The position numbers and the translations under genes are program-made. From a virus: a stretch of DNA of 64,000 nucleotides. The DNA lies in the IMG/VR virus record IMGVR_UViG_3300027586_000002, positions 32,001 to 96,000 of that record. One strand, 5' to 3'. A model generated the notes under the pieces. That model searched no databases. It was not told the DNA's origin and saw nothing but the letters and a program-made list of their open reading frames with translations. This document shows positions 1-64,000 of the stretch, piece by piece (the stretch's first letter is position 1; each line of letters begins with the position of its first letter).

Positions 1-2
1 CC

Positions 3-176
3 ATCAGAGCTGTAGGTAACCTTACCGCCAAGCCGATCAAGAAGACTGTAAAGAAGGTCAAGACCACAGCCAAGAAGACCGGTAAGAAGGTAGTTGCAAA
101 GAATAAGAAGAAGGTTTTAACAGCTAAGTCTAAGACTAAGGTCAAGGCCAAGAAATCTAAAAAGCGTTCCAGCTAA
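3..176 (+). CDS. 3' end of Lys/Ala/Thr-rich, histone H1-like basic protein (5'-partial)
   Basis: Frame 3 reads ...AKPIKKTVKKVKTTAKKTGKKVVAKNKKKVLTAKSKTKVKAKKSKKRSS*; no start in window. Confidence 0.6.
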   Translation: MRAVGNLTAKPIKKTVKKVKTTAKKTGKKVVAKNKKKVLTAKSKTKVKAKKSKKRSS

Positions 177-184
177 GTAATACT

Positions 185-1147
185 ATGGACGAGAACGCTC
201 TGTTTAATCTGCTTAAGGAGCGATATGGCAAGGTGTCTCGCGCAAGTGGGGGCTGGTTTCAAATACCGTGCCCCACTTGTAGTCCTAAGAACGCTAGAAA
301 GATGAGGCGTTATGTTTCATACAAAAATCTATACACTAAATGTTGGATTTGTGAAACATCTATTACTAGGGAACAACTTCTAGGCCAGGCACTTATAGAC
401 TATAAGCCATCCGCTTTAGTTCAAAACATTGAAAAAACAATAAATCCTTGGGCAAATAAATTGCCTTATAGAAAGAGTATAGCGGTCAATAAATTACCGG
501 CCGAGCACCCTGCTGTTAAGTTCTTTAACAAAGATCACCTGATGGATATGGATAAACTGGCCATAGATCATGACATTGTTTATGTCCCATCTGATGGTGG
601 TGTAATTTTTAGAGATAGAAAACCATTGATTACTTCTGCTGAGAGAGTCATATTTCCAGTGAAGTGTAATGCTGAGTTAGTAGGCTGGCAAATGCGCTCA
701 ATTCCTAATACATTCTATGGCTCGCGTGAAGATGTGGTTCGCTATTATCATCTTTTTAATAAGGGAAATTTTCTATATAACTATGATACAGCTAAAAAGT
801 ACCAGGTGGTGGTGGTCACGGAAGGTGTTAAAAAAGCGCTCAAATTCCCGAACGGCGTGGCCACACTAGGCAAAGGAATATCAAGCAAACAGTTAGATCT
901 CATACAAGAATGGGACTTTATAACTTTGCTCTTAGATGGTGACGATAAAGGCCAAGAGGCAGCCGAGAAAGTAATGCGCTGTATAGAGAACGGACCAAAA
1001 ACGATTATAAATATAAACTTGATGGATTATGGTTATGAATCGCCCGATGACGCAACTAGTGAAGCGTTAGGAAAAATCGTTTCCGATGCGTGGATGGACC
1101 AATACCCAGACTCGGTTATAAAAAGCCAAAAGCCAGATATGACTTAA
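185..1147 (+). CDS. dnaG: DNA primase (Zn finger + TOPRIM)
   Basis: CPTC...CWIC zinc finger, R-IFP/GWQMR, TOPRIM VTEG and LLDGD motifs; near helicase. Confidence 0.85.
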   Translation: MDENALFNLLKERYGKVSRASGGWFQIPCPTCSPKNARKMRRYVSYKNLYTKCWICETSITREQLLGQALIDYKPSALVQNIEKTINPWANKLPYRKSIAVNKLPAEHPAVKFFNKDHLMDMDKLAIDHDIVYVPSDGGVIFRDRKPLITSAERVIFPVKCNAELVGWQMRSIPNTFYGSREDVVRYYHLFNKGNFLYNYDTAKKYQVVVVTEGVKKALKFPNGVATLGKGISSKQLDLIQEWDFITLLLDGDDKGQEAAEKVMRCIENGPKTIININLMDYGYESPDDATSEALGKIVSDAWMDQYPDSVIKSQKPDMT

Positions 1148-1217
1148 CTGTTATGTCTTGGAAATACCCAAAATTCAAAGCTTATTTTTATGAGCAAGTT
1201 GAATAAAATTAAATATA

Positions 1218-1490
1218 ATGACACAAACTACGCATACAATTGAAAAGATCCGCTCTTTTCTGCTAGACGATGGGTGGACCTTGCTCTACTCTGTTGGGAA
1301 ATTAAATATCTACACAAAAGGAGATGATTTTGAAATAAGCCTCCCTAAAGAAGCAGACCATCCTGAATACGAAGACTTAGTTGATTCGGCGGTTATAGAT
1401 TTAGCTGAGCTTTACAACACCGATGAGGATGACATTTTAATACGAATATATGGGTTACCAAAAAACAGCCAGGGAGATGATGCGCGATGA
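1218..1490 (+). CDS. hypothetical acidic protein, possible HicA-like fold
   Basis: 'FLLDDGW...IY....ISLP' pattern; in operon. Confidence 0.5.
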   Translation: MTQTTHTIEKIRSFLLDDGWTLLYSVGKLNIYTKGDDFEISLPKEADHPEYEDLVDSAVIDLAELYNTDEDDILIRIYGLPKNSQGDDAR

Positions 1491-1983
1491 GTATATAAGG
1501 TTTGCTAAGAAAACTATTCCTTATTACAAAGGCAGCGAAAAGCTTGAAGAGGCACTGGACAAAGCTGAAATATTGTGTGAAGGAAAAGACCCGGTATTGT
1601 GGGTTCAGGCGCAATACCGCTATAAGCCAAAAGATGAGTTTTACCCAAATAGCTTACATTATAGAAATGGCACACAGAATTATATAAAATATTTAAACAG
1701 CGCTTCAACAGAGGAAGACATGCTGTTCCAGGTACAACTACAGTATTTAAACAGTGCAGTAGAGAAGACAGGCAGATCTGATTTGGAAGTACTTTCAGAC
1801 ATCAATTTAGATTTTAAGCCGTGGTTTCGTGTGTTAATGACCAGGGAACCTGATGAGGAGCTTTTACAAAGATATGGTGCCGAGGCCAAAGACTGCATTG
1901 AACAGATACCAAAAATAAAAGCATTGTTAAAAAGAAACAATGTGAACCTAACTCGTTTATATGGAAAAGAACTTAATGGATAG
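1450..1983 (+). CDS. hypothetical protein between primase and helicase
   Basis: Tight operon packing; no recognised motif. Confidence 0.65.
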   Translation: MGYQKTAREMMRDEYIRFAKKTIPYYKGSEKLEEALDKAEILCEGKDPVLWVQAQYRYKPKDEFYPNSLHYRNGTQNYIKYLNSASTEEDMLFQVQLQYLNSAVEKTGRSDLEVLSDINLDFKPWFRVLMTREPDEELLQRYGAEAKDCIEQIPKIKALLKRNNVNLTRLYGKELNG

Positions 1984-3361
1984 CTCTGATTATTACGAGT
2001 TAATGCTCAGGCATTTGATTTGTGATTCAGAACTGTATAAAAAAGCTTTAAAGCTAGGCGTTACAGCTGACGACTTTTTAAGCAGCAGTGTTGGAGGCAT
2101 ACTAATATACAAGATTTTTGCTGAGATAGCTTTTGAGACTAACGCAACACCAATAAGCAAAGATCTATTCTTGCTGAAGCTAAAAGAGAAATTTGACAAG
2201 ACTCCATCTTTGGAAGGCAGAGCGGAATCTGCTGGAGAGCTATACGAGAAAGTATATGCGACTACTTTAGATTCAAAGTATGCAACAGATAATCTGAGGT
2301 TGTTTGTAAAGCGCCGACGCCAGCTAAAGGCCAAGCAAGAGCATTCAACTAATGAGGATGCGTTATTAACCGCGCTTAGTAACATAGAAAAAGACCTCTC
2401 TGGCAAGGAAGTGGCTGCGCTTGTAACAATTGACTACCCATTTAAGAAGTTACTAAAACAACAATTAACAAATTTAATACCTACAGGATTTGCCAGGATA
2501 GATACTGCTCTTGGCGGAGGAGGAATAGCTAAGGGAGAATACGGCTTGATAATCGGGTATACAGGTGGCGGTAAATCTGCCATGGCTGTTTGCATCGTCA
2601 GATCTAATGCCATACTTGGAAACAAGGCTGCATTTGTATCCATGGAAGAAACAACTGTCAATATCTCCAACAGATTGTACTCACAGGTGTTCAGGATTAA
2701 CTACTCTGACCTGCGCAGCGGTAAGGCTGGAATGGAGCTGGAACAACAGTTTAATGAAAACCCTGACAATCCACATAGAAGGTTGTTATCTGACAACCTG
2801 GCGTTGTTTGGCTTAAAAGAAGCTACTCCAATAACACCGGCAGCTATACTAGAGACACTTAGGAAACACTTTGATGATACAGGGTTTATTCCTGATGTCG
2901 TAGTTCTAGACCAGATGCAATTCATGGAGCCAAATGAAAAGAAGAAAAATGAAAGCTCATGGGATACTCAGGCCCGGCTTTCTCATGACTGCGATTGGTT
3001 GTCACATCAGACCATAGGAGGACAGCCGTTTGGATTGTGGGTCTTACATCAAGCCAAGGGCGGTAAGATGAGTAAGTTCTTTACCCATGCTGAGATATCA
3101 GGGTTTAAGGGAATTCTCCAGCCAGCCGATATAGCAATTGGTATAGGAAGAGAAGATCAAAAAAGCAAAGACTTCGGAATTTTCTCATTGAAGACCAGAC
3201 ATACTGCTGGCTTCGAAGTAGACTATGAAGGAGAACTTGAATACATGACGTTTAGAGATAGATTGGCGGGCACATTTGAAAACATAGAGGCATACCAGGG
3301 ACCCACGTCTAATCCTACAAGAGAAGAAATGCCTCATTTTAGAAATCCATTAATAGAATGA
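1961..3361 (+). CDS. dnaB: DnaB-like replicative helicase (start may be 1976)
   Basis: IPTGF..ID, Walker A GYTGGGKS, SMEE, VVLDQ, LKTRH. Confidence 0.9.
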   Translation: MEKNLMDSSDYYELMLRHLICDSELYKKALKLGVTADDFLSSSVGGILIYKIFAEIAFETNATPISKDLFLLKLKEKFDKTPSLEGRAESAGELYEKVYATTLDSKYATDNLRLFVKRRRQLKAKQEHSTNEDALLTALSNIEKDLSGKEVAALVTIDYPFKKLLKQQLTNLIPTGFARIDTALGGGGIAKGEYGLIIGYTGGGKSAMAVCIVRSNAILGNKAAFVSMEETTVNISNRLYSQVFRINYSDLRSGKAGMELEQQFNENPDNPHRRLLSDNLALFGLKEATPITPAAILETLRKHFDDTGFIPDVVVLDQMQFMEPNEKKKNESSWDTQARLSHDCDWLSHQTIGGQPFGLWVLHQAKGGKMSKFFTHAEISGFKGILQPADIAIGIGREDQKSKDFGIFSLKTRHTAGFEVDYEGELEYMTFRDRLAGTFENIEAYQGPTSNPTREEMPHFRNPLIE

Positions 3362-6252
3362 ACAAAGAACCAGAAGTTATATTATATGATAGCGCAGGTG
3401 AAGCTATTGTGGTTCCTCCAGTAGAAGTAAAGGTCGAACCTCCTTATGTTAAGAAGCTGTTTGAGCATCATCACATAAATGGCAAGACCTGGTTTCCACC
3501 GAGAGGTAATACCAAGGCAAAGCTGATGCTGATTTTATCACATCCTGCTTTTGATGATCTAAAGAATAGATATTTGCTAAGTGGCGAAAACGAGCAAGAA
3601 GTAAGAGATGCATTGGCTGAAGCAGGAATCGCCTCATCAGAAGTGTATATCACGTCAATGGTAAAGTATGGACTTGGTACGGGATCAAAGGCTTCGGCTA
3701 CAAGTATAGCGGATTGTTCTGAGATGCTGGACTATGAAATTAACCTTGTAAAGCCTAAGTTAATAATGACTCTTGGTGCTGAGCCATTTAAGCGCATCAT
3801 GAAGGCTAACAGGAAGCAAACCGACTCTATAGGTGAGATTATTGACAGCCCGTACGGTAAGCATTTGGCCAATTATTCACCAGGAATGATCACTACTATT
3901 GACCCAAAGAAAAGATCAGTATTCCGTGACATCTTTGAGCTTGCTGGTAGATATATAAAAGATAAATTAAACTATACTCCTTTTGAGTATATTTTAGTGG
4001 AAGACCCCGCAGTTAATCGTGAAATAGTCGCACATTACATTGCCAATAATAAGCTCACTGTGGCTTATGATGGCGAATGGGAGACTGAGCATAGAATGAC
4101 TGACGGTGAAGTAATGTATACTTTTCAATATTGCTGCGAACCTAACAAGGCAATTATATTGAATCTATCCACAGATGGAGTTAATGAAAATAGAGAGTTA
4201 TTGGATACAATGAAGCCATTGCTTGAACATCCTAAGGCCGACCGATTAGGTTGGAACATCCGTGTGGACGACAAGCGACTGACAATAAGAGGATTCAATC
4301 TACCTGACGAAACGTTAGGCTTTGATGGCATGAAAGCAATGTCATTTATAGACAGCCGTTGGGCTAAGGGGCTGGAAACTGGACTGAAGAAGTTCACTAA
4401 CTACGCTCCTTATTACAACGCACTGTTTAAGATAGAAGCTGACAACAAAATTGATGCCAAGGACCTTGTTAAGGTAAGGTCTATAAATCCAGATGCTTAT
4501 CATAATTACTGTGCGGGCGATGCTGTGACTACTTATACAGCATGTATTAACATGAGGAATTGGATGAATAAGAATCTGCCTAAAAAACAGCTAGATTATT
4601 ATTTCAACACTTACTTGCCGTTATCCAATTATTTTAAAGATCTGGAATTGTCAGGCATACCTATTGATGTAAAGGTGATGGAGGAAATCACCGAAAAATA
4701 TACTACCAAATACATTGAATTAAAGGGCAAGCTTGATGCTTTACTAAAGCCTTATGGTTACGACCAAGTAAGCTATAATGAGTATATAAAAGAGCATACA
4801 GATGAAGAAGCTAAGACAGCCAATATAAGAGAATCGTTCAATCCTGCATCATCAATGCAAAAGAAGGAGCTTTTATTTGAGGTGTTAGAGTTGACTCCAG
4901 CTTATTATACAAAAGCAGGCAAGGCGGCAAAACCAAGAGCCTGGTGGGTGAAGCAAAAAGAAAAAAATCAGGAGAAGTATAAGCCTTCTTCAAACAGCAA
5001 ATCTCTATCTGCTCTTAAGTTCTCGATTGTCAGCGAAATGGAGAAACCCAAGGTTAAAAATAAAGTTGGGTTGGAAAGTAAGCATGAGATAATCGAAACG
5101 TTACTAGACTTGAATCGTGTAAGTGTCTTTTCTCAGAAGTTTTTGAGTAAGAAAGGAACATTGTACGAAGAGGAGGAAACTCATGAAGACGGGGAGGACC
5201 CGTTAAAGTCTTCTTACTGGGCAGCCATGTGCAAAGACCAAAAGGTACGTCCTGACTTTTTTGAATGTCTAAACAACTTCAGAAGCAGCTCAAAGGTTAA
5301 TGTACAAAACCCAGCTTCTAAAGTATTAAGCCATATACCAAACATATTTGTTCCTGGTTACGACTTAATGTCTAAAGAAGACAAGGCAGCTAACGAGCAT
5401 TTGATACCTAGAAATATTAGACATATCTTTTATTCTGGTGACCCTGATTGGTATTGGGTTGAATGCGACGTGGCGGGGGCTGACTTGGCTATTGCTGCAT
5501 TTTTATCTCAAGACCCAGAATATATACATGATATCTTGAAGGGCGGGTTTCACACCACCAAGATGCGCGAATACTTCAATGACCCTACACTTGATAAAGA
5601 CAAAGATATATCAAGATATGTTATAGCTAAGTCGATTACATTCAGAGTAGCTTATACTTCTGAGCTTTTGTCAGCAGCAATGCCGATTCAAGCGGAAATC
5701 TATTCTGAAAGCGGCAACAATGTTGATATAAAGACATTAGAGTATGCCTTGAAGACTTGGGAAAGATATAAAAAATATATAGATTACCGTGAGAACTGTA
5801 AAGCACAGGTAAGAGACTATAACTTTATAGAGAATGCCAGAGGTATAAAGTATCATTTTGAGGAAACTGAAAACTTCGGTGTACTGGCCGGATGGTTAAA
5901 CGAATCTTTGGCTTATCCAATAGCCAGCGAGTTAGCATTGTTTATCTGGGATGTGTCCGTTGCCACAAGGCAGCAGTTCATCAAAGACAAGGTTTGGATG
6001 AAATACGTCAAACCTGTAAACTCTGTTCACGATGCTGCTTATTGGATAATTCATAAGGACCTTATGAAGGACGACTACTTCCAAGAGGTGTGCAAGCACT
6101 ATTTTACACAACATTGTAGAATAGCAACTGGCGACCGTCTAGGTATGGAGATGAAGATTGCTGACCGCTGGAAAGCGGACAAGAAACACACTGTATTTAG
6201 TAAAGAAACAGTTTGGGACTTTAAGAATCATCATTGGAAATGGAAAGATTAA
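3358..6252 (+). CDS. polA: family A DNA polymerase with N-terminal family-4 UDG-like domain and 3'-5' exonuclease
   Basis: UDG4-like 'PPRGN..AKLM...YITSMVK...C...L..EI.LVKP..I.TLG'; exo DGEW/YCAGDA; motifs A (ECDVAGADL), B (R..IAKSITF..Y), C (VHDA). Confidence 0.9.
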   Translation: MNKEPEVILYDSAGEAIVVPPVEVKVEPPYVKKLFEHHHINGKTWFPPRGNTKAKLMLILSHPAFDDLKNRYLLSGENEQEVRDALAEAGIASSEVYITSMVKYGLGTGSKASATSIADCSEMLDYEINLVKPKLIMTLGAEPFKRIMKANRKQTDSIGEIIDSPYGKHLANYSPGMITTIDPKKRSVFRDIFELAGRYIKDKLNYTPFEYILVEDPAVNREIVAHYIANNKLTVAYDGEWETEHRMTDGEVMYTFQYCCEPNKAIILNLSTDGVNENRELLDTMKPLLEHPKADRLGWNIRVDDKRLTIRGFNLPDETLGFDGMKAMSFIDSRWAKGLETGLKKFTNYAPYYNALFKIEADNKIDAKDLVKVRSINPDAYHNYCAGDAVTTYTACINMRNWMNKNLPKKQLDYYFNTYLPLSNYFKDLELSGIPIDVKVMEEITEKYTTKYIELKGKLDALLKPYGYDQVSYNEYIKEHTDEEAKTANIRESFNPASSMQKKELLFEVLELTPAYYTKAGKAAKPRAWWVKQKEKNQEKYKPSSNSKSLSALKFSIVSEMEKPKVKNKVGLESKHEIIETLLDLNRVSVFSQKFLSKKGTLYEEEETHEDGEDPLKSSYWAAMCKDQKVRPDFFECLNNFRSSSKVNVQNPASKVLSHIPNIFVPGYDLMSKEDKAANEHLIPRNIRHIFYSGDPDWYWVECDVAGADLAIAAFLSQDPEYIHDILKGGFHTTKMREYFNDPTLDKDKDISRYVIAKSITFRVAYTSELLSAAMPIQAEIYSESGNNVDIKTLEYALKTWERYKKYIDYRENCKAQVRDYNFIENARGIKYHFEETENFGVLAGWLNESLAYPIASELALFIWDVSVATRQQFIKDKVWMKYVKPVNSVHDAAYWIIHKDLMKDDYFQEVCKHYFTQHCRIATGDRLGMEMKIADRWKADKKHTVFSKETVWDFKNHHWKWKD

Positions 6253-6358
6253 CCAAATAACAAACAGAATGTCCCATCAATACTAAATAATACAAAAGAG
6301 TTTGATGGTTCAAGATTGTTAAATCGAATAACTATGTTTAAACAACAAGCTCTTAATT

Positions 6359-7426
6359 ATGACCCTGTATAATACCGTCGGTTCAGGCAAACAACTTAGG
6401 TTAGTCACCAATGAAGTTAATGTAGCCATTCTTGGTACTAAAATAAATGTGTTTACTGATATAACAGAAACACATTGGTTCTCATGGAACGAGGCTTTTT
6501 CCTTCATGGAGCTTCTATGCACTAAAGATTACAAGACAGCGTTAGCTGAATATATAATATCAGAAGGAGAAGATGTAGTATTAAAGCTTGATGATAATAA
6601 AAATGTAACTGGTTGTTATATATCTGAAAGATTGTTCTATAAGCTATTATTGACTAGAAGTAAAACCCAACACGCCCAGCAGATGAGTGCACTTCTATCT
6701 AAGAATGTGTTAACTGGCATGAGAAAGGCTGGGCATTTTACCATTAGCGATGATAACTTCAATAGCCTACCTTTAATATTCACAGAAATGCTAAGTATTG
6801 ATAATAAGATAATTAAAGCTAGTGAGGATGTTAAACCTGCCACACTAGTAACTAAACCGTTAAATAAAGACAGTAACCCATTAGACAAGCACCAGGAAGC
6901 TTCTGCTTCGCCGGTGACCAGAGACACAGTAACCATTAAATTAAATATGACCACACCCGAGACAAAAGCACCGCAGACAGATGTTGATGAAGTAGACCAA
7001 ATCATCCTCAAAGCAGGCTGCTTTGATAAGGCTAAAGATACGAAGAAAACACGTAACATCATAAGGTCTGTGATTCAAGCTGGGCCTGACGGTGTGCAAC
7101 TAGACACACTATGCCAGCAATTTGACATGGCTGCTCCAGAGATCAGTGGCTGGGACAATACTAGATTTCCAATACTGAAAGTTACTGCAGGCAGTAAGAA
7201 AAAGAAGCTAGTATGGCAAGGTAAATTCCCAGGGGATATCACCTTGGTCCAGGTCGGAACCGCCACAGCTCCTATGCTAGTAGCACCAACAGTACCAGTT
7301 CTTCCTCAGCAAGCTAACTACGCAGGCATTCGTAAGCCTACGGTTGCAGGTAATAAGTTTCAAGGGGTTACTAATAGTAAGCCAGGCATAACCGGCCCTG
7401 GTGATCATGTAGTTATAGCTGAATAA
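6359..7426 (+). CDS. Bro-N-like DNA-binding protein
   Basis: 'ISERLFYKLLLTRSKTQHAQQM...VLTGMRKAGHF' resembles Bro-N C-terminal motif. Confidence 0.55.
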   Translation: MTLYNTVGSGKQLRLVTNEVNVAILGTKINVFTDITETHWFSWNEAFSFMELLCTKDYKTALAEYIISEGEDVVLKLDDNKNVTGCYISERLFYKLLLTRSKTQHAQQMSALLSKNVLTGMRKAGHFTISDDNFNSLPLIFTEMLSIDNKIIKASEDVKPATLVTKPLNKDSNPLDKHQEASASPVTRDTVTIKLNMTTPETKAPQTDVDEVDQIILKAGCFDKAKDTKKTRNIIRSVIQAGPDGVQLDTLCQQFDMAAPEISGWDNTRFPILKVTAGSKKKKLVWQGKFPGDITLVQVGTATAPMLVAPTVPVLPQQANYAGIRKPTVAGNKFQGVTNSKPGITGPGDHVVIAE

Positions 7427-7548
7427 GCTTATAAGGTGTAAATAGGTCAAACCTTCATATTTCATATTTCAAATGCAAAAAAGAGCCAATCTTTTCCTGC
7501 CAGGTTGTCTGCTGGGTTTCACTAACCGTGAAACTCACAGACGACTAA

Positions 7549-8283
7549 ATGTTAAAATTATCAAATAATAGCAAAACCAAATTCAAGTCATGTCATTTAA
7601 ATACCTTCGGTTTGATGTTCGGCCCCGAGGAAGCTGGAGGCACCTGTCCAGGTGCTACCAGCGGGCCAGGTGGATGTATTTCGCTTAAAAAATTAGGCGG
7701 TAAAGTTCGAACTTGCTATATGGATAAGCTTGTAAAGGCTTATCCCGCGCTAGGTAAAGTACTAACACACAATACAGATATCTTAAAAAACAAAACGGTT
7801 GATGAAATGGTAGTAATACTAAGATTGACCGTCTTGCATTTTATAGAAGAGAGTGACAATACAGACCTATATTTCCGTCTGCATTACTCTGGAGATTTTT
7901 TCTCAATCGATTATGCTAAGGCATGGAGTATAGTTATAAAAGAGTTTAAACAGGTACAGTTTTGGGTATACACCCGATCTTTTATAGACGAACTAAATGT
8001 CTTGCCGTTTTTGGTTGATAACGATAATTTGACCCTGTTTCTATCAGTAGATCCTGTTAATAAAGAACTGGGGTTTAAAGCATATGAACCTTACAAAGAT
8101 AAAAAAAATGTAGGGTTAGCTTGGATGGGAAATACGAAACCAGAAAGTTATAGATGGGTTACTTGCCCTGAAACTTCTGGTAAAATAAGTAATAAACCCA
8201 ATATGGGGGCTTGTGGAAAATGCAGGCTGTGTGTTGACAATTACAACCACAAAGTCAAAAATATACAATTTTTGATACATTAA
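7549..8283 (+). CDS. GP88-like Cys-rich (radical-SAM-like) phage protein
   Basis: TCPGA..C...CY, FRLHYSGDFF, FWVYTR, CP...CGKCRLC. Confidence 0.75.
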   Translation: MLKLSNNSKTKFKSCHLNTFGLMFGPEEAGGTCPGATSGPGGCISLKKLGGKVRTCYMDKLVKAYPALGKVLTHNTDILKNKTVDEMVVILRLTVLHFIEESDNTDLYFRLHYSGDFFSIDYAKAWSIVIKEFKQVQFWVYTRSFIDELNVLPFLVDNDNLTLFLSVDPVNKELGFKAYEPYKDKKNVGLAWMGNTKPESYRWVTCPETSGKISNKPNMGACGKCRLCVDNYNHKVKNIQFLIH

Positions 8284-8299
8284 ATGCCGGTAATAAAAT
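8272..8299 (+). promoter_or_regulatory. sigma70-like promoter giving probably leaderless Ubl mRNA
   Basis: TTGATA-N16-TAAAAT ending 5 nt before ATG 8305. Confidence 0.45.
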
Positions 8300-8304
8300 A
8301 GCCT

Positions 8305-9036
8305 ATGAAAACTGTAAAACTCAAAATCTGCAACGAACACGGTGACACCCAAAAAGAAGTCACTCAGACTGCTGCAGTTGAAGAAATCATAAATGAACAT
8401 TTTAAAAATGGACGCTGGGTCTACGTTGGTTCTAACGCAGTAAGCTTTACTGCTTCAAACCCAACAGACAGCAAGTTGGCAGCAGATCGCGCCGAAATTT
8501 CCAAGCTTCTTGACGATATGGAGAACCCGATGGTAATCATGACAGGGGATCTTGTGGGTGGGGCGACTAAAAGCAAGACCAAGTGCAAGTCACGCTCGGC
8601 AACGGCCGAGGGAACAAACGCGAAAAGTCTTAGCTCCGGCCGGTATCCTACCTCCTGCAAAAAAGTTGGTTGTGTAAAAAATGATGCGACTGGTCGGCCT
8701 ATTATTCAATTTGGGTATAAGCCTGCCTATCTTCCAGAAGGATTTGAGACCAAGGACCTTGGGGCAAGCACATCACTAAACTTTGGTTCAGGTTCTTCAG
8801 TGACGTTGACCCGTGGGCCTCTGTCTAAGGTATTCAACTCTCATCGCACACCGCAGCTTGCGGTTAGCGTGCAGATGATTGGCGGACAAGAAACAGTTAA
8901 TGTTATGGTCACCGACTACAAGGGCTCTCTTGCTCGTTTGAAGAGGCACCTTGGCTTCATCTCTGCGTCAATCAATGAGGTGCTAGACGACGAAGTAGTT
9001 ACCCGCGCTTATATGCCTGGCAGCAGGATATTCTAA
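8305..9036 (+). CDS. ubiquitin-like (beta-grasp) domain ending LVGG at residue 86, fused to 157-aa C-terminal extension
   Basis: N-terminal strand KTVKLKI, 'VIMTGDLVGG' then low-complexity linker; upstream of JAB and ThiF genes. Confidence 0.65.
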   Translation: MKTVKLKICNEHGDTQKEVTQTAAVEEIINEHFKNGRWVYVGSNAVSFTASNPTDSKLAADRAEISKLLDDMENPMVIMTGDLVGGATKSKTKCKSRSATAEGTNAKSLSSGRYPTSCKKVGCVKNDATGRPIIQFGYKPAYLPEGFETKDLGASTSLNFGSGSSVTLTRGPLSKVFNSHRTPQLAVSVQMIGGQETVNVMVTDYKGSLARLKRHLGFISASINEVLDDEVVTRAYMPGSRIF

Positions 9037-9063
9037 TTGCTTACAGCTGTAAGCTTCAATAAC

Positions 9064-9098
9064 AAAGCCTGCTCAGGTTAACTGAGCAGGCTTTATTT
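9064..9098 (+). terminator. intrinsic terminator after Ubl gene
   Basis: AAAGCCTGCTCAG-GTTAA-CTGAGCAGGCTTT-ATTT perfect 13-bp stem. Confidence 0.75.
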
Positions 9099-9117
9099 AC
9101 TAGTATTATCTCAAATT

Positions 9118-11100
9118 ATGCAATACACAGAATTTAAAAAATACGCCAAGTTATATGAATCATTACATAAAAATGAGCTCAAGTTTAATATAAATTTTAT
9201 CACTATACCGAGCTACATGATTAGCGAAACGAATAATCCATGTAACACTCTAATGGTTCCGAAGTTTCTTGAAGTAGATAAGCTATCATCTATAGCTGAT
9301 ATATTTCAGAACCTGCACGCCCCTGTACCTAGAAGTTATATGGAGCTAGGCACAGCAGCTAAAAAACTTGTGTGCGGCCTGCCGATGATGACCTCCAATG
9401 CCTCCGCTGAAAAGGTAACTTCTGAACTGGCCAAAAGTCCTAATTCTCCAGTTAAATATTTTTCAGCGGCGCTGGATAAGAAATATCTCAATAACATTAA
9501 TTTATCAAGTTATGGTCTATTTGATTTTAGGCATATCTATTTAATAAAAGCACCTCCATTGGAACAAATGGAAAAGGATAAGACTTACAGGTTGTTAACT
9601 GACTCCGGAAGTAATGTAATAGCCTGTGTAGATCATAGCCATAAGCTCTATAAGTATCTAGATAAAGGGCATGTGCTTGTTTTTGCACCCGACAAAAAAG
9701 CCGAAGTTCCTTATATTGTGACCAATCAGCTTACCTTGGATGTTTGTTGTTTAATTGGGTTATATCAAATTTACTCTGATAAAATATCAGAAGTCTTACA
9801 AGATGGAATATTTCTAAGAGCCGGCGACGCAAGGATTGCTTTATTTAAAGCGGAGAAGGCTTTGCCAGATAGATTCCACACTGAGTATCAAAAGCTTAAA
9901 GCCGGTATACTTAAAGATTTTGAGAACAGTGCTCAAGCTATAACACTTAACAAGCTTCAAAGAGGTGAGTTAACCGATATAGTTCTTAATGACATCAAGA
10001 TTAGAAAAAACAAAGTTGAATACGAAAACGTTTCAATTGAGTCAGACTTGCTAGGAGAAAATGTCTTTAATAAGCTGGATGGTACAGCGCAGTTCAACAT
10101 ATACGACATTCTTACTATCCTTGCCAATGACACTGAAAACTGGCTTGGAACTCGTCCAACAACTAATCATATAGGTGAAAATGGTAGAATGAATCAAGCT
10201 ATGCGCTTTGACAAAAACTATTCCAGGACTATTAAAGTCAATGGAATGGAAATAGTGGCCTCTGTCAAAGATACCTGTTCTGCACGTTATGTTAATGGAA
10301 TAAGAATCAATCATAACGAAATAGCTAGGGTTCTTAACAGGGCTACATGCTATCATGATATTAACCAGTATAATTTGTTTCTAAAAGAAGTGAATAAACT
10401 TTCATTGGCTGCACACGACCTCTTGATAAACGGCCAGACTGTAAAGCTAAACCAATCCGCATATGATGACTACCATGCAGCTAAGGGTGGTGTATCACAG
10501 CCTAAGTTCAAATATAGCAGAGGCAACGATGGTGAATATCTATTACATGTTGGAGACAATGATAAAGTTAAACTACATAGGTTTGTAACTTTCCTTCATG
10601 ACATAGCAGCATTAAACCTCAAAGCTAATAATGGCTATATAGGATATGGTCATCCTGACCAAAATGAGTTTAAACACAGGGATGCAAATTGGTTAAAAGC
10701 CAAAATAACAACTCTTATATTACACCACTCGGTTAAGTCACAAAAAGATAACCCAACTATAAAAATACCTGATTTTAAAGATTACTTTAAATGGATTAAA
10801 GACACCCAGGCTCTAGCCGAACTAAAGGCTAAGAAACTTTTAGAAGACACTATGCTCATGGTTGGTGCAACCCATGCCTATCAGGGAGATATGGAAGGCT
10901 ATGAAGTTAAAGGCAACATTAAAACATATTTTATAGATAAGAAGACTAACCGTGTATTTGATACCAAATCAAAGCAAAACATCTGCATCGTCAATGGCAA
11001 GGCCGAGATGGGAATAGGGGCTGACGCAGTTGTCGCATTACTACTTGCTTTGAAGAATGACAGCAGGAGAGTAGACGCGATACAAACATTGAAATTATGA
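9118..11100 (+). CDS. 660-aa protein of Ubl cluster; candidate E2-like/ligase with C-terminal ICIV cysteine
   Basis: Between Ubl and JAB, overlaps JAB start (ATGA); 'QNICIV...D..VALLLAL.ND'. Confidence 0.5.
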   Translation: MQYTEFKKYAKLYESLHKNELKFNINFITIPSYMISETNNPCNTLMVPKFLEVDKLSSIADIFQNLHAPVPRSYMELGTAAKKLVCGLPMMTSNASAEKVTSELAKSPNSPVKYFSAALDKKYLNNINLSSYGLFDFRHIYLIKAPPLEQMEKDKTYRLLTDSGSNVIACVDHSHKLYKYLDKGHVLVFAPDKKAEVPYIVTNQLTLDVCCLIGLYQIYSDKISEVLQDGIFLRAGDARIALFKAEKALPDRFHTEYQKLKAGILKDFENSAQAITLNKLQRGELTDIVLNDIKIRKNKVEYENVSIESDLLGENVFNKLDGTAQFNIYDILTILANDTENWLGTRPTTNHIGENGRMNQAMRFDKNYSRTIKVNGMEIVASVKDTCSARYVNGIRINHNEIARVLNRATCYHDINQYNLFLKEVNKLSLAAHDLLINGQTVKLNQSAYDDYHAAKGGVSQPKFKYSRGNDGEYLLHVGDNDKVKLHRFVTFLHDIAALNLKANNGYIGYGHPDQNEFKHRDANWLKAKITTLILHHSVKSQKDNPTIKIPDFKDYFKWIKDTQALAELKAKKLLEDTMLMVGATHAYQGDMEGYEVKGNIKTYFIDKKTNRVFDTKSKQNICIVNGKAEMGIGADAVVALLLALKNDSRRVDAIQTLKL

Positions 11101-11612
11101 CTGAATCATTAAAGCTAGCATTAGACGAAGCCATGGCCTACGCCGCCCCATTTATAGAAATGGAGTGCGGCGGGGTCATACTTAAATCAAAAGAAGCAGA
11201 GGAGTATAAGTTCATCCCACTTCTTAATAAGCATAAAGACACAGCTAAATCAGCCGGGCTTTATGAAGTAGACAGAACAGACTTTGGTAAACAAGTTATA
11301 CCCTTACTAACATCTGGATATAATAACTACGCAAGCTTTCATACACATCCTATTGGGTGTGATACCAATCCAAGCTCCATAGATTTTACAAAACTGTTTA
11401 AAGGATTTCCAACCAATTTTATATTCTCGCCATCAACTAAAGCCTTGAGCCAATATGATTTTGTCCCTGGTACTACCATGGAGGAGATTTTTGGTAGCGG
11501 CAAAGGTGGGGAAAATACCTTATTGTTTGTTGAAAATTTAGAAGATAAGTTAGATGGACCTAAAATTGAATCGGCTTGGAACTTAACTAAACTACGCAAT
11601 GAGCAAACTTAA
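11097..11612 (+). CDS. JAB/MPN+ (JAMM) metallo-isopeptidase
   Basis: ECGG...FHTHP......PSSID = E-HxH-S-D JAMM motif. Confidence 0.85.
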   Translation: MTESLKLALDEAMAYAAPFIEMECGGVILKSKEAEEYKFIPLLNKHKDTAKSAGLYEVDRTDFGKQVIPLLTSGYNNYASFHTHPIGCDTNPSSIDFTKLFKGFPTNFIFSPSTKALSQYDFVPGTTMEEIFGSGKGGENTLLFVENLEDKLDGPKIESAWNLTKLRNEQT

Positions 11613-12192
11613 AATAGCAATAGCTGGAGCAGGAGGCATTGGTGGCTATGTGGCAGGTCAATTATATGAATACGGGCTTAACCGTAGGCAATTTGATTTT
11701 GCTGGCATGGACATAACTGTGTATGACGACGACACAGTTGATGCCTCCAATCTTTTACACCAGAACTTCTCAGAAGCTGATCTGGGGCAAAAAAAAGCGA
11801 AATTGATTGCCGACCGGTATTATCTAACAGCAGAGCTTAACAGAATGACCGTAGAGGACTTTGCTAAGTATGATGTGATATTTTGTTGTGTAGATAATAT
11901 GGTATTCAGGAAAAAGCTTTATGAGTATGGTTGGGCTCACCCTAATAATATTTTCTGGATTGATGGGCGTTGCTCCAGCCGAAATATAGGGTTGTTCAAC
12001 TCACAACTAGGCAGGAATGAACTTTCATCTGAGTTAAATGATAGCGTTGCTTCTGGAGGATGCCTATTGGCTCATGATAAAGAGGCCAAAGTTTCACATG
12101 TTACGCCCTTGACAATCGCCAGCATGATGACGCAAGCTTTCTTGAATTACTTGCGTAAGGAAGGTACTGGCAAAGTAAAATTATATCTATAA
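11599..12192 (+). CDS. ThiF/MoeB/E1-like adenylyltransferase
   Basis: GAGGIGG, DDDTVDASNLLHQ, CVDN...R, WIDGR, GGC. Confidence 0.9.
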   Translation: MSKLKIAIAGAGGIGGYVAGQLYEYGLNRRQFDFAGMDITVYDDDTVDASNLLHQNFSEADLGQKKAKLIADRYYLTAELNRMTVEDFAKYDVIFCCVDNMVFRKKLYEYGWAHPNNIFWIDGRCSSRNIGLFNSQLGRNELSSELNDSVASGGCLLAHDKEAKVSHVTPLTIASMMTQAFLNYLRKEGTGKVKLYL

Positions 12193-12476
12193 TGATTGGA
12201 ACATTGGCTAGTAACAACAAAGCCATTTTAGAGAAGATCTTGATGAAAAAGTTGAGCCTTATAGCGAAAGCTGTGGGGCTCAACCTTCCAGAATGGGATA
12301 TTGATAAATCTCTTTATCTTGCAATAAGAAAGTCTAATAAGTTGACTAGTGCTGCAATAACGTGTATTGAATACAGTGCAATTATTGAAGCCGCAACATT
12401 GATGAAATTAAAAATAAATCCGAACTTTTACTGGTTTAACAATCTAGAACAGTTCAATAACACAAAAAATAAATAA
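12192..12476 (+). CDS. hypothetical protein
   Basis: Coupled to ThiF stop (TAATG). Confidence 0.55.
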   Translation: MIGTLASNNKAILEKILMKKLSLIAKAVGLNLPEWDIDKSLYLAIRKSNKLTSAAITCIEYSAIIEAATLMKLKINPNFYWFNNLEQFNNTKNK

Positions 12477-12477
12477 T

Positions 12478-13482
12478 ATGGCAATAATTAAACCGTCTTT
12501 GAATTTCGAGGGCAGCGATCTATCCAGCTTCAATGCTGGCTCAATTGTAAGATCTGACGTCCCGACCATAGACTTTAAAACAGAGAAAGCCAAGCAAGGG
12601 CTGTATCTCTATATTCTTCCACCTTATAAATTAGACGCTGCTGGGAATGGCGTATGGTTTAAAGTGGTAAAAATTCGTGATAACTTTGGTATTGATATCA
12701 AAGAGAAATTCCCAGTTCAGAAAAACTGCCCTGTTGAGTTCTTTGAAAATAAGGTAAAGTTACTTTTCCCAGATTATGCAAGAGTCGACAAGATCGTCAA
12801 AGATGGTCGCGATATCAAGCAGTATCCTTCGTATGGTAGAACGACGAAGAGAGTTATATTCAACGCAGCATATTATGACGCGTTTGAAAAGGGCGCTCAC
12901 GTTTTGGATATACCGCAATCAGGTGCGGCTGAAGTTATCGACAATTTTCACCGCAGAGTGGGTCCGAGTGGTAAGCTAACCCAAATGGTGAATGATCCCA
13001 GTGGTGCTGCTGCGTTGTTCTTCAGGTTGAAGCCGGCTGCGGAGAGCAAGGGCAATCCGTGGGAAGTAATCATCCAGTCCAATGAGCGTTCAGCTTTACC
13101 AACTGAGTTGTCAGACAGCGAATACCTACATGACCTTGATGATGTACTAGTTAAGAAGAATACTGATGAGCTTATAGAAAAACTCAGAATGTATACTCCT
13201 AATGAGATATTTGAAGCCTGCCTGAAGGGGTACAGTAAGGACTTTGTCACCAAGACAGCCATGACGTCATCGCCTAGCTGCGCGCTCCCGCCTGTATTAG
13301 AAACCTTGGCTACAAAGCCAGCTCCAGTCGGTCTCAACATACCTAAGATCAGGCGCAATGACCCCGCTCCAGTAGCACAAGAAGAAGCAGTTGAGCAGGA
13401 AGTCGTTATACCGCCGGCGTGGGCGAACACCGGCCCGGCAAGCAGGAAAGCAGCAGTTGATTTCTTGAATAAGAAAGTTTAA
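12478..13482 (+). CDS. putative gp32-like single-stranded DNA-binding protein
   Basis: ILPP, CPV, KRVIFN pattern, disordered C-tail; upstream of RecA. Confidence 0.55.
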   Translation: MAIIKPSLNFEGSDLSSFNAGSIVRSDVPTIDFKTEKAKQGLYLYILPPYKLDAAGNGVWFKVVKIRDNFGIDIKEKFPVQKNCPVEFFENKVKLLFPDYARVDKIVKDGRDIKQYPSYGRTTKRVIFNAAYYDAFEKGAHVLDIPQSGAAEVIDNFHRRVGPSGKLTQMVNDPSGAAALFFRLKPAAESKGNPWEVIIQSNERSALPTELSDSEYLHDLDDVLVKKNTDELIEKLRMYTPNEIFEACLKGYSKDFVTKTAMTSSPSCALPPVLETLATKPAPVGLNIPKIRRNDPAPVAQEEAVEQEVVIPPAWANTGPASRKAAVDFLNKKV

Positions 13483-13494
13483 CACTATTAATAA

Positions 13495-13521
13495 GATTGG
13501 CTGCCGCATAGGCAGCCAATC
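13495..13521 (+). promoter_or_regulatory. perfect hairpin between SSB-like and recA genes (no U tract)
   Basis: GATTGGCTGCC-GCATA-GGCAGCCAATC. Confidence 0.5.
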
Positions 13522-13529
13522 ATCAATAT

Positions 13530-14744
13530 ATGCCAATAGAAGAACTTATATCGTTAACAAAAAAGCAATTCGAAAAACAGAACAAGGACTCGGAGATGCA
13601 GTTCCTTTATGCCAAGGATGAACCTCCGGCATCAGGGCTGGTGATTGATAACCCACAACTAGAGTATATACTTGATAGACGGTTTCTGGCTTACGGTAGA
13701 TGCTACTTGTTCTATGGTAAAAAAGGTGCATCTAAAACCAGCTTGTTCTTAGATATAGCTAAAGCTTTTCAAAAACAAGGTGGTGATGTTATATGGATAG
13801 AAACAGAACATGCCATTGACCTTGATTTTGCCAAGAAACAGGGAGTCAATTTAGACAAGTTAGTATTGCTTCATCCTTCATCATTGGAAGAAGCTTTAAG
13901 CTTGGCTGAACAGATTGTTAGAAACATGCCTAAGGCTTATCCTGATGGCAATACACCGGTACTCATATGTCTGGACTCAATAGCTGGGTCAGTTACTGAG
14001 TATGAGGTAGATACATCACACAGCGTAAGAGACGTAAAACCAGGTGAGCATGCCAGGCTATTAAGCAGGTTCTATCGTGAGTTTGAAAGACCGCTTGCAA
14101 AGGAGCGTTGTATATTCTTAGCCCTAAACCAGCTTAAAGTATCTATAGGTGGCTTTGGAGGGTTTGGTGAAGAACCACCGGAATCCATGATTGGTGGCGA
14201 GGCTCCTAGATTTCATTCTACTTACCAGCTTAAGATAGTTAGGACTAAAGATCTGACTTACGAAACTGACAAGCATGAAAAGATTAAGATAGGTTCAAGA
14301 CACCAGATTACCTGCAAGCGTAACAAGCTTGGTAAAGAAGGTAATTCACAGAATGTAGAATTCGATTTGTATATCGACGGCGGCATTGACTGGTACGGTC
14401 CATTGGTTCGAAGAACAGCTAAATTCTATCCTGAAGTTATTAGTTCAGGAGGGGCAGGCTGGTATAATTGGAATGTACCGAACATTCATTATACTACTGG
14501 TGAAGGCGGCAACGAGCTTATATCCACAGAAGATAACTATAGAGAGCCAGACTTAGCCAGACTTATTAGCTCCAGCCCAGAAGCTAAGGAAGTTATTAGA
14601 AAGTGTTTAAAGATACCTGATCTACCTCCAGAGAAAGTAATCGCTCAGTTAGAAGTCGCCAGGTTGTCGAAAAGAAAAACCAAGAAAAGTCTTGAAGAAG
14701 AACCTGGAGTATCTAGACTAGTCGAGGAAGATCCAAGTGAATAA
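13530..14744 (+). CDS. recA: RecA/UvsX-like recombinase
   Basis: YGKKGASKT, WIETEHAID, LDSIA, ALNQL, GGEAPRF, KRNK. Confidence 0.9.
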   Translation: MPIEELISLTKKQFEKQNKDSEMQFLYAKDEPPASGLVIDNPQLEYILDRRFLAYGRCYLFYGKKGASKTSLFLDIAKAFQKQGGDVIWIETEHAIDLDFAKKQGVNLDKLVLLHPSSLEEALSLAEQIVRNMPKAYPDGNTPVLICLDSIAGSVTEYEVDTSHSVRDVKPGEHARLLSRFYREFERPLAKERCIFLALNQLKVSIGGFGGFGEEPPESMIGGEAPRFHSTYQLKIVRTKDLTYETDKHEKIKIGSRHQITCKRNKLGKEGNSQNVEFDLYIDGGIDWYGPLVRRTAKFYPEVISSGGAGWYNWNVPNIHYTTGEGGNELISTEDNYREPDLARLISSSPEAKEVIRKCLKIPDLPPEKVIAQLEVARLSKRKTKKSLEEEPGVSRLVEEDPSE

Positions 14745-14747
14745 CTT

Positions 14748-15149
14748 ATGGGTAAACTAGGACCAACAGGATTTAGCCATCCAACTAAAACATTTAAAGA
14801 TAACTATGCAAATATCTTTGGTAAACAAGTTAAAACTATGAACAAAGTTAAGAAAGAACCAGCAGTACGCAAGACCAAACGTACAGTTGTTGAGCAATCA
14901 AAGCCCAGCAAAAGCAAAAGCATGAAAGACTCGATGGTAGCAGAGCGCGTCGTGGCTGAAAAAGTTAATTCAGCCTTGAAGCAGCGTCTCACCCCGGAGG
15001 TTATTCAAATGAGCAAGCTGACTGAAGAGCAACAGCGCAAGCTTATATTTGATACTTTTCCAGGTGACGAGCTTGGTTTGACAACAGGAAAAGTACATCA
15101 TGACGCCTACGATGCCATGAAGCCAGTCCCTGACTCAACCAAGGGCTAA
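14748..15149 (+). CDS. hypothetical basic protein
   Basis: Operon packing. Confidence 0.55.
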   Translation: MGKLGPTGFSHPTKTFKDNYANIFGKQVKTMNKVKKEPAVRKTKRTVVEQSKPSKSKSMKDSMVAERVVAEKVNSALKQRLTPEVIQMSKLTEEQQRKLIFDTFPGDELGLTTGKVHHDAYDAMKPVPDSTKG

Positions 15150-15629
15150 ATGAAAACTATAGTTGCTGCAGATAACGGAGTATCAGGGTCCTGGGCCATC
15201 GGCAGAGCTGATGGAACAGTGGAATACTATCCTACTCCAGTTAAGAAGTGCCGCAACTATACCAAGGTCGAAGCTCATTTACAAAGGATAGACGTCGACA
15301 AACTGACGGCTATCCTTTGTAAATTACCTAAAGATACACTGGTTATTCTAGAACGGCCATTAGTCAATCCCGGCAGGTTTAAAGCTACAATATCGGCTGT
15401 AAGATGCCTGGAAGCTACGTTGATAGTTCTAGAGCAACTTAAACTAAATAGCATAACTTATATCGATAGTAGACAATGGCAGGAGTCAATGCTACCAGGT
15501 GTAAAAGGAAGTGACGAATTAAAAGCCGCCTCACTTACTAAAGGTAAAGAGCTTTTTCCTAATTTAGAAATTAAAAAAGACGCCGATGCCTTGTTAATAC
15601 TGGTATGGGCAAGAAAAACAAACTTATAA
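15150..15629 (+). CDS. RuvC-like Holliday junction resolvase
   Basis: IVAADNGVSG, VILERP, WQ, DADALLI acidic residues. Confidence 0.75.
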   Translation: MKTIVAADNGVSGSWAIGRADGTVEYYPTPVKKCRNYTKVEAHLQRIDVDKLTAILCKLPKDTLVILERPLVNPGRFKATISAVRCLEATLIVLEQLKLNSITYIDSRQWQESMLPGVKGSDELKAASLTKGKELFPNLEIKKDADALLILVWARKTNL

Positions 15630-15632
15630 CAT

Positions 15633-16055
15633 ATGCCATCAGTAGTAGAATCAAAAACATTGTTTTATAAAGCAGGCGCAAGTGATAAGTTTTATCACAC
15701 GGAACTCTATAAGGTGTCAGATCAAGAATACTATATATTTGCATTCTATGGTAGAAGACCAATGGGTAGTGTCACACCTAATGTTTCGTTTAGGCTAAAA
15801 AACCACGCGCCGCTAACCAAGCCTGCCGCTTTTCTTGTATATGAGGACTTACTTTATAGTAAGACACAGCACAATTATTATGAATCAGAAGTCCCTCCAC
15901 AAACTAATTTAGAGTACATACATCAAAAGAGCAAACTTATACGCAATGTATGGCTTAATAACGTTGGAATAAGAACAGCAGCCAAGTCCAAAGATGAAAA
16001 ATTAATGGACAAGGTTATTCTTAAAGAAGAACCATTACGTCGAATTCAAATCTAA
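15633..16055 (+). CDS. WGR-domain protein
   Basis: SDKFY...FAFYGR...K...Y; ends RRIQI. Confidence 0.6.
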   Translation: MPSVVESKTLFYKAGASDKFYHTELYKVSDQEYYIFAFYGRRPMGSVTPNVSFRLKNHAPLTKPAAFLVYEDLLYSKTQHNYYESEVPPQTNLEYIHQKSKLIRNVWLNNVGIRTAAKSKDEKLMDKVILKEEPLRRIQI

Positions 16056-16056
16056 T

Positions 16057-16521
16057 ATGGTCGTCGAGAACACCGGCACAGCAGAATATATAGTAGTACA
16101 GAAGCTGGCGTCACACTTTAAAGTAAAGAAAGATGAGCTTTACAAGGAAGTCCGACAGCAACAAGAAGAAAGAGGAGACAAGCTGGTATATGCTCCCAGT
16201 TTGTATGAAAAGTACGACTTCTTTTTTAAGCTTAGATGCATACAAGCTCCAAAGTTAAACCTGGAAGACATACTAAACTATAAGAAGTTCATAAAGACAA
16301 AGATATACCAAGACTTTGTACAATATGAGCCAGATGATAAACATTGCTTCGCAATGGCTTTGGTTCTGGTTGGTACAGTATGGCTTATATATAGAAGCAA
16401 AGAAGTTTATGATGGGTCAGGAGCTATCATCCTAAACGACTCTGAAAACTTCTATAATTCCATCCGTATAACGCCTATTCAAAACTACTTGTCAGATGAA
16501 TTCTCACACAAAGAACAATGA
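16057..16521 (+). CDS. hypothetical protein
   Basis: Operon packing. Confidence 0.55.
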   Translation: MVVENTGTAEYIVVQKLASHFKVKKDELYKEVRQQQEERGDKLVYAPSLYEKYDFFFKLRCIQAPKLNLEDILNYKKFIKTKIYQDFVQYEPDDKHCFAMALVLVGTVWLIYRSKEVYDGSGAIILNDSENFYNSIRITPIQNYLSDEFSHKEQ

Positions 16522-17749
16522 CCCAGTTTTAGATATACAGAGATTCCTTTTTAATGGAGGAACTCTGGACCAGCTTAGAGAACAATATAAGTTAATAATA
16601 GTTGAACATGAAGATGGTAGAGTAATGTTTAATTATGATCAGATAGACTCTCCAAGAGGTGAAATGATATGCCAGGAATCTAGAGGGCTTATCTTGGAGA
16701 AAGGAACATGGGAACTAGTATCGCTAGGCTTTCATAGATTTTTCAACTCAGAAGAACTACCCTATGCGCACACACTTGATTTTAATTCTCAAGTAAGGGC
16801 TTTTCCAAAGATTGATGGTTCTTATGTATCAATGTATTACTATAAGGGCCAATGGAGGTTTTCTACTAGAGGTAGCATTGACGCATCTGGCAGTGTCGGA
16901 GACTTTCCGTTTACGTTTAAAGAGCTAATAGATAGCGTAAAGCCTAGTAACTTTACAGACTATTCATTACAAACTTCCGTAGATTTTACTTATATATTTG
17001 AGCTAGTCTCTCCGTATAACAAGATAGTGACCCCATATGAAAAGGCTGAGCTTATACTTATAGGGGCCAGAAAAGTAAGAGACACAGAATATTCATTGGC
17101 TGTTCCTATAGGCTTTGAGCTAGATTATAAATCACTCGGAGCAATAGCTATATATTTTGGCGTAAAGTTCTATGAAGGGGTAGACATATCTAATCTACTT
17201 GCGGTCATTAATCTTATAGCAAACATTAAGCCTACAGACGAAGGGTTTGTTGTGGTAGAACAGACTAACTCTGTAAGAGGGTTTAGAAGAGTTAAAATGA
17301 AGAACGCCTCATATGTAGCCCTTCATCATTTAAAGTCATCTGATGGTTGCAAGAATTTAGCTGTCATACTACAGAAGGATGAAGACTCAGAGGTAGCCTC
17401 CCTGTTACCAGAACTTAAGCAGCTATTAGATACAGCTAGAAATAAAATAGAACAATTAATTGTAGTATTAAATAATCAGTATGAGCTGGCCAACCACGTA
17501 GCAGATAAGGAGTTGGAGCCTAGAGCTAAGAGGAAAATATTTGCTGAGAATGCTCTAACATCTGCTGTTCCTGGTTTTCTATTTGAAAAGTATAATAAAC
17601 CAGCGCTAGGGTTTAGAGAGATAATTAGAACAGCGCAACCTGATAAGATAGCAGAGTTGATAGGGCTAAAAAACATAAAGCTATCTGTGTTTAATCAGAA
17701 GCAGGAGCGCACCCTCCCTCCCGCCCCACCGACCCCCATAGCTAGCTAG
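16496..17749 (+). CDS. RNA ligase 1 (T4 Rnl1-like)
   Basis: ESRGLI, RFFN, motif I KIDGS, FELVSP.NKIV, EGFVV, RVKMKN.Y. Confidence 0.85.
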   Translation: MNSHTKNNDPVLDIQRFLFNGGTLDQLREQYKLIIVEHEDGRVMFNYDQIDSPRGEMICQESRGLILEKGTWELVSLGFHRFFNSEELPYAHTLDFNSQVRAFPKIDGSYVSMYYYKGQWRFSTRGSIDASGSVGDFPFTFKELIDSVKPSNFTDYSLQTSVDFTYIFELVSPYNKIVTPYEKAELILIGARKVRDTEYSLAVPIGFELDYKSLGAIAIYFGVKFYEGVDISNLLAVINLIANIKPTDEGFVVVEQTNSVRGFRRVKMKNASYVALHHLKSSDGCKNLAVILQKDEDSEVASLLPELKQLLDTARNKIEQLIVVLNNQYELANHVADKELEPRAKRKIFAENALTSAVPGFLFEKYNKPALGFREIIRTAQPDKIAELIGLKNIKLSVFNQKQERTLPPAPPTPIAS

Positions 17750-17865
17750 TCTTAAGGCAGGTATAATACTATGGTGAAAGGCTAACTGCCTGACCATGTT
17801 TATACCTGTGTACCTTCAGGCATGAACATCTACAACGACAAAGGTAGAAGTGAGAGCAAAAAGTT

Positions 17866-18486
17866 ATGAAAAAAATCATTGTAAAGTTGTTGGCGTGGTG
17901 GCAGACACAGTTCTTGCGGCCCGCGTGGGATGAGGCCGACCGTCTCGAGAAGGTCTCCGCCGACGCCGCCACCCTTGCGGCCGAGAAAAAGCCCGACGAG
18001 CCCAAGGCCGACGAGAAGAAAAAGGACAAGAAGGAAAACGCCGAGAAGAAGGACGACGAGAAGAAGGTGACTCACACTCACTACGTCGCGGACCTTGACC
18101 GCCGTGGTTCGCTGGCGGTCGCGGTAGTGGTTCTGGTTCTGCTGGCTTCGGTCGCCTGGTTCGGCGGCCGGGAGATAGTCAGGATCGGGAGCGAAGAATT
18201 GCAGAAGGAATGGCAGAAAGCCTTCCCCACCACGGCGCCTAAGAAATCCCAGCCGGTGGTGAAAGTGCTCCCCGCCGCGCCAAGACCGCCGCTGCCCTAT
18301 AAGGGCAACCTGGCGGAGACGGTAGGATTCTTCGCAGCACGTCGCATTGACGCAGCCACGGCCAAGATGGCGCGGCTGGAGGGATGGAGCCGCATGCCAG
18401 ATAAATCATTCGCCGCCGGCCGATGGGTAGCATGGGCGGGCGGCGAAGTGGTCACGTATGACTACGTGGCCCAGAAATGGGAGTGA
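17866..18486 (+). CDS. GC-rich membrane-anchored hypothetical protein
   Basis: One TM segment (LAVAVVVLVLLASVAWF), K/E/D-rich tract; visibly higher GC than flanks. Confidence 0.65.
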   Translation: MKKIIVKLLAWWQTQFLRPAWDEADRLEKVSADAATLAAEKKPDEPKADEKKKDKKENAEKKDDEKKVTHTHYVADLDRRGSLAVAVVVLVLLASVAWFGGREIVRIGSEELQKEWQKAFPTTAPKKSQPVVKVLPAAPRPPLPYKGNLAETVGFFAARRIDAATAKMARLEGWSRMPDKSFAAGRWVAWAGGEVVTYDYVAQKWE

Positions 18487-18506
18487 CGGTGGAGTAGAAA
18501 TGTTAA

Positions 18507-18540
18507 AGAGTGGCACCTGGGAAAACCTGGGTGCCACTCT
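18507..18540 (+). terminator. GC-rich hairpin closing the 17866 cassette
   Basis: AGAGTGGCACCTGGG-AAAA-CCTGGGTGCCACTCT. Confidence 0.55.
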
Positions 18541-18623
18541 GACTTATATAAATCAATTTTGATTAAAGAGCTAACTTTACTTTAGCTATTAGCTATTTAT
18601 ATTTTAAACCAGTAGTAATTTTT

Positions 18624-19520
18624 ATGAACACCGCATTAAATAACCAACTAGCAGAGCAATTGACAGCATCAGCTCCCAAATTAGTGTTAGTAGAAAATAA
18701 AGGCATTCCTGAAGTCACACAGGTTATGGCATCAATTGATAATCAGATAGCTTGCTTACAAGCAAACGCCGGCACGATAAACCTTGACCAAGAGATGCAA
18801 AAGCTTGGTCGTGGCTGGGTACGAGGCTCCAAAATTAACAATGTTAATAACGTACATATGTTAAAACAAATGTTGAGCCGTGTTACCAAATTGCTAGACA
18901 GAACCGATATGGCTGACGGAACCACAGCCTACAGGTTTTTCATACCTGACGAATATACAGCAGTGACATGCTGGGTCAGACTGCAAGAGCTAGGGCAAAG
19001 AAGGCTTGTGTTCAAGCCAAAGCATAATGTCTCAGGTCACTCCCGCAAGCCACAATTTGATTGCCAGATTGTTGTAGGCTACCGGTTGGCTATACCAGAG
19101 CTACATACTGAAGATGAAGCTTTCTTCTATGCTCCAGACGTAGCACCTATCGCTACAAATATAGTTACATTTGTAGTTAACACCAAAGAGAACAGGCTGG
19201 TAAAGTGGCTGCCTGGAGAAGACAAAGAGCGTTTTCGCCCTACCAGCGATCTTAAAACGCACTGGGTAAACTGCTGCAACTATCCAAAAGAGAAATATCA
19301 GCCTAAGGCTAAAAATGTGCCAGCTGAGTCAAAGCTGTCAGATAATAATATTACACTTACTCCAAGACCTATAATGTCGTCGCTCCCACCAATAATGGCA
19401 GTGAAACCTAAAATACAAGAAGAAGACGAGGTATCATTTGTATTTGCTCTAAAAGAGGAGCTAAAGAAAGATGGGCTGTTGATTTCTACCTTCGAGCAAA
19501 TGGGTATGTCAAAGCACTAA
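18624..19520 (+). CDS. hypothetical protein
   Basis: 298-aa ORF. Confidence 0.65.
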   Translation: MNTALNNQLAEQLTASAPKLVLVENKGIPEVTQVMASIDNQIACLQANAGTINLDQEMQKLGRGWVRGSKINNVNNVHMLKQMLSRVTKLLDRTDMADGTTAYRFFIPDEYTAVTCWVRLQELGQRRLVFKPKHNVSGHSRKPQFDCQIVVGYRLAIPELHTEDEAFFYAPDVAPIATNIVTFVVNTKENRLVKWLPGEDKERFRPTSDLKTHWVNCCNYPKEKYQPKAKNVPAESKLSDNNITLTPRPIMSSLPPIMAVKPKIQEEDEVSFVFALKEELKKDGLLISTFEQMGMSKH

Positions 19521-19524
19521 CTAT

Positions 19525-19869
19525 ATGAATACAAAAGCAATAACACAGGTAGCGCTTGGGTTATTAGCGCTTGGGTTTTCAGCAATAACCGCCAAAGTTA
19601 TAGCTGATAGATATTACGATACTTCTAATATTCAAGTAGTCTATATAGCCGCCTTAGTGCTGGCTTCATTGGAAAATTTGGCAATGTTTGTTGTGTCTTT
19701 CTTTGTCTATGATGAAGAAGACATAAAAATACATAAAGTAGAGTTGGATAATATTGCGTTAAGAAGGGATAATATTGAGCTGCAAAGACAGTTAAACGCA
19801 GTCAATATATACACAGATCAACTGGAAAAAAATCAGAAGTCCAGGTCACCCCTCCAACACACTCGTTAA
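19525..19869 (+). CDS. two-TM protein with C-terminal coiled coil
   Basis: Two hydrophobic helices then heptad-like tail. Confidence 0.6.
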   Translation: MNTKAITQVALGLLALGFSAITAKVIADRYYDTSNIQVVYIAALVLASLENLAMFVVSFFVYDEEDIKIHKVELDNIALRRDNIELQRQLNAVNIYTDQLEKNQKSRSPLQHTR

Positions 19870-20136
19870 GGACTCAGCTACTGTTTCTGGCAATTTAGAC
19901 TTAACCTTCTTTATTGCCTTTAACAGTATAGCTCTGTCTTTCTTTGATTTGATTTGCCATTTAGCATAGGTGTTATTGCTTTTTTTATAAGTATAGGTAA
20001 AACAACTTCCACCAAAAAACTCCTTTAGTTTAAAAGTGAGTGGTTGTTTTGACATAGGTAATGATATGGTAATTTCTTTATACCTATTATTAATTGACAC
20101 ATTGGAATAAATTACGCCGAGCAAAAAAGAAATCAT
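19846..20136 (-). CDS. degenerate LAGLIDADG-fold protein
   Basis: MISFLLGVIYSNVSI...LKEFFGG...AKWQI; likely start at Met30 of the listed ORF. Confidence 0.55.
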   Translation of the reverse strand: MISFLLGVIYSNVSINNRYKEITISLPMSKQPLTFKLKEFFGGSCFTYTYKKSNNTYAKWQIKSKKDRAILLKAIKKVKSKLPETVAESLTSVLEG

Positions 20137-20329
20137 GAACCGATCATTAGCAGTATTGTTGGCTTTTTTTATAGTAATAGCGTTACTTACAGGAAGATTG
20201 GTAGACATATTAATCTTTTGCACAATAACAGCTCTTAGTTATACATTGATAAAACAATTTAGTAAAGAGAAAACAGTTGAGCCAAAAGCCCCGTCACGCA
20301 ACAAAAACTATAACAAGAAATCACGATAA
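20135..20329 (+). CDS. small membrane protein
   Basis: Two hydrophobic segments, basic tail, abuts AAA gene. Confidence 0.55.
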   Translation: MNRSLAVLLAFFIVIALLTGRLVDILIFCTITALSYTLIKQFSKEKTVEPKAPSRNKNYNKKSR

Positions 20330-20331
20330 TT

Positions 20332-21864
20332 ATGCCCAAGAATAACGAAGTAGAAGTAGCAGACCAGCCATCAACGCAACAAACAAGCCAGGCCTTCGCA
20401 CAGTTGGAAGCCATGGAAATATTAGCTAAAGCTCTGGCAAGGGCCCAAAGCACACCATTCAAAGACATCACCGTGGTTCGCACAGGTGATCAAATTATAC
20501 TGCCTGAAGGCATGTCCTACGCCGACGCCCATGTGTGGCTGAGGAAGAAGGAAGATGCTGAGGAGAGTGTTGTAGCTGTCCATGCAGAAATCCCATGCTA
20601 TCCGTTGGATGGTATGTTGGCGCTGTCTAAAGCGCTACAAAGGATATATGGGTTTACAAGTTTGGCTGGTACGCCGACTTTCTTCGGCCAGGAGTTTCCT
20701 CCTGTGATTGTGCAAGTCCCAACGGGCGTGCATACCTCTGAGCCAGCCATTTATGGACGCATCCAACCGCCAACATTAGAGGGCGGATACCTGCAGCCTG
20801 TCGTGGGAAAGGAACAGAAATTCACAATCTCTGGTCAGGTAAAACGCAAGTTCGAAAAGGACGTTGAGCGCATATTCCAGGTTACGAGAGAGATTCTCGC
20901 TAACAGCAGCATATATAAAGGCCAGGCGATCATGATAGATCTTTCTTATCTCAATCGCCCTAATCATGAGTTTAATCCTGCCAACGATGCACCAAAGTTC
21001 ATGGACCTTACAGGTGTGAGCGAAGACAAGCTCATCCTTAACAAAGGAACAAAGTTCAGCCTCACAACAAGCATATATACATTGCTTGAGCAATCAGAAG
21101 CCTGCAAGGCTAACGGCATTACACTAAAGCATGGAGCATTGTTCATGGGCCCTTACGGCACCGGTAAAACCATGACTGCGCGGGTAATAGCACACAAAGC
21201 TACGACCAATAAGTGGACATTCATATATCTAAAGCAGCCTGATCATATTGCACACGCACTAAAATTGGCTGAGCAATATTCTCCTGCGGTGGTCTTTGCA
21301 GAGGACATTGACCAGGTCACCAATGGAGAGCGCGATGATAAGCTAAACAACATCCTTAACACATTGGACGGTATTGACACCAAAGACAAAGCGGTCATTA
21401 CTATTCTTACAACCAATCATCCTGAAAAAATAAACCCAGGCATCCTTAGAGCCGGGCGCATAGACTCAGTGATACATATGGACGCGCCTGACAGTGAGGC
21501 TGCGGAAAAATTCGTTAAGGTTTATACAGACAATGGCAGGCTGTTGTCTCCTGATATTAATTTGGAGCCTATCGGTCTGGCTCTCGCTGGATTCGTGCCG
21601 GCATTTATATCTGAAGCCGTCCAGCGCGCTAAGCGCAGGGCAATTTACCGTCATGGGGCGGATATCGCAGGCAAAGTCAGCGAAGAGGATCTCTGCCTCG
21701 CCGCCGCCGAGCTAAAGAATCATATCAAGATGGTCAATCGTGTGCAGCCGGCTTCACATGCTGAAAACACACTTGCAGCTCTGAACACACTGCTGCGACC
21801 AGTTGCAAACTTGGTAAACGAAGCTGAGGATAGGCTCATAGATTCAATTGAGTCATCGAAATAA
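20332..21864 (+). CDS. AAA+ ATPase (classical clade, no protease domain)
   Basis: GPYGTGKT, FAEDID, TTNHPEKI...LRAGRID. Confidence 0.9.
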   Translation: MPKNNEVEVADQPSTQQTSQAFAQLEAMEILAKALARAQSTPFKDITVVRTGDQIILPEGMSYADAHVWLRKKEDAEESVVAVHAEIPCYPLDGMLALSKALQRIYGFTSLAGTPTFFGQEFPPVIVQVPTGVHTSEPAIYGRIQPPTLEGGYLQPVVGKEQKFTISGQVKRKFEKDVERIFQVTREILANSSIYKGQAIMIDLSYLNRPNHEFNPANDAPKFMDLTGVSEDKLILNKGTKFSLTTSIYTLLEQSEACKANGITLKHGALFMGPYGTGKTMTARVIAHKATTNKWTFIYLKQPDHIAHALKLAEQYSPAVVFAEDIDQVTNGERDDKLNNILNTLDGIDTKDKAVITILTTNHPEKINPGILRAGRIDSVIHMDAPDSEAAEKFVKVYTDNGRLLSPDINLEPIGLALAGFVPAFISEAVQRAKRRAIYRHGADIAGKVSEEDLCLAAAELKNHIKMVNRVQPASHAENTLAALNTLLRPVANLVNEAEDRLIDSIESSK

Positions 21865-21951
21865 CTAGATTGGGTGGAGGTAGAGAAATCTGCCTCCACC
21901 CAAATCATTTTACGTGTACCATTTAACATTAGCTGGTATACTAAATTCAAT

Positions 21952-22218
21952 ATGAAAAAACCAAGAAAGTTTAAGTTTCCTATATCGATACTAAACTCCA
22001 TTAATGAATGTACACAGGGATATTTCCTTGTGACTGTCACTAGTGATCGTGAATTTGAGATTTACCAAAATCTTAATGATACAGTTGATCATATGGCAGT
22101 AATTCATTTTCTTGATGTTCATGCACAGGTGATGAAAGACGCTGTGCTGCACCAAGCAGCTAAACAGTTTGGAAAGACCGAGGCCGGTAACAATGGAGAA
22201 AATTTAGACCGATCTTAG
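21952..22218 (+). CDS. hypothetical protein
   Basis: ATG at 21952 within listed ORF 21874. Confidence 0.5.
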   Translation: MKKPRKFKFPISILNSINECTQGYFLVTVTSDREFEIYQNLNDTVDHMAVIHFLDVHAQVMKDAVLHQAAKQFGKTEAGNNGENLDRS

Positions 22219-22388
22219 TCTCTTAATGAGTTGGTCGATTTATGTACACAAATACATTCTTTAATGATTTGTGCTATGATCTTTGTGCTTTTATCGAGGT
22301 TTTGACCTGTATGTAATTGATCATTTCTAAATACTAACTTCTTTTTGTTTTTACCATCAAATATTTCAATGGTAATTTTAACTTTCAT
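22215..22388 (-). CDS. small hypothetical protein (57 aa, MKVKITIEIF...)
   Basis: Read manually; ATG overlaps upstream stop. Confidence 0.4.
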   Translation of the reverse strand: MKVKITIEIFDGKNKKKLVFRNDQLHTGQNLDKSTKIIAQIIKECICVHKSTNSLRD

Positions 22389-23281
22389 TACATCTTACGC
22401 TGAGTGAAATAGTTTATAATATTCCTATCTCCATCAGGTGTAGTAGACTTGGAAAGCTGTGTTTTTAGAAGTTCTAGATTACGTTCTGAATGTTCTTCCA
22501 ACAAGCTTAAAACCTCTGCTTTAGAAAATTCTTTATTCTCTGGAACATTTCTTAGCAGCTCTTGTTCTATAGGCTCATTCTTAAGTTGGTCTTTAAAGGA
22601 TTCCACACCATTCATAATATTTACAGCCATTTTCTTTCCAACTACACCAAAGAAGTTAGCCAAAGGTGGAACAGCTCCAATTAACCAGGATAAAACAGAC
22701 CCCATCAACGGCAGTAATGCTGGGAATAACACAACCAGCGCAATTAAACCTCCAATACCGATGGTTCCCATTGTCCAAGCCCATATGCGGGTTACCAATG
22801 ACTTGTTTTGCTCTTGTTCATATTTTTTACCTAGCTCTACAAGTTGATTTCTTAATGCTTCCCTTTCCTTCTCGGCAATAGCTTTTTCTTCTAGTAGCTT
22901 TTGCTCTCTGTCGAACCTAGCCAATAGCTCTTTATAATCAGCAGTCTTATCCATGACCGGCGAAGCGACCATTGCTGCCACATTAATTGGAGTAACAGGT
23001 AGACCGTGCAACCCTACGTTTTTATCTGCCGTAATTTTTGCTATTGTAACCGAGTTACTGACCACGTTATTAGTAGACACATCAGATGGTACGTTCTTTA
23101 ATGCATCATACGTGGCTTTGGTAAGGGCTTTCTTTTCTTCATCAATCTCAGTGTTTACTTCATTAAGTTTGGTAGTAACTTTATTCTCGTTCTTGCCCAA
23201 TATGCCACAAGAGGTTAACCCACTTATACAAAATACAGCTAGTAACAGACATAGCAGAATATTAAATAGGTTTTTCATCAT
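22388..23281 (-). CDS. lipoprotein with coiled coil and internal TM hairpin (spanin-like topology)
   Basis: Lipobox GLTS/C, coiled-coil, hydrophobic IWAWTMG...LANFF. Confidence 0.6.
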   Translation of the reverse strand: MMKNLFNILLCLLLAVFCISGLTSCGILGKNENKVTTKLNEVNTEIDEEKKALTKATYDALKNVPSDVSTNNVVSNSVTIAKITADKNVGLHGLPVTPINVAAMVASPVMDKTADYKELLARFDREQKLLEEKAIAEKEREALRNQLVELGKKYEQEQNKSLVTRIWAWTMGTIGIGGLIALVVLFPALLPLMGSVLSWLIGAVPPLANFFGVVGKKMAVNIMNGVESFKDQLKNEPIEQELLRNVPENKEFSKAEVLSLLEEHSERNLELLKTQLSKSTTPDGDRNIINYFTQRKM

Positions 23282-23546
23282 TATCCTCACTTTCGTTGTC
23301 ATCTGGTTTATTAAAGATATCTCTAACGCTGTCCTCGTATATCTTATCAACAATTAACAATTCACTTACACCAGGAAGCCCGGTATAAATACCAAGTTTT
23401 TTCTTTTCGGTGGAGCACTGAACATGGGTCCATTGATGAGTAGGAGTACCAAGCATTAACAGCGCGTTAATTCGCTTCTTTGGTATCTCACCGTCACAAT
23501 TTACACACTTATATTGCTTGTAATTTACTTTTCTCTTTTCATCCAT
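23262..23546 (-). CDS. DksA/TraR-like zinc-finger protein
   Basis: CVNCDGEIPKKRINAL...HVQCS. Confidence 0.55.
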   Translation of the reverse strand: MDEKRKVNYKQYKCVNCDGEIPKKRINALLMLGTPTHQWTHVQCSTEKKKLGIYTGLPGVSELLIVDKIYEDSVRDIFNKPDDNESEDNDEKPI

Positions 23547-23548
23547 AC

Positions 23549-25291
23549 TTAAGCCTCAGGTGGTTTATTTTGTTGTTTGGCTCTGTCTACTCCATCCTTC
23601 TTGGCTCCACTAGTTAGCTGTTCCAAGGCGGCTTTGACTGCGCCATATAGTGTTTCATCGCTGGCCTTAACCTCTTGAAGTTTCTGTCTTCTCCCTGCTG
23701 CATCCAGAGGGAATAGCTGCTGCGCGATCTCTTGGGCCTTCTCAAGCACATCTTGAGGAGAACCACCACCACCACCACCACCACCACCACCACCGCTACC
23801 GGCGTCAGCCATTTGTTGTAGCTGTTCCTTTGTTTGCTCTTCTTGCTGTAACTCCTTAAGCGTACGGTCCTCATCAATCTTTTTACGTATTTGCTCACGA
23901 TAATCGAAACCATACAAGCCGAGTAGCTCGCTTCTAGCAATAGCGTTAGCGGATACAAGCTGACCAATAATACTTTTACGTTCCATATCATCGCTAAGAG
24001 TAACAGGCACCAAGCTAACCTTAGCGTCTGGAAGACCTTTTATTTTCGCTATGACTTCAGCAATGTGCCCCAATAGATCATTATAAATATCTATAATTGG
24101 AGCCCAAGAATTTTCAAACAATCTAAGGGCCGGCCCCGCCGCCTGAACAGTTAAACTCATGTTGTACAGCTCTTGTGGAATATTTAAGGCATTTAAAATA
24201 TTAGCTCTGGCATTGTTGATAAGCTCAACTGGAGCCAGGTTTTTGGCATCGCCTCCTAATTGTTGAAAATCTAATGGGAATGGGAAAGTATGGTATGAAG
24301 CAGGATCAACACGATGTTCTTTAATCATCTGATCCACCGCAGAAGTCCACTTACCGCCGTGCTGTGTTAATATTGGGTTAGCTTGACCATTAACTTCCTT
24401 TGCCATAGATATTACTCTAAATGGAGCGATGTCTTCCATACATATAGCTTCATTGAATCTTTCCATTACTTTCAATAGAAAGAAGTCGTCAAACATATAA
24501 ATACAACGAGGAATAGACTTACCATCACTTTTAATGCCTGCAGGAGTAGGCATTTTTAAATGCACGAAGTTCTTAGTATTGAACTCCAGCATCCGCTCAT
24601 TAATGATTGCGTCATATATGATCTTTGGAGTTTTCTTACTAAAGAATTTATTATCAGTTCTTATAACCTTTTCAACATAAGCTTTAGGTATGTCCCAAAA
24701 GTATTGTGAAGAACCTGTGGTTTCTTCAAATCTTATTACAATTTCCCTTGGGTCCCAGAAAGTGAGGTTAAGTTTGTCTAAATCCTTGGAAGGTTTGTCT
24801 ACTCCCTCATGTATACCAGTATAGTTACAGCTAGGACATTTATAACTAAACTTGCCTTTCTTAGAGAATTTATAATTATTAAGTTTGTCGATATTACTGT
24901 GTTTACCACACTTAGGACACACTAGGAAGCGCTCAAATCCTTGGTTAACAGATACAAACACATTGCTATAGGCTAGTAAGTTTAGCCCAGCCATTGACAG
25001 TATTTGCTTCCAATGTAGATCGTCGAAAATCTCTTTATACTTTCGCTTAGCAGTAGAGTCATCACATTCAATTTTAAGCGAAGTTATAAAGTAGTTAGCA
25101 ATACGACTTAAGGCTGCATGATAAAAACCAAACCTTAAAAGAAAATGATTAGCCCACCACAACATACCATCCGGGGAATTAAGTGGTATATACTTTTGAG
25201 CTACCCCATAGAAAGGATTGGCGTATGAATCTCGCTTACTCCCTGCTCCTGTGAAAAATCCGGACGGTCCTGGAGAATTATCTAGCGACAT
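23549..25291 (-). CDS. probable portal protein with zinc-ribbon insertion
   Basis: 580 aa, portal-like layout (I.RI..YF.T.L.I; FVHLK; IL.AL.IP; acidic Q/G tail); CPKC...CPSC. Confidence 0.5.
   Translation of the reverse strand: MSLDNSPGPSGFFTGAGSKRDSYANPFYGVAQKYIPLNSPDGMLWWANHFLLRFGFYHAALSRIANYFITSLKIECDDSTAKRKYKEIFDDLHWKQILSMAGLNLLAYSNVFVSVNQGFERFLVCPKCGKHSNIDKLNNYKFSKKGKFSYKCPSCNYTGIHEGVDKPSKDLDKLNLTFWDPREIVIRFEETTGSSQYFWDIPKAYVEKVIRTDNKFFSKKTPKIIYDAIINERMLEFNTKNFVHLKMPTPAGIKSDGKSIPRCIYMFDDFFLLKVMERFNEAICMEDIAPFRVISMAKEVNGQANPILTQHGGKWTSAVDQMIKEHRVDPASYHTFPFPLDFQQLGGDAKNLAPVELINNARANILNALNIPQELYNMSLTVQAAGPALRLFENSWAPIIDIYNDLLGHIAEVIAKIKGLPDAKVSLVPVTLSDDMERKSIIGQLVSANAIARSELLGLYGFDYREQIRKKIDEDRTLKELQQEEQTKEQLQQMADAGSGGGGGGGGGGGSPQDVLEKAQEIAQQLFPLDAAGRRQKLQEVKASDETLYGAVKAALEQLTSGAKKDGVDRAKQQNKPPEA
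23762..23794. repeat. (ACC)11 trinucleotide repeat encoding poly-Gly in portal-like protein
   Basis: 11 perfect ACC units. Confidence 0.95.
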
Positions 25292-25454
25292 TGTTATCTC
25301 CTTCTTGGCTAATTTTTTTAGGCGTCTTCAGCTTTGATTTATTGTCCTCGTCTGCTACTTCAAACCCCTCGTCATCAAAGTATTCTGCCTTTTTAACTGT
25401 ATCAAAATCACTAAGAGATTGAGCTGTGAGCATACCGTGTTTTGTAAGAGGCAT
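25278..25454 (-). CDS. small hypothetical protein (58 aa, MPLTKHG...)
   Basis: Read manually; fills gap in minus-strand operon. Confidence 0.45.
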   Translation of the reverse strand: MPLTKHGMLTAQSLSDFDTVKKAEYFDDEGFEVADEDNKSKLKTPKKISQEGDNNVAR

Positions 25455-25455
25455 A

Positions 25456-25731
25456 TTACTTGATAGTTTGTATAGGTGTGTGGTCCTTCAGCATACTTAA
25501 TAGTGCAATTGGGGATAGAGCAACCGCTCCAGCCGCCGCGCCATAATCTTTAACTTGATCTATAATCTCTCGACTACGATCTCGTTCAGGCTCTTCATTC
25601 TTATCCTCGGCATTATCATTCTTATCCTCGGCATTATCATTCTTATCCTCGGCATTATCATTCTTATCCTTGCCGTTGTCATTCTTACGAAGAGTGCGCT
25701 CAACGTTTTTATATGTTAGTTTATTCTTCAT
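25456..25731 (-). CDS. hypothetical protein with DKNDNAE repeats
   Basis: ORF track. Confidence 0.55.
   Translation of the reverse strand: MKNKLTYKNVERTLRKNDNGKDKNDNAEDKNDNAEDKNDNAEDKNEEPERDRSREIIDQVKDYGAAAGAVALSPIALLSMLKDHTPIQTIK
25595..25687. repeat. 21-bp tandem repeat (3 perfect + degenerate copies)
   Basis: TCATTCTTATCCTCGGCATTA x3 then TCATTCTTATCCTTGCCGTTG. Confidence 0.9.
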
Positions 25732-26356
25732 TATCTTGATGTGTATCAGGTTCTTTTACCAATACCATTAATTTATGCTTTCCATCTGTCCAAGTAAATA
25801 AAAAACCTGGGTACATTACTTTTATGTTATTGTCTTTAGTTATAAGTAAGTTCAAGCTTTCACCATTCTTTGGTATAAAAGATATACTTTCATCATCTTT
25901 AAACACTAGTATAACTGCTGTACTCTCTTCTAAGACAGCGACAACTGTAACTTTCATTCTACCAAAATCATTTTCGAAAGTCACGTTTATAGATTTTTGA
26001 GAAAGGACAGGTAGCTGCTCTAAGTTAAATGGTTGATGCACCGAATTATCTAAACTATACGAAGCGTTCACCAGAGTAGGCTTAACCAGCTCTAATGGTT
26101 TTGACTTCTTGTCCTGTCCTGGCTTTTTTTTAGTTATAGCTACTTGGGTAGGCAACATACTGCCTTTTGCCCCAGGAGACAGGGCCGAACGTAATACGGA
26201 CTCAGCTTTTTCCTGTATCTGCTCTTTTGAGCCCACGAATTGACCTGTGCTGTTATCTTTTCTTTTACCCATTGCGTGGTAGCTTGGTACAATATAATCG
26301 CCAATTTCTCCGTGTAGTGAGACGGCGCCAGTTTGAGGTTCATGACTTGCGTTCAT
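25721..26356 (-). CDS. hypothetical protein
   Basis: 211-aa ORF leading the minus-strand operon. Confidence 0.6.
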   Translation of the reverse strand: MNASHEPQTGAVSLHGEIGDYIVPSYHAMGKRKDNSTGQFVGSKEQIQEKAESVLRSALSPGAKGSMLPTQVAITKKKPGQDKKSKPLELVKPTLVNASYSLDNSVHQPFNLEQLPVLSQKSINVTFENDFGRMKVTVVAVLEESTAVILVFKDDESISFIPKNGESLNLLITKDNNIKVMYPGFLFTWTDGKHKLMVLVKEPDTHQDNEE

Positions 26357-26384
26357 TAGTGTCTTATGATAATCTATTTAATAG

Positions 26385-27188
26385 ATGAAAAAAATCAATT
26401 TATTGAAACGGGCCGTTAAACAGAACGGACCAACTTATATTCTTGATGTCGAAATCATTTCGTCTGAAGGTATCACAAAGGATATATTTGTCAAGCAGAG
26501 GCGTAGAAATCTAAATAATACTTTTGATGATGTATTTGTAGCGATTGCAACTGTAGCTCAAATAGAAGATTTTGATATTGGTAGCCCAGCTGAAGATTCT
26601 ACCTATTTTAGAACTTCAAGCTTAGTTTTAGTTGGAACAAATCCCGCATTTCTAGAAGAGTTGTTTACTACTGTTTTATCAGAGGTACAACAATTAGTTG
26701 ACAACGCAGAAGTTTTAGAGGAAATTAAACCAGATGGCGTTTATGAAATAACCGCCGATACAATAGACGTTAATATGGGAATAGTACATACACATTATAG
26801 AATTCCGTTAATAGCCGCACCTTGCGGTGTAAATGAGGTGTTCACAGAAAGCAATCTGCAGAAGCATAGGGTAGGAAGTCAAAATACGCTTCTTCCTGGT
26901 TGGTTAAATACAGTTAGTGGTGTTGATCCTGCCGGTACTTATTTTAAATATAACATTGCTGTAGACATAACTCTTGGTTCTAAATGGCCAATAGCCTCAG
27001 AGTTCTTAGCTTATGCGCATATAGAGAATAATGGAAAGACAGAACAAAATGTATTAATAAATGCCAATGGTATATTCTGGAAGAGTAATAAGTTGGGAAC
27101 AGCACCGTGGCCAGTTGATTATGTTAACAGTGGGAATACAGGGATTGCAGCTAACGCTATTGTGCTAGTAATAGACTTTATAGTTTAA
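26385..27188 (+). CDS. hypothetical, possibly virion structural protein
   Basis: Beta-rich 267 aa, near portal-like gene. Confidence 0.55.
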   Translation: MKKINLLKRAVKQNGPTYILDVEIISSEGITKDIFVKQRRRNLNNTFDDVFVAIATVAQIEDFDIGSPAEDSTYFRTSSLVLVGTNPAFLEELFTTVLSEVQQLVDNAEVLEEIKPDGVYEITADTIDVNMGIVHTHYRIPLIAAPCGVNEVFTESNLQKHRVGSQNTLLPGWLNTVSGVDPAGTYFKYNIAVDITLGSKWPIASEFLAYAHIENNGKTEQNVLINANGIFWKSNKLGTAPWPVDYVNSGNTGIAANAIVLVIDFIV

Positions 27189-27448
27189 TGACCCGCACAA
27201 TTACAGCAAGTCACGGAATCTGGGCAGATGAGACGTCTGGAACAGCCTGGACTAGTTCCGAATCAACAACAAATATATCAACAGGCACATGGGCAATGGA
27301 CGTTAACATTGAATCCCCAGAAGTTACAGAGCTTAAAACAAGAGTAGATGTTCTAGAAAAAGAGCTATTGTTTATTAAATCAAGTTTAATGGGGGATGAA
27401 GATGGTAAAAATCCAGATCTTTATTTTCGCAAAATCGATTTCAAATAA
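27188..27448 (+). CDS. hypothetical coiled-coil protein ending RKIDFK
   Basis: Coupled TAATG. Confidence 0.55.
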   Translation: MTRTITASHGIWADETSGTAWTSSESTTNISTGTWAMDVNIESPEVTELKTRVDVLEKELLFIKSSLMGDEDGKNPDLYFRKIDFK

Positions 27449-27471
27449 CAAACTCCAGTTAAAACAATCAG

Positions 27472-27642
27472 ATGAAAAAGTTTGATAGACCTCATCAATC
27501 AGATGTTCGTGATTATGATAAATATCATAGTAAAAAGAAAGACCATTCTAAGAAAAATAGAGATAGTCGCTATAAAGAACATGACGATGAAAAGTTTAAT
27601 ACAAAAAACTGGAAACTAGAACAAGAAGATAACTGGCAATAA
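27472..27642 (+). CDS. small charged hypothetical protein (56 aa)
   Basis: Read manually: MKKFDRPHQ...EDNWQ*, followed by terminator. Confidence 0.5.
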   Translation: MKKFDRPHQSDVRDYDKYHSKKKDHSKKNRDSRYKEHDDEKFNTKNWKLEQEDNWQ

Positions 27643-27668
27643 TTAAACACACAACCAAGTTAAACGTT

Positions 27669-27709
27669 AACCTTCTAGCTATCGTATTGATGCTTAGAAG
27701 GTTGTTTTT
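27669..27709 (+). terminator. intrinsic terminator
   Basis: AACCTTCTAGC...GCTTAGAAGGTT then GTTTTT. Confidence 0.6.
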
Positions 27710-28034
27710 GTCTATGAACCAGAAACTGGATGCTGAGTATAAAGTTACTAAGCTTCCTAGCGAAGTTGTTGAATACTCACAAGGTTAAAAGGCTGAACAG
27801 CTGCTCAACCCGGATTGACTAAGCAGCTGTTCACCTACTTACTCCCATCCCACTTTTGGTCGCGTGGACCAAAATTACTATTCTCAATATAATAAATAAC
27901 CCAGGGAGCGTCAAGTGATAAAATATACAGTTTACAATAAAATATACAACATAATAATCTTTGTTACCAGGTATGAAGACTTGGTATTTGGATTAGTTGG
28001 GTATACAGCTTTAAAATTGAAGGACTAATTAGTT

Positions 28035-28808
28035 ATGCCAAAAACAGAAAAAACGCCGGAAAGAAGAATTGATTTAACCGAAACAGTTAGTCGCCAGACA
28101 AATAAAAAATTGGCATTAGTAAGTCACATTCTTATCATTGATGAGAGTGGCTCAATGCAGTCTTGTGTAAAGGCAACCATTGAAGGTATTAATACTCAGA
28201 TAGCTACAATAAAAGAATCTGAAGCCACAGCTAAGATAGAAAATCTTATAACTTTAGTTGTATTTAATGACCAGCATCAATTTGTAGCCAAGGGAGTTTC
28301 ACCTGATGATGTGGAAACCTTGACCGCTGAGAAGTATAAGCCTACAGGCAATACGGCACTGTACGACACGATAGTCTCGGTCATTAAAAGCACAGAAGCA
28401 GACATCACCGCTGGCTCTAAAGTATTACTAAGTATTTTTACTGATGGGATGAATAACATATGTAAGAAGTATACCGCTTCTGATGCCGCTCGAGAAATAG
28501 AACGGGTACAACAAGTTGGATGGACTGTTACCTATGTAGGTGCAAATCAAGATGTGGGTGATGTCGCTTCGTCTCTTAATATACCATTGGGTAATGCTAT
28601 GTCCTATACTTCAACCAATGAAGGAGCTACGAGGGCCTTTGCTGCCTACGCCCGGAGCAGTACATCATATTGTATGGCTATTTCTGCTGACCAGCTAGAC
28701 CAAACTAGAGGAGTTAGCCGAAGCTTTTTCTCAAAAGAAGCCAAAGTTAAAGATGTATCAAGTACTACATCACTTCCTGATCTGCTTAAAAAGTCAGCGA
28801 TCAAATAA
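28035..28808 (+). CDS. von Willebrand factor A (vWA) domain protein
   Basis: MIDAS DESGSM, TALYD, FTDG. Confidence 0.85.
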   Translation: MPKTEKTPERRIDLTETVSRQTNKKLALVSHILIIDESGSMQSCVKATIEGINTQIATIKESEATAKIENLITLVVFNDQHQFVAKGVSPDDVETLTAEKYKPTGNTALYDTIVSVIKSTEADITAGSKVLLSIFTDGMNNICKKYTASDAAREIERVQQVGWTVTYVGANQDVGDVASSLNIPLGNAMSYTSTNEGATRAFAAYARSSTSYCMAISADQLDQTRGVSRSFFSKEAKVKDVSSTTSLPDLLKKSAIK

Positions 28809-28846
28809 GGCTTGATTTTAGCCTATATTTTAGGTTAAATAGTTAT

Positions 28847-29065
28847 ATGAATAAAGACGCGATCGTAAATGGATTTGTTAAAAGAGCAGCTGAACGCTGT
28901 GATGGTTTTCAGTTTAAACATGAGACCGCTGCCGAAATTATAAAGCAAGCTGGCTGGTGGGATAAGATGTCTAACCAAGGCTGTGTTACCAACAAGGTAG
29001 ACAAGAAATCTAATCGCAAACCTTTCAAGAACAGTTACTACGACAGCGCTAACAAGAATCTATAA
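28847..29065 (+). CDS. small protein carrying the 'MNKDAIVNGFVKRAA' tag
   Basis: Same N-terminal motif as 54.5-64 kb array; TTGATT-N17-TTAAAT promoter just upstream. Confidence 0.6.
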   Translation: MNKDAIVNGFVKRAAERCDGFQFKHETAAEIIKQAGWWDKMSNQGCVTNKVDKKSNRKPFKNSYYDSANKNL

Positions 29066-29105
29066 TTATTGATTGGCTAATATTAATCAAAGGTTATAGT
29101 CCAAC

Positions 29106-29198
29106 ATGAAGTATACATTAAATAAACAATCCCGCCGCCCAGCCAAATGGGCAGGGCTGGGTTTTGATGTATCAGGTAGAAATTCAGCACCTATGTAA
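29106..29198 (+). CDS. putative leader peptide MKYTLNKQSRRPAKWAGLGFDVSGRNSAPM
   Basis: 30-codon ORF 5 nt after a TATAGT -10 box, stop abuts antiterminator arm. Confidence 0.65.
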   Translation: MKYTLNKQSRRPAKWAGLGFDVSGRNSAPM

Positions 29199-29262
29199 AG
29201 CAGGATTAAATATAACTAAAAATTTAACCCTGCTGGAAACCTCCAGCGGGGTTTTGGATTTT
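29199..29262 (+). promoter_or_regulatory. attenuator: overlapping antiterminator and terminator
   Basis: AGCAGGATTAAAT(29199-29211)/ATTTAACCCTGCT(29222-29234) versus AACCCTGCTGGA-AACC-TCCAGCGGGGTT+TTGGATTTT(29226-29262). Confidence 0.7.
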
Positions 29263-29369
29263 AGGAGGAGCTTAATTTCCTCATACTGCTTTCATTAAAT
29301 TTAGTTTGAATCAAATAACTTTAATTATATTTATATAGTTAAAATCAACACATTAATCAAGGTTCAACC

Positions 29370-29442
29370 GCGCCATTAGCTCAGTTGGTAGAGCGTCAGT
29401 TTTCCAAACTGATTGTCGTGAGTTCAAATCTCACATGGCGCT
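29370..29442 (+). tRNA. tRNA-Gly(TCC)
   Basis: GCGCCAT/ATGGCGC acceptor, TCAGT-TTTCCAA-ACTGA, TTCAAAT T loop. Confidence 0.95.
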
Positions 29443-29449
29443 CCCTTTT

Positions 29450-29785
29450 ATGCAATCAATACATGACCTATCAGAAACTCAGTTAGAAGCAATTAATGCC
29501 TCATTTGATATTATAATCAATGTGGGTGTTAATAGGCTACATGATCTCAGTCCAAAAATGTCTGAAACAAATCGAGAACAAATGGAAGCTGTTAATGTTG
29601 ATGTGACCAAAGTTATTACCAAGGTCGAGAAAACACTTTCGGATGGTGGCAATCTAGGTAAAACTTCAATAGAAGATATTCTAAAGATCATTACCCTGGC
29701 TATTACTATTCTTGGAATAGCGCTGGGCGAAAATGATGATGACGTTGTAAAACTACGTAAGTTAAACAAAGAAATTAACGGATAA
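29450..29785 (+). CDS. hypothetical protein
   Basis: First ATG after tRNA-Gly. Confidence 0.6.
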   Translation: MQSIHDLSETQLEAINASFDIIINVGVNRLHDLSPKMSETNREQMEAVNVDVTKVITKVEKTLSDGGNLGKTSIEDILKIITLAITILGIALGENDDDVVKLRKLNKEING

Positions 29786-29824
29786 CTAGGCGTACCAGTT
29801 TGACTCCGCCTGCCCCAACCTTTT

Positions 29825-30115
29825 ATGAATGAAGAACAACAAGAAGCATTAGCCTCTGCTATGACACAAGCCCAGGCTGCCATGGAAGTGTTGAGTGCTA
29901 GACTAATTCTTATTTCAAAGAAAAAAATGAAAGCTATCGACAAAAACTTTCTAATTAGTGGCATTCAAGAAGAAAAAAAGACCCTGCTTGACTCAAAAGT
30001 AAAACCATCACAAAAGACAGTGCTAACTCTTATGTACAAAATGGCCCTGCTGGCTTTTGGAGCAAAAGACAAAGATGTAATAGCTTTCAAATTGGCGATA
30101 GCTAATTTGCCTTAA
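29825..30115 (+). CDS. hypothetical protein
   Basis: ORF track. Confidence 0.55.
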   Translation: MNEEQQEALASAMTQAQAAMEVLSARLILISKKKMKAIDKNFLISGIQEEKKTLLDSKVKPSQKTVLTLMYKMALLAFGAKDKDVIAFKLAIANLP

Positions 30116-30175
30116 AGTAATAAAAATAATTTGGTTCCTATATGCGCTAATTGTCACATAGGTTATTATCATCAC

Positions 30176-30251
30176 GGGGGCTGGGACTGCCTGGCGTGGT
30201 CATCTCATTTGCAATGAGAAAGTCAGACCGGTTCAACTCCGGTAGCCTCCA
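30176..30251 (+). tRNA. tRNA-Ala(TGC)
   Basis: GGGGGCT/AGCCTCC with G3:U70, TCTCA-TTTGCAA-TGAGA. Confidence 0.9.
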
Positions 30252-30272
30252 ATCCTATTTAGAAGCAATTTT

Positions 30273-30500
30273 ATGACAGAAACAACAGAACTGCCGGCGA
30301 TCGAGTTTGTAATCAAACTCAATAATCCTGAATACAAACGTGAAGCTGATGAGCTTTACAAGTCTATTCAGGAACTTATATCAAGTGATACTTCAAAGAA
30401 AGCCTCCGAGCTAGACCCTAATCTATCTTTCAGAGTAGTGTTGATTGAACATGATGGTAGTGTGGAAAGCATGGAGCCTGTACGATACATTCAACTCTAA
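30273..30500 (+). CDS. hypothetical protein ending PVRYIQL
   Basis: ORF track; hairpin follows. Confidence 0.55.
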   Translation: MTETTELPAIEFVIKLNNPEYKREADELYKSIQELISSDTSKKASELDPNLSFRVVLIEHDGSVESMEPVRYIQL

Positions 30501-30580
30501 GTTTAGATTATTGTGCTTGCTGCCTTTAGTTCGACATAATTATAAGGCAGCAAGCCGACATATAACAACAAACATTTCAC

Positions 30581-31078
30581 ATGAATATTATAATAAAACC
30601 ACTAAAAAAGAGACATAAACCAGTATTCAATACAATAAAAGAACTGCTTAGCTTTAAAGAAACCACAACATTTACAGAAATAGGAAGAATAGCAAAAATT
30701 AACAGTCTGGAGGTAATTCAGGTATGTAATAAGAATTCCGGTATGTTACATAAATATAACAATGGCAGTATAACCGGATTTTCTAGTGCGCCTATTACTG
30801 ATCTAAAGTTTAAGCTAGGCAAGACATTTAGATCTAATAAAATAGTTATTTCAAACGATGGGTTAAAAGCGGAGCTATTATTCTCAGGTCATGACGAGTT
30901 AAAAGCCACTTATAATTTTTCAACCTCTTTTAAATTGCACCAATATGACCCTTGGGCTAAAAAAGTTGTCATACCTGATACTGCAACGATTAGAACAGTT
31001 TTATCAGGTCATGGTATACAGGATGAGGTTGAGGTTGTTAAAGATCTTGATCTAGAACTTTATTGGGACGAAAAATGA
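30581..31078 (+). CDS. hypothetical protein
   Basis: ORF track. Confidence 0.55.
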   Translation: MNIIIKPLKKRHKPVFNTIKELLSFKETTTFTEIGRIAKINSLEVIQVCNKNSGMLHKYNNGSITGFSSAPITDLKFKLGKTFRSNKIVISNDGLKAELLFSGHDELKATYNFSTSFKLHQYDPWAKKVVIPDTATIRTVLSGHGIQDEVEVVKDLDLELYWDEK

Positions 31079-31119
31079 TAACTACATTACCCAGCCAAAA
31101 ATAGGATTAAATAAACTAC

Positions 31120-31422
31120 GTGATGAGAGTTAAAATAACAAAATTTGCAATATCAGACGAAACAGATGCACTTCCTCCTGCAGATAGGGATTCACATATA
31201 CCAGGGCGGGAACAAGCCGATAACTTAAGCCTTCCTATTGAGTATTGGATTGAGGGTCAAGCTGAGGAGCTGCCATGTGTAGGTCGCTGGTTTGTAATAA
31301 ACAGAGAAGTAAGGAATGGTGTTGTCACCCCAGGACTGTTTACTTCTTCTCCAATCGTCAAGATCAGTGGAGATATTTATGAGACAAGAAACTCTAAATA
31401 TCGAGTAGAACTTTTAAGTTAA
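31120..31422 (+). CDS. hypothetical phage protein
   Basis: ORF track; ends TRNSKY.VE. Confidence 0.6.
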   Translation: MMRVKITKFAISDETDALPPADRDSHIPGREQADNLSLPIEYWIEGQAEELPCVGRWFVINREVRNGVVTPGLFTSSPIVKISGDIYETRNSKYRVELLS

Positions 31423-31423
31423 T

Positions 31424-31501
31424 GCACCTGTAGCTCAGCCTGGTTAGAGCAGCGCCCTTTTAAGGCGTTTGTCGCGCGTTCAACTCGCGCCAGGTGCACC
31501 A
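31424..31501 (+). tRNA. tRNA-Lys(TTT)
   Basis: GCACCTG/CAGGTGC, GCGCC-CTTTTAA-GGCGT, encoded CCA. Confidence 0.95.
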
Positions 31502-31569
31502 CTTTATAAAAATTAATATGATAAAGTGTTAACAACCTTTCTAATTTAAGTAAACAACAATAACCCATA

Positions 31570-31758
31570 ATGGTTGACCAAAATATAATTCAACAACTCC
31601 GTGTGGTACTGCACAAGGCTACAGACATTTCAGTAGTATCGTCTGTAGAAGGTGACAATTTAAAATATGATATAAAGATAACTATACCTATGGAAGTAAA
31701 CAACATAGGCGCAGACGTTGGTCTAGTACTAAAGCCAGAGCGGCGAATTTCGATATGA
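31570..31758 (+). CDS. small protein ending KPERRISI
   Basis: Overlaps next ATG (ATGA). Confidence 0.55.
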   Translation: MVDQNIIQQLRVVLHKATDISVVSSVEGDNLKYDIKITIPMEVNNIGADVGLVLKPERRISI

Positions 31759-31973
31759 AGACAATCATACATGTTAACCAACATGTTATTAAGAAAAATC
31801 AAAAGACTGGCGAAAGAAATCCTGTGTTAACTGTTAAGACCTATAAGTCTAATTTTAAAGCTAATATGGTGAAGATCAAAGGTCCTTGTAAAGTTGTCTA
31901 TAGCCCAAATAAGCCACTTTCATGTGGAGCAAGGGTCTGGATAGAGACAATAGGAGAAGTAAAGTTAAATTGA
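31755..31973 (+). CDS. conserved-looking small phage protein
   Basis: IHVNQH.I..N...P..TVK...CGARVWIET. Confidence 0.65.
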   Translation: MKTIIHVNQHVIKKNQKTGERNPVLTVKTYKSNFKANMVKIKGPCKVVYSPNKPLSCGARVWIETIGEVKLN

Positions 31974-31986
31974 AAACTAGTGAACT

Positions 31987-32319
31987 ATGACAAAACAGCT
32001 ACAACTGAACTTGGTTAAGGGAATCATGCAAAACTACCCCGAGTCTGGGGCCGGTGCGGTGCTTCAATGCATAGATTGGAAGTACAGCCAGAGCGTCTAT
32101 GAATTTGAGGACGGCGATGAGGGCAAGTTGTACACCTTGACGGAAATGGAGCTTCTGGCCGCAGTGCCGATCATGTTCATGAATTGGCCGAAAGGTTGTA
32201 CGCCGCTGCCTGTGACTTTTACCGAGGAGAGCGTCGAAGAGTGGTGTTGTCAGGCGGACGCTAACGACCACGATGCGTTCGTTCAAATCGCGGTCTTTGG
32301 GGAGGTTATTTATGGCTGA
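31987..32319 (+). CDS. GC-richer hypothetical protein
   Basis: Ends D..D.FVQIAVFGEVIYG. Confidence 0.65.
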   Translation: MTKQLQLNLVKGIMQNYPESGAGAVLQCIDWKYSQSVYEFEDGDEGKLYTLTEMELLAAVPIMFMNWPKGCTPLPVTFTEESVEEWCCQADANDHDAFVQIAVFGEVIYG

Positions 32320-32348
32320 ATTTCGTGAACTAACTATTTAATCATAAC

Positions 32349-32840
32349 ATGAGGATAATAGGAAAACATCAGAATAAGAAGAAACCTTTAGCTAAGTTTG
32401 CCGATAAAAAAGGGCAACCATTGGTCGTCTTATGTCAAATGGTTTCCGTGGACCAGAAGGAAAGGAGAAGCTTCAAGACTTTTGTAGATACCAAGCTGTC
32501 CGGGGATTACGCTAAAGGTGGAAAAGCATATGCGAAATTGAAGAATAGGCCAACCAATGACATTTTTGGGGAAAAGACAAAGCTCCAGAAGTTTGTGAAG
32601 ATGCATTTTGATTTCACGAAGTTTAGTGATACAGATTGGGAAAACTACTGGCTTCTGACTCAGCACTGTGATTTCAATAGACAGTTCCAGAAGGCAGCTC
32701 TGAAGGTAATAACAAAGTTCAGACCTGACTCAGACGAGATGAAGTTTCTCACCGACAGGATCTCCTGTAGCTTGAGTGGAACACAGAAATTCGGCACGCA
32801 AAACATCTGCGAAAAAGATGATGTAGATGTAACTAGATAA
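32349..32840 (+). CDS. DUF6624-like protein
   Basis: WLLTQHCD...FQ...L...LTDRI.....QKFGTQ. Confidence 0.6.
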   Translation: MRIIGKHQNKKKPLAKFADKKGQPLVVLCQMVSVDQKERRSFKTFVDTKLSGDYAKGGKAYAKLKNRPTNDIFGEKTKLQKFVKMHFDFTKFSDTDWENYWLLTQHCDFNRQFQKAALKVITKFRPDSDEMKFLTDRISCSLSGTQKFGTQNICEKDDVDVTR

Positions 32841-32842
32841 AT

Positions 32843-33376
32843 ATGAACATCTTTTACTTAGAGCACGATGTCAAAAACTGTGCAAAGATGCACGTAGATA
32901 AACATTGTGTAAAAATGATATTGGAATATGCACAATTGTTGAGCACGGCTCACAGAGTACTTGACGGTATTCCATTAGTTGGAGTTAGCCAAACTGGCAG
33001 GAAACAAACTCAGTATGTTCTTCCTGATAATCGGGAATCTGACTTGTATTCTGCAACACATATCAACCATCCTTCCGGTGTGTGGGTGAGACAAAGTTGT
33101 GCTAACTATGATTGGTTATTCAAAATGTTTGTTGCTCTAATGGATGAGTACACATATCGCTACGGTAAAGTTCACGCTACCAGCAGATTGACAGAACATT
33201 TGAGGTCCAGGCCAAAAAATATACCGGACGGTTCTTTTACTGAACCCACACCCGCCATGCCCGAACAATACAAAGTATTCGGTGATTCAATCAAATCGTA
33301 TAGAAATTATTATTTAGGTGATAAAAGACGGATGTTTTCTTGGAAACTCCGGGAAGTTCCGCCTTGGTGCCTCTAG
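32843..33376 (+). CDS. pyrimidine-dimer DNA glycosylase-like protein
   Basis: MNIFYL...HVDKHCVKMILEYAQLLSTAH...THINHP...YR.YY. Confidence 0.75.
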   Translation: MNIFYLEHDVKNCAKMHVDKHCVKMILEYAQLLSTAHRVLDGIPLVGVSQTGRKQTQYVLPDNRESDLYSATHINHPSGVWVRQSCANYDWLFKMFVALMDEYTYRYGKVHATSRLTEHLRSRPKNIPDGSFTEPTPAMPEQYKVFGDSIKSYRNYYLGDKRRMFSWKLREVPPWCL

Positions 33377-33482
33377 GAAGTTAGGTTATATCTGCGTAAT
33401 AGGAAATATGGGAGTAGAATATATAATAATTTCTAGTGTGGTAGATAAGCTTTAAATAATGGAAGGAGTATAGTGTATACCT

Positions 33483-34469
33483 ATGGAAGAAGAAATTGCT
33501 TTAAGCTATGACGATGTGTTGCTGATACCAAAGTATTCAGAACTAGAAAGTAGAGCCAAGGCCATCACTGAAGTCGGTCTGTGTGGTTCTAAGTTTAAAC
33601 TACCAATTGTGCCCGCTAATATGAAGTCGGTCATTGATATAAAGACAGCCAAGTGGTTGTCACAGAATGGGTACTTTTATATATATCACAGATACGATAA
33701 GACTAATTTTGAGTTTGTTAAGAATGCAATAGCTGAGAAATGGGAGCTTATAAGCATCAGTACTGGGGTTAACGAAGACAGTGAGATAGACCTTAGGCTT
33801 ATTGCTAACGCTGATGAAAACTTATATGTTGATTTCATAACAATAGATGTGGCTCACGGGCACCATCTAAAGGTTAAGAATCGAATAAAGCTCATCAAGG
33901 AGCTGTTCCCTGAAACAAAGGTCATAGCGGGCAACGTAGCAACACCAGAGGCCATCAGGGACTTAGCCGCGTGGGGAGCGGATGCGGTGAAAGTGGGCAT
34001 TGGACAAGGGTCTATTTGTACAACAAGGTTTCAAACAGGATTTAGTGTTCCTATGTTTACCTGTGTTGCTTCATGTTGTGACGACTTTTTTATCGAAAAT
34101 AGTCATGATATAATTCAACAGACAATCATACCTATAATTGCTGACGGTGGAGTCAAGTATATAGGAGATATTGCTAAAGCTCTTGCCGCTGGTGCTACTA
34201 TGGTAATGTCTGGGGCTTTGTTTGCCAATTGTATAGATTCGCCCGCAGAAATAATAAACGGCAAGAAACAATACTTTGGCTCAACCTCATTTGAGGCCAA
34301 GAAAGAAAACAAACATATTGAAGGCCGTCTCTTACAAATAGAGACTGGCTGTACAATAGAACAACGACTCATTGAAATACAGCAGGCACTACAAAGCTCA
34401 ATTAGCTATGCTGGTGGAATAGACCTGACTTGTTTTAGAGACGTTGGGCATGTAATTATAAACAAGTAA
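33483..34469 (+). CDS. guaC: GMP reductase (IMPDH/GMPR family, no CBS domains)
   Basis: [43 protein letters not shown]. Confidence 0.9.
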
Positions 34470-34475
34470 GTTAAT

Positions 34476-34537
34476 GGCACTCCTATGAGTTAGGGACGGA
34501 TAATAGCCCGTTGATGAGTTCGAATCTGTCAGTGCCT
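34476..34537 (+). ncRNA. minimal/degenerate tRNA-like element
   Basis: GGCACT/AGTGCC closing stem, two small hairpins, TTCGAAT T loop. Confidence 0.4.
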
Positions 34538-34547
34538 CTTTTACAAT

Positions 34548-34952
34548 ATGATAATAGAATGTGGAGGACACAAATGGTACCCAACTAAAGGAGTCATTAA
34601 GTATAATCTAGATGGCTCTGTATTTGTCCACGCCGATAACTCTATTGTCGAGTATTATCAAGCCGTGGTAAAGATGCACCTACACCTGAAGTTAAACCCC
34701 CCGTTTAGTGGGGCACACATTACTGTTGTTTCTTCTAAGTGGGAGAATTCCGTAAAACACTCATCATACTGGAAAAAACGTGAAAGTGAAGAAATCATCT
34801 TCTATTACACTTCAACTATTTTCAGATCTCAGAGCTATTTTTGGTTAACTGTTCATTCACATGACATGATCAATCTTAGGACTGAGCTTGGGCTTGGAGA
34901 GAGGTATCATCCTTTACATTTAACAATAGGTAATATAAGATTTTCAAAATAA
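34548..34952 (+). CDS. 2H phosphoesterase-family protein
   Basis: Two HxT motifs: AHITV and LHLTI. Confidence 0.65.
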   Translation: MIIECGGHKWYPTKGVIKYNLDGSVFVHADNSIVEYYQAVVKMHLHLKLNPPFSGAHITVVSSKWENSVKHSSYWKKRESEEIIFYYTSTIFRSQSYFWLTVHSHDMINLRTELGLGERYHPLHLTIGNIRFSK

Positions 34953-34983
34953 CTATGAAAATTGAAAAGATAATTTAAATAAT

Positions 34984-35403
34984 ATGTCGTTTATAAGACC
35001 AACAAGTAGCCCTGACGGGCTTTACATATACCACAGCATTGAAAACACCGTGTCGGTGCATGCTAGGGATGTATATGTAAAAGGCAAAAAGAAGAAGTCA
35101 GAATTTCCTGACATAAAGTATAAACAGTTCTTGAAGCTGTGCCAGAAGTGTAAGAAGGCTAATAGCTATCTAAGAACGCCGATTACTGTGGGGGAATTAT
35201 CTCTTGAAGCAGTGGAGATAAATAAGCGTGACATGCCTGGCTTCGGCAAGTATGGTGTTGATACACAGATGTACATGTGTGACCATCGTATAAAGCTAAG
35301 CAATGGAACACATAGCATACTAATGTATTGTGTTACCTGGGCCTACATCATGAATAATGTTTTAAGTTCTGAAGATTTTTACAGAGAAAAGAAGAAAAAA
35401 TAA
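34984..35403 (+). CDS. hypothetical protein
   Basis: ORF track. Confidence 0.55.
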   Translation: MSFIRPTSSPDGLYIYHSIENTVSVHARDVYVKGKKKKSEFPDIKYKQFLKLCQKCKKANSYLRTPITVGELSLEAVEINKRDMPGFGKYGVDTQMYMCDHRIKLSNGTHSILMYCVTWAYIMNNVLSSEDFYREKKKK

Positions 35404-35408
35404 TTTAA

Positions 35409-35493
35409 CGGAATGTAGACCGTAACTTGGTACCGGGTACGATTTGGGGTCGTATGCTTAACCGCCGTGCAGGTTCAAATCCTGTCATTCCGA
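35409..35493 (+). tRNA. tRNA-Pro(TGG) with long variable region
   Basis: CGGAATG/CATTCCG-A, TACGA-TTTGGGG-TCGTA, 14-nt variable region. Confidence 0.85.
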
Positions 35494-35537
35494 AATTTAT
35501 GTTGACTTAACCGATAAAATTTCATAGCGTAACAGCT

Positions 35538-36956
35538 ATGAATAAAAAATTATCGGTTAAACAACTAGATCAAATATTAAGTAGCAGTAAGACAGAGTAT
35601 ACAGCCAACGTTAAAGCCGCTAATTTTCTGGCTGATCTGTGTAAAAAGTACAATGCTCACGATAATGGCAAATCTCGTGAAGTATTAAGACTGTATCTAA
35701 GTAAGTATAAGCTAGATACTTCTCATTGGTACAATCGACCAAGCAAGTATACAAATGTAGAAAAGATTTGTCCTGTATGCGAAACTAAGTTTACAACACA
35801 GCTTAATCACAAAAACGAGAAGACTGTATGCTCTGTAGGATGCGCAAACACTTATTTCCCTAGACATACTGAAGAAAGTCGCAAGAAGATAAGTGACGCG
35901 CTATTACATAATGCTGCTGTGCTTGGGAGAAAAGCTGAGCATGTAATATTATGTAAAGAATGTGGTAATCCTAAGATAACAAAGCGAAAGCATCAAGCAT
36001 TTTGCTCTGTTATTTGTTCTAAATCATATAGAGAAAGAGACCCGGTTTATAGACAAAAACTTAGAGATATACAACTAAAGAGGATCAAAGATGGAACCCA
36101 TACTGGATGGAGATCTAGGAATAAACCATCTTATCCTGAAACCTTCTTTATGAAGGTTCTAGATAATAACAAGATTCCTTATGAATTTGAGAAACCGGTA
36201 GGCAAGTATTTTATAGATTTTGCTATTAATGATAAACAAATAGCTTTGGAGATTGACGGTAAACAACATCTATTACCAGATAGAGTTATTAAAGATAAGG
36301 AAAAAGATAAATATTTAACTGAACAAGGATGGTTGATGCATAGAATTCCTTGGACAAATATATCCTGTGATAAAGGTAAAGTTTATATTAGAAATGAAAT
36401 AAATAAGTTTGTAGCCCTATATAACAACAGTAGTAATAAATTTAACATGACCACAAATACAACAATAACGGAATTAACAAAACAAGAGTTGGTAGCATTA
36501 ATGTCAGAAGTGAAGGAACAGGTGCAGTCGCTGTCAGGAAAGCTAGATAAGAATGTAGCTATTACTGAGTCGATGGAGCAACAGCTGAAGCAAATCTTTA
36601 ATTCAAATAGAAGAGAAGCTGCTCCTGCCCACCTGATGGAGCTGCTTAAGGCTTCTGACACGCTAAAGCCTAAGTTAGCAGTTGATCAAAAGACAGGTAT
36701 TGGAATGACCAAGCCGTATTTTGTACAATTAATATCCAAAGACGGGCGCCTCGTCCTCGGAGCATCTCACGGCAAGCACGGTATTGAAGCAAAATTCTTC
36801 GAGGGTCGTGAAGGAGCTGAAGAATATTACGCTGGATTACCAAATAAAAATTGGATCAAACATGCAGTTGAAAAGCTAGGCTTTACTAAGAGCTTTGTTA
36901 AGCTAAGCAATAAGCAGCAATTGAAATACCCCACTAAGATCGTAAATAAGAAATAA
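35538..36956 (+). CDS. Zn-finger/DUF559 (Vsr-like) endonuclease fused in frame to a downstream hypothetical protein (internal ATG 36447)
   Basis: CPVC, CSVGC, CKEC, FCS..C; YFIDFAI...LEIDGKQH...D..L...GW..RI.W; TTGACT-N17-TAGCGT promoter. Confidence 0.75.
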   Translation: MNKKLSVKQLDQILSSSKTEYTANVKAANFLADLCKKYNAHDNGKSREVLRLYLSKYKLDTSHWYNRPSKYTNVEKICPVCETKFTTQLNHKNEKTVCSVGCANTYFPRHTEESRKKISDALLHNAAVLGRKAEHVILCKECGNPKITKRKHQAFCSVICSKSYRERDPVYRQKLRDIQLKRIKDGTHTGWRSRNKPSYPETFFMKVLDNNKIPYEFEKPVGKYFIDFAINDKQIALEIDGKQHLLPDRVIKDKEKDKYLTEQGWLMHRIPWTNISCDKGKVYIRNEINKFVALYNNSSNKFNMTTNTTITELTKQELVALMSEVKEQVQSLSGKLDKNVAITESMEQQLKQIFNSNRREAAPAHLMELLKASDTLKPKLAVDQKTGIGMTKPYFVQLISKDGRLVLGASHGKHGIEAKFFEGREGAEEYYAGLPNKNWIKHAVEKLGFTKSFVKLSNKQQLKYPTKIVNKK

Positions 36957-36965
36957 CATATTAAT

Positions 36966-37205
36966 ATGTTTGCTGATGAATGTAATCTAGACGGCGACAA
37001 GAACGCTCCTGGTCACGGAGAACAATGCTGCTGTAATTGCAGGTCATTAAAAATAGATCATTCTCATCCACTGTCAGATGGTAAGCCTTGTACTAACCTA
37101 CGAGGCTTCATCTGCACAGCTGATGGAGAACAAGCTTATTCAGGCTGGAGGCCACACGGTCTATGCGAATTGTGGTACCCTCGTGTTGAGGCCAAAGTTT
37201 CTTAA
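36966..37205 (+). CDS. small Cys-rich protein
   Basis: CCCNC...C...C...HGLCE. Confidence 0.55.
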   Translation: MFADECNLDGDKNAPGHGEQCCCNCRSLKIDHSHPLSDGKPCTNLRGFICTADGEQAYSGWRPHGLCELWYPRVEAKVS

Positions 37206-37234
37206 TTCGCAGAATTTTCCAAAAATAAAATAAT

Positions 37235-37320
37235 TCCAAGGTAGGAGAATTGGTAAACCCAGAAGACTGTTAATCTTCCGTCGTAAGACATTGCTTGTTC
37301 AAATCAAGCCCTTGGAGCCA
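37235..37320 (+). tRNA. tRNA-Asn(GTT) with long variable arm
   Basis: TCCAAGG/CCTTGGA-G-CCA, GAAGA-CTGTTAA-TCTTC, V arm GTC-GTAA-GAC. Confidence 0.9.
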
Positions 37321-37341
37321 CTTCCAATCAATTAATTAATT

Positions 37342-37884
37342 ATGCCTACTCATTGGTTTACTGCAGATCACCACGCCGGCCATGCAAAAATAATAGAATA
37401 TTGCCGACGCCCATTCCGTGATACCCACGAGATGGACGAAACGATGATAAACAATCATAACTCTGTTGTTCAGCCAGGCGACTTTGTTTATATACTTGGA
37501 GATGTTGCTTTTAAGAATCCTGCTAACTATATACGCAGGCTCAATGGGCACAAGTTCATTATTAGAGGTAACCATGATAAGCATATAGAAGAGTGCAAAA
37601 GCCTGGTTGGTTGGATAAGAGACTTCCAACAGATAACAGTTGAAGGACAAAAGATAGTCCTAATGCATTATGCCATGCGTGTTTGGCCAAGTTCCCATCA
37701 CGGCGCTTATCAGCTTTATGGGCATAGTCACGGCACATTGGAAGATGATCCTAACGCCCTGTCTATTGATGTAGGAGTAGATTGTCACAACTTCTTTCCT
37801 ATATCGTTTAAACAGGTACAAGCTAAGATGGCTAATAAAAACTTTAAGCCAGTAGACCACCACAACGCTGAAACTAATGATTGA
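37342..37884 (+). CDS. calcineurin-like metallophosphoesterase
   Basis: DHH.GH, LGD, GNHD, HY, GHSH. Confidence 0.9.
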   Translation: MPTHWFTADHHAGHAKIIEYCRRPFRDTHEMDETMINNHNSVVQPGDFVYILGDVAFKNPANYIRRLNGHKFIIRGNHDKHIEECKSLVGWIRDFQQITVEGQKIVLMHYAMRVWPSSHHGAYQLYGHSHGTLEDDPNALSIDVGVDCHNFFPISFKQVQAKMANKNFKPVDHHNAETND

Positions 37885-38056
37885 AGACGCACTTAAACAG
37901 CAATTAAAGTTGATTGAGGCAACAAACGCCTGGCTTAAAGATGAAACCAATAAGTACATTACTTCTCCTGTAAAGGATAAGAACAAACTTGTGGAGCTTC
38001 AATCCAGGCATAGGCAGTTAATAAAAGATATAGACAGGTTAATAGAACAAGATTAA
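37877..38056 (+). CDS. small coiled-coil protein (59 aa)
   Basis: Read manually: MIEDALKQQ...LIEQD*. Confidence 0.45.
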   Translation: MIEDALKQQLKLIEATNAWLKDETNKYITSPVKDKNKLVELQSRHRQLIKDIDRLIEQD

Positions 38057-38075
38057 TAATACGTTAATAGTTAAT

Positions 38076-38152
38076 GCTCCTGTAACTCAATTGGCTAGAG
38101 TGCAGAGTTTCTACCTCTGAAGTTGTAGGTTCAAATCCTACCAGGAGCACCA
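38076..38152 (+). tRNA. tRNA-Arg(TCT)
   Basis: GCTCCTG/CAGGAGC, CAGAG-TTTCTAC-CTCTG, CCA. Confidence 0.93.
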
Positions 38153-38160
38153 AATTTAAT

Positions 38161-38526
38161 ATGGACAATATAAAACTAAATAAGTTAAAAGCCAAGGCAA
38201 TGAAAGCCGGTAAGTTCTTGGATCGTATCCCAGAGGAACAGACAGAAGCAGTATTTGCTACAGCTCTAAAGTATCGTCCTAAGAATTTAATGGATAAGAT
38301 CAATCTATTCCATAAAGAGGTAGGAGACACCCAATATTATGAAATGTTAGGGACTGCGTGGTTTTTGGAGTTTCTTGATATCTGGGATGACGAGCAACGT
38401 CAGGTTAACACAGTCGCCTTTGTGGAGGAGCTCTATAAGTTCATCCCTGAAGGCGAAAGTGTTACTCAAGATGACGTTTCTGCCTGGGTTCAATTACAGA
38501 AAATGGCAGAAGAAGAAAACGATTAA
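38161..38526 (+). CDS. hypothetical protein
   Basis: ORF track. Confidence 0.6.
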   Translation: MDNIKLNKLKAKAMKAGKFLDRIPEEQTEAVFATALKYRPKNLMDKINLFHKEVGDTQYYEMLGTAWFLEFLDIWDDEQRQVNTVAFVEELYKFIPEGESVTQDDVSAWVQLQKMAEEEND

Positions 38527-38565
38527 GTTTTACAGCAATAAGATTGGACTGTACTTTATCAAATT

Positions 38566-39273
38566 ATGTCAAAAACTTTAATTATAAGCGATATACACCA
38601 CAGATGGCAAAAAGCTGAAAAGCTTATATTAAAAGAGAAGCCAGATAAAACCATATTTTTAGGTGACTACTTTGATGATTTTGATGACTCTTGTCTTGAA
38701 GCAAGGCAGACTGCCCAATGGCTAAAGACTAGTCTTACATTTAAGAATAGAATACATCTTAGAGGTAATCATGACACACATTATGAAAGCCAAAATACAA
38801 GGCTTCAATGCTCTGGTTATGAGTTGAAGAAAGATATAGTTATAAACGAGGTAATGAAAGCTAAGGATTGGCGCAAGCTTTATTGGTTTCATTATGAGAA
38901 TGGGTGGTTATTTACTCATGCTGGGGCCCACCTTTTATATGTAGGGCCGCAAGTTAATCGTATTGAAATATACATGGCCGAAGAAGCTAAAAAAGCTAAC
39001 CGTGTATATTTTGAGTCAAAAGGAAGTCACTGGTTCTGGCACATCGGGGCTTCAAGGTATGGCTGGGACGGCATAGGAGGTATTACCTGGTGTGATGCCA
39101 ACCGTGAATTTGATGCTGTTCCAGGGCAGAAACAAATCTTTGGACATACTCCTCAGCAAGTAACCAATGTTGATGAGCTATGGCTTGATGAGAACAACCT
39201 ATGCCTTGATACTCATTCCAATCATTATGCTTTGATGGATGAGCATGGAAATATAAATGTTAAAAAAGTTTAG
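38566..39273 (+). CDS. calcineurin-like metallophosphoesterase
   Basis: SDIH, LGDYFD, GNHD, THAG, GHT. Confidence 0.9.
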   Translation: MSKTLIISDIHHRWQKAEKLILKEKPDKTIFLGDYFDDFDDSCLEARQTAQWLKTSLTFKNRIHLRGNHDTHYESQNTRLQCSGYELKKDIVINEVMKAKDWRKLYWFHYENGWLFTHAGAHLLYVGPQVNRIEIYMAEEAKKANRVYFESKGSHWFWHIGASRYGWDGIGGITWCDANREFDAVPGQKQIFGHTPQQVTNVDELWLDENNLCLDTHSNHYALMDEHGNINVKKV

Positions 39274-39279
39274 TAAAAT

Positions 39280-39363
39280 GGACGGGGTCCGGCTGGTCGA
39301 GGAAGCAGTCTTGAAAACTGTTGGGGTTAATAGCCCTCTAGGGTTCGAGTCCCTACCCGTCCG
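39280..39363 (+). tRNA. tRNA-Ser(TGA)
   Basis: GGACGGG/CCCGTCC-G, GCAGT-CTTGAAA-ACTGT, long V arm. Confidence 0.93.
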
Positions 39364-39372
39364 ATCACTTTT

Positions 39373-39615
39373 ATGTATCCAGAACAACGCCCATGGCAAG
39401 TCAGACATTTGTTTAAAGCATTACGTGTATTAGTTACAACTGAAACTAATCGTTGTTTCTTTAAAGAGGAGTTCAAACAAATTGATTATTGCTCAATACA
39501 CGTAGCTATAAAGAACGGTAATTTAATAGAAGCCATAAAGATATACAGATCCTATAATAATTGTAGTCTGGTAGAGGCTAGAGATTTTATATTTATGTTG
39601 GCAGGTAAGCCATAA
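39373..39615 (+). CDS. small protein with ribosomal L7/L12 C-terminal-like motif
   Basis: GNLIEAIKIYR....SLVEARDFI. Confidence 0.55.
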   Translation: MYPEQRPWQVRHLFKALRVLVTTETNRCFFKEEFKQIDYCSIHVAIKNGNLIEAIKIYRSYNNCSLVEARDFIFMLAGKP

Positions 39616-39642
39616 TATTTTTAGACCAGAAAATCCAAAATT

Positions 39643-40074
39643 ATGCGTAAAATAAAATTTAGAGTTTGGGACGAGAAATACAATCAATGGGATACTTCAC
39701 CTATCACCTTTTATTCTAATGAATTAGCGGTTAAGCAAGGTAGAGTTATTCAGCAGTTCACCGGACTTAAAGATAAGAATGGTAAAGAAATTTACGACGG
39801 TGATATTGTTTCCTTCAATTATACGGTTGGAGACTTCGCGTGGGAAGCTATGGACAATGATGAGCGGGAGGTAAACAAAGAGATGATGGGCAAACTATAC
39901 GTTTGCGTAGTCGTTTGGTGCGAATGGAATTGTGGATTTATGATGGCGGACGGGAGCCTTGAATCTACCCATATTCAATTTCCTATGCTCTACGCTAAGA
40001 CCGGGAAAGTTATCGGTAATATATTTGAGAATCCAGACTTATTAGTACCTATTTTTTATCACGAGGTGGTGTAA
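39643..40074 (+). CDS. YopX-family protein
   Basis: MRKIKFRVWD...QFTGLKDKNGKEIYDGDI...VIGNIFENPDLL. Confidence 0.9.
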   Translation: MRKIKFRVWDEKYNQWDTSPITFYSNELAVKQGRVIQQFTGLKDKNGKEIYDGDIVSFNYTVGDFAWEAMDNDEREVNKEMMGKLYVCVVVWCEWNCGFMMADGSLESTHIQFPMLYAKTGKVIGNIFENPDLLVPIFYHEVV

Positions 40075-40141
40075 CGGTAGCACGAAGGCCGGCAAGCCTG
40101 CTTGCCGGCTTTTGTTTTGGTTCAATTCCAGACCTACGTGT
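40060..40141 (+). ncRNA. tRNA-like RNA whose anticodon arm is a 12-bp hairpin with a 4-nt loop
   Basis: Acceptor CACGAGG/CCT(A)CGTG, D arm GTGT-AACGGTA-GCAC, T arm TTTGG-TTCAATT-CCAGA. Confidence 0.7.
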
Positions 40142-40195
40142 TATAACTGTAACTTAAATATTGGTCAGCCATTCATTTTGTTGTATGATAACCTT

Positions 40196-40357
40196 ATGAC
40201 AACATTTGAATGGTTACATCGTGAAGCTGAGAAGGCCCTTGTCAAGCGCGCCAATGCAACCACAGTTCAGGAATGTCAGGAATTAAACAGCTGGCTTAAT
40301 GAACTAAGAGGCAGGCTAAACAGCCATATTCGGGAAACCAGGAAACAAAGAAAATAA
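40196..40357 (+). CDS. small hypothetical protein
   Basis: ATG 40196 within listed ORF 40112. Confidence 0.45.
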   Translation: MTTFEWLHREAEKALVKRANATTVQECQELNSWLNELRGRLNSHIRETRKQRK

Positions 40358-40504
40358 CTCTTACCAAAGGCAAAGATGCAGGTAATATAGTAGAAGTTAA
40401 ACACGCACCTTTCGTGTTAGCTAATGATATACCTAACTTCGTAAAAAATAATGAATGCTTGCTGGGATTAATTCCGAAGTATTCCAAAAGATTAAGTTTC
40501 AAAC

Positions 40505-40578
40505 GTCGCCTTCGTATATTGGTAATACTTCTGGTTTTCATCCAGAAAAAAGCAGTTCGATTCTGCTAGGCGATACCA
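40505..40578 (+). tRNA. tRNA-Glu(TTC)
   Basis: GTCGCCT/AGGCGAT, TCTGG-TTTTCAT-CCAGA, CCA. Confidence 0.9.
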
Positions 40579-40620
40579 ATACATAAATAGACAGGCAGTT
40601 TATCTGCCTCAATACGTAAT

Positions 40621-41304
40621 ATGCCATATCCAATATTAGATCAAACATTTAAAAATCTAACCATACACGAGTATAACACAGCTAAAGAAGAGCTGGTTAA
40701 ATACCAACCAAAGACAATAGAGTCAAAGTATAACCGGGTAATGTTTGCCCAGTTATCGATAAAACAAAATTGTACCAATAATGTCAGAAGTTATCGTCAT
40801 TTGAAGAAAACATTTGAGGCTACTTTCAAAGATGAAGAGTCCGTAAAGGCTGCGGTAAAAGCATCCAAGGCAGGGTTGATCAAAGTAAGGTCCAAGGGAC
40901 TCTGGGTTTCAAACAAAAAGCACAATGAAGACAATTTGTTTTATACAAAGAGAGAAGGAGAAACCTGGCGTGAGTGCAGGTCAAGATGGCGTGGGCAGAT
41001 ATACGGCATAGGACTTGCCAAGATATCTTTTACATTGGAGCTGATGTACCCACTAGATGCAAAACTTGTATGCCTAGACACACATTTATTAACCCAATTT
41101 GGACATAATAAAGATAGGCTCAATCCTATTGAGTATCAAACTTATGAGGATTACTTCCTTGCTAAATGTGAAGAAATGAAGCTTACGCCTACAGCAGCGA
41201 GAGAAGCAATATGGAGAAAACTTGCTGGTGAGAACAAAGAGAACGAACCATCATGGCTTACAAGATCTTTTGAAGACGAATTAACTGTGCCCGCGGTAGC
41301 TTAA
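40621..41304 (+). CDS. HhH-GPD DNA glycosylase-like protein (Ogg-like)
   Basis: IYGIGLAKISF HhH motif and CLDTHLL catalytic Asp. Confidence 0.65.
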   Translation: MPYPILDQTFKNLTIHEYNTAKEELVKYQPKTIESKYNRVMFAQLSIKQNCTNNVRSYRHLKKTFEATFKDEESVKAAVKASKAGLIKVRSKGLWVSNKKHNEDNLFYTKREGETWRECRSRWRGQIYGIGLAKISFTLELMYPLDAKLVCLDTHLLTQFGHNKDRLNPIEYQTYEDYFLAKCEEMKLTPTAAREAIWRKLAGENKENEPSWLTRSFEDELTVPAVA

Positions 41305-41373
41305 CTGGCTACAGTAATAGCCTACAAAACTATAGCATAATGGAGGCAACTCCATTATGCTGCACTAAAAATT

Positions 41374-41838
41374 ATGGACAGAGCAGACCTACAAGAAATA
41401 ATCGATTGGCCAACTGTGCTTAAACAAGATAGATGCGCAGGAGGGCATAGAGCAGTTATGAGTAATATATTTAGTGAAACTGATGCTAAGGTTATAGCTT
41501 GGTACCAAGATGACCTATATGAAGGGGAATTGGCTATTGCTTATCAGTTTTATAAAGACGGAACAATATGTTTGATTACTGATTTTTTTGGGTCTTGCTC
41601 CGGCTGTGATGCTTGGGAGGGCGTAGGCGATAAAGAAGCTGAAGATCAGATACACACCCTGGTTGCTAATTCCAGGGTGTTTAAATGTGTAAGAGACAGC
41701 ATAGCCTTCCTTAATAATGACATAGACAATAAACCAGAGAACTTTGGTTTTAGAATTGCAACGAATCTAACAGACACATTGGAAAATATTGACGATATTA
41801 CTTTTGATGAGCCAGAAGGCAGGAAGATTAGTTTATAG
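41374..41838 (+). CDS. hypothetical protein ending EPEGRKISL
   Basis: FGSCSGCDAW motif. Confidence 0.65.
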   Translation: MDRADLQEIIDWPTVLKQDRCAGGHRAVMSNIFSETDAKVIAWYQDDLYEGELAIAYQFYKDGTICLITDFFGSCSGCDAWEGVGDKEAEDQIHTLVANSRVFKCVRDSIAFLNNDIDNKPENFGFRIATNLTDTLENIDDITFDEPEGRKISL

Positions 41839-41912
41839 GCGAGTGGCGCAGCGGTTAGCGCAGATGCTTTACACGCATTTGGTCGGGGGTTCGAGTCCCT
41901 CCTCGCCTACCA
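41837..41912 (+). tRNA. tRNA-Val(TAC)
   Basis: AGGCGAG/CTCGCCT, GATGC-TTTACAC-GCATT, CCA. Confidence 0.95.
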
Positions 41913-42014
41913 TTTTTATGACCCCCGGGTAGTTACTACGTATGGCTAAAACGGTATAATATATTGATAGACCAATGTGCCTGTTGCCCATTGGCTGTCC
42001 GTTCCTACCTAACT

Positions 42015-42431
42015 ATGAAAGATACAAGAAAAAGAAACAAAGCAACTTACCAAGCCATGAAAAAAGTAGCTTTGCTATTTGTGAGTGCGAAGCCGATTGC
42101 TGAAGTATTAGACATCTTCAGTGATCATCAAGCAGATGGCATGATCCAAATCGAGCACGACCCAGCTCGTATTGTCGGGCAGCGATTTGATCTCGTCTTG
42201 TTCGGGAAATCCGCGCCAGCCAGAGGTTGGTTCACCGGCACCAGGATGGCTGGGTTTGTCCCCAGTCGGACTGTGACAGTCATACCAAAAATCTGCAGTG
42301 TCTTGGACGCCGTAGTAGCCATACACTTAATGCTCTGCAATCCTGAGATTAAGGGACACGAGTTAACTAAGCTTTGGCCAACGGGTCCTGGCTCCCGCAA
42401 AGCTCGAGCCAGGCTCATACCCTGGGATTAG
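42015..42431 (+). CDS. GC-richer hypothetical protein
   Basis: ATG 42015 downstream of GGTATAAT box. Confidence 0.5.
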   Translation: MKDTRKRNKATYQAMKKVALLFVSAKPIAEVLDIFSDHQADGMIQIEHDPARIVGQRFDLVLFGKSAPARGWFTGTRMAGFVPSRTVTVIPKICSVLDAVVAIHLMLCNPEIKGHELTKLWPTGPGSRKARARLIPWD

Positions 42432-42445
42432 TAGGAAGTTGTAGT

Positions 42446-42480
42446 AAAGGAAAAGCAGGTGTTACGCCTGCTTTTCCTTT
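42446..42480. terminator. bidirectional terminator between convergent genes
   Basis: AAAGGAAAAGCAGGTG-TTA-CGCCTGCTTTTCCTTT. Confidence 0.7.
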
Positions 42481-43162
42481 AACTATTAGCTTTGAGCTTG
42501 ATATCAATTATCTTTTTAATCTTTGCATAGTGTTTAACGGCTTCAGCTTCATTAAACCTGCCCATGGCTCTAGTATCAACAGAATGTACATCAATACCAA
42601 ACTCAGCACATTTATTGATCTTGCGACGGTCGTTGCGCTGTACGGCCCTTAGCTGCTTATCCCCATAGATAGGGTCGTAGTGTACAGGCCCATTGATTTC
42701 AATGCCCATATCTAATGATGGTATGAATATATCTAACTCTGATCGTTTTAGAAGAGTACGGTCATTATAGTGTATAGTGAGGTTTGGGTAGTCTAGGTTA
42801 AGCCTAGCTTCAGTCCATACTTCAAACTGTGAACGTGTCATGCCCTTCTTTCCATGAGCAGCATTATAACGATTTGCACAAGCAGAGCAGCAGAAGCCCA
42901 CTCTGGTTCTGGCAATCTCTACTCTGCGTCTTTTAAATAAGGCATTACACTGTCTACAGTTATAATCTTGCGCTGTGTTATCAAACTTAACTTTACAGTT
43001 GCCGGAACAAAATTCTACAGTTATAAGCTCCTTAGCTTCAACAGCCTTCATGTACTCATGCTTTTCTCTATGAAAGGCCTTGGCACACTGAACACATTGA
43101 AATCTGAGATCGTCAAGATGAGTGGCTTCCTTGAATTCTTTATCCTTAAACAACTTAATCAT
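42479..43162 (-). CDS. Zn-finger PD-(D/E)xK/Vsr-like endonuclease
   Basis: CVQC, FCSGNC, CRQC, FCCSAC; ELDIFIP...IEINGPVHY...D..K...C. Confidence 0.7.
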   Translation of the reverse strand: MIKLFKDKEFKEATHLDDLRFQCVQCAKAFHREKHEYMKAVEAKELITVEFCSGNCKVKFDNTAQDYNCRQCNALFKRRRVEIARTRVGFCCSACANRYNAAHGKKGMTRSQFEVWTEARLNLDYPNLTIHYNDRTLLKRSELDIFIPSLDMGIEINGPVHYDPIYGDKQLRAVQRNDRRKINKCAEFGIDVHSVDTRAMGRFNEAEAVKHYAKIKKIIDIKLKANS

Positions 43163-43209
43163 TTAGTCATACTACGCTTATGCAATCTTTTTTGGAATCA
43201 AAATAAAGC

Positions 43210-43659
43210 ATGAAAGAAATCACCGGGGATATCTGGGAAATAAGAAAAACCACAGGCAGCTGGGTGTGCGTGCCAACCAACGCCATAGTTAATTCTAGTG
43301 GATTAGCGGTAATGGGAGCAGGCGTTGCGTTACAAGCAGCGGAGAAATTTAAACATCTTCCAAAAACACTAGGTCAGAAACTTAGTAAACATGGTAACAG
43401 AGTCTACGCTTTCATGGACGATCAGATATTCACATTCCCAACCAAACAAAATTGGAGAAGTGAGTCTGAATTAGATTTGATTGCTGGTAGCGCCATGCAG
43501 TTAAGAGAGCTGTTAGACGCAATATCAAGCGCCAGCCTTAATGGTAAGATACTGCTCCCAAGGGTTGGTTGTGGTAACGGTAATTTAAGCTGGGACAAAC
43601 AGGTAAAGCCTATTGTTTCAGCTATACTTGACGATAGATTTTTAGTAGTAACCTTATAA
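43210..43659 (+). CDS. macrodomain ADP-ribosyl hydrolase (Poa1/TARG1/DarG-like)
   Basis: GDIW, VMGAGVA, FPTK..WR, LPRVGCGNG.L.W. Confidence 0.85.
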   Translation: MKEITGDIWEIRKTTGSWVCVPTNAIVNSSGLAVMGAGVALQAAEKFKHLPKTLGQKLSKHGNRVYAFMDDQIFTFPTKQNWRSESELDLIAGSAMQLRELLDAISSASLNGKILLPRVGCGNGNLSWDKQVKPIVSAILDDRFLVVTL

Positions 43660-43688
43660 ACAACTTTAGTTATGGCAAAAAAGACGTG

Positions 43689-43717
43689 TTGACAATCGCC
43701 TGATAATCCATTAAGTT
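43689..43717 (+). promoter_or_regulatory. sigma70-like promoter
   Basis: TTGACA-N17-TAAGTT. Confidence 0.55.
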
Positions 43718-43903
43718 TACATCGAATAGTAAACAGTTCTTTGTGAATTTGAATGGAGGTGATTAAGGTGTTTGACTGTATGATGCAGTCGAAAAGCTAT
43801 GTAAGTAGTTGTAAATAGGCTACTTAATGTTTAGAAAGTAAGAAAACAGCAAAGCAATCAAGGCTAGTTCAAGGTTATAAATAACTAAAAAAGGAAAAAA
43901 AAT

Positions 43904-44008
43904 ATGTTCAGTCATCTGTTGGTAGCGGTTGTGTCTTTTGTAGTTGGCGCGCTGCTTGCACGCAAAAATTGCAAAAAAAATTGCGGTATTGATTCGGATA
44001 AACGGTAA
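43904..44008 (+). CDS. 34-aa single-TM peptide
   Basis: MFSHLLVAVVSFVVGALLARKNCKKNCGIDSDKR; AAGGA upstream, terminator hairpin 44026-44052 downstream. Confidence 0.5.
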   Translation: MFSHLLVAVVSFVVGALLARKNCKKNCGIDSDKR

Positions 44009-44062
44009 AAACAATTAACCAAACTAGGCTGGCGATGAAAGTCGTCAGCCTTAATTTATTTT

Positions 44063-44449
44063 ATGGCAGAATACGAAACAAACAACACACGTAGAATCAT
44101 TATTGACGAGGAACCTCGTGAAGGTCCTCAGATTGACAATTCATCAGGTAAACGTCTTTTGATACTAAACCCTGAAGGAAAGTTTCCTTTCAAGTTTAGT
44201 ACTTATAGTGCAAAGCTCATCGTCCAAGTTCCTGATGTCATTAGCGCTTTTGTTGAATCACAAGCCAAAGAATTAGGTGATGATGTCCCGGAGGGAGTAA
44301 TCATAGAAGAGTACAAAGGCAGCCCATTGCTAGTTCTTAATGCGACAGGTAGCTACCCGTTCAGGTTTGGTCTATATAAGGCCAGGCTTATTATAGAAAA
44401 CATGGAAGCAATTAAGAAGTTCGTCGCAAGCGACGGAGCTGAAATTTAA
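44063..44449 (+). CDS. protein with two internal ~45-aa repeats
   Basis: G..LL.LN..G..PF.F..Y.A.LI......I..FV.S twice. Confidence 0.7.
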   Translation: MAEYETNNTRRIIIDEEPREGPQIDNSSGKRLLILNPEGKFPFKFSTYSAKLIVQVPDVISAFVESQAKELGDDVPEGVIIEEYKGSPLLVLNATGSYPFRFGLYKARLIIENMEAIKKFVASDGAEI

Positions 44450-44462
44450 ATATTTTTGGTTC

Positions 44463-44535
44463 GCCTGTGTAGCTCAGTTGGCAGAGCGCGACTTTTGTAA
44501 AGTCGATGTCGGGGGTTCGAGCCCCTCCACAGGCT
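44463..44535 (+). tRNA. tRNA-Thr(TGT)
   Basis: GCCTGTG/CACAGGC, CGACT-TTTGTAA-AGTCG. Confidence 0.95.
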
Positions 44536-44575
44536 TGCTTTCATTTGGTATGTAGTAGTTGTCAATCTGCGTATT

Positions 44576-44917
44576 ATGAAAATAAATGAGCAGCCAATAT
44601 ATGTAGGAACAATGTTGATTGTTGCCCATTCGTCAGGAATGGGAAGAGGCTATGAAGTGGATGAATTGTTTGAGACAACGTCACTCGGTATTGCCTATAA
44701 TGAAGAAAATGCACTCGGTATTGCCTATGATGAAGACGGAGAAAGTTTAGTTTTTATTAATAATGACCAACGCGTATTACATGTAGACAATTCAAATTGT
44801 TTACAACCTGGCTTGGCTCAAATCTCTTGCTTGATTTCTTCAATGATTATAAAAATAGTCCACAAGAATGAACCAAATAACAAACGTTCGCCCGTTGACC
44901 GACCAACCCCAGCATAG
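44576..44917 (+). CDS. hypothetical protein with 30-bp internal duplication
   Basis: CACTCGGTATTGCCTA.. at 44682 and 44712. Confidence 0.5.
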   Translation: MKINEQPIYVGTMLIVAHSSGMGRGYEVDELFETTSLGIAYNEENALGIAYDEDGESLVFINNDQRVLHVDNSNCLQPGLAQISCLISSMIIKIVHKNEPNNKRSPVDRPTPA

Positions 44918-45039
44918 GCGTTGTCAATGTCTTCACTGTAAGTTTAATAGTTTAAACCTTATTAGATACAAGGAACTAGACTATAATAATAAACCATATT
45001 TTCACATGAAATGCATAAAATGTGAAGGAGAGTTTTACG

Positions 45040-45450
45040 ATGAATAACAATCACTGTATGTTCACTCTAGAAGCTGTGTTACTTGGGATTTGGTTTCATT
45101 TGCAAAATAAGCCACTACCTTCAGTTGGAGCATTTTGTGACGTAATTGTAGACGTTAAGAATAGAAAGATGTATCCAGAGCTTCTCGCCCACGTAGATAT
45201 AAGAAAAATACATATGCGCGAAGGAGACTTAATAGCTGAAAGTTTTTTAAACCTGGCAAAAAAGCGTATTATACTATTTGAACATAACTCTTTTCCAAAT
45301 AGTAAGACTTGTGGTTCTTATATTATACAATCTGATTTGTTCAACCAGGTTTATAATAGTCAATTGGCAATACACTTCTATAATTACCAGTCTCAATTAA
45401 GAGAACTAGCTAATCTTGTGGCGCAAAAACAGCGAGAGTTGGAAACTTAA
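45040..45450 (+). CDS. hypothetical protein
   Basis: ORF track (ATG 45040). Confidence 0.5.
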   Translation: MNNNHCMFTLEAVLLGIWFHLQNKPLPSVGAFCDVIVDVKNRKMYPELLAHVDIRKIHMREGDLIAESFLNLAKKRIILFEHNSFPNSKTCGSYIIQSDLFNQVYNSQLAIHFYNYQSQLRELANLVAQKQRELET

Positions 45451-45453
45451 TAT

Positions 45454-45538
45454 GCGGTTGTGGCGGAATTGGCAGACGCGCTGGACTTAGGATCCAGTGG
45501 AGAAATCCTTGGAGGTTCAAGTCCTCTCGACCGCACCA
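45454..45538 (+). tRNA. tRNA-Leu(TAG)
   Basis: GCGGTTG/CGACCGC, CTGGA-CTTAGGA-TCCAG, V arm, CCA. Confidence 0.95.
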
Positions 45539-45555
45539 TTCAAACAAGTAATACA

Positions 45556-45768
45556 ATGACAGCACCAGCACAAAAAGACGAAATCCTCGAACAGGCGATA
45601 GAACAAATGTTTCATACTAACCGAAAAGGCAGTATTGAAAATCATAAATGCGTAAACCCTCCAATAGGTTGCGGCGGTGAGGCCATAAACTTTGGAGACA
45701 TGATCAGCTACAATGAATATTGCATTTCTGGGTTATGCCAAAAATGCCAGGATCAAATATTTAAATAA
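45556..45768 (+). CDS. small Cys-rich protein
   Basis: CV.PP.GCG....F.D..S..EY.ISGLCQ.CQD.IF. Confidence 0.65.
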   Translation: MTAPAQKDEILEQAIEQMFHTNRKGSIENHKCVNPPIGCGGEAINFGDMISYNEYCISGLCQKCQDQIFK

Positions 45769-45803
45769 AAAATTTGTACCGGGCTAACTCCCATCAAGTT
45801 TAA

Positions 45804-45885
45804 GGCGCTGTGGTGGAACGAATACACAACGGACTTAAAATCCGTCGCCGCAAGGATTGAGGGTGCGAATCCCTCCAGCGCCACC
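45804..45885 (+). tRNA. tRNA-Leu(TAA)
   Basis: GGCGCTG/CAGCGCC, ACGGA-CTTAAAA-TCCGT, V arm, TGCGAAT T loop. Confidence 0.88.
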
Positions 45886-45906
45886 TTTATTTCAACACTT
45901 AAGCAA

Positions 45907-46599
45907 GTGAAAACAACTCAACGACAAGATAAGAGGCACAGCAAAAAAAGCAAAGAAAAGGAGTTAATTGCTTTAGAACGAAGGCTTAACAAACTATGGG
46001 AAGCCAAGAGAGCCTATAAGCTTGTCAAGCTGGACAAGCCTATTCCTTGTGGCTGGAGGAGGAAGTTCGCTCTAAGGGAGGACGTTAAAGGTCGGCCGGA
46101 CATCAAAATCATAAGAGAAATACTGGACAGGGTTAATTTAACTGTCTATGCTCGCAATAAGAAGTTTGAACAATACAATTATAAACTAGGCAAGTTTGAA
46201 CCCATGGCACATGGTACAAAATCAATTCCTGAAAACAAGTGGTCATTCCCAGAAAGTTATAAAAGATTTTTTGACTTTCGTGTTAAAGAACATAAAGGAC
46301 ACTTTTGTGTTATTATTGAAAAGGGTTACCATTTTAAGTTCGACTGGATGCTGATTACAAAAACGGAACCACACTTCGCTACTCACGTAATCATCCCTGA
46401 TGGTGAGCTGGAGTCAGAGCTCAAAAAAATCGGCAACAAAATGGATAGGGATATGTTATGGGCCAAACTGGCAAAGATTCATGGACACTCGTTTCATTAT
46501 AAGGATCGTTGGGGTTCTGGTGAAAAAGGCCGTGAAAGCAATGACCGGCATAAAGAGATAAAAGAAGCTCTAATTGAGCGGGATGACGCTTATGAATGA
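45907..46599 (+). CDS. basic hypothetical protein
   Basis: 230-aa ORF (GTG start), 'P..GW.R.F.LR.DV'. Confidence 0.65.
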   Translation: MKTTQRQDKRHSKKSKEKELIALERRLNKLWEAKRAYKLVKLDKPIPCGWRRKFALREDVKGRPDIKIIREILDRVNLTVYARNKKFEQYNYKLGKFEPMAHGTKSIPENKWSFPESYKRFFDFRVKEHKGHFCVIIEKGYHFKFDWMLITKTEPHFATHVIIPDGELESELKKIGNKMDRDMLWAKLAKIHGHSFHYKDRWGSGEKGRESNDRHKEIKEALIERDDAYE

Positions 46600-46717
46600 A
46601 TTATTACTAATTCTCGCAACGCTAGCGAGTATCGTTATGGGGTTGCTATGGATGGATTTGTTGTACGACATTTTCAAAACATGGCAAGGTAAAGATTAAG
46701 CAAAGAAGTTTAATGTT

Positions 46718-46791
46718 TGGCCCTTGGTGTAACGGTAGCACAGAACCCTTTGGAGGTTCTTGTCTAGGTTCAAATCCTGGAGGGCCAGCCA
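46718..46791 (+). tRNA. tRNA-Gln(TTG)
   Basis: TGGCCCT/AGGGCCA-G-CCA, GAACC-CTTTGGA-GGTTC. Confidence 0.95.
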
Positions 46792-46794
46792 AAT

Positions 46795-46867
46795 TGAGGA
46801 CTGGTGTAATTGGTAGCACAGCTGCCTCTGGAGCAGTTAGTTGTAGGTTCGAGTCCTACGTCCTCAG
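46795..46867 (+). tRNA. tRNA-Gln(CTG)
   Basis: TGAGGAC/GTCCTCA-G, GCTGC-CTCTGGA-GCAGT. Confidence 0.93.
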
Positions 46868-46877
46868 TCACTCTTTT

Positions 46878-46954
46878 GCTGCCGTAGTTCAATTGGCTAG
46901 AATGGGAGTTTCCTAAACTTCAGGTTGTGGGTTCAAGTCCCACCGGCAGCACCA
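46878..46954 (+). tRNA. tRNA-Arg(CCT)
   Basis: GCTGCCG/CGGCAGC, GGAGT-TTCCTAA-ACTTC, CCA. Confidence 0.93.
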
Positions 46955-46961
46955 ATTCTTT

Positions 46962-47165
46962 ATGACACAGCAAGAAACATGCAAGAAGTGTGGGCAGGCG
47001 ATGGTAAAGAGAAAACATACCAGGACAGGAGCTATCTTCTGGGTATGCACAAGATGGCCTATCTGTAAAAGATCAGGCAAACCATTTGTAGACCCAGCAA
47101 CAGGCGTAAGAGTTGTCTCCTGGGCTGAAAGAATTGACAAAGGTATAAGAACCATTCAAATTTAA
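46962..47165 (+). CDS. topoisomerase-type C4 zinc-ribbon protein ending RTIQI
   Basis: CKKCG..MVKR...G..FWVCT.WP.C. Confidence 0.7.
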   Translation: MTQQETCKKCGQAMVKRKHTRTGAIFWVCTRWPICKRSGKPFVDPATGVRVVSWAERIDKGIRTIQI

Positions 47166-47185
47166 CTGGTAGAAGAGAAGGGCAT

Positions 47186-47776
47186 ATGAATCGCAGTATA
47201 CTTGATGAACAGGTGTTGGTTTTAAACAAAGCATGGCAGGCCATTAATGTAAGGTCAGTTGAAAAAGTGATGAAGATTCTCATGACTGGTAGAGCGGTGG
47301 CGTTAAACCCATCTGATACAGAACCAGGAATGTTCGATCCTTTGCCTTGGCTAGAGTGGTTGGAGCTTACTTTAAAGCCAACAGACAAAGTTATCCGCAC
47401 CGCTAAGAGAAAAATTAAGGTGCCGGACACAATTGCTGTGATCAACTACAATAAATTGCCAAAAAGACCTCAGCGTCTATCACATGCCGCCATCAAATCT
47501 AGAGATGGTTGTGTCTGCCAATATACCGGCAAGTATTGTCCTAATGGCAATGTAGATCATGTTCTGCCAAAGGATAGAGGAGGGCAGGATACCTGGGAGA
47601 ATCTAGTCTGGTGTGACCAGCCGGTTAATGAGTTTAAAGGAAACAAACTGCCTGAAGAATGTGGGCTAAAGCTTATAAGAAAGCCTAAAGCTCCGTTACC
47701 AAAGGTTACTTCTATATCAATTAACGTCCCAGACAGTAAGCCTAATTGGAAATGGTTTATTGAAAAATGCCGTTAA
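47186..47776 (+). CDS. HNH endonuclease (McrA-like)
   Basis: VLVLN, RD...CQY, VDHVLP..RGG..TWENLV.C...N..KGN. Confidence 0.88.
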   Translation: MNRSILDEQVLVLNKAWQAINVRSVEKVMKILMTGRAVALNPSDTEPGMFDPLPWLEWLELTLKPTDKVIRTAKRKIKVPDTIAVINYNKLPKRPQRLSHAAIKSRDGCVCQYTGKYCPNGNVDHVLPKDRGGQDTWENLVWCDQPVNEFKGNKLPEECGLKLIRKPKAPLPKVTSISINVPDSKPNWKWFIEKCR

Positions 47777-48079
47777 TTATAACAGACAATACTATATACT
47801 TTGCTGTTAACTAGCCAAAGTAATACCAACCACATGCCAATAATTGTGACTTCCATAACACGATTAAGTATTCTATCAAATAGGCTCATAGTTTAATTAG
47901 AATACCCGAATTGATAATGGTTGTTTTCAACTTAAAAGATAATACTTCTTACCTAAAAATCAATCAAACAATAAATGTTGTTAACCCTTACTCTTACTGA
48001 CCAATATTCAATATGGTCTGCCACATTTATGGCCATATTATTGGTAATGCTTATAAACAGAAACAAACGTAATTAAACT

Positions 48080-49342
48080 ATGCCTGCTTTTGACGATATC
48101 TACGATGACGGCTACGGCGAGGACGGTGATGAAGAAAAACCAAAAGAGATGACGGAAGAGAATATCTGCCGTGTTTTGAGCGAACATCTCACAAACGATT
48201 TTGTAAGAAAAATACAAAGGCTAAACGAGTTCGAGTTGTTCCTGACACTTGAAAGGTGCAACTCCCTTGTGGACGCGGTGGACAATATAAAAGGACTAAA
48301 AAATTATCCCATGCGTCTGCTAGGGCTGGGCTGTCCTATAAATCATTATGACGAAGTAGATTTTGCGACGAACGCTAAGGATAAAGCAAAACGCCGAAGC
48401 ATACAGTCAAGGGCTTTGGTATTGGGGACAATGACAATAGCACTTATAAGTGTTAGAAGGTTTGGTGTAAATTTACCACCCTTTCATAAGGTAGCCAAAA
48501 TGAACCCAGATAAGGCACAGGCCGCCGAAGTTGATGTTCATGATTGGGTGCGCTGGTGGAGAAGATGGTATTACTCTCAGCCAGCTTCGCTGAGGGATGA
48601 GCTTTTGAAGATGTTCGCCGACAGGCAAAATACCGAAGACTGGCTTCCTCTAGAAACATGGGCAGAGCGTAAAGCTATTTACGAAGAGGAAGAAGAGGAC
48701 AGCAAGTTAATACAAATAAGTCTTCTCGCCGGCGACTGGGACAAAAAAGATAGTGTCGCCGAGCGTCTGAAAAAAATACAAGCAGTCATAGGCAAATGGA
48801 CAATGAACGCGGTTGATGCAATGACTGAGCTTGAATTGTTTACATTTATTGAAACGACTGGCTCCGCCACCGCTAAAACAAGATTAGCCTTGGTAATCGG
48901 TGACCGCATTGGTGGGGAATTAGGCGCGGATATGTCCACGCTGGGGAATAGAGCAGAAGTACAAAGATATGAGGCCATGCTCGCATATGGTTATCATAAA
49001 TGTAAGGAGTTTGGGCTTGAAGGAGATGCTGTGATTGATTCGGCAGCTCCTAAAATAAGTCACCAAATACAAGCTTGGCTTGAATGGTGGACTAAATGGA
49101 TCAAAGGACTCGACTCCGCAACAACTCAAAAACTATTGTCGCAATTGGTAGTCCACGATGAGATCAAAGATGTGGAATTACCGGCCCCAGGAGAATGGCG
49201 TAAGAGTTACGACCCTAATGAAAAGAGGGACATAAAAAACGCTATGGACATGTTTGAAAATCTGGACATGAACGTAGTAAGAATGCCAAAAGACCAGTTC
49301 GGCGGGTCACAAGGAAGTTTTGGTGACTTCCTTGGATTGTAA
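48080..49342 (+). CDS. protein with two copies of a W-x2-WW-x2-W domain
   Basis: WVRWWRRW and WLEWWTKW repeats. Confidence 0.7.
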   Translation: MPAFDDIYDDGYGEDGDEEKPKEMTEENICRVLSEHLTNDFVRKIQRLNEFELFLTLERCNSLVDAVDNIKGLKNYPMRLLGLGCPINHYDEVDFATNAKDKAKRRSIQSRALVLGTMTIALISVRRFGVNLPPFHKVAKMNPDKAQAAEVDVHDWVRWWRRWYYSQPASLRDELLKMFADRQNTEDWLPLETWAERKAIYEEEEEDSKLIQISLLAGDWDKKDSVAERLKKIQAVIGKWTMNAVDAMTELELFTFIETTGSATAKTRLALVIGDRIGGELGADMSTLGNRAEVQRYEAMLAYGYHKCKEFGLEGDAVIDSAAPKISHQIQAWLEWWTKWIKGLDSATTQKLLSQLVVHDEIKDVELPAPGEWRKSYDPNEKRDIKNAMDMFENLDMNVVRMPKDQFGGSQGSFGDFLGL

Positions 49343-49587
49343 TTACATAATTAATGGCGGCTGGTTTAATTTTATTCCAGCCGCCTAACTCATTGTTAAT
49401 TTTTGTAACTCTTATGATCAACTGGACTACATTAGAAGAAAAGAAGAAACAAGAAAAAATTATCAAAAATAGCACATTAATATTAAATTTTTGGCCGGTA
49501 TATTTTTGGATATTTTTTGAAGTAAGTAATTACATTATTGGGGTGGTCCTAAAACTGTGGTTGTCTCCTAGTACTCATTAAATCATT

Positions 49588-50022
49588 ATGAAAAAAAACA
49601 AGTTAGTTGTTGGTTCAATAATTGCTGGTTGCTTGGTTGTAGCCTTGACAGCGTGCACATCAGCTTCAAAAAAGCCCGCGCGAGGGTTGTCATTTCTTCC
49701 TCCTGAAGATGAATACGCAGTTAGTGGGCGGGTGCTTTCCAAGTCCCAAATATATACTGACTGGTCTCGTCAGCTTCAGAAAACAAATCCTAAATTATAC
49801 ACGGCGGTGGAAGGGGCGATAGAACTGTCCAAGAACGAGCGCTCCACCGTACACGTTAACAGAACAAGTTCGGGGAATTACTATCTCACAGTGTTTGCCA
49901 GCTATGGAGCGGAAAACATAATGATGGTTGAGAACAATGAAATAATATTCAATCATTACGACCGCCGCGATGGCCCAACCGTTGAGGCAACAGTGATTGA
50001 TCACTTGAAACAGGGCAATTAA
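49588..50022 (+). CDS. lipoprotein
   Basis: MKKNK + hydrophobic core + LTA/C lipobox. Confidence 0.7.
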   Translation: MKKNKLVVGSIIAGCLVVALTACTSASKKPARGLSFLPPEDEYAVSGRVLSKSQIYTDWSRQLQKTNPKLYTAVEGAIELSKNERSTVHVNRTSSGNYYLTVFASYGAENIMMVENNEIIFNHYDRRDGPTVEATVIDHLKQGN

Positions 50023-50073
50023 TCAAACACTAGGTGGGCTTGAGTAATATTGAGCCCACCTAGTACCATTGTT

Positions 50074-50418
50074 ATGAAAATAATAGGTTACTTAGCGCGA
50101 GGCGCTGCCGAAGTGACTGATGATATATTTGTTTATAGTAAAAACAATCAGTCATTTATAACTTTACAACAACATATAAATGTACTTGCACAAAATGCAA
50201 GTATGAAACAATTGCCAATAAATACGGTGGCAGTTCTTGAAGATGACTGCGGAAATCGCAAGGCTGTATGGCGCAAGAAGCACAGCTTCATAACCGGCAC
50301 ACATATTAAGTTTACTCTGGCCAAGTTGCCAAGAGTTATAAACGTCAATGGTATTGCCGGAAGAAAAGGAGACGCCGGTGAGTGGCTTGTATATGAGCAC
50401 CAACCAGCAATATTATGA
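50074..50418 (+). CDS. hypothetical protein
   Basis: ATG 50074 after hairpin. Confidence 0.5.
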   Translation: MKIIGYLARGAAEVTDDIFVYSKNNQSFITLQQHINVLAQNASMKQLPINTVAVLEDDCGNRKAVWRKKHSFITGTHIKFTLAKLPRVINVNGIAGRKGDAGEWLVYEHQPAIL

Positions 50419-50924
50419 GTTATGCAGATGAAGAACTAATAATGACCGCCCGGGTCGCGGCCCATGAAGTTAATGATCAGTCGGCCACCATTATGGAAAA
50501 AGGAACAGAACTGGCGCTGTTCCTTGAAATACGCAAATGGTGTATTATGCTGGGCACCATAAAACAAAACCTTGGAATGGCTATAATTTATAAGCCTTCT
50601 TTAGCTGAAATAGATGAAGATGTAGAAAAGCAGCTGGCTGGGGCTGAAATTCTGATCGGCTACGGCATAATTAAAAGTTGTAGATTTGGTGTAAAAAGAA
50701 ACACCAAAGATCTAACGGTCGATAAATGGTATTCATTTTGGAATGGCTGGTGGGTCGATCTCAATAACAAAGAACGGGAGGAGATCACTAACGAAGGCGA
50801 ATTCGATTACGACTTGGCTGCCAGATTAGCTCCTTCCATATCATGGACGGAAATAGTACAACCACTTGGGTTTAAAATAGATCCTGAGGCAGACATTATG
50901 TCATCTGAAATGCCTACCGATTAA
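50415..50924 (+). CDS. Trp-motif paralogue
   Basis: TEL.LF, RFGV, WYSFWNGW. Confidence 0.65.
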   Translation: MSYADEELIMTARVAAHEVNDQSATIMEKGTELALFLEIRKWCIMLGTIKQNLGMAIIYKPSLAEIDEDVEKQLAGAEILIGYGIIKSCRFGVKRNTKDLTVDKWYSFWNGWWVDLNNKEREEITNEGEFDYDLAARLAPSISWTEIVQPLGFKIDPEADIMSSEMPTD

Positions 50925-50928
50925 TAAT

Positions 50929-51516
50929 ATGGATAAAGAATTTTCTGATGCTGAGCTTAAGAAAATGCTCCAGCAATTGAAGCAAGCTACAAGTAATAAC
51001 TCAGAAGTTATCCGGGCAAATACCGTCCTTGAGGCCAAAAATAATCTAAGCCGGCTGCTTGGTAATGAAACAATTCAGTTTGTTGAGGGTATGAGCCAAC
51101 TAAAGCTGTTTCATTTCATAAAAGAGCAGGCCATACTTATATCTAAAATCTCAAAACATTTTGAGGTCAAAGACATGAGTAAAATCGCTGAAGAAATAAA
51201 GGACAAGGATGCATTGTTAGACTATTTCATGGCTAAAACTTGCATTAAACTTGGACTGATAATCGTCTCACTTCGTTATAACGTAAAGTTATTAACTCCA
51301 AATGAGGAAATCTTTGGAGTTGAAAAGAGTGAAGATTTTCGCCGCTGGCTTTGCTGGTGGGAAGAATGGGAAAAACATATGAGCATTGACCGGCTCCTTG
51401 TTAATTATATGGCAGCCAATATAGAATGCGGCTTTGATACTGAAATACATCCTCCAGGTAAATGGCAGGATATAAGTATAGAAAAAGCAAAAAAACTTGT
51501 AACAATGTTTGGATAA
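50929..51516 (+). CDS. Trp-motif paralogue
   Basis: SQL.LF, RYNV, WLCWWEEW, PPGKW. Confidence 0.65.
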   Translation: MDKEFSDAELKKMLQQLKQATSNNSEVIRANTVLEAKNNLSRLLGNETIQFVEGMSQLKLFHFIKEQAILISKISKHFEVKDMSKIAEEIKDKDALLDYFMAKTCIKLGLIIVSLRYNVKLLTPNEEIFGVEKSEDFRRWLCWWEEWEKHMSIDRLLVNYMAANIECGFDTEIHPPGKWQDISIEKAKKLVTMFG

Positions 51517-51537
51517 CCACTTAGCCACTTAACCACT

Positions 51538-51786
51538 ATGAAAAAATACTTAATTTTAATACCTAGTCTGCTGTTAATTAGCAGTTGCAAAACAAAATCA
51601 ACGGTACCAACAGCCCGGCCAATGATGATAGCAAAGCCTGCTGCTTACCAAGATTTTAGAAATCTAACCTATTGTCCGGCATCGATGGACAAGTTTCACT
51701 ACGAGATGGCTACAAAACGGCTTCTTGAAGATAACAATGCACTAGAGAACAATTCTTCAGTTCTTGATGCGTTAAAAAACAAATAA
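51538..51786 (+). CDS. small lipoprotein
   Basis: MKKY...LISS/C lipobox. Confidence 0.6.
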   Translation: MKKYLILIPSLLLISSCKTKSTVPTARPMMIAKPAAYQDFRNLTYCPASMDKFHYEMATKRLLEDNNALENNSSVLDALKNK

Positions 51787-51803
51787 CAACAAATTGTAAT
51801 TCT

Positions 51804-51850
51804 GGCTGGGCTGTTGTTAATCATAAGGTTGATGACAGCTCAGCTCTTTT
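51804..51850 (+). terminator. intrinsic terminator
   Basis: GGCTGGGCTGTTGTTAATC-ATAA-GGTTGATGACAGCTCAGCT-CTTTT. Confidence 0.6.
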
Positions 51851-52085
51851 AAAAGTGGAAAACTTAATTATTGATAGGCAATTAGGCTTAACTTACACCG
51901 CTCCAGCTAAGATGTATATAAAAGAGATATTGTTTATCAAACTCAAGCATAGAATGGAATACTTCTTTAAATTCCAAATACCAGCCGGCGGTCGCCGTCG
52001 GCGGTAAGAATGAATCTTAATTAAGAAACAAAAAAATGAAATCATATAACGAATTCTTAAGTAAAATTGATAATGTAATGATGCA

Positions 52086-52302
52086 GAGGTACTAGCAATG
52101 CAAGTGCCTCACTAAGGGTAGCAACAAGCTGGTTTAATTTCCGCAACGGTGCGGCATATAAATACCGAGAAACTCAGAGCAGTTGGAAGCTGATAATTCG
52201 ACTCTGGGTGGAATGTACGAAAGCTTCCTTTGACGTTTATCTCCGCAGGCGTGGTAACGTTGAGGTAGGGACAATAGTGCGCACAAATCCCTACACTATC
52301 TC
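52086..52302 (+). ncRNA. putative structured ncRNA (multi-hairpin, possible 3' pseudoknot or switch)
   Basis: Six or more stems in a GC-richer intergenic stretch. Confidence 0.55.
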
Positions 52303-52316
52303 TAATATGTCTTTTT

Positions 52317-52817
52317 ATGTATGTAGATCATTTAGCAGAATACAATATATTACAGACCCTGTTGCACAAATTACCCAAGGTAGATCCTCTTAAGACAGTT
52401 GTCTTAAATGTTTCGCCTGATTATTCTTCTACGGTCGCTATGCAAATAGCACACTATCTTTCTGATAAAGGTCATATGTTAGATATAATATCTGTAGATG
52501 TACCGTATCCCGGAGAGAGTAAAGATTTATATGTAGAGGCTTTTGAAAAGATAAGTTTAGAATTAATTGATAAGTATAGTAAGATAATCTTATGCGAAGC
52601 TGCTGTGTTATCAGGTAAAAATTATACCTGGCTGAAGGATATACTCTTAACTAGAGGCTATAGCGATAACAACATCATCCCAGTCGCTCTACTAGAAATG
52701 TATAGTAGTACATTTAAGTCAACTTTTGTTGGTGAGTATATTGAGGATATGCCAGAGTTTTACTGGGAGAGATATAATAAAGCTTGGGACTCAACGGACC
52801 CTCATAGCTATATCTAG
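52317..52817 (+). CDS. type I phosphoribosyltransferase-like protein
   Basis: IILCEAAVLSGKNY resembles PRPP loop; F.WE tail. Confidence 0.55.
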   Translation: MYVDHLAEYNILQTLLHKLPKVDPLKTVVLNVSPDYSSTVAMQIAHYLSDKGHMLDIISVDVPYPGESKDLYVEAFEKISLELIDKYSKIILCEAAVLSGKNYTWLKDILLTRGYSDNNIIPVALLEMYSSTFKSTFVGEYIEDMPEFYWERYNKAWDSTDPHSYI

Positions 52818-52947
52818 TATGCCTCGCTATACGGGCTGCCCCACTTCCCCTCGAGCCTATCTAAGGTGCTCCACCCAGCGAGTATAATTTGATTTCAGAC
52901 ATAACTTAATCCCCCAACCTATATATCTCTCTCTACTTAACTAACTT

Positions 52948-53250
52948 ATGGGCAAATACATAGATTATATTAAATTCGAAGGAAAGTTTATAGCGCTTGA
53001 ACCTCAGCGCAAAGCAGAAAAGTTAATTCTACATGCCAATGCTATACTTTGCGACAAGCCTGATTCAATAGCCTCTGTTCCTGAAGATAAGGCTATAGTT
53101 TGTGTTGTTAAGAACGCTTTTTTTGATGCAGCGGCTTTTGTCTATGATGAGGCTCAGCTAAGAGCGTTTACCCGACCTAACGACTATAGAGTTAAAACAT
53201 GGCTTACTATGGACAAGGGAGATGTCCAGCAGCTAATAAATATAAATTAA
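52948..53250 (+). CDS. hypothetical protein
   Basis: CVV.N..FDAA....D..R...WL; terminator 53257-53289. Confidence 0.6.
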   Translation: MGKYIDYIKFEGKFIALEPQRKAEKLILHANAILCDKPDSIASVPEDKAIVCVVKNAFFDAAAFVYDEAQLRAFTRPNDYRVKTWLTMDKGDVQQLININ

Positions 53251-53404
53251 AGACATAGGCTGGGGAAACCCGGCCTAAGTTCTTTTTTAGTTATTAGATA
53301 TAAATATAACTTGAGCACGATATTATGCTCAAAATAGTTCTTGCGTTATGATGTTAACATGCTAAATTTAGATTGTCGGGTAACAATTAACCAAAAATAT
53401 AAAT

Positions 53405-53905
53405 ATGTCAAATACGTCAAGTCTCCGTAAAGCATCCTCACTACCATCAGCTGCAGGTCGTAGCAAAGCATCAGTAAGATATGATACATCTGATGATGTG
53501 GTAAAGGTTTCAAATGGCACTAACTGGCTTCCTGTTACTTATCATGATATCGCCTTTAACATGCTGGACAATGGTTCTCTAGCTACACAAACATTCTTCA
53601 TTGCTTCCCGAACTCTTGAAGTTGTCTCTGTAAGAGAAGTACATTCAGTTGTTGGATCTGATTCTGGTGCTGTATCTGTTACAGTTACAAAGGATACAGG
53701 AACTAACGCTCCTGGTGCCGGTACTGCTGTGTTGTCTGCGGTGTTGAGCCTTAAGGCCACTGCTAATACAACTCAGTCTGGTGCATTGTCTGCTACTGCT
53801 GCTACATTGAAGCTCGCTGCTGGTAATCGTCTAGCTATTAAGTTTGCTGGAGTTCTTACTGCTGCTGCTGGTGTTACAGTGACAGTTACAGTTAAGGAAA
53901 TCTAA
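53405..53905 (+). CDS. probable virion structural/decoration protein
   Basis: Ala/Thr/Val/Ser-rich beta sandwich-like; strong NNT/NNA codon bias; own promoter and terminator (53925-53961). Confidence 0.55.
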   Translation: MSNTSSLRKASSLPSAAGRSKASVRYDTSDDVVKVSNGTNWLPVTYHDIAFNMLDNGSLATQTFFIASRTLEVVSVREVHSVVGSDSGAVSVTVTKDTGTNAPGAGTAVLSAVLSLKATANTTQSGALSATAATLKLAAGNRLAIKFAGVLTAAAGVTVTVTVKEI

Positions 53906-54043
53906 GATTGTCGGTTGCATATTGCTAAGCCGGGCTATTAACTTAGCTCGGCTTTTGCTTTATACCCTCCCTCCCTGCTCATCGATACTTATTACACCAA
54001 GCACAAGAAGAGGCAGCCTGTGTGGCGCTCTTTTTTTTAGCTA

Positions 54044-54526
54044 TCAGGGTTTCCACTTATTTATAACGTCAGGATCTTTGTAAGCCCTCTTTATAAGTCT
54101 GTTCTCTATGAGAAGACTAGTCTGAGGATCATGTGTATCGTCCAAGGCATGACTAAGCTCATGAGCATAGATACAACCAAATCTAAAATAAGTCCATGGC
54201 TTGTCAGTTATAATAAAGGAATCATCTATAAGTATATAAGTACCTTTGTTCTTACTATAGACTGTCATACCAGAGAACTCTTTAGAGTGCATCCAGAACA
54301 AAGGAATATCTTCGTATCCTGTATACTTAATGTCAGGAGCTAATATATTTATTAAAGCCAGGCTGCGATAAGCCTTGGCAGTTTCCTCCGGAGTAAACGC
54401 TGCAGTAACCTTAATATACCTGTCGCCTAATCCTTGCACATCTAAGTGTTCCTTATATAGATAAGTAGTGCAGTTAGTTACAACCAAACTAACAAGCAAT
54501 ATTATAAATAGGTGGACACGCTTCAT
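54044..54526 (-). CDS. lipoprotein zinc metalloprotease-like
   Basis: VVTN/C lipobox, AHELSH (HExxH). Confidence 0.65.
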   Translation of the reverse strand: MKRVHLFIILLVSLVVTNCTTYLYKEHLDVQGLGDRYIKVTAAFTPEETAKAYRSLALINILAPDIKYTGYEDIPLFWMHSKEFSGMTVYSKNKGTYILIDDSFIITDKPWTYFRFGCIYAHELSHALDDTHDPQTSLLIENRLIKRAYKDPDVINKWKP

Positions 54527-54532
54527 TATAAC

Positions 54533-55483
54533 TTACATAAAAGATGCGGACGGTTTGTTTAAATCTTTAAAATAATTTGTTCTTTGAACATTAATATATG
54601 GCCCACGGTTTATCCAATTAGTTCCATCTTGGGTGTAATGATGGACTGGCTTAGCATAAGGTCGATCAATGTTGCCCATTATTGTGTCTAATCGGCTTGG
54701 TAAATGCCTTTTATTTACCTCTAAAAATGTTTGTCTGATATCTTTGGCATTCTGCCCTTTTCCTTCAGCAAATAAATTAACACTTCCAGGAGGAGTTATA
54801 TTAATATTTGTAGCGTTTGGAAAGTACTTGTGAACTAACTCTGGTGTACATCCTCCACCCAAATTACATGCTCCACTATAAAAGTTATGTATATTATTAG
54901 TAGCAGGTCCTATTTTTTTTGCTATATCTTCAAGATTAAAAAGTGTATCTGGATTTTTAATACTTGAAAGTAAACTACTATTAATTGATTTAGATATTTC
55001 TGGGTCCGGTTGATAATTAAAGTCTCCTACACCGCCACCACCATGAGCATTTACGATCAAACTGTTATTCCCAAGCCCATTATCTATTCTTATATTACTA
55101 GAGTAACTTGGTTGATATTTATTCCAACTATTATAACTTGCATCAGGTATACCATTAAATAACCATTTATTTTTACTTGGGTTGCCCATTGGTTTTAGGA
55201 AATTATCTATTTCATTTATACCTTTGTTTTCGCCGCCGAACCAATTTTTAGCTGTATCTTTTATGTGAGATAATCCATTTTGTACATTTGATATAAAAGA
55301 TGGTCCTGTTTGGATGGGTTTGTCTCTTAATAACCTAGTATCGTTATGCTCAATTTTAAGCCCAGTATTCATCCTCTGCATCATTGCACCAGGAGGTATG
55401 AGAGCTGGCTTTGCTGAAGGTATAGAGTTTATAACTTCATCAGCTCTCTTCTTAAAGCCTCTTATAACAGCTTCTTGGTTCAT
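54533..55483 (-). CDS. tagged protein with caspase-like (clan CD) His/Cys domain
   Basis: MNQEAVIRGFKKRA; LIVNAHGGG...FYSGACN..GC. Confidence 0.6.
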   Translation of the reverse strand: MNQEAVIRGFKKRADEVINSIPSAKPALIPPGAMMQRMNTGLKIEHNDTRLLRDKPIQTGPSFISNVQNGLSHIKDTAKNWFGGENKGINEIDNFLKPMGNPSKNKWLFNGIPDASYNSWNKYQPSYSSNIRIDNGLGNNSLIVNAHGGGGVGDFNYQPDPEISKSINSSLLSSIKNPDTLFNLEDIAKKIGPATNNIHNFYSGACNLGGGCTPELVHKYFPNATNINITPPGSVNLFAEGKGQNAKDIRQTFLEVNKRHLPSRLDTIMGNIDRPYAKPVHHYTQDGTNWINRGPYINVQRTNYFKDLNKPSASFM

Positions 55484-55507
55484 ATTAAAACTGTTTGTAT
55501 ACTGTTA

Positions 55508-56209
55508 TTAACAATTCCATTTACTTAAAGCTAACGATTTTCTAGTAGGCCTTCCCTTTTCATCTTTCATTGGACCAGGCATTCCGCTCATTCTTGCACA
55601 GAAAGACTTTCTTCTTTTTGCTGATTTTGAATCAGGGTCTAATTTTGATGGCTCCGTAGTAACAGCCATTTGAAGTTTAGACCCAGGGTTTTCTGCGCGA
55701 TACGATGCTACGCCTTTAGCGTTTAACCCACCTGCTGGATTTTTGCCTTCTGAACGTTGCCAAGCCGCAGATGCTTGCTTATCTGATTCTTTTTCATTCT
55801 TTTTACCTACAGGACGACAAGAGCCAGGAGTCAACGCCTTAGTATTAGGTACGCGTTGGTATCCGCTCCAACACTTAGCTTGCTTCTCTGATATCGCGGT
55901 TACTTTGTTCCAGTTCTTAGCATCGGGGTAGTCTTTGTCTCCAGGCTTTGCTGTAGCTTCCCCTCGTTGCTTTTTAGCTCTAATGTTTGCCCACAAGCCG
56001 GGCTTTTCATCTGTTCCGCGCCCTAGTTTATTAAGCTCTTCAGCTCGCTTATAAAACCCTCTTAGCATTGCTTCTTTAGACACAGCAGGTAATCCATCAT
56101 AGTCATAGCCTTTAATGTATTTTTCATCATAGAAGTCATAACCATATGCTTCTTTATTAAGCTCTTCGGCTCGCTTATAAAACCCTCTTAGTATTGCTTC
56201 TTTGTTCAT
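55508..56209 (-). CDS. tagged modular protein with DUF6321-like C-terminal domain
   Basis: Tag twice; KPGLWANI; KCW.GY...GSC; AAWQR.EGKNP.GGLN...RRKSFCARM.G...W.C. Confidence 0.7.
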   Translation of the reverse strand: MNKEAILRGFYKRAEELNKEAYGYDFYDEKYIKGYDYDGLPAVSKEAMLRGFYKRAEELNKLGRGTDEKPGLWANIRAKKQRGEATAKPGDKDYPDAKNWNKVTAISEKQAKCWSGYQRVPNTKALTPGSCRPVGKKNEKESDKQASAAWQRSEGKNPAGGLNAKGVASYRAENPGSKLQMAVTTEPSKLDPDSKSAKRRKSFCARMSGMPGPMKDEKGRPTRKSLALSKWNC

Positions 56210-56210
56210 A

Positions 56211-56549
56211 TTAAAACTGTTTGTTAAATCCCAATCTTGCTGGTAGTTTATCTGCAGAAATACTAGGGTTTACCGGAAGAGGCACTGGAGTTTGTTGACT
56301 ATATGCGGGGTGAGGAGCCTGCCCTAACCCAGCTAACAATTTAGCTCGGTCCAGCACCATCGCAAGTGGATTTATCCCTGGCATTTTGATTGGAAGATCA
56401 GGGGCAACGTATGGTTTGTCTTTCCCTACTTGGAATAACGGATTTATTCCTGGCATAACTAGACCACCAGCTTCACCTGCCCACTTTAGCCTTTCAGCTG
56501 CTCGCTTATAAAACCCTCTTAGTATTGCTTCTTTGTTCATATTATTCAT
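56211..56549 (-). CDS. tagged Pro-rich small protein
   Basis: MNKEAILRGFYKRAA; MPGINPL x2; ends RLGFNKQF. Confidence 0.6.
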   Translation of the reverse strand: MNNMNKEAILRGFYKRAAERLKWAGEAGGLVMPGINPLFQVGKDKPYVAPDLPIKMPGINPLAMVLDRAKLLAGLGQAPHPAYSQQTPVPLPVNPSISADKLPARLGFNKQF

Positions 56550-56550
56550 A

Positions 56551-57711
56551 TTAAAACTGTTTGTTAAATCCCAATCTTACATTGTTCTTACCAAAACTAG
56601 CTCTTGGAGAGGCTTTTCCTACAAGCGGAATACCTACATCTGTCTTCTTCTTAAAGTTCTGAAAGAAGCTTGCCGTGCCCTTAGACTTAGAAGTAGGAGC
56701 AACGGCAACGGCAGGCTTTATTGAAGCCATCGTTGCTGGGCCTACGTTGGCTTCTACGGGGTTATTACAGGCTCCCCCGCCACAGACGTCAATATCAGGT
56801 TCTACGTATGGAGCAGCGATAGATGACATAGCCAAACTAGGAGCTGGCTGTTGCCCTGATATAGTAGCAACATTACGCATTGTCTCCCTACGTATCGCTG
56901 CTTGTATGCTATCTGCTGCAAAGTTAGAACTTGGCTGTGGATTGTTAAGCTCGGATTTGAATCTATCCATGAATGAACCCTGCATCAATTGATTGGCTTG
57001 TTCTTCTGATTTCTTAAACAACTTATGCTTTATAGCAAAATCCTGCATGTCTTTGACTGTCTTGAAACTATCTGGCGTTCGTCCGCGCGCAGCATACCAT
57101 CGTTTGTTATTCTGATTGCCTATTCCTTCAAGAGCAATGCTCATTTCTATATCGTCTAGTTCATCTGTTCCTATATGTTTTCTAAAATTGCTAGTTAATT
57201 TAACATGTTGTGGTTGAACACCTAATTGTTGGTGAATTAACCTGGCCAGAGCTGGATGTACTCCTTTTTGTATGCCTTTATGATTAAATGGATCTTCATA
57301 AGACGATGGAGGATAATTGTATTCTGGTTCAACTTTAGCTTGTGGAAACATTGACCATGCGTTCTTATTCATACTTTTAGGATAGTGAGTATACAAAGTT
57401 CTATTCTTTGTGTCGGCATATATTTTAGCAAGCTCTTGCAACAGCTTTTTATTTTTTGCGTCTTTTAAAGTAAAATAGCGAGGGTTATTACCTTCTTGTT
57501 TATGTACATCAGTATTATAATAGTTTTCTGTTTGAAAATGTACTGGCTTCTTGCTTACTTTGAAATGTTGTTGCAATGCCTTTGTAAAACTAGATGAATC
57601 GACACTGCCCGCGCCAGCGTAACCTCCCTTGACTCCTGTTTGTAATCCTAAATATGGATCGCTATGATAATCTCCTTTATCATCTGACCATGAGTATGCA
57701 TTCTTATTCAT
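56551..57711 (-). CDS. modular protein with internal acyl-carrier-protein-like domain
   Basis: MNKNA twice; LIHQQLGV....V...SNF...IGTDELDDIEMSIALE...FKTVKD. Confidence 0.6.
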   Translation of the reverse strand: MNKNAYSWSDDKGDYHSDPYLGLQTGVKGGYAGAGSVDSSSFTKALQQHFKVSKKPVHFQTENYYNTDVHKQEGNNPRYFTLKDAKNKKLLQELAKIYADTKNRTLYTHYPKSMNKNAWSMFPQAKVEPEYNYPPSSYEDPFNHKGIQKGVHPALARLIHQQLGVQPQHVKLTSNFRKHIGTDELDDIEMSIALEGIGNQNNKRWYAARGRTPDSFKTVKDMQDFAIKHKLFKKSEEQANQLMQGSFMDRFKSELNNPQPSSNFAADSIQAAIRRETMRNVATISGQQPAPSLAMSSIAAPYVEPDIDVCGGGACNNPVEANVGPATMASIKPAVAVAPTSKSKGTASFFQNFKKKTDVGIPLVGKASPRASFGKNNVRLGFNKQF

Positions 57712-57712
57712 A

Positions 57713-60541
57713 TTATTTAAGTGCTGGTTGACTTGCGTTAGGAGCCATTTGGAATGCTTCGTGGAACAAGTTGCTTACTCCAGCGTTTGCCGGATTGGTA
57801 AACACATGTGGAAGTAAACGTTCTCCTGTGCTTTCAGGTTTAGTTAAAGCTTTATTAAAGTTTAATATTGTCTCTCCAGGTCCCTTAGGATTCTTAAGCC
57901 CGTCTGTTAATGTTTTCTTTAACCCTGTAAAGGCATCATTATTACCCCAACTTGTATAATTAGTCTTAAGCTGGTTCTCATTATTAAACACTCCCTGCCT
58001 AGTAGTAGGAGTTGTTAAACTATATTGTTTAGTAGGAGCAGCTTGAAGAAATTGTAATATCTTTGTTTGTATATGTTCAGGAGCATTCATTGCATTAGTT
58101 AGCCCTGTCATAAAATCAGGATGCATCATTCCAGGTATAGGCTCTAGTGGAGGTATAGCCTTTAGTGGAGGTATAGGCTTTAGTGGAGGTAGTACATCCG
58201 CTGCACGTTTATTAAACCCTCTTAGTATTGCCTCCTTGTTCATGTTATTTTCTAGATCCTTCTTTCTTTTCTTATTCCAGTAATAAAGCCCAGCTAATCC
58301 TCCAGCAGCAGCCAAGCCAATTCCTACTGGTATACTTACTGACGTAGGAATAACAGGCCTTATTTCAGCGGTATGGCTTGGAGCATTTCTCCCAGTTAAA
58401 TGAGCTTCTCTGACAAACTCTTCTTTAGTTGGAATTAACCACGGTTGTTTCTGTGTGATAGCAAAACTCCTAGCAGCATTAGCTGTATCTGTTGTGGATA
58501 TGTGTCCTGGAGTACCATAAGTCCTTCTTGGCACATTTGATAATGGTGATTTACCTATGATCTTATCAATACACGCACCATCTCCGTTACAACCTATTAC
58601 TTCTAAAAGACTAGGTTTCTTGCCTGTATAGTTTTTTAATATATCACTTAGCAGAGTGCTTTCATCGCCAGCAGCCCCGCCGCCTAGACTATAGTTGTCA
58701 GTCTTTCCACCTCCGTGACCCATTAGTGACAATATACCATTTGGAATGTTTTTTCGAAATGTGAAGTCGCCGGCTATATCCTGATTCTGATAATCTGAAT
58801 ACATCTTGAACGCGCTCTCGCGCTCGCGGGGGGCGTGAAAGTCCAAAAATGATGTGTCATTATTCGGACGAAGCCCGAGGTTGTAGGAATGGTCATTTAT
58901 AACTGTTTTTGCTTCTTTGTTCATACTTCCTTTATTGATCCAAGCTTTAATGGCCGATATAACTTTAGGATCTTTAGCTTTTGATAAATAATCCTGTACG
59001 TTCATTTCGCCTACATTCTCTTCACCCAAGAACTCATACTCAGGAATTGCATCTACATCCCGCTTACGCATCTTATATGTTCTTAATGGTTTAACTGGCT
59101 TATCGCTTACATACTCAGACGAAGTGATTGTCTGACCTAATTCTTTGTCTTCTCTGGTAATCTTTTTAAAATGACTGGCAGGAAAAACGTGCATATATCC
59201 ATTAGGAGTATGCCCTAAAAGAAGTTTTCTACCAGTGCTTGGATCTATTAATCGGTGGTACACTGAGTTCTTTATCTTCTCCTTCATTGCAAGGTATTCT
59301 GGTGTAGGAGTATTTGTAAATGCAGAAGAGGGTTTGTCTGCAGCATAAGCCACTTGATCACCATACTCATATCCATAATTATACTTTTGATTAAACTTGG
59401 GGTCCAATACATCTAACTTTTGCGCAGATCCATGGTATAAGTATTTGCGATTCTTTATATCTTCTATACTCTTAATTATCATCTCTGGATAACCTGCGCG
59501 AAGAGCTGCTTTCTTAAACATATTGTTATTTAATATCTCGTTGTAGCTCTGAGGCTTATATCTATCTTTCTTCAAGTCTCTTATTGTATCATTGGCTTCT
59601 GCATAATCAGATCGTAAATCAAATATAGATCTAGGATGCTGACCTGATATCTGTGACCTTATATAACCCTGTATTGAAGAACGCAAAGGTCCACGGTCTA
59701 GTAACATCTTATTAGCTGTTGGTATCTTAAGAACATGATCAGCTTCAGTATGATGACCACCAAGAACTATGTTGTCATTACCTTGTATATACTTATCCAT
59801 TAGCTCTTGTCTCTTACCAGCAAGCAAAGCCAGCATCTCATCATTGTAATCTTTCTTTCTAATATGCTTGTAACCCAAGTCTTTCTCGCCCTGCTCATCG
59901 AACTCATCTAGATCCTTAGTATTAAGATGAGGATACTTGGCTTTAAGAGCTTCAAGTAAATGCGTCTTACCTGCGCCCGATGCTCCTCCTATATGAGCTA
60001 GTACGTTGCCTGATTGCTTCATCAAATTTGCGTAACCAGTATTACCATGAGGAGATATGACTTCAATCCTAGGGTTTATGGTCATTCCCATATACTTCGA
60101 CTTGCCCAATATCTTCTTATGCTTATCCCAACGAGCAATAGCGTCATCATATCCGGCCTGTCCCAATTGTGGTCCGTCTGGATGTAATAACTTATCCGGT
60201 AACCCGACTACATCAAACAATGTACGCTTAAGATCTTCGTCATTTATATTAAAGTTATGTTGATAATAACCTTTGCCTGGATTGAACTTCTCTCTTCCAG
60301 GTATAGTAGAGTAAAGAAATGATTGATCATCAGGAACATTAACACCTATGGCTTTAAGCTTGTCTCTATATACTTGCTCTGTCTTTTTTCTACCTTCTAC
60401 ATATTTAGAAGCTAACTCAGGCTTATTCTCCCATCTACCGTTAGTACGATCCTTAAGCAACTCAGCATATAACAATGTCCTCAAAGCATCGTGTTTGATA
60501 CGAGCATAGTGAACTGATTGTATATCTGACTGCTTGTGCAT
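57713..60541 (-). CDS. polyprotein-like: unknown + P-loop kinase + ADP-ribosyltransferase-like + caspase-like + TM + tagged module (ORF opens at 60559)
   Basis: GASGAGKT; LYHGS...AYA...EY.S.KPV.P; MGHGGG...IGCN..AC; junctions KQS/KQS/KKA/KEA/KEA..KRAA. Confidence 0.7.
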   Translation of the reverse strand: MHKQSDIQSVHYARIKHDALRTLLYAELLKDRTNGRWENKPELASKYVEGRKKTEQVYRDKLKAIGVNVPDDQSFLYSTIPGREKFNPGKGYYQHNFNINDEDLKRTLFDVVGLPDKLLHPDGPQLGQAGYDDAIARWDKHKKILGKSKYMGMTINPRIEVISPHGNTGYANLMKQSGNVLAHIGGASGAGKTHLLEALKAKYPHLNTKDLDEFDEQGEKDLGYKHIRKKDYNDEMLALLAGKRQELMDKYIQGNDNIVLGGHHTEADHVLKIPTANKMLLDRGPLRSSIQGYIRSQISGQHPRSIFDLRSDYAEANDTIRDLKKDRYKPQSYNEILNNNMFKKAALRAGYPEMIIKSIEDIKNRKYLYHGSAQKLDVLDPKFNQKYNYGYEYGDQVAYAADKPSSAFTNTPTPEYLAMKEKIKNSVYHRLIDPSTGRKLLLGHTPNGYMHVFPASHFKKITREDKELGQTITSSEYVSDKPVKPLRTYKMRKRDVDAIPEYEFLGEENVGEMNVQDYLSKAKDPKVISAIKAWINKGSMNKEAKTVINDHSYNLGLRPNNDTSFLDFHAPRERESAFKMYSDYQNQDIAGDFTFRKNIPNGILSLMGHGGGKTDNYSLGGGAAGDESTLLSDILKNYTGKKPSLLEVIGCNGDGACIDKIIGKSPLSNVPRRTYGTPGHISTTDTANAARSFAITQKQPWLIPTKEEFVREAHLTGRNAPSHTAEIRPVIPTSVSIPVGIGLAAAGGLAGLYYWNKKRKKDLENNMNKEAILRGFNKRAADVLPPLKPIPPLKAIPPLEPIPGMMHPDFMTGLTNAMNAPEHIQTKILQFLQAAPTKQYSLTTPTTRQGVFNNENQLKTNYTSWGNNDAFTGLKKTLTDGLKNPKGPGETILNFNKALTKPESTGERLLPHVFTNPANAGVSNLFHEAFQMAPNASQPALK

Positions 60542-60542
60542 G

Positions 60543-60980
60543 TTATTGCCCTGCAACATTAGCCTTCTTGTTTAAGTAATCAATGATAACTTGATTATCT
60601 GCTAGTTGTTCCTTTAACCCGACAACCTCAGCTTCATAGTCTTTAACCTGGGTTTTAAGAATATCGATTTCATCCTGCATATCATTCAATCTTGCATTGC
60701 AGTCCTGTCTTTTAATTGTTTCTTGGTCAAGCCTTACACTTAGCTCATCCAAACGTTTGCCTAGATCCGTAGCTGATTTTTTCCAGAATTCTGCCATATC
60801 TATTTCTCCTTCTATTCTAGTTTTATCTGCTAATGAAATGTCTTTCTTTGATTCAGCGTCGTCTTTTCTCTTTGACAACAGTTTTATAATTATAGGTGCA
60901 AGTCCTGCACCTCCTAATAATATCAGAAATATGTCTTTAATGAAAATAAATGTTTGATCGTCAGCTCCTGGTAGTGTCAT
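60543..60980 (-). CDS. single-TM coiled-coil protein (holin/spanin-like topology)
   Basis: IFLILLGGAGLAPIII then long heptads. Confidence 0.55.
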   Translation of the reverse strand: MTLPGADDQTFIFIKDIFLILLGGAGLAPIIIKLLSKRKDDAESKKDISLADKTRIEGEIDMAEFWKKSATDLGKRLDELSVRLDQETIKRQDCNARLNDMQDEIDILKTQVKDYEAEVVGLKEQLADNQVIIDYLNKKANVAGQ

Positions 60981-60984
60981 ATGT

Positions 60985-61932
60985 TTATTTATTGTATCCT
61001 TTAAATAGATTAGTTGTCCATTGTCCGTTGGTTCCCTTTAAATACTGAATTGGGTTATTATAAACGCCCGGCAGAAATCCCTTATCACCACCGGAGTGAC
61101 GCCTTCCAAGCCCAATAGATGGTATATCACCACCGTAACCAAGCCTACCTTGAGGAGTGGCAACCATATTGGTCATGTTAGGAAAGTTTTCAGTTATTTC
61201 TTTTGTAGGAGCACAGCCTCTTTCTTGATTGCAAGTACTGAAGAATAAATTATGTACATTTGTAGCTTTATCTCCAATTGCCTTTCTTAAATCAGGCATA
61301 GAGAAGCCATCAACCTTGTTTAATGTTGAAAAATTATTTTTTCCAATTGCAGTTGAATCAAGACTTAATTCATATTCACCTGGCCTGCCACCACCATGAC
61401 TATCAACTAATAGAGAATTAAATGGATTTTTAGCTAAAAAACCTTTATTCAAATCTGGTCTAGCATTTGTGCGTTTTATAAAATTTGTTAAGGCTGGAAT
61501 CTCGAGCCCTCTGCCTCCACCGTAACCAATCCCTCTTAAATCTCCCTCTAAAATCATAGAAGAATTGATATTAGAATTAGCTCCATGATATATATAAGGA
61601 GCTAATTTATTACTATTGTTATTAACATTATTTTTAATTTTATCAATTGTATGATTAAAATAAAGATCTTCTTGAGCTTTAGATGAATCAAACATTTTAT
61701 CCATCATGTTTACACGATATGTTGAGTAATGCGGAACTCCTTCTGTAGGCTTTAGTATATTGTCATATCTTGTATCTGAATTCATGTGCTTTTTCAAAAC
61801 ACCCATATTAATATCATTAGCAGTATTATTGCTTATGCTGCTTATTGGTTTTATTGTTGGATGATTAGGATTTAATGGTATAAAGTCGGCTGCTCTCTTC
61901 ATAAACCCTCTTAATATAGCCTCAACGTTCAT
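60985..61932 (-). CDS. tagged caspase-like His/Cys domain protein
   Basis: MNVEAILRGFMKRAA; LLVDSHGGG...FFSTCN..GC. Confidence 0.6.
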   Translation of the reverse strand: MNVEAILRGFMKRAADFIPLNPNHPTIKPISSISNNTANDINMGVLKKHMNSDTRYDNILKPTEGVPHYSTYRVNMMDKMFDSSKAQEDLYFNHTIDKIKNNVNNNSNKLAPYIYHGANSNINSSMILEGDLRGIGYGGGRGLEIPALTNFIKRTNARPDLNKGFLAKNPFNSLLVDSHGGGRPGEYELSLDSTAIGKNNFSTLNKVDGFSMPDLRKAIGDKATNVHNLFFSTCNQERGCAPTKEITENFPNMTNMVATPQGRLGYGGDIPSIGLGRRHSGGDKGFLPGVYNNPIQYLKGTNGQWTTNLFKGYNK

Positions 61933-61935
61933 AGG

Positions 61936-63201
61936 TTATCGATTAAAAATTTTATCTTTTAAGTTATCCAGCATTAGTTGTTGAAGCTCTTCTTTTTCTT
62001 TTATAAAAGAAGCTATAGAACCTGTAGGCCTGGACATGTTAGCCATTACTTTGTCCTTGTAAGATGTATATGGATTTGTGTTAACAGCTTTGATCTTGTC
62101 TAAGTAATTATTTCCTTTGCCTAACTCTTGTCCTATCTCTCCAGCTTCCCCAGCCATTTGGGCTATTAAATTTGCAGCAACCAAAGGAGGCACACCAGTA
62201 AATCCCGCCGCCACCGCCGCCAGTGCCTCAGGAAGACCAACTCGTCTAGCGTCTGTATAAACACCATCATTTAACCAAGATTTTTGAGCAGTAGGATCAG
62301 AACCAGGGATAAGGTTGTATTCGTGTGGAGCGGCGATTGGTAGCTTAAGCTTGTTTAAAGTATCAGTTAATATTGGAGATGAGTCACCTATAGTCCAAGA
62401 ATAATTACCAGGCGGGGCCATAATAACCTTATTAACATTTATTTTAAAGTCTTTAGGTGTAGAGTACGTTGTTGGAGTATAAATATTTTTGAATGGATAA
62501 TCTCTATTTGTAATTGGGTCTTGATTATGTATTATTTCATTTTTTCCTTTATCAGTCAATAAACCATCTCCATATTGATGTCGTCCATTTACAGTAGTAT
62601 TTAATTGTTTAATAAACTTGGCATACATGTCTGGAGTACAACCATCTGTGTTAGGATTGCAGCCTAATGCTTTAATTATACTTGGATTTTTATCTTGTAA
62701 CTCTGAAGTTAAATGTTGGTTAGTTAACAATTTAGAATTGTATAGACCTTCGTCATCATTCCCACCCTCGTTTTTAATACCAGTAAACTGGCTAATATTT
62801 TTTCCTATATTTTCTGGCCTACGCTTTGGTTCGTGTATAAGTGATTCTGTTTTACCTCCCCATGGAGCACCAGAGTGAACAACGTCGGGTATGCTAAGAT
62901 CATAGTATGCTCCTTTATTTTCTTTAGAATAAGGATTACTTAGATTATAGTTATTTCTATCTCCGATACCATGTGCGTCCATATTTAATATTGACCCATT
63001 TGGGTTAATCGGAAATTTTGCGTTTCCTGAGAAGTAAGGTAAATTTATACGGCTGTTATTTAACAAGTTTAGACTACCAGGCTGGTATATTCCTTTACCT
63101 AAATTAGTAATGTTAGGCTGTGGTTTAGACACAGGTATAGGAGGGCGCTCAACATCAGCCGCTCGCTTATAGAAACCTCTTATAATAGCCTCAACGTTCA
63201 T
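61936..63201 (-). CDS. tagged caspase-like His/Cys domain protein
   Basis: MNVEAIIRGFYKRAA; LNMDAHGIG...ALGCN...GC; hydrophobic Ala-rich helix near C-end. Confidence 0.6.
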   Translation of the reverse strand: MNVEAIIRGFYKRAADVERPPIPVSKPQPNITNLGKGIYQPGSLNLLNNSRINLPYFSGNAKFPINPNGSILNMDAHGIGDRNNYNLSNPYSKENKGAYYDLSIPDVVHSGAPWGGKTESLIHEPKRRPENIGKNISQFTGIKNEGGNDDEGLYNSKLLTNQHLTSELQDKNPSIIKALGCNPNTDGCTPDMYAKFIKQLNTTVNGRHQYGDGLLTDKGKNEIIHNQDPITNRDYPFKNIYTPTTYSTPKDFKINVNKVIMAPPGNYSWTIGDSSPILTDTLNKLKLPIAAPHEYNLIPGSDPTAQKSWLNDGVYTDARRVGLPEALAAVAAGFTGVPPLVAANLIAQMAGEAGEIGQELGKGNNYLDKIKAVNTNPYTSYKDKVMANMSRPTGSIASFIKEKEELQQLMLDNLKDKIFNR

Positions 63202-63204
63202 TGG

Positions 63205-64000
63205 TTATTTATTGTATCCTTTAAACGTGTTAGTTGACCAATTCCCATTTGTACCTTTTAGATATTGAACTGGCCTTGTACCAATACCCATTGGATTAAT
63301 CATACTCATACCAAATGGTCGTGACTTACCAGCTCCAATTGAGAGTAAATCATTAACAACTCCAAATCTTCCTTGAGGAGAGGCAACCATATTAGTCATG
63401 TTAGGAAAAGCTTTGGTAAATTCTTCAGTAGGTGCTCCGCCGCCACGCTGGTTGCAAGTACTAAGATATAAATTATGAACGTTTGTTGCCTTATCTCCTA
63501 TAGTTTTTTTTAAATCGTCTACATTAAAATGTACATTAGGTGTAGGAAAATCATTTTTTCCTATGGATGACTTATCAATTCCAACAGAATAGTAGTTGGG
63601 TTCTCCGCCCCCATGCATATTAACTAAAAATGAATTAGATGGATTTTTATTTAAAAAGTCTAGCAGTAATGGTCGTTTATTATACCTAAGATCTCCTTCT
63701 AATATCATCGAGGAGTTCATATTAGAGTTTGCTCCATGATAAACGAATGGTGATAGTTCTGTAGGTTTGTTATTTGATATTTCATTAACTATTTTAGAAA
63801 CTTCTGGTAGCTTGAAAAACTTATATGTATCCATATCTAAGTGCTTATTAATAATGGGTTCAAGCTTTTTGTCCATGATTTGATTATAGCTAGAAACAAG
63901 GTCAAAATGCTGGTCTGAAGCAGGAGGGACATCTGGAGTTTTTGTATTTAAGAAAGGATGTCTAGGATTTAACGGAAGATCCGCCGCCCTCTTCATAAAC
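63205..64000 (-). CDS. tagged caspase-like His/Cys domain protein, close paralogue of 60985 (5'-partial)
   Basis: Window ends in ...FMKRAA; LVNMHGGG...YLSTCN; shared HGANSN.NSSMILEGDLR and FKGYNK*. Confidence 0.6.
   Translation of the reverse strand, partial: FMKRAADLPLNPRHPFLNTKTPDVPPASDQHFDLVSSYNQIMDKKLEPIINKHLDMDTYKFFKLPEVSKIVNEISNNKPTELSPFVYHGANSNMNSSMILEGDLRYNKRPLLLDFLNKNPSNSFLVNMHGGGEPNYYSVGIDKSSIGKNDFPTPNVHFNVDDLKKTIGDKATNVHNLYLSTCNQRGGGAPTEEFTKAFPNMTNMVASPQGRFGVVNDLLSIGAGKSRPFGMSMINPMGIGTRPVQYLKGTNGNWSTNTFKGYNK

What the first reader, a model, noticed from the sequence alone, without database searches (positions are those of the whole stretch)
8272..12192. Phage-encoded ubiquitin-like conjugation system inside the replication block
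Seen: four consecutive genes between DNA polymerase and SSB/RecA: a beta-grasp-sized domain ending LVGG (Gly85-Gly86, 8557-8562), a 660-aa protein with a C-terminal 'NICIV' Cys623, a JAMM protease (E-HxH-S-D) and a ThiF/E1 enzyme, the last three overlapping. No thiamine or molybdopterin genes are nearby. The Ubl gene has its own promoter and terminator, suggesting excess Ubl over enzymes. Known: E1+E2+JAB+Ubl sets perform protein conjugation in bacterial defence (CBASS Cap2/Cap3, Bil). Inference: a virus-side conjugation pathway in which the 660-aa protein is a divergent E2/ligase, modifying phage replication or host proteins or countering host Ubl-based defence.
Basis: partly seen in the sequence, partly recalled or inferred. 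Interest (0 to 1): 0.88.

Follow-up and report, generated by a model that had tools for sequence, protein, structure and literature searches.

The report
Phage-owned ubiquitin-like tagging gene set
A whole clade of large uncultured phages carries, as a fixed part of its DNA-replication genes, a ubiquitin-like tag, a protease that trims it, an enzyme that activates it and a large new protein ending in an E2-like cysteine domain, a kit so far studied only as a bacterial anti-phage defence.

Summary
Genes 8305-9036, 9118-11100, 11097-11612 and 11599-12192 are, in order:
- a beta-grasp protein whose di-glycine is invariant;
- a 660-aa protein of a large unnamed family;
- a JAMM/JAB peptidase;
- a minimal ThiF/E1 adenylase.

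About 35 viral contigs were found in two independent ways, through E1 and through RecA. Every contig with enough upstream DNA has the same order: Ubl, 660-aa protein, JAB, E1, set between DNA polymerase and SSB/RecA. None lacks it.

In 22 of 27 homologues the Ubl ends 0-9 residues after GG. Two are tandem di-Ubl precursors. The window's 157-aa tail is a lineage-specific fusion.

The 660-aa protein folds confidently (pLDDT 91). Only its last ~100 residues resemble anything solved. That resemblance is to UBC/UEV/RWD (E2-type) folds, at low Z (3-5), with invariant Cys623 where an E2 carries its catalytic cysteine.

Most likely this is a phage-run Ubl conjugation pathway. The target is unknown, a sulfur-carrier role is not excluded, and no biochemistry exists.

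I found no description of it in the papers searched. Earlier notes of this scan report similar cassettes on other phage DNA, including crAss-like phages.

The parts
7549..8283 (+). GP88-family protein (244 aa, Cys-rich). It is the conserved upstream neighbour of the cassette. A functional link is not shown.
   Evidence: Pfam PF17338, E 2.3e-26; phrog_1392. It lies 0.03-2 kb upstream of the Ubl gene in all loci with enough sequence.
8234..8299 (+). Two sigma-70-like promoter matches just upstream of the Ubl gene.
   Evidence: Both score 10 of 12. These are consensus matches only, and the region as a whole is not enriched over shuffles.
8305..8562 (+). Ubiquitin-like beta-grasp domain (residues 1-86) ending in the invariant ...TGDLVGG. 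Predicted JAB cleavage and E1 activation site after Gly86.
8563..9036 (+). Tail after GG: a variable K/S/T-rich linker (residues 87-144) plus a conserved small alpha/beta C-domain (about 145-243). This is a lineage-specific fusion, presumably released by cleavage at GG.
   Evidence: The linker is variable and the C-domain conserved. The C-domain HMM hits only the window, L002 and L058. AF2 confidence for this part is low.
9064..9099 (+). 13-bp GC-rich hairpin plus T-rich tail between the Ubl gene and the 660-aa gene. Terminator- or attenuator-like.
   Evidence: Region folds at -31 kcal/mol, z -5.5, with 0 of 200 shuffles as stable. Structured spacers occur in 21 of 27 related loci.
9118..10773 (+). 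N-terminal about 550 residues of the 660-aa protein. Several confidently folded domains without a solved look-alike. Invariant R158, D182, C411 and G439.
   Evidence: AF2 pLDDT 91.1, pTM 0.78. Foldseek against PDB found nothing. The family has 473 representative clusters at E <= 1e-3. Invariant residues come from 126 sequences.
10774..11100 (+). C-terminal UBC/UEV/RWD-like (E2-type) domain, residues about 553-660, with invariant Cys623 (codon 10984-10986) in the loop between the fourth strand and the next helix.
11097..11612 (+). JAMM/JAB metallopeptidase (171 aa): E23, H82-x-H84, S93, D96.
   Evidence: Prok-JAB E 2.2e-5. The motif is invariant in 28 homologues. The gene is 39% identical to its counterpart in L002.
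11599..12192 (+). Minimal E1/ThiF-type adenylase (197 aa): G10xGGxGG, D43-D45...S50NLLHQN, K66, D99, C125, C155.
   Evidence: Pfam ThiF E 7e-16. hhalign to E. coli MoeB gives 93% probability with the motifs aligned. The gene is 71% identical in L002. Invariant residues come from 26 homologues.
12192..12476 (+). 94-aa protein that overlaps the E1 stop codon. Conserved after E1 in at least 14 related loci. Possible further component; function unknown.
   Evidence: phmmer hits at E 1e-6 to 2e-9, directly downstream of E1. No Pfam, PHROG or NCBIfam match.

Best explanation
This is a phage-encoded ubiquitin-like conjugation pathway that forms a core part of the replication gene block of a clade of large uncultured phages.

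Proposed steps:
1. The Ubl is made as a precursor. In this phage it carries a 157-aa tail; elsewhere it carries 0-9 extra residues or is a tandem di-Ubl.
2. The JAB peptidase cuts after Gly86 and exposes the di-glycine.
3. The minimal, probably dimeric, E1 adenylates the terminal glycine and may take it onto Cys155.
4. The Ubl passes as a thioester to Cys623 of the E2-like C-terminal domain of the 660-aa protein.
5. The large N-terminal part of that protein, with a second invariant cysteine (Cys411), selects the target or relays the Ubl, like an E2-E3 hybrid.
6. The Ubl ends on a lysine of a phage or host protein that acts during replication or recombination.
7. JAB may also reverse the mark.
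8. The hairpin after the Ubl gene would give more Ubl than enzymes.

Shown here: the folds, the motifs, the invariance, the gene order and its universality in the clade.
Inferred: every chemical step and the target.
For: Ubl:
- Beta-grasp model with UBL, SUMO, ISG15 and PB1 matches.
- GG is invariant. It is terminal or followed by 1-9 residues in 22 of 27 homologues.
- L007 is a head-to-tail di-Ubl in which both units end in TGDLxGG, followed by a 3-residue cap. This is the polyubiquitin precursor pattern.

E1:
- Pfam ThiF hit.
- hhalign to MoeB gives 93% probability, with the Gly loop, Lys and Mg-Asp aligned.
- Cys155 is invariant and lies 56 residues after the Mg-Asp. The crossover-loop Cys of MoeB lies 57 residues after its Mg-Asp. 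This is my reading from known MoeB numbering.

JAB: the JAMM motif is invariant.

660-aa protein:
- High-confidence model.
- The C-terminal domain matches E2, UEV and RWD folds, including bacterial Cap2, Bub and Bil-type complexes.
- Cys623 and Cys411 are invariant across 126 sequences that are down to about 17% identical to the window's protein.

Gene order and coupling:
- The genes are translationally coupled.
- The order is fixed in about 35 contigs found through E1 and independently through RecA, with no locus lacking it.

Sulfur genes: no sulfur-mobilising or sulfur-accepting enzymes are in the 107-kb record.
Against: - The protein language-model search instead pointed, weakly, at plasmid replication initiators.
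- The E1 has His where E1/ThiF enzymes have the Arg of NLxRQ, and it lacks the zinc-binding C-terminal part.
- Ubl + E1 + JAB with a short tail after GG is also the signature of sulfur-carrier systems.
- No target, no thioester and no conjugate has been observed.
- The genome record is only about 52% complete.
Confidence: 0.55

Rival explanations
1. Sulfur-carrier system. The Ubl is trimmed by JAB, adenylated by E1 and converted to a C-terminal thiocarboxylate. It then donates sulfur to a nucleic-acid or cofactor modification made by the 660-aa protein (two invariant cysteines acting as a persulfide relay) and/or by the Cys-rich GP88 protein.
For: - Ubl-GG with 1-9 extra residues, plus JAB and a short ThiF-like E1, is the layout of CysO/Mec+, QbsE/QbsD and TtuB/TtuC-type systems (established knowledge; see also PMC1779556).
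- The E1 is MoeB-like.
- Two invariant cysteines are present in the 660-aa protein.
- Cys-rich GP88 is always nearby.
- The phage carries a tRNA array, according to earlier notes.
Against: - No rhodanese, cysteine desulfurase or PP-loop ATPase is in the 107-kb record, and the E1 has no rhodanese domain.
- The only recognisable fold in the 660-aa protein is E2/UEV/RWD-like.
- Tandem di-Ubl precursors are typical of conjugated modifiers, not of sulfur carriers.
- GP88 is separated from the cassette by variable genes.
Confidence: 0.15
2. E1-only tagging, as with archaeal SAMP/UbaA or Thermus TtuB/TtuC. The E1 alone conjugates the Ubl. The 660-aa protein is not an enzyme of the cascade but its main substrate, a Ubl-binding (UEV/RWD-like) adaptor, or a replication factor regulated by the tag.
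For: - UEV and RWD domains, which are non-catalytic, score as high as true E2s.
- There is no HPN motif.
- The language-model features lean towards replication initiators.
- The gene sits between polymerase and SSB/RecA.
- Prokaryotic E1-only conjugation is established for SAMPs and TtuB.
Against: - Cys623 is invariant over the whole family, down to about 17% identity to the window's protein. It sits exactly in the E2 active-site position.
- The helix-strand-helix order does not fit winged-helix initiators.
Confidence: 0.2
3. A counter-defence device. The cassette tags or de-tags host immune proteins, for example by reversing or jamming host Bil, CBASS or Bub-type conjugation, rather than serving phage replication itself.
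For: Host Ubl pathways act against phages (PMC11601596; PMC10097602). JAB enzymes can deconjugate.
Against: - Anti-defence genes are usually patchy and sit in variable regions. This cassette is present in every sampled member of the clade, at one fixed place inside the replication block.
- The E1 is its most conserved gene: 71% identity, against 35-46% for its neighbours.
- There are no PADLOC hits other than the E1 Rossmann motif.
Confidence: 0.07

Closest known systems
Bil systems (BilA Ubl, BilB E2, BilC JAB, BilD E1), bacterial anti-phage Ubl conjugation
   Same: Four parts: a Ubl with C-terminal glycine, an E2-type cysteine domain, a JAB/JAMM peptidase and an E1. There is no separate E3, and the E2 is thought to choose the target (PMC11601596).
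   Different: - Here the E1 is a single 197-aa adenylation domain without the IAD-AAD-CYS architecture.
- The E2-like domain is the last about 100 residues of a 660-aa protein with no other known domains.
- The set is phage-encoded and core to a replication block.
- There are no PADLOC hits to Bil models.
Type I Bub (6E.1) operons: BubAB (Ubl-E2 fusion), BubCD (JAB-E1 fusion), BubE
   Different: - Bub works through oxyesters and lacks catalytic cysteines. Here the cysteines are invariant.
- There is no DUF6527 protease.
- JAB and E1 are separate genes.
- The fused tail is not the E2.
Type II CBASS Cap2 (E1-E2 fusion) and Cap3 (JAB)
   Different: There is no CD-NTase substrate and no effector. 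A dedicated Ubl is present. E1 and E2 are not fused.
Sulfur-carrier systems (ThiS/ThiF, MoaD/MoeB, CysO/Mec+, QbsE/QbsD, TtuB/TtuC)
   Same: A beta-grasp protein ending in GG plus a few residues, a JAMM peptidase that trims it, and a short MoeB-like E1 (hhalign 93%).
   Different: - No sulfur donor or acceptor enzymes were found.
- There are no Zn-binding CxxC pairs and no rhodanese domain in the E1.
- An E2-like domain and di-Ubl precursors are present.
Lambda/T1 tail assembly proteins I and K (Ubl + JAB/NlpC)
   Same: It is the only phage Ubl-JAB pairing described in the papers I found. The Ubl is fused through a low-complexity linker to a small C-terminal domain and is predicted to be cut at the terminal Gly (PMC1779556).
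   Different: That system has no E1 or E2 and lies in the tail gene cluster. This one lies in the replication block and includes an E1.
Pfam DUF7737 and the PRTRC-system ThiF (TIGR03736)
   Same: These are the best family-level sequence matches: DUF7737 for the C-terminal domain (21 of 24 members, best E 6e-4) and PRTRC_ThiF for the E1 (E 2.2e-15).
   Different: Both are far below the curated cut-offs: 14 against 27 bits, and 56.7 against 144.75 bits. Neither family has a known function.

Membership tests
Ubiquitin-like beta-grasp modifiers (Ub/ThiS/MoaD superfamily) | beta-grasp fold | tested here: met
Ubiquitin-like beta-grasp modifiers (Ub/ThiS/MoaD superfamily) | Conserved C-terminal (di)glycine at the end of the domain, terminal or followed by a removable tail | tested here: met
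   GG is invariant in 27 distinct homologues. The tail is 0-9 residues in 22 of them. There are tandem di-Ubl forms in L006/L007 and long tails in the window, L002, L058 and L059.
Ubiquitin-like beta-grasp modifiers (Ub/ThiS/MoaD superfamily) | Covalent attachment to targets (isopeptide) or thiocarboxylate formation | not testable with these tools
   Needs biochemistry.
E1/ThiF/MoeB adenylating enzymes | Family profile match and nucleotide-binding Gly-rich loop, Lys and Mg-binding Asp | tested here: met
   PF00899 at 58.5 bits against a cut-off of 28.1. hhalign to MoeB gives 93% probability, with GxGGxG, K66 and D99 aligned. These residues are invariant in 26 homologues.
E1/ThiF/MoeB adenylating enzymes | Arg of the SNLxRQ motif | tested here: not met
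   The motif is SNLLHQN, with His54 invariant in 26 homologues. His54 aligns to the Arg of MoeB's SNLQRQ.
E1/ThiF/MoeB adenylating enzymes | Cysteine in the crossover loop after the adenylation core | tested here: inconclusive
   Cys155 (GCLL) is invariant and lies 56 residues after D99. The hhalign alignment to MoeB stops at residue 146, before this region. The equivalence therefore rests on spacing only.
JAMM/JAB metallopeptidases | E...HxH...S..D metal-binding and catalytic motif | tested here: met
   H82-T-H84-P, S93 and D96 are invariant in 28 homologues, and Glu is present in the EMECGGV motif. Prok-JAB scores 24.7 bits, just under the cut-off of 25. The L003 homologue scores 25.3 bits.
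UBC/E2 conjugating enzymes | UBC fold: one helix, a four-strand meander, then helices | tested here: inconclusive
UBC/E2 conjugating enzymes | Catalytic Cys in the loop after strand 4, before helix 2 | tested here: met
   Cys623 lies between strand 613-615 and helix 636-646. It is invariant in 126 sequences.
UBC/E2 conjugating enzymes | HPN motif upstream of the Cys | tested here: not met
   The sequence before the Cys is ...DTKSKQNICIV in the window and ...TKQYRCIVN in most relatives. There is no HPN. Whether the Asn in the window's KQN before the Cys substitutes for it is unknown.
Bil (BilABCD) | [quoted passage not shown] | tested here: not met
   The E1 is 197 aa with one adenylation domain. 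The BilD architecture is as described in PMC11601596.
Type II CBASS (Cap2/Cap3) | CD-NTase as the conjugated protein; E1-E2 fusion | tested here: not met
   There are no PADLOC hits except the first about 75 residues of the E1 to E1-E2 models. E1 and the E2-like domain lie in separate genes.
Bub (6E/DUF6527) | Cys-less E1 and E2 working through oxyesters; DUF6527 serine protease | tested here: not met
   Cysteines are invariant in the E1 and in the E2-like domain. None of the six proteins scanned matches a PADLOC or Pfam DUF6527 model.
Sulfur-carrier pathways (ThiS/MoaD/CysO/QbsE type) | Linked sulfur donor (rhodanese or cysteine desulfurase) and acceptor enzyme (ThiG, MoaE, CysM or PP-loop thiolase) | tested here: not met
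   No PF00581, PF00266 or PF01171 match occurs in the 107-kb record, while the control genomes ring. The record is about 52% complete and host enzymes could serve, so this weakens the reading but does not exclude it.
PRTRC system | PRTRC_ThiF equivalog score and the accompanying PRTRC A-F and ParB genes | tested here: not met
   TIGR03736 scores 56.7 bits against a cut-off of 144.75. No other PRTRC model matches the neighbouring genes.

The most novel reading that the evidence does not exclude
A lytic phage clade runs its own ubiquitin-like cascade as an obligatory part of genome replication. A giant E2-E3 hybrid would carry a two-cysteine relay (Cys623 then Cys411) and tag replication or recombination proteins, or host factors at the replisome. 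The Ubl would be made from polyubiquitin-like or fusion precursors. This would be a viral, replication-linked origin or parallel of ubiquitin signalling, outside cellular immunity.
Probability: 0.3. Interest if true: 0.9.

Novelty: new variant of a known kind. Interest (0 to 1): 0.75.

Why it matters
Prokaryotic Ubl, E1, E2 and JAB sets have so far been characterised as host weapons against phages (CBASS Cap2/Cap3, Bil, Bub). Here the same logic is owned by the virus. It is fixed in the replication block of a whole clade and uses a very large, otherwise unknown protein as the probable transfer enzyme.

If the pathway conjugates, three things follow:
- It gives a tractable minimal system: a 197-aa E1 and an 86-aa Ubl.
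- It shows that protein tagging is part of phage replication biology.
- It assigns a function to a family of about 470 sequence clusters and, by extension, to Pfam DUF7737.

The fusion and tandem precursors parallel eukaryotic ubiquitin gene organisation.

Tried and rejected
Searches for cultured relatives:
- The cassette DNA, the 660-aa protein, two distant family members and the DNA polymerase gave no match in 50,697 phage records.
- Only distant E1s (26-37% identity) appeared, in crAss-like and Xanthomonas/Erwinia jumbo phages.

Other searches that led nowhere:
- A word-based search for short Ubl homologues found none. They were recovered from the loci instead.
- Foldseek against PDB gave nothing significant for either model.
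- PDB sequence searches with the 660-aa family, its C-terminal domain, the E1 profile and JAB gave nothing useful.

Leads I rejected:
- The ESM Atlas features pointed at Rep3, RepC and RepA-type initiators (scores 0.80-0.94). I did not adopt this, because the helix/strand order of the domain is that of UBC/RWD folds, not of winged-helix domains.
- I recalled a link between DUF7737 and DUF4132/MolR and WGR proteins. It failed: E. coli YehI has no DUF7737 hit, its hhalign probability to the family is 0.5%, and the 140-aa protein at 15633-16055 has no Pfam WGR hit.
- The proteins next to the E1 in Xanthomonas phage PhiXhv-12 and in PhiCrAssBcn22 show no detectable homology to the 660-aa family.

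Technical failures:
- The search for related loci with the deep alignment A4 failed for lack of conserved stretches.
- Single distant members found no loci.
- Relatives cannot be drawn for a virus record.

Full report
**Where the window lies**

The window is bases 32001-96000 of a 106,940-nt IMG/VR virus record, estimated about 52% complete.

Genes around the finding all lie on the + strand:
- a Toprim primase (185-1147);
- a DnaB-like helicase (1961-3361);
- a UDG-PolA fusion (3358-6252);
- a 355-aa protein;
- a GP88-family protein (7549-8283);
- the four genes of the finding;
- a 94-aa gene (12192-12476);
- a 334-aa protein in the SSB position;
- a RecA/UvsX-like recombinase (13530-14744);
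- further recombination and repair genes.

So the setting 'inside the replication block' is right.

**The four genes**

E1 (11599-12192, 197 aa)
- It matches Pfam ThiF well above the cut-off. By hhalign it aligns to E. coli MoeB at 93% probability.
- The Gly-rich loop, the Lys and the Mg-binding Asp are in register. His54 stands where MoeB has the Arg of SNLQRQ.
- These residues, plus Cys125 and Cys155, are invariant in 26 homologues.
- The best NCBIfam match is the PRTRC-system ThiF, far under its cut-off. PADLOC Cap2 'E1-E2' models match only the first about 75 residues.

JAB (11097-11612, 171 aa)
- It scores just under the Prok-JAB cut-off.
- FHTHP, PS and D96 are invariant in 28 homologues.

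The 243-aa protein
- It has only three database clusters.
- Residues 1-86 and about 145-243 are conserved. The K/S/T-rich linker between them is not.
- AF2 models residues 1-80 at pLDDT 72-91 as strand-strand-helix-strand-helix-strand.

**The decisive comparative evidence**

An alignment of three E1s retrieved 41 viral loci. Of these, 29 carry E1s 47-58% identical to the window's.

HMMs built from the window's proteins show that these loci, with the metagenome locus L002 and with L003, have Ubl, a 660-aa family member, JAB and E1 in that order. GP88 lies 0.03-2 kb upstream. The only incomplete loci are those cut by a contig end.

The whole block from helicase to RuvC-like is syntenic.

A second sampling, seeded with RecA and therefore independent of the cassette, gave 38 loci. 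Every one with enough upstream DNA has the cassette. The only loci without it are cut by contig ends.

The cassette is therefore a core feature of the clade, not an accessory island.

**The Ubl C-terminus**

Across 27 distinct Ubl homologues the motif L[TS]GxLxGG is invariant.
- Three proteins end exactly at GG.
- Nineteen have 1-9 further residues, for example GGC* in L003.
- L006 and L007 are head-to-tail di-Ubls in which both units end in TGDLxGG, followed by 'SAR'.
- Long tails occur only in the window's close kin, in L002, in L058 (the same C-domain) and in L059 (a different tail).

The window's N-terminal domain aligns to the stand-alone L003 protein up to GG, at E 4e-17.

**The 660-aa protein**

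- A full HMMER search found 473 representative clusters at E <= 1e-3. None had a name in the ten clusters I looked up.
- In 126 aligned members, R158, D182, C411, G439, C623, D648 and T657 are invariant.
- AF2 with this alignment gives pLDDT 91.1 and pTM 0.78.
- Foldseek finds no solved relative. In BFVD it finds only three unnamed viral proteins.
- The exhaustive VIA search finds consistent matches for residues about 565-660 only, and about 35 of the 50 are UBC, UEV or RWD domains. They include VPS37A, Vps23 and Tsg101 UEV, Ubc9, UBE2E1, Ubc13, UBE2W and FANCL. The bacterial Cap2, BubCD-BubB-BubA and an E1-E2-Ubl complex also appear.
- The predicted order of elements is that of an E2: helix 553-582, four strands, a loop with Cys623, then helices from 636.
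- The same domain hits Pfam DUF7737 in 21 of 24 homologues, below its cut-off.
- The N-terminal about 550 residues have no recognisable relative.

**Expression signals**

- A 13-bp hairpin with a T-rich tail lies at 9064-9099.
- Comparable structured spacers follow the Ubl gene in 21 of 27 loci.
- The promoter matches before the Ubl gene are weak evidence.
- The 660-aa, JAB, E1 and 94-aa genes overlap. In about a dozen relatives one extra gene is inserted between the 660-aa gene and JAB.

**Alternatives**

- Sulfur-carrier role. This fits the Ubl + E1 + JAB trio. However, no rhodanese, cysteine desulfurase or PP-loop enzyme is found in the record. The E2-like domain and the di-Ubl precursors also argue for conjugation.
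- E1-only tagging, with the 660-aa protein as substrate or adaptor. This remains possible, because non-catalytic UEV and RWD domains score as well as true E2s.
- A counter-defence role. This is disfavoured by the core, fixed position of the cassette.

**Literature and earlier notes**

- The papers I could search describe phage Ubl-JAB pairs only in tail assembly (PMC1779556).
- They describe complete Ubl pathways only as bacterial defences (PMC11601596; list).
- Two jumbo-phage overviews do not mention such cassettes.
- Earlier AI notes of this scan report similar phage cassettes in many other genomes. They include crAss-like phages and one with a '690-aa Cys-rich protein'.
- I checked one point of those notes myself: a cultured crAss-like phage has an adjacent JAB-like gene and E1 gene inside its replication block. 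I found no homology between their neighbours and the 660-aa family.

**Verdict**

The best reading is a phage-owned Ubl conjugation pathway with a new giant E2-like protein (confidence 0.55). It is a new variant of a known kind of system. The target and the chemistry are untested.

Noticed in passing
L031:6682-8456 (same contig as L065): The E1 gene is split exactly inside its most conserved motif: exon 1 ends ...YDDDTV and exon 2 resumes ...KNLLHQNF. The insert is about 1.15 kb and encodes a 323-aa ORF with LAGLIDADG-like motifs (YADGC, VDGDGSF). It is probably a homing intron in the E1 active-site region.
   Followed up: partly
L006/L007:4727-5350 (= L049/L050:4946-5569): Tandem di-Ubl precursor: two beta-grasp units, each ending in TGDLxGG, followed by a 3-residue cap (SAR). 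This resembles polyubiquitin genes.
   Followed up: partly
window 12192-12476: A 94-aa gene overlaps the E1 stop codon and is conserved directly after E1 in at least 14 related loci. It has no family match. It may be a fifth component.
   Followed up: partly
window 3358-6252: The DNA polymerase A carries an N-terminal uracil-DNA-glycosylase-superfamily domain (PF03167, E 3e-12). tblastn found no match at E <= 1e-10 in 50,697 cultured phage records, so the lineage has no cultured relative in that set.
   Followed up: partly
L047 (Bacteroides phage PhiCrAssBcn22) 7229-9570; L048 (Xanthomonas phage PhiXhv-12) 5199-9449: Distant E1/ThiF genes (26-30% identity) also sit in the replication blocks of cultured crAss-like and jumbo phages. 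In the crAss-like phage the E1 directly follows a protein with a weak Prok-JAB hit. They are annotated as 'thiamine biosynthesis protein'.
   Followed up: partly
window 16496-17749: A T4 Rnl1-type RNA ligase (PF09511, E 1e-15) lies downstream of the recombination genes, in a phage that, according to earlier notes, carries a tRNA array.
   Followed up: no
window 20332-21864: A 510-aa AAA+/STAND-like ATPase (PF00004 E 3e-19; nSTAND3 E 3e-7) lies at the end of the + strand block.
   Followed up: no
L004, L008, L010, L018, L019, L020, L026, L029, L030, L031 and L003 (between the 660-aa gene and JAB): About a dozen relatives have a 590-970 nt insertion, one or two extra genes, between the 660-aa gene and JAB. 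In L003 these genes are 186 aa and 115 aa, with no family match.
   Followed up: no

Follow-up and report, generated by a model that had tools for sequence, protein, structure and literature searches.

Introduction

The leader-peptide attenuators of enterobacterial amino-acid operons include trpL, hisL, pheL and leuL as well as the multivalent thrL and ilvGMEDA. T-box riboswitches, the sensors of uncharged tRNA, make direct contact with it by means of a specifier loop and a conserved T-box sequence; an open reading frame (ORF) is not needed. Phage-encoded tRNAs are currently discussed in terms of codon-usage matching and of escape from host tRNA-cleaving defences; to our knowledge, little has been established about the regulation of tRNA genes by the phages that carry them. 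A full-text literature search returned no published account of leader-peptide attenuation of phage tRNA genes. The trn operon of Anabaena sp. PCC 7120 is described, in excerpts of two reports, as a supernumerary, horizontally mobile long tRNA array that is silent and is induced on impaired translation (PMC8421152; PMC10272220), and an excerpt of the second assigns its control to the ribbon-helix-helix repressor TrcR acting at the promoter (PMC10272220).

The locus described here carries the parts of a leader-peptide attenuator in front of a block of phage tRNA genes, and a distant relative of the phage carries the same parts in the same place. The reading that we favour, with reasonable though limited confidence, is that of a ribosome-mediated (leader-peptide) transcription attenuator which stands at the entrance of the phage tRNA-gene block and would sense general decoding speed.

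Results

Parts of the element ahead of the first tRNA gene

The window is the whole 64,000-nt stretch of DNA that was analyzed, bases 32001–96000 of a 106,940-base IMG/VR virus record estimated to be about half complete. We refer to this record as G000 and to a relative, an IMG/VR contig comprising a 54-kb fragment, as G001. Fifteen tRNA genes, all on the plus strand and dispersed among small ORFs, form a 17.6-kb array in the window (29370–46954). The candidate attenuator fills the 304-nt gap between a 72-aa ORF (28847–29065) and tRNA-Gly(UCC). The 72-aa ORF, which lies just upstream of the leader and starts MNKDAIVNGFVKRA, is isolated, short and on the plus strand. An earlier note, made from the letters of the window, had claimed a promoter-like site, a 30-codon ORF, an antiterminator, a terminator with a U tract and the first tRNA; all of these are present at the positions listed in Table 1.

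Table 1 Features of the candidate attenuator in the window and of its counterpart in G001.
Feature	Genome	Position	Strand	Description
Sigma-70-like promoter candidate	Window	29073–29100	+	TTGGCT (29073–29078), 16-nt spacer, TATAGT (29095–29100); starts 8 nt past the stop codon of the upstream 72-aa gene
Leader ORF	Window	29106–29198	+	MKYTLNKQSRRPAKWAGLGFDVSGRNSAPM; 30 sense codons, 16 different amino acids; ATG at 29106, TAA at 29196–29198
Weak "region 1"	Window	29128–29135	+	7 bp with one mismatch, paired with 29200–29207 in the full-length minimum-energy fold
Hairpin within the ORF, then TTTT	Window	29138–29165	+	CCCAGCC / GGCTGGG, −12.4 kcal/mol
Antiterminator 5′ arm, "region 2"	Window	29199–29211	+	13 nt; first base immediately after the stop codon
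Antiterminator 3′ arm, "region 3"	Window	29222–29234	+	Pairs 12/13 with 29199–29211, −10.4 to −11.5 kcal/mol; 9 nt in common with the terminator 5′ arm
Intrinsic terminator hairpin	Window	29226–29253	+	12-bp stem with 7 GC pairs, 4-nt loop, −21 kcal/mol, z = −4.1
Terminator U tract	Window	29254–29262	+	TTTTGGATTTT context
AT-rich spacer, terminator to first tRNA	Window	29263–29369	+	No sigma-70-like site of at least 9/12
tRNA-Gly(UCC), first of 15 phage tRNAs	Window	29370–29444	+	tRNA prediction
Promoter candidate	G001			TTGACA-N17-TAAAGT, 10/12; a few nt past the upstream stop codon
Leader ORF	G001			MTLLHTSRGTQPVKRTGWDNYAQIPALTSAEFMF; 34 codons; ATG 13 nt past the −10 hexamer
Antiterminator	G001			14-bp helix, −20.7 kcal/mol, P = 0.005 against shuffles; TAG stop codon of the leader ORF inside the 5′ arm
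Terminator	G001			−16.5 kcal/mol, U tract; overlapped by the antiterminator 3′ arm, then TTTTTGTATTTT
Anti-antiterminator (1:2) helix	G001			ORF codons 2–8 with the antiterminator 5′ arm and loop; about 20 bp in the minimum-energy fold

The ATG of the window leader ORF lies 5 nt past the −10 hexamer and lacks a Shine-Dalgarno (SD) sequence; the leader mRNA may be leaderless. The missing SD sequence carries no weight either way, because SD-like motifs occur upstream of G000 genes at the background rate of 9% (109 ORFs of at least 100 aa), in upstream regions that are A-rich. This background rate suggests that the host probably initiates translation without SD pairing. At codons 10–11 the leader has CGC twice in tandem; the frequency of this codon is 4.7 per 1000. 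Like the pause hairpin (1:2) of trp, the hairpin within the ORF, together with its U run, could possibly pause RNA polymerase and synchronize it with the ribosome. To cover the antiterminator 5′ arm, a ribosome has to be at the stop codon or on the last few codons.

From the parts and their geometry we infer that the ORF is translated and that its ribosome decides between two hairpins. Transcription would enter at the candidate promoter or by read-through of the upstream genes, and the polymerase would synthesize in turn the 30-codon ORF, the antiterminator, beginning with the base after the stop codon, and the overlapping intrinsic terminator. A ribosome reaching the stop codon before the terminator 3′ arm is made would cover the antiterminator arm, so that the terminator would form and transcription would end 108 nt before tRNA-Gly. 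A ribosome slowed earlier in the ORF would let the antiterminator form first, and the polymerase would then read on into the tRNA genes and the intervening small ORFs.

Chance expectation in the window

We compared the individual parts with chance expectation. The terminator clearly exceeds it (Table 1). The promoter match of 9/12 is at the background level, with 60 sites in the scan vs. 57 expected from shuffles, and the antiterminator, at −11.5 kcal/mol, is no better than those obtained from shuffled upstream sequence (P = 0.22). The probability of finding by chance an ORF of 25–45 codons that starts with ATG and ends no more than 6 nt from the antiterminator arm is 0.03. Taken alone, the window data confirm the observation as accurate and make the attenuator reading only suggestive.

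The tRNA genes might also be served by a promoter of their own, and the earlier note had named the AT-rich stretch before tRNA-Gly as a possible site. Our scan of the spacer detected no sigma-70-like site there, and none at the scan threshold between terminator and first tRNA in G001, with the proviso that the sigma-70 consensus may not be that of the host. A Bacteroidota-type promoter motif was rejected as a candidate: the leader contains no TAnnTTTG, and the enrichment of this motif, about 1.65-fold, is equal on the two strands and gives no strand-specific signal. When k-mers were searched for a promoter motif peculiar to the phage, a tandem repeat and tRNA sequence swamped the result. The repeat lies outside the window, at about bases 10807–11742 of G000 (window coordinates −21193 to −20258), where 936 nt without a long ORF carry a repeated CGACCAC / CCGACCACTACGAC-type unit that dominates the intergenic k-mer count.

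The tRNA block behind the element

The element had been proposed to gate the whole 17.6-kb array, which is more than the locus allows. Strong intrinsic terminators lie inside the block at 40082–40115 (+, 15-bp stem) and 44026–44051 (+, 11-bp stem), and because of them the block would have to be transcribed in several units. The gated portion would comprise at most the tRNAs Gly, Ala, Lys, Pro, Asn, Arg and Ser, along with the ORFs between them. Two of the tRNAs predicted by ARAGORN, tRNA-Pro (35409–35493) and tRNA-Asn (37235–37320), are 85–86 nt long, unusually long for these isoacceptors, and the Rfam tRNA model gives tRNA-Pro a score of just 38 bits.

A link of the element to anticodon nucleases and to neighbouring counter-defence genes, also proposed in the earlier note, found no support. 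A Pfam scan covered nine ORFs of the block and, as a tenth, the vWA-like gene upstream; it identified an IMPDH/GMP-reductase-family enzyme and a DUF559/endonuclease-like protein and gave a weak, sub-threshold match to Pyr_excise. One ORF of the tRNA block we take, from our own reading of its translation, to be a metallophosphatase.

Relatives of the phage

When the leader and the upstream genes were compared at the nucleotide level with cultured phages, tRNA matches only or nothing came back, and a search with the DNA polymerase found no close cultured relative. Within the G000 genome the leader has no other copy; the idea that it belongs to a repeat family was therefore rejected. IMG/VR single-protein scans with the two upstream genes gave no matches, nor did an exact-pattern scan for the terminator. 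For the upstream vWA-like gene, one 96%-identical and one 54%-identical relative were present in Logan/ENA, and alignment-based scans with this gene recovered only distant loci (at most 38% identity), none with an adjoining tRNA array. A GTDB genome scan with the DNA polymerase found nothing. A separate DNA polymerase scan yielded one relative, and a later alignment-based scan eleven more. In the polymerase tree, ten relatives form a tight clade with 0–7 tRNAs each; G000 and G001 fall outside it, each on a long branch.

The DNA polymerase of G001 is 55% identical to that of G000, and G001 carries 31 tRNAs. The two genomes are collinear across the replication/recombination block; in both, the tRNA-rich block comes next, and several of its genes are common to the two.

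A second instance in a distant relative

The 350-nt non-coding gap directly ahead of the first tRNA of G001 contains the same parts as the window, in the same order (Table 1). The G001 antiterminator is the stronger of the two competing hairpins (−20.7 vs. −16.5 kcal/mol). In sequence, the stems of G001 and of the window are unrelated, and the leaders have no conserved core nucleotides in common; on this sequence comparison, the architecture is conserved between G000 and G001 and the letters are not. The peptides show no significant similarity (P = 0.13 to 0.21), and leader-peptide conservation was rejected on these values. A GGCTGGG block common to both leaders was likewise set aside, since it lies in different reading frames and, by our own estimate, at chance level. 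The position of the G001 leader ORF has a chance probability of 0.05, and the joint chance of an ORF ending at the antiterminator arm in the window (0.03) and in G001 (0.05) is about 0.0015.

Between the G001 attenuator and the first tRNA lie two small Cys-rich, zinc-ribbon-like ORFs of about 85–96 and 67 aa (locus L119, 3158–2665, minus strand), which would be the first products of read-through.

The earlier note had suggested looking for the same device upstream of tRNAs in related phages, and G001 is the one instance that emerged; the device is absent upstream of the small tRNA clusters in 10 of 10 relatives of the polymerase sister clade. A search with one gene from the tRNA block recovered two loci, and both lack the device. 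The recurrence of the same parts in the same order, made of unrelated stems, supports the core of the original proposal, namely that ribosome occupancy of the leader ORF would select antiterminator or terminator ahead of the tRNA genes. The support for an attenuator thus comes from two instances, both read from sequence.

The background rate of such elements was estimated with loose criteria (a terminator, an overlapping hairpin and a short ORF) applied to 110 terminators in 80 phage loci that have the metallophosphatase gene in common. Besides G001's own, 4 of 109 terminators passed (about 4%), and none of the four is near a tRNA array. Within G000 and G001, no other element found with the loose criteria sits in a non-coding gap ahead of tRNAs. 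Other tRNA-rich contigs have only the metallophosphatase gene in common with this phage.

In the sister clade, a conserved gene lies about 1.5 kb downstream of the end of the polymerase gene, and in four relatives it is followed by a very strong terminator of −20 to −26 kcal/mol (L134, 1154–1186; L141, 1941–1969; L142, 1888–1920; L137, 1540–1567). Three of these four copies of the gene end in a similar Gly-rich tail (...GGHK, ...GGVK, ...GGGLLN). As read from these sequences, the terminator marks a conserved transcription-unit boundary in those phages.

Predicted switching of the two leaders

We simulated the ribosome by masking a 30-nt footprint and folding the remainder. The free G001 leader folds at −63 kcal/mol (z = −6.5), with the long 1:2 helix enclosing three hairpins and the terminator intact; the masked folding accordingly predicts the 1:2 helix plus terminator when no ribosome is present. 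With the A site at codons 4–10, the antiterminator is predicted to form and the terminator is lost, and with the A site at codons 14–30 or at the stop codon, the terminator is predicted to form. In this model, masked folding of G001 reproduces the three classic trp-type states. The thermodynamic model gives read-through for stalls at codons 4–10 only, unless queued ribosomes were to keep region 1 covered.

At equilibrium, the window behaves differently from G001: the terminator wins in almost every masked state (−21 vs. −11.5 kcal/mol for the antiterminator), and because of this the switch would have to be kinetic. When the terminator 3′ arm has not yet emerged, the antiterminator is predicted to form in all states except that with a ribosome at the stop codon. 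The 1:2 pairing of the window is a 7-bp helix only, which the antiterminator outcompetes while the terminator is still incomplete, whereas the G001 helix comprises about 20 bp. Folding of both states, which the earlier note had called for, thus yields mutually exclusive hairpins, and the predicted states that precede the terminator 3′ arm agree with the geometry it had described, in a kinetic form in the window.

Codon content of the leaders

The window leader was reported to contain exact cognate codons for nine phage tRNAs (ACA, TTA, AAA, CAA, CCA, GCA, GTA, TCA, AGA) and wobble codons for three more (AAT, GGG, CTG), and our reading of the ORF gave the same codons. Compared with 29-codon stretches from genes of the phage itself, exact codons for 9 of the 15 tRNAs correspond to P = 0.10; when wobble is allowed, 12 of 15 tRNAs are touched, and P varies with the null from 0.04 to 0.15. 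With 23 different codons in 30, codon diversity is ordinary. The CGC, TGG, TCC and GCC codons of this leader have no matching phage tRNA, and the sensor therefore does not just reflect the tRNAs that the phage encodes.

The G001 leader played no part in forming the hypothesis and for this reason serves as an independent test of the multi-codon idea. It uses 32 different codons in 34 (P = 0.002 against dinucleotide shuffles of the leader) and 19 of the 20 amino acids, with all four Thr codons, both Gln, both Phe, three Ala and three Leu codons. At least one readable codon is present for 26 of the 31 phage tRNAs, a coverage with P = 0.0002 against windows of G001's real genes, P = 0.0007 against stop-free windows in any frame and P = 0.004 against dinucleotide shuffles of the leader. 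Such a leader would be difficult to account for if the ORF were not read as codons, and it would fit a sensor of general decoding speed. The tRNA sets of the two phages contain no suppressor tRNA. The proposal that the leader surveys the whole tRNA pool is supported in G001, on both tRNA coverage and codon number, and does not reach significance in the window from which it was drawn.

Neither leader contains a run of one regulatory codon. Because of this, and because of the extreme codon diversity in G001, the leader would report overall decoding speed, or general tRNA supply; overall decoding speed, rather than the supply of one amino acid, is the most likely signal.

Discussion

Among the alternatives, the one that survives best keeps the attenuator and replaces the ribosome with a ligand, a protein or an RNA. 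The element would then be an OFF riboswitch with a closing helix, internal hairpins and an expression platform, and the ORF would be incidental. The G001 fold has the usual layout of such a switch, with a closing helix around three hairpins, then the terminator, and a helix 3′ strand that overlaps the antiterminator; that the leader peptides are unconserved also agrees with it. Yet the leaders lack the conserved core nucleotides that aptamers would show, and a search with the riboswitch, T-box and other cis-regulatory families of Rfam 15 brought only tRNAs to the gathering score in 27500–48000 and, in E-value mode, no family on either leader. An incidental ORF would, moreover, have to end exactly at the antiterminator arm in both genomes (joint chance about 0.0015), and the extreme codon diversity of G001 (P = 0.002 to 0.0002) would be left unexplained. 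We consider a switch of this kind unlikely.

Rather unlikely, too, is a self-contained small gene, either a structured small RNA of about 150 nt or a micro-protein of 30–34 aa, with its own promoter and terminator, no role in tRNA-gene regulation and an alternative pairing that is a by-product. A promoter-like site, a structured RNA and a strong terminator do form a complete unit in both genomes, and released attenuator RNAs act in trans elsewhere, as excerpts of work on rnTrpL describe. Against a micro-protein stands the unconserved peptide sequence, and a plain small RNA would have no need of the perfect 14-bp helix of G001 (P = 0.005), which competes with both the 1:2 helix and the terminator. 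In both genomes, furthermore, the first tRNA comes directly behind the element, and no promoter-like site intervenes.

An ordinary intrinsic terminator of the upstream gene block, accompanied by chance by an ORF, a promoter match and an alternative hairpin, is very unlikely: the promoter, antiterminator (P = 0.22) and 9/15 codons (P = 0.10) of the window are all compatible with chance, and about half of all terminators find some upstream partner on folding, but the full feature set recurs in G001 at the equivalent place in unrelated sequence, the triple feature has a background of only about 4%, and the codon diversity of G001 would go unexplained. The second instance makes pure chance unlikely.

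We therefore return to the ribosome-mediated attenuator. The same device stands ahead of the tRNA block of a distant relative, which suggests that production of the phage's own tRNAs is probably confined to times when translation is slow. A further step, possible but doubtful, would be to regard the leader as a "time-of-flight" gauge, in which an ORF of maximally varied codons makes the ribosome late whenever almost any tRNA is short, be it through host shut-off, starvation or tRNA-cleaving defences. The delay would open the phage tRNA genes and restored speed would close the terminator, a homeostatic feedback that would have been kept across very deep divergence and may have arisen independently in other tRNA-rich phages.

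If the attenuator reading is true, the classic trp/his logic has been put to a new use, in which the ribosome gauges tRNA supply directly and switches on tRNA genes. The element would, in addition, be a compact sensor, of natural origin, for the speed of translation. The Anabaena array, as far as the excerpts cited describe it, shows that conditional tRNA arrays are biologically real, and the phage element would be a second, RNA-based solution (PMC8421152; PMC10272220). The two are alike in placing a tRNA array under conditional control linked to translational stress; in the same excerpts, the Anabaena system is cellular and relies on a repressor, with no leader peptide or terminator switch.

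A further candidate comes from Caulobacter phage phiCbK (JX100813, 46000–53200), in which three tRNA blocks each have an annotated terminator directly upstream. Ahead of a Phe-Val-Ile-Ile-Val-Gln-Gln block, phiCbK has a 32-codon ORF (51341–51439) that lacks annotation and is rich in Gln, Phe, Val and Ile, and a strong alternative hairpin predicted from its sequence overlaps the terminator. A Pro-Pro-Lys-Lys-Leu-Leu-Leu-Ser-Ser block of the same phage is preceded by the 45-aa gp083, in which Ser, Leu, Thr, Ala, Pro and Lys are abundant. phiCbK is an unrelated phage of a high-GC host, with several cassettes whose leaders are each biased to the few tRNAs behind them, whereas the present locus has a single cassette, a broad codon set and a scattered array.

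Like T-box riboswitches, the element would tie tRNA status to the choice between antiterminator and terminator; unlike them, it has an ORF and no match to the T-box model. In Rfam, the His_leader family (RF00514) aligns over its full model length with 19.8 bits in the window and 18.2 bits in G001, and these scores lie below the gathering score of 49 and therefore indicate architectural resemblance only, not membership. With the enterobacterial attenuators the element has in common a short leader ORF, mutually exclusive antiterminator and terminator hairpins and an antiterminator arm that a ribosome at the stop codon covers, to which G001 adds the 1:2 anti-antiterminator. The ORF length of 30–34 codons is close to that of the ilvGMEDA and leu leaders, and the distance from stop codon to U tract, 49–56 nt, is close to that of the trp leader. 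The element differs from these systems in having no codon run, a broad codon set (32/34 in G001) and no SD sequence, and in being encoded by a phage, where it fronts tRNA genes and small phage ORFs instead of biosynthetic enzymes.

Follow-up and report, generated by a model that had tools for sequence, protein, structure and literature searches.

Prohead proteases cut at short motifs, L/I-x-E in T4 and S/A-x-E in phiKZ, and the cysteine protease domains of MARTX and large clostridial toxins (clan CD, C80) release effector modules. In T4, the internal proteins IPI, IPII and IPIII and the protein Alt carry a capsid-targeting sequence (CTS) that is removed by the prohead protease gp21; a 10-residue CTS suffices for head loading, and Asp in place of the Glu of L/I-x-E blocks cutting (PMC9026906). 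Polyvalent proteins, as set out in the text of Iyer, Burroughs, Anand, de Souza and Aravind (2017), occur in terminase-bearing phages and conjugative elements, are predicted to be packaged and injected with the DNA, and include peptidase domains proposed to process them (PMC5512222). A conserved junction peptide appears not to be described in that article's text, where the words "linker" and "amphipathic" occur 0 times.

We analyzed a 64,000-nucleotide stretch (the window) from a 106.9-kb, 52%-complete record of an uncultured large phage, in which a short peptide, here called the tag, stands at the start or at the module joints of a dozen adjacent protease-like and enzyme-like genes. The tag probably sends all the proteins that bear it to a single partner, which may be the virus particle. 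As with the T4 CTS, proteins of a variable locus that are mostly basic and have little else in common start with one short peptide, and T-even relatives have different cargos behind a CTS-like start. Compared by eye rather than by alignment, however, the tag has no evident similarity to MKTYQEFIAE, and in place of a final L/I-x-E it reads A-x-E or A-x-D at positions 14–16, with five copies of each. Unlike the CTS, it also occurs internally and leaves tag-like remnants at some gene ends, and it is attached to large enzyme-like domains, the longest carrier being a multi-module protein of 948 residues. No gp21-like (S77) protease gene was found: PF03420 had no match in the 52%-complete record, which has no head genes.

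The locus resembles polyvalent proteins in bringing kinase-like, ADP-ribosyltransferase (ART)-like, NUDIX, GNAT-like and peptidase domains together in one polypeptide, with at least two domains of disparate activity in each of g948, P0012 and P0020. It departs from them in having this module set largely split into separate genes, with each module marked by a conserved 16-residue peptide, and in an embedded peptidase that is not so much zincin as caspase-like. The clan-CD-like His/Cys domain within a multi-module protein recalls MARTX and clostridial toxins, but those are secreted by bacteria whereas the present locus belongs to a phage, the domain has six paralogous stand-alone copies, its activity is only putative, and its structural matches to C80 are weak (Z 3.6–3.9). 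Polymorphic toxins, including MuF-fused phage head toxins, share the plan of a constant N-terminal address and variable C-terminal payloads with recombination between them; their address is a folded domain of ~300 residues, whereas that of the phage is a 16-residue peptide, and Pfam and PHROG scans of the array proteins gave no match to MuF.

The tagged operon and its peptide

The array comprises 12 abutting minus-strand genes with TAA stops and spacers of 1–6 nt, one junction being 24 nt. Listed by rising coordinate, with a distant tagged reading frame last, the features are as follows.

54044–54526, minus: g160, the block's last gene; untagged, lipoprotein-like (signal peptide with Cys), HELSH
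54533–55483, minus: g316; tag at 55436–55483, Pro-rich linker, caspase-like His-Gly/Cys domain
55508–56209, minus: g233; tags at 56162–56209 and 56036–56083, then a basic GLWANIRAKK / DUF6321 module
56211–56549, minus: g112; MNN, tag at 56493–56540, Pro-rich 90-residue body, end RLGFNKQF
56551–57711, minus: g386; decayed tag MNKNAYSW at the start, MNKNAWSM at residue 114, end RLGFNKQF
57713–60559, minus: g948; polyvalent-type protein of five modules, A–E
60543–60980, minus: g145; no tag, acidic, N-terminal TM helix and coiled coil
60985–61932, minus: g315; tag at 61885–61932, caspase-like domain, end FKGYNK
61936–63201, minus: g421; tag at 63154–63201, divergent caspase-like domain, Gly/Ala-rich hydrophobic segment
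63205–64000, continuing to 64026 past the window, minus: g273; tag, caspase-like domain, end FKGYNK
Upstream of g273, outside the window: g235 (235 residues); tag, caspase-like domain
Upstream, outside the window: g490; DUF3008-like start, variant tag, HExxH zincin-like domain, Gly-rich C terminus
28847–29065, plus: 72-residue reading frame distant from the array; variant tag MNKDAIVNGFVKRAAE at 28847–28894

The repeated peptide MN(K/V/Q)EA(I/V)(I/L)RGFxKRA is real. A profile search of the 106.9-kb record returned 10 copies, all at E ≤ 2e-11, with no other match up to E = 10; an eleventh, variant copy (NLKVALYKGFMKRAVS) lies beyond the window inside g490, the operon's first gene. Every copy listed in the original prediction exists, the positions given there being the low coordinates of minus-strand genes whose tags lie at the high ends. 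This includes the copy inside g948 (58196–58243), the distant one near 28847, whose reading frame has an orthologue in a relative (P0022), and the start of g273 that had been called probable, which reads MNVEAIIRGFMKRAAD just past the window edge. DNA said to be shared at three gene starts, ACAAACAGTTTTAATATG, has exactly 3 occurrences where 0.03 would be expected, and the two endings said to be common to several genes, RLGFNKQF* and FKGYNK*, are likewise present.

The 16-residue, helix-prone consensus, MNxEA(I/V)(I/L)RGFxKRA(A/E/D)(D/E), is followed by a Pro-rich linker, and an AlphaFold model has the tag as a helix over residues 3–16 and then disorder. A5, G9, F10, K12, R13 and A14 are invariant and yet are encoded by 2–4 codons each, which shows that the peptide, not the DNA, is under selection; codon differences between copies number 236 synonymous versus 193 non-synonymous. 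Helical hydrophobic moments of the tags range from 0.23 to 0.51, each tag's own value being reached by 13%–48% of its shuffles, and amphipathic-helix models (microcompartment encapsulation peptides, MinD-type anchors) were rejected because the moment is not above that of shuffles. A RiPP-type leader was rejected since the cargos are folded domains of 50–900 residues.

One short N-terminal peptide is common to proteins of a variable locus that are otherwise unrelated or ~25% identical. Among the array's modules, caspase-like clan-CD domains number six; the others are a zincin-like peptidase, P-loop kinase-like, ART-like and DUF6321 modules and small membrane peptides; in Pfam and PHROGs scans its proteins matched DUF6321 and otherwise gave weak matches only. 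Ten of 11 array proteins have pI > 8.5 versus 39% of other genes (Fisher p = 0.001, with paralogues that are not independent). Shine-Dalgarno sequences are absent from the array genes and present in 24 of the record's 131 genes. Read-through of stop codons into a single polyprotein was rejected, because the junction stops are all TAA, which is also the commonest stop genome-wide (94/131). Promoter and terminator scans gave the same counts as shuffles and are therefore uninformative.

Module exchange at the tag

The largest array protein, g948, looks like a polyvalent effector protein. Its module borders were mapped by comparison with the relatives P0012 and P0011, as follows (minus strand).

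60032–60541: module A, no domain assigned
59525–60031: module B, P-loop kinase-like
59489–59521: decayed tag between modules B and C
58940–59488: module C, ART-like, a lead only
58895–58924: partial tag between modules C and D
58355–58894: module D, caspase-like HG/C
58280–58351: TM segment, then KKRKK
58196–58243: intact internal tag, after the TM segment
57716–58195: module E, no domain assigned

The kinase-like and ART-like labels rest on scores below threshold, and a PDB sequence search with g948 gave no match. The kinase-like module is free-standing in the relative L028 (P0011, 78% identical), and in its place P0012 has a NUDIX domain (35.7 bits against a Pfam cut-off of 21.1) and a GNAT-like motif. 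P0023 joins caspase-like domain, TM segment and tag to a DUF6321 module behind them, and P0020, with SNF2 and helicase C domains, has three tag motifs that separate SNF2, ParB-like and zincin regions. The stretch between the two tags of g233 is the remainder of a module that P0014 still has. That the same modules are combined differently in relatives from metagenomes shows shuffling at the tag. These comparisons demonstrate that the tag is the joint at which modules have been exchanged, fused, split and lost among relatives.

Neighboring genes tell the same story in their DNA. The tags of g235 and g421 are identical at 48 of 48 nucleotides ahead of cargos that are barely alignable (25% identity over 68 residues), and those of g112 and g233 at 44 of 48 ahead of unrelated cargos, demonstrating homogenization of the tag DNA between genes through recombination. 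The earlier view of the locus as modular and recombining is upheld by both lines of comparison. A number of the internal tags are intact yet lack a start codon (NNINKEA in P0023, FKKVAILRGF in P0011, PAFWRGF in P0020), so that internal motifs are not merely alternative starts, and tag-like remnants occur at C-terminal gene ends (RLGFNKQF; GFFWRGFEKSAHGRG). FKKAA, MNKEA (residue 546) and MNKNA, which had been proposed as junctions, are better read as decayed tags, FKKAA because a relative has an intact tag at that place.

Among 1.84 billion representative proteins, some 20 are true carriers, with the tag N-terminal in most and differing cargos: zincin-like (P0031, P0007), caspase-like (P0026), TM peptides (P0021, P0017) or no assigned domain (P0027, P0034, P0035). 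The tag profile also drew in false positives, a TPR protein and the precursor of a neuropeptide. In high-GC phage contigs there is a distant version, (K)EAF(F/W)RGFEKxA, which indicates that the peptide outlasts a full change of DNA composition. No close relative was found in IMG/VR by paralogue, flanking lipoprotein or tag pattern; L037/G001 (23% complete, terminase 55% identical) has no tag; 50,697 phage records gave no match to the array DNA (megablast) or to g315 (tblastn); and the tag pattern gave just chance-like single matches in 185,579 species genomes.

Caspase-like domains and possible cutting at the joint

The six caspase-like (clan CD) domains of the locus carry a His-Gly and then a Cys; H, G, G and C-N are invariant in 10 paralogues and orthologues. 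In an AlphaFold model of low confidence (pLDDT 55, pTM 0.63), strands 87–94 and 142–148 terminate at the His-Gly and Cys residues, and each of these follows directly on a hydrophobic strand, as in clan CD. With this low-confidence model, the best Foldseek match is weak (E = 0.02), and VIA Z is at most 5.5 in a repeated comparison and 5.0 in the unbiased search (rmsd ~4.8 over ~141 residues). Clan CD nonetheless accounts for ~35 of the top 50 structural matches among 48,161 chains. The structural matches also include C80 domains. A model of g948 domain D was unusable (pLDDT 39). HExxH motifs occur in g490, P0007, P0031 and P0020, where the sole Pfam zincin match, Zn_peptidase_2 in P0020, falls below threshold (18.6 bits against 27). 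The caspase-like family, in six copies, is phage-specific, and its members are candidate host take-over or counter-defense enzymes.

A rival reading makes the tag a processing junction, at which the locus's caspase-like or zincin peptidases would cut multi-module precursors (for instance at dibasic K-R|A), freeing effectors as the MARTX cysteine protease domain does and leaving the motif in stand-alone genes as a leftover or a trans-cutting site. The motif does lie at internal borders of g948, P0012, P0023, P0011, g490, P0006 and P0020, where three copies part its domains; the P0023 copy is intact despite having no Met, and remnants end some genes. Peptidase-like domains dominate the locus, with His-Gly and Cys invariant in 10 sequences and top structural matches nearly all in clan CD, and zincin-mediated processing is the model in the text on polyvalent proteins (PMC5512222). 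Yet most copies start at Met1 with nothing upstream to free, the motif is predicted to be helical rather than extended, decayed borders cannot all remain substrates, and the peptidase roles are putative. The cleavage rule first proposed fares no better: K-x-A/S, taken as the junction signal, is at chance level in the array (49 occurrences versus 47.1 ± 6.1 in shuffles of 4032 residues), and release by cleavage after it has no statistical support. We consider a processing junction rather unlikely, while noting its compatibility with docking, since in T4 the CTS serves in targeting and is cleaved as well.

A proposed common docking partner

The reading we prefer, tentatively, is that of a hypervariable effector locus whose tag is a docking address to one partner, most likely a virion precursor. 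The locus would in effect be a polyvalent protein partly split into genes, and its tag would gather the tagged proteins at a common partner, such as the head core or the tail or baseplate, from where they would enter the next host together with the DNA, as T4 CTS cargos do and polyvalent proteins are proposed to do. Loading into the head is suggested by analogy. The tag may also be cut, and the sequence yields no cutting rule. Peptidases and kinase-like, NUDIX and ART-like modules make up a content like that of polyvalent proteins, but internal tags after a TM helix and tag-like gene-end remnants are not predicted by a purely N-terminal loading signal.

The genomic setting speaks for the virion only indirectly. 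In a high-GC phage, tag genes lie directly downstream of baseplate wedge genes, and the DUF6321 module has homologues that are flanked by the scaffold and capsid genes in pelagiphage Eistla and by gp16 and gp17 in a cyanomyovirus. The 52%-complete, 106.9-kb record itself has no capsid, scaffold, portal, prohead-protease, head or tail gene, and its terminase is not T4-like (best cultured match Salmonella phage Arash, 29%). The array sits between nucleotide-metabolism genes rather than in a structural module, and the gene beside it, which is transcribed divergently, encodes a secreted trypsin-like protease; exported proteases flank it in both relatives, and a g160 counterpart also adjoins it in L028. 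Such surroundings would suit docking to a non-virion partner in the infected cell (the inner membrane, a host chaperone or protease, or a phage-made scaffold) that would collect take-over or counter-defense enzymes at one place. A TM or Gly-rich hydrophobic segment lies beside the tag in g948, P0021, P0017, P0011, P0015 and P0039, so that a membrane site of action would fit too, and a J-domain protein of the high-GC array has the motif at its end. The tag is not measurably amphipathic, however, which is against a generic in-plane membrane anchor, its invariant small residues A5, G9 and A14 point to a specific protein contact, and the high-GC tag genes come after baseplate genes; we regard an intracellular partner as unlikely.

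Bolder, and improbable, is a self-assembling, self-processing arsenal in which the tag would be a universal joint combining helix docking with caspase-like cutting at dibasic K-R|A, its modules encoded either together in a single polyvalent protein or gene by gene. Phages would then have their own equivalent of MARTX-type toxins. That the tag is functionless, a by-product of tandem duplication and a conserved start region for re-initiation without Shine-Dalgarno sites, is already disfavored and very improbable: most junction spacers are 1–6 nt, 15–18 nt are conserved ahead of three starts, just 24 of 131 phage genes have a Shine-Dalgarno sequence and four carriers are tandem paralogues, but the residues stay fixed while synonymous codons vary freely, and the tag stands on unrelated cargos, at internal sites without a start codon and in phages of very different GC content.

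The ART-like module, like the caspase-like family, is a candidate host take-over or counter-defense enzyme. Should the self-processing arsenal prove correct, it would give a sequence rule for predicting injected effectors from genomes. If, as we prefer, the tag serves as the address by which proteins are loaded into virions or brought to a common assembly, it would provide a sequence handle to the effectors that uncultured large phages beyond the T4 group deliver, and recombination at this short, conserved joint would be how polyvalent proteins are put together and dismantled.

A basic, tag-bearing gene array

We identified twelve abutting genes on the minus strand of the record, running from position 98,213 down to 86,044, each of which ends in TAA and is separated from the next by 1–6 nt, with one exception of 24 nt. 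We name them by protein length in amino acids (g948, g233 and so on; g235 and g490 lie beyond the window). Seven of the twelve begin with the peptide MN(K/V/Q)EA(I/V)(I/L)RGFxKRA, hereafter the tag, with the protein part that it accompanies termed the cargo. Additional copies occur 42 residues inward from the first in g233, at residues 773–788 of g948 (intact) and, as the variant NLKVALYKGFMKRAVS, behind the DUF3008-like start of the first array gene, g490. One more variant is found elsewhere in the window:

28847, plus strand: 72-aa ORF containing the tag variant MNKDAIVNGFVKRAAE

A tag profile search of the record returned ten places at E ≤ 2e-11 and no further match up to E = 10. The junction DNA and gene ends that the original prediction described as common to several array genes are indeed present in the sequence.

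The array proteins are predominantly basic, with pI > 8.5 in 10 of 11 versus 39% of other genes. Two further features lie within the array:

60543–60980, minus strand: g145, its sole acidic, untagged gene, encoding an N-terminal transmembrane helix and a coiled coil
58133–58191: three tandem 18-nt repeats encoding (I)PPL(K/E)P units, directly behind the internal g948 tag

The homologue of g145 in L028, a related locus on a 135.6-kb contig, lies at a different location on the opposite strand, and the repeat stretch of g948 corresponds to 20 residues absent from its orthologue P0012.

Searching 1.84 billion representative proteins with HMMER yielded 28 matches, about 20 of them true carriers, all from uncultured material and most with the tag at the N-terminus. 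Within IMG/VR the tag was found in this record alone; 185,579 species genomes gave chance-like matches only, and cultured phages gave no match to the array DNA or to g315.

Module exchange at a conserved peptide

Comparisons within the array and with metagenomic relatives show a conserved peptide on many cargos, with modules exchanged at the tag. All 48 tag bases agree between g235 and g421, whose cargos are 25% identical over 68 residues; g112 and g233 have 44/48 tag bases in common and unrelated cargos. L028 keeps the flanking genes and has only three tag-bearing genes, with contents different from those of our array. One encodes a stand-alone kinase-like protein tagged close to the C-terminus; the products of the other two are a 54-aa peptide and a HELGH protein of 449 residues. 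The 1029-aa P0012 has 92% of its first 170 residues and 69% of its last 400 in common with g948, and carries NUDIX and other modules, including a GNAT-like motif, where g948 has its kinase-like and ADP-ribosyltransferase-like modules. The FKKAALRAGY site of g948 is an intact tag in the relative P0011, and P0023 fuses a caspase-like domain, a transmembrane segment and a tag, in which Ile replaces Met, to the DUF6321 module of g233. By comparison with P0014, the g233 stretch between its two tags is the remainder of a deleted module.

Judged from codon usage, selection acts on the tag peptide: A5, G9, F10, K12, R13 and A14 are invariant, yet 2–4 codons are used for each. In an AlphaFold model, tag residues 3–16 are helical and lead into a disordered Pro-rich linker; the helix has no measurable amphipathicity. 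A related motif, (K)EAF(F/W)RGFEKxA, recurs on high-GC phage contigs, where it is N-terminal, interdomain or, in one case, C-terminal; the genes that carry it directly follow baseplate wedge genes. The 967-aa P0020 combines SNF2 helicase, ParB-like and zincin-like parts; its start and borders bear three AFWRGFxKQA motifs. One high-GC tag array also includes:

L011 286–879, minus strand: 197-aa J-domain protein (HPD motif) with the C-terminus GFFWRGFEKSAHGRG

Cargo domains and genomic surroundings

In six domains (of g235, g273, g421, g315, g316 and g948 module D), predicted strands are followed by invariant His-Gly and Cys-Asn; these domains are probably caspase-like in predicted fold. The structural model is of low confidence (pLDDT 55, pTM 0.63), and its top matches in three structure searches are almost only clan CD peptidases, including CHAT, Craspase, Raptor, caspases, MALT1, metacaspase, separase, C11, gingipain and C80 toxin domains, at weak scores (Foldseek E ≥ 0.02; Z ≤ 5.5 in a re-look and ≤ 5.0 in an unbiased search). 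Module B of g948 resembles P-loop kinases in a below-threshold match; module C, nearest in the Atlas to Arr, PARP and RES-type ADP-ribosyltransferases (0.87), offers a lead only to such an activity. The C-terminal end of g233 is DUF6321 (E = 4e-23).

The 106,940-bp IMG/VR record, 52% complete by CheckV, encodes a DNA polymerase, DnaB-like helicase, UvsX-like recombinase, SbcCD, RNA ligase, thymidylate kinase and, identified by eye, a class II-like ribonucleotide reductase. Its large terminase has Salmonella phage Arash as best cultured match (29%); capsid, scaffold, portal, tail and prohead-protease genes were not found in this 52% of the genome. A Shine-Dalgarno sequence precedes 24 of its 131 genes, and upstream regions are G-poor. 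Together with a strong bias across the record to T at −1 and A at −3 and with TAA at 72% of stops, this scarcity suggests that the host initiates translation independently of Shine-Dalgarno pairing.

The array lies among nucleotide-metabolism genes and is flanked by:

L008 2326–3243, plus strand (record 98,326–99,243, just outside the window): trypsin-like serine protease of 305 aa that carries a signal peptide (Pfam Trypsin_2, E = 3e-14), its gene transcribed divergently to the tag operon with 113 bp between the two
54044–54526, minus strand: g160, last gene of the block, a 160-aa lipoprotein-like protein with a signal peptide ending at Cys and a HELSH zinc motif

In L028 the protease orthologue is one gene from the array, and a nearly identical lipoprotein is also nearby.

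Possible roles of the tag

We infer that the tag would act as an address that docks its cargos to a single shared partner. Processing at the tag is compatible with docking, but we consider a processing junction unlikely as its role. The K-x-A/S cleavage rule originally proposed for module borders did not hold up, with 49 occurrences against 47 ± 6 in shuffles, the level of chance. Nor does the tag follow the T4 end rule: half of the copies read A-x-E and the other half A-x-D, and Asp at that place blocks cutting in T4 (PMC9026906).

The nucleotide-metabolism surroundings and the secreted-protease and HExxH-lipoprotein flanks count, indirectly, against a virion role. We consider a dock inside the cell about as unlikely as a processing junction.

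The reading we favour, tentatively, is that the common partner would be a virion precursor, because of the T4 precedent, polyvalent-protein logic and the basic, enzyme-rich cargo. Two pieces of virion-side context bear on it indirectly: the position of the high-GC tag genes after baseplate wedge genes, and small, very basic proteins of two phages that are homologous to the DUF6321 module and have GLYANIHAKRKR and DUF6321 motifs:

L034 8888–9393: Pelagibacter phage Eistla (T7-like pelagiphage), between scaffold and capsid genes
L035 3992–4417: Synechococcus phage ACG-2014e (cyanomyovirus), between small (gp16) and large (gp17) terminase genes

These proteins may be unrecognised DNA-associated head proteins.
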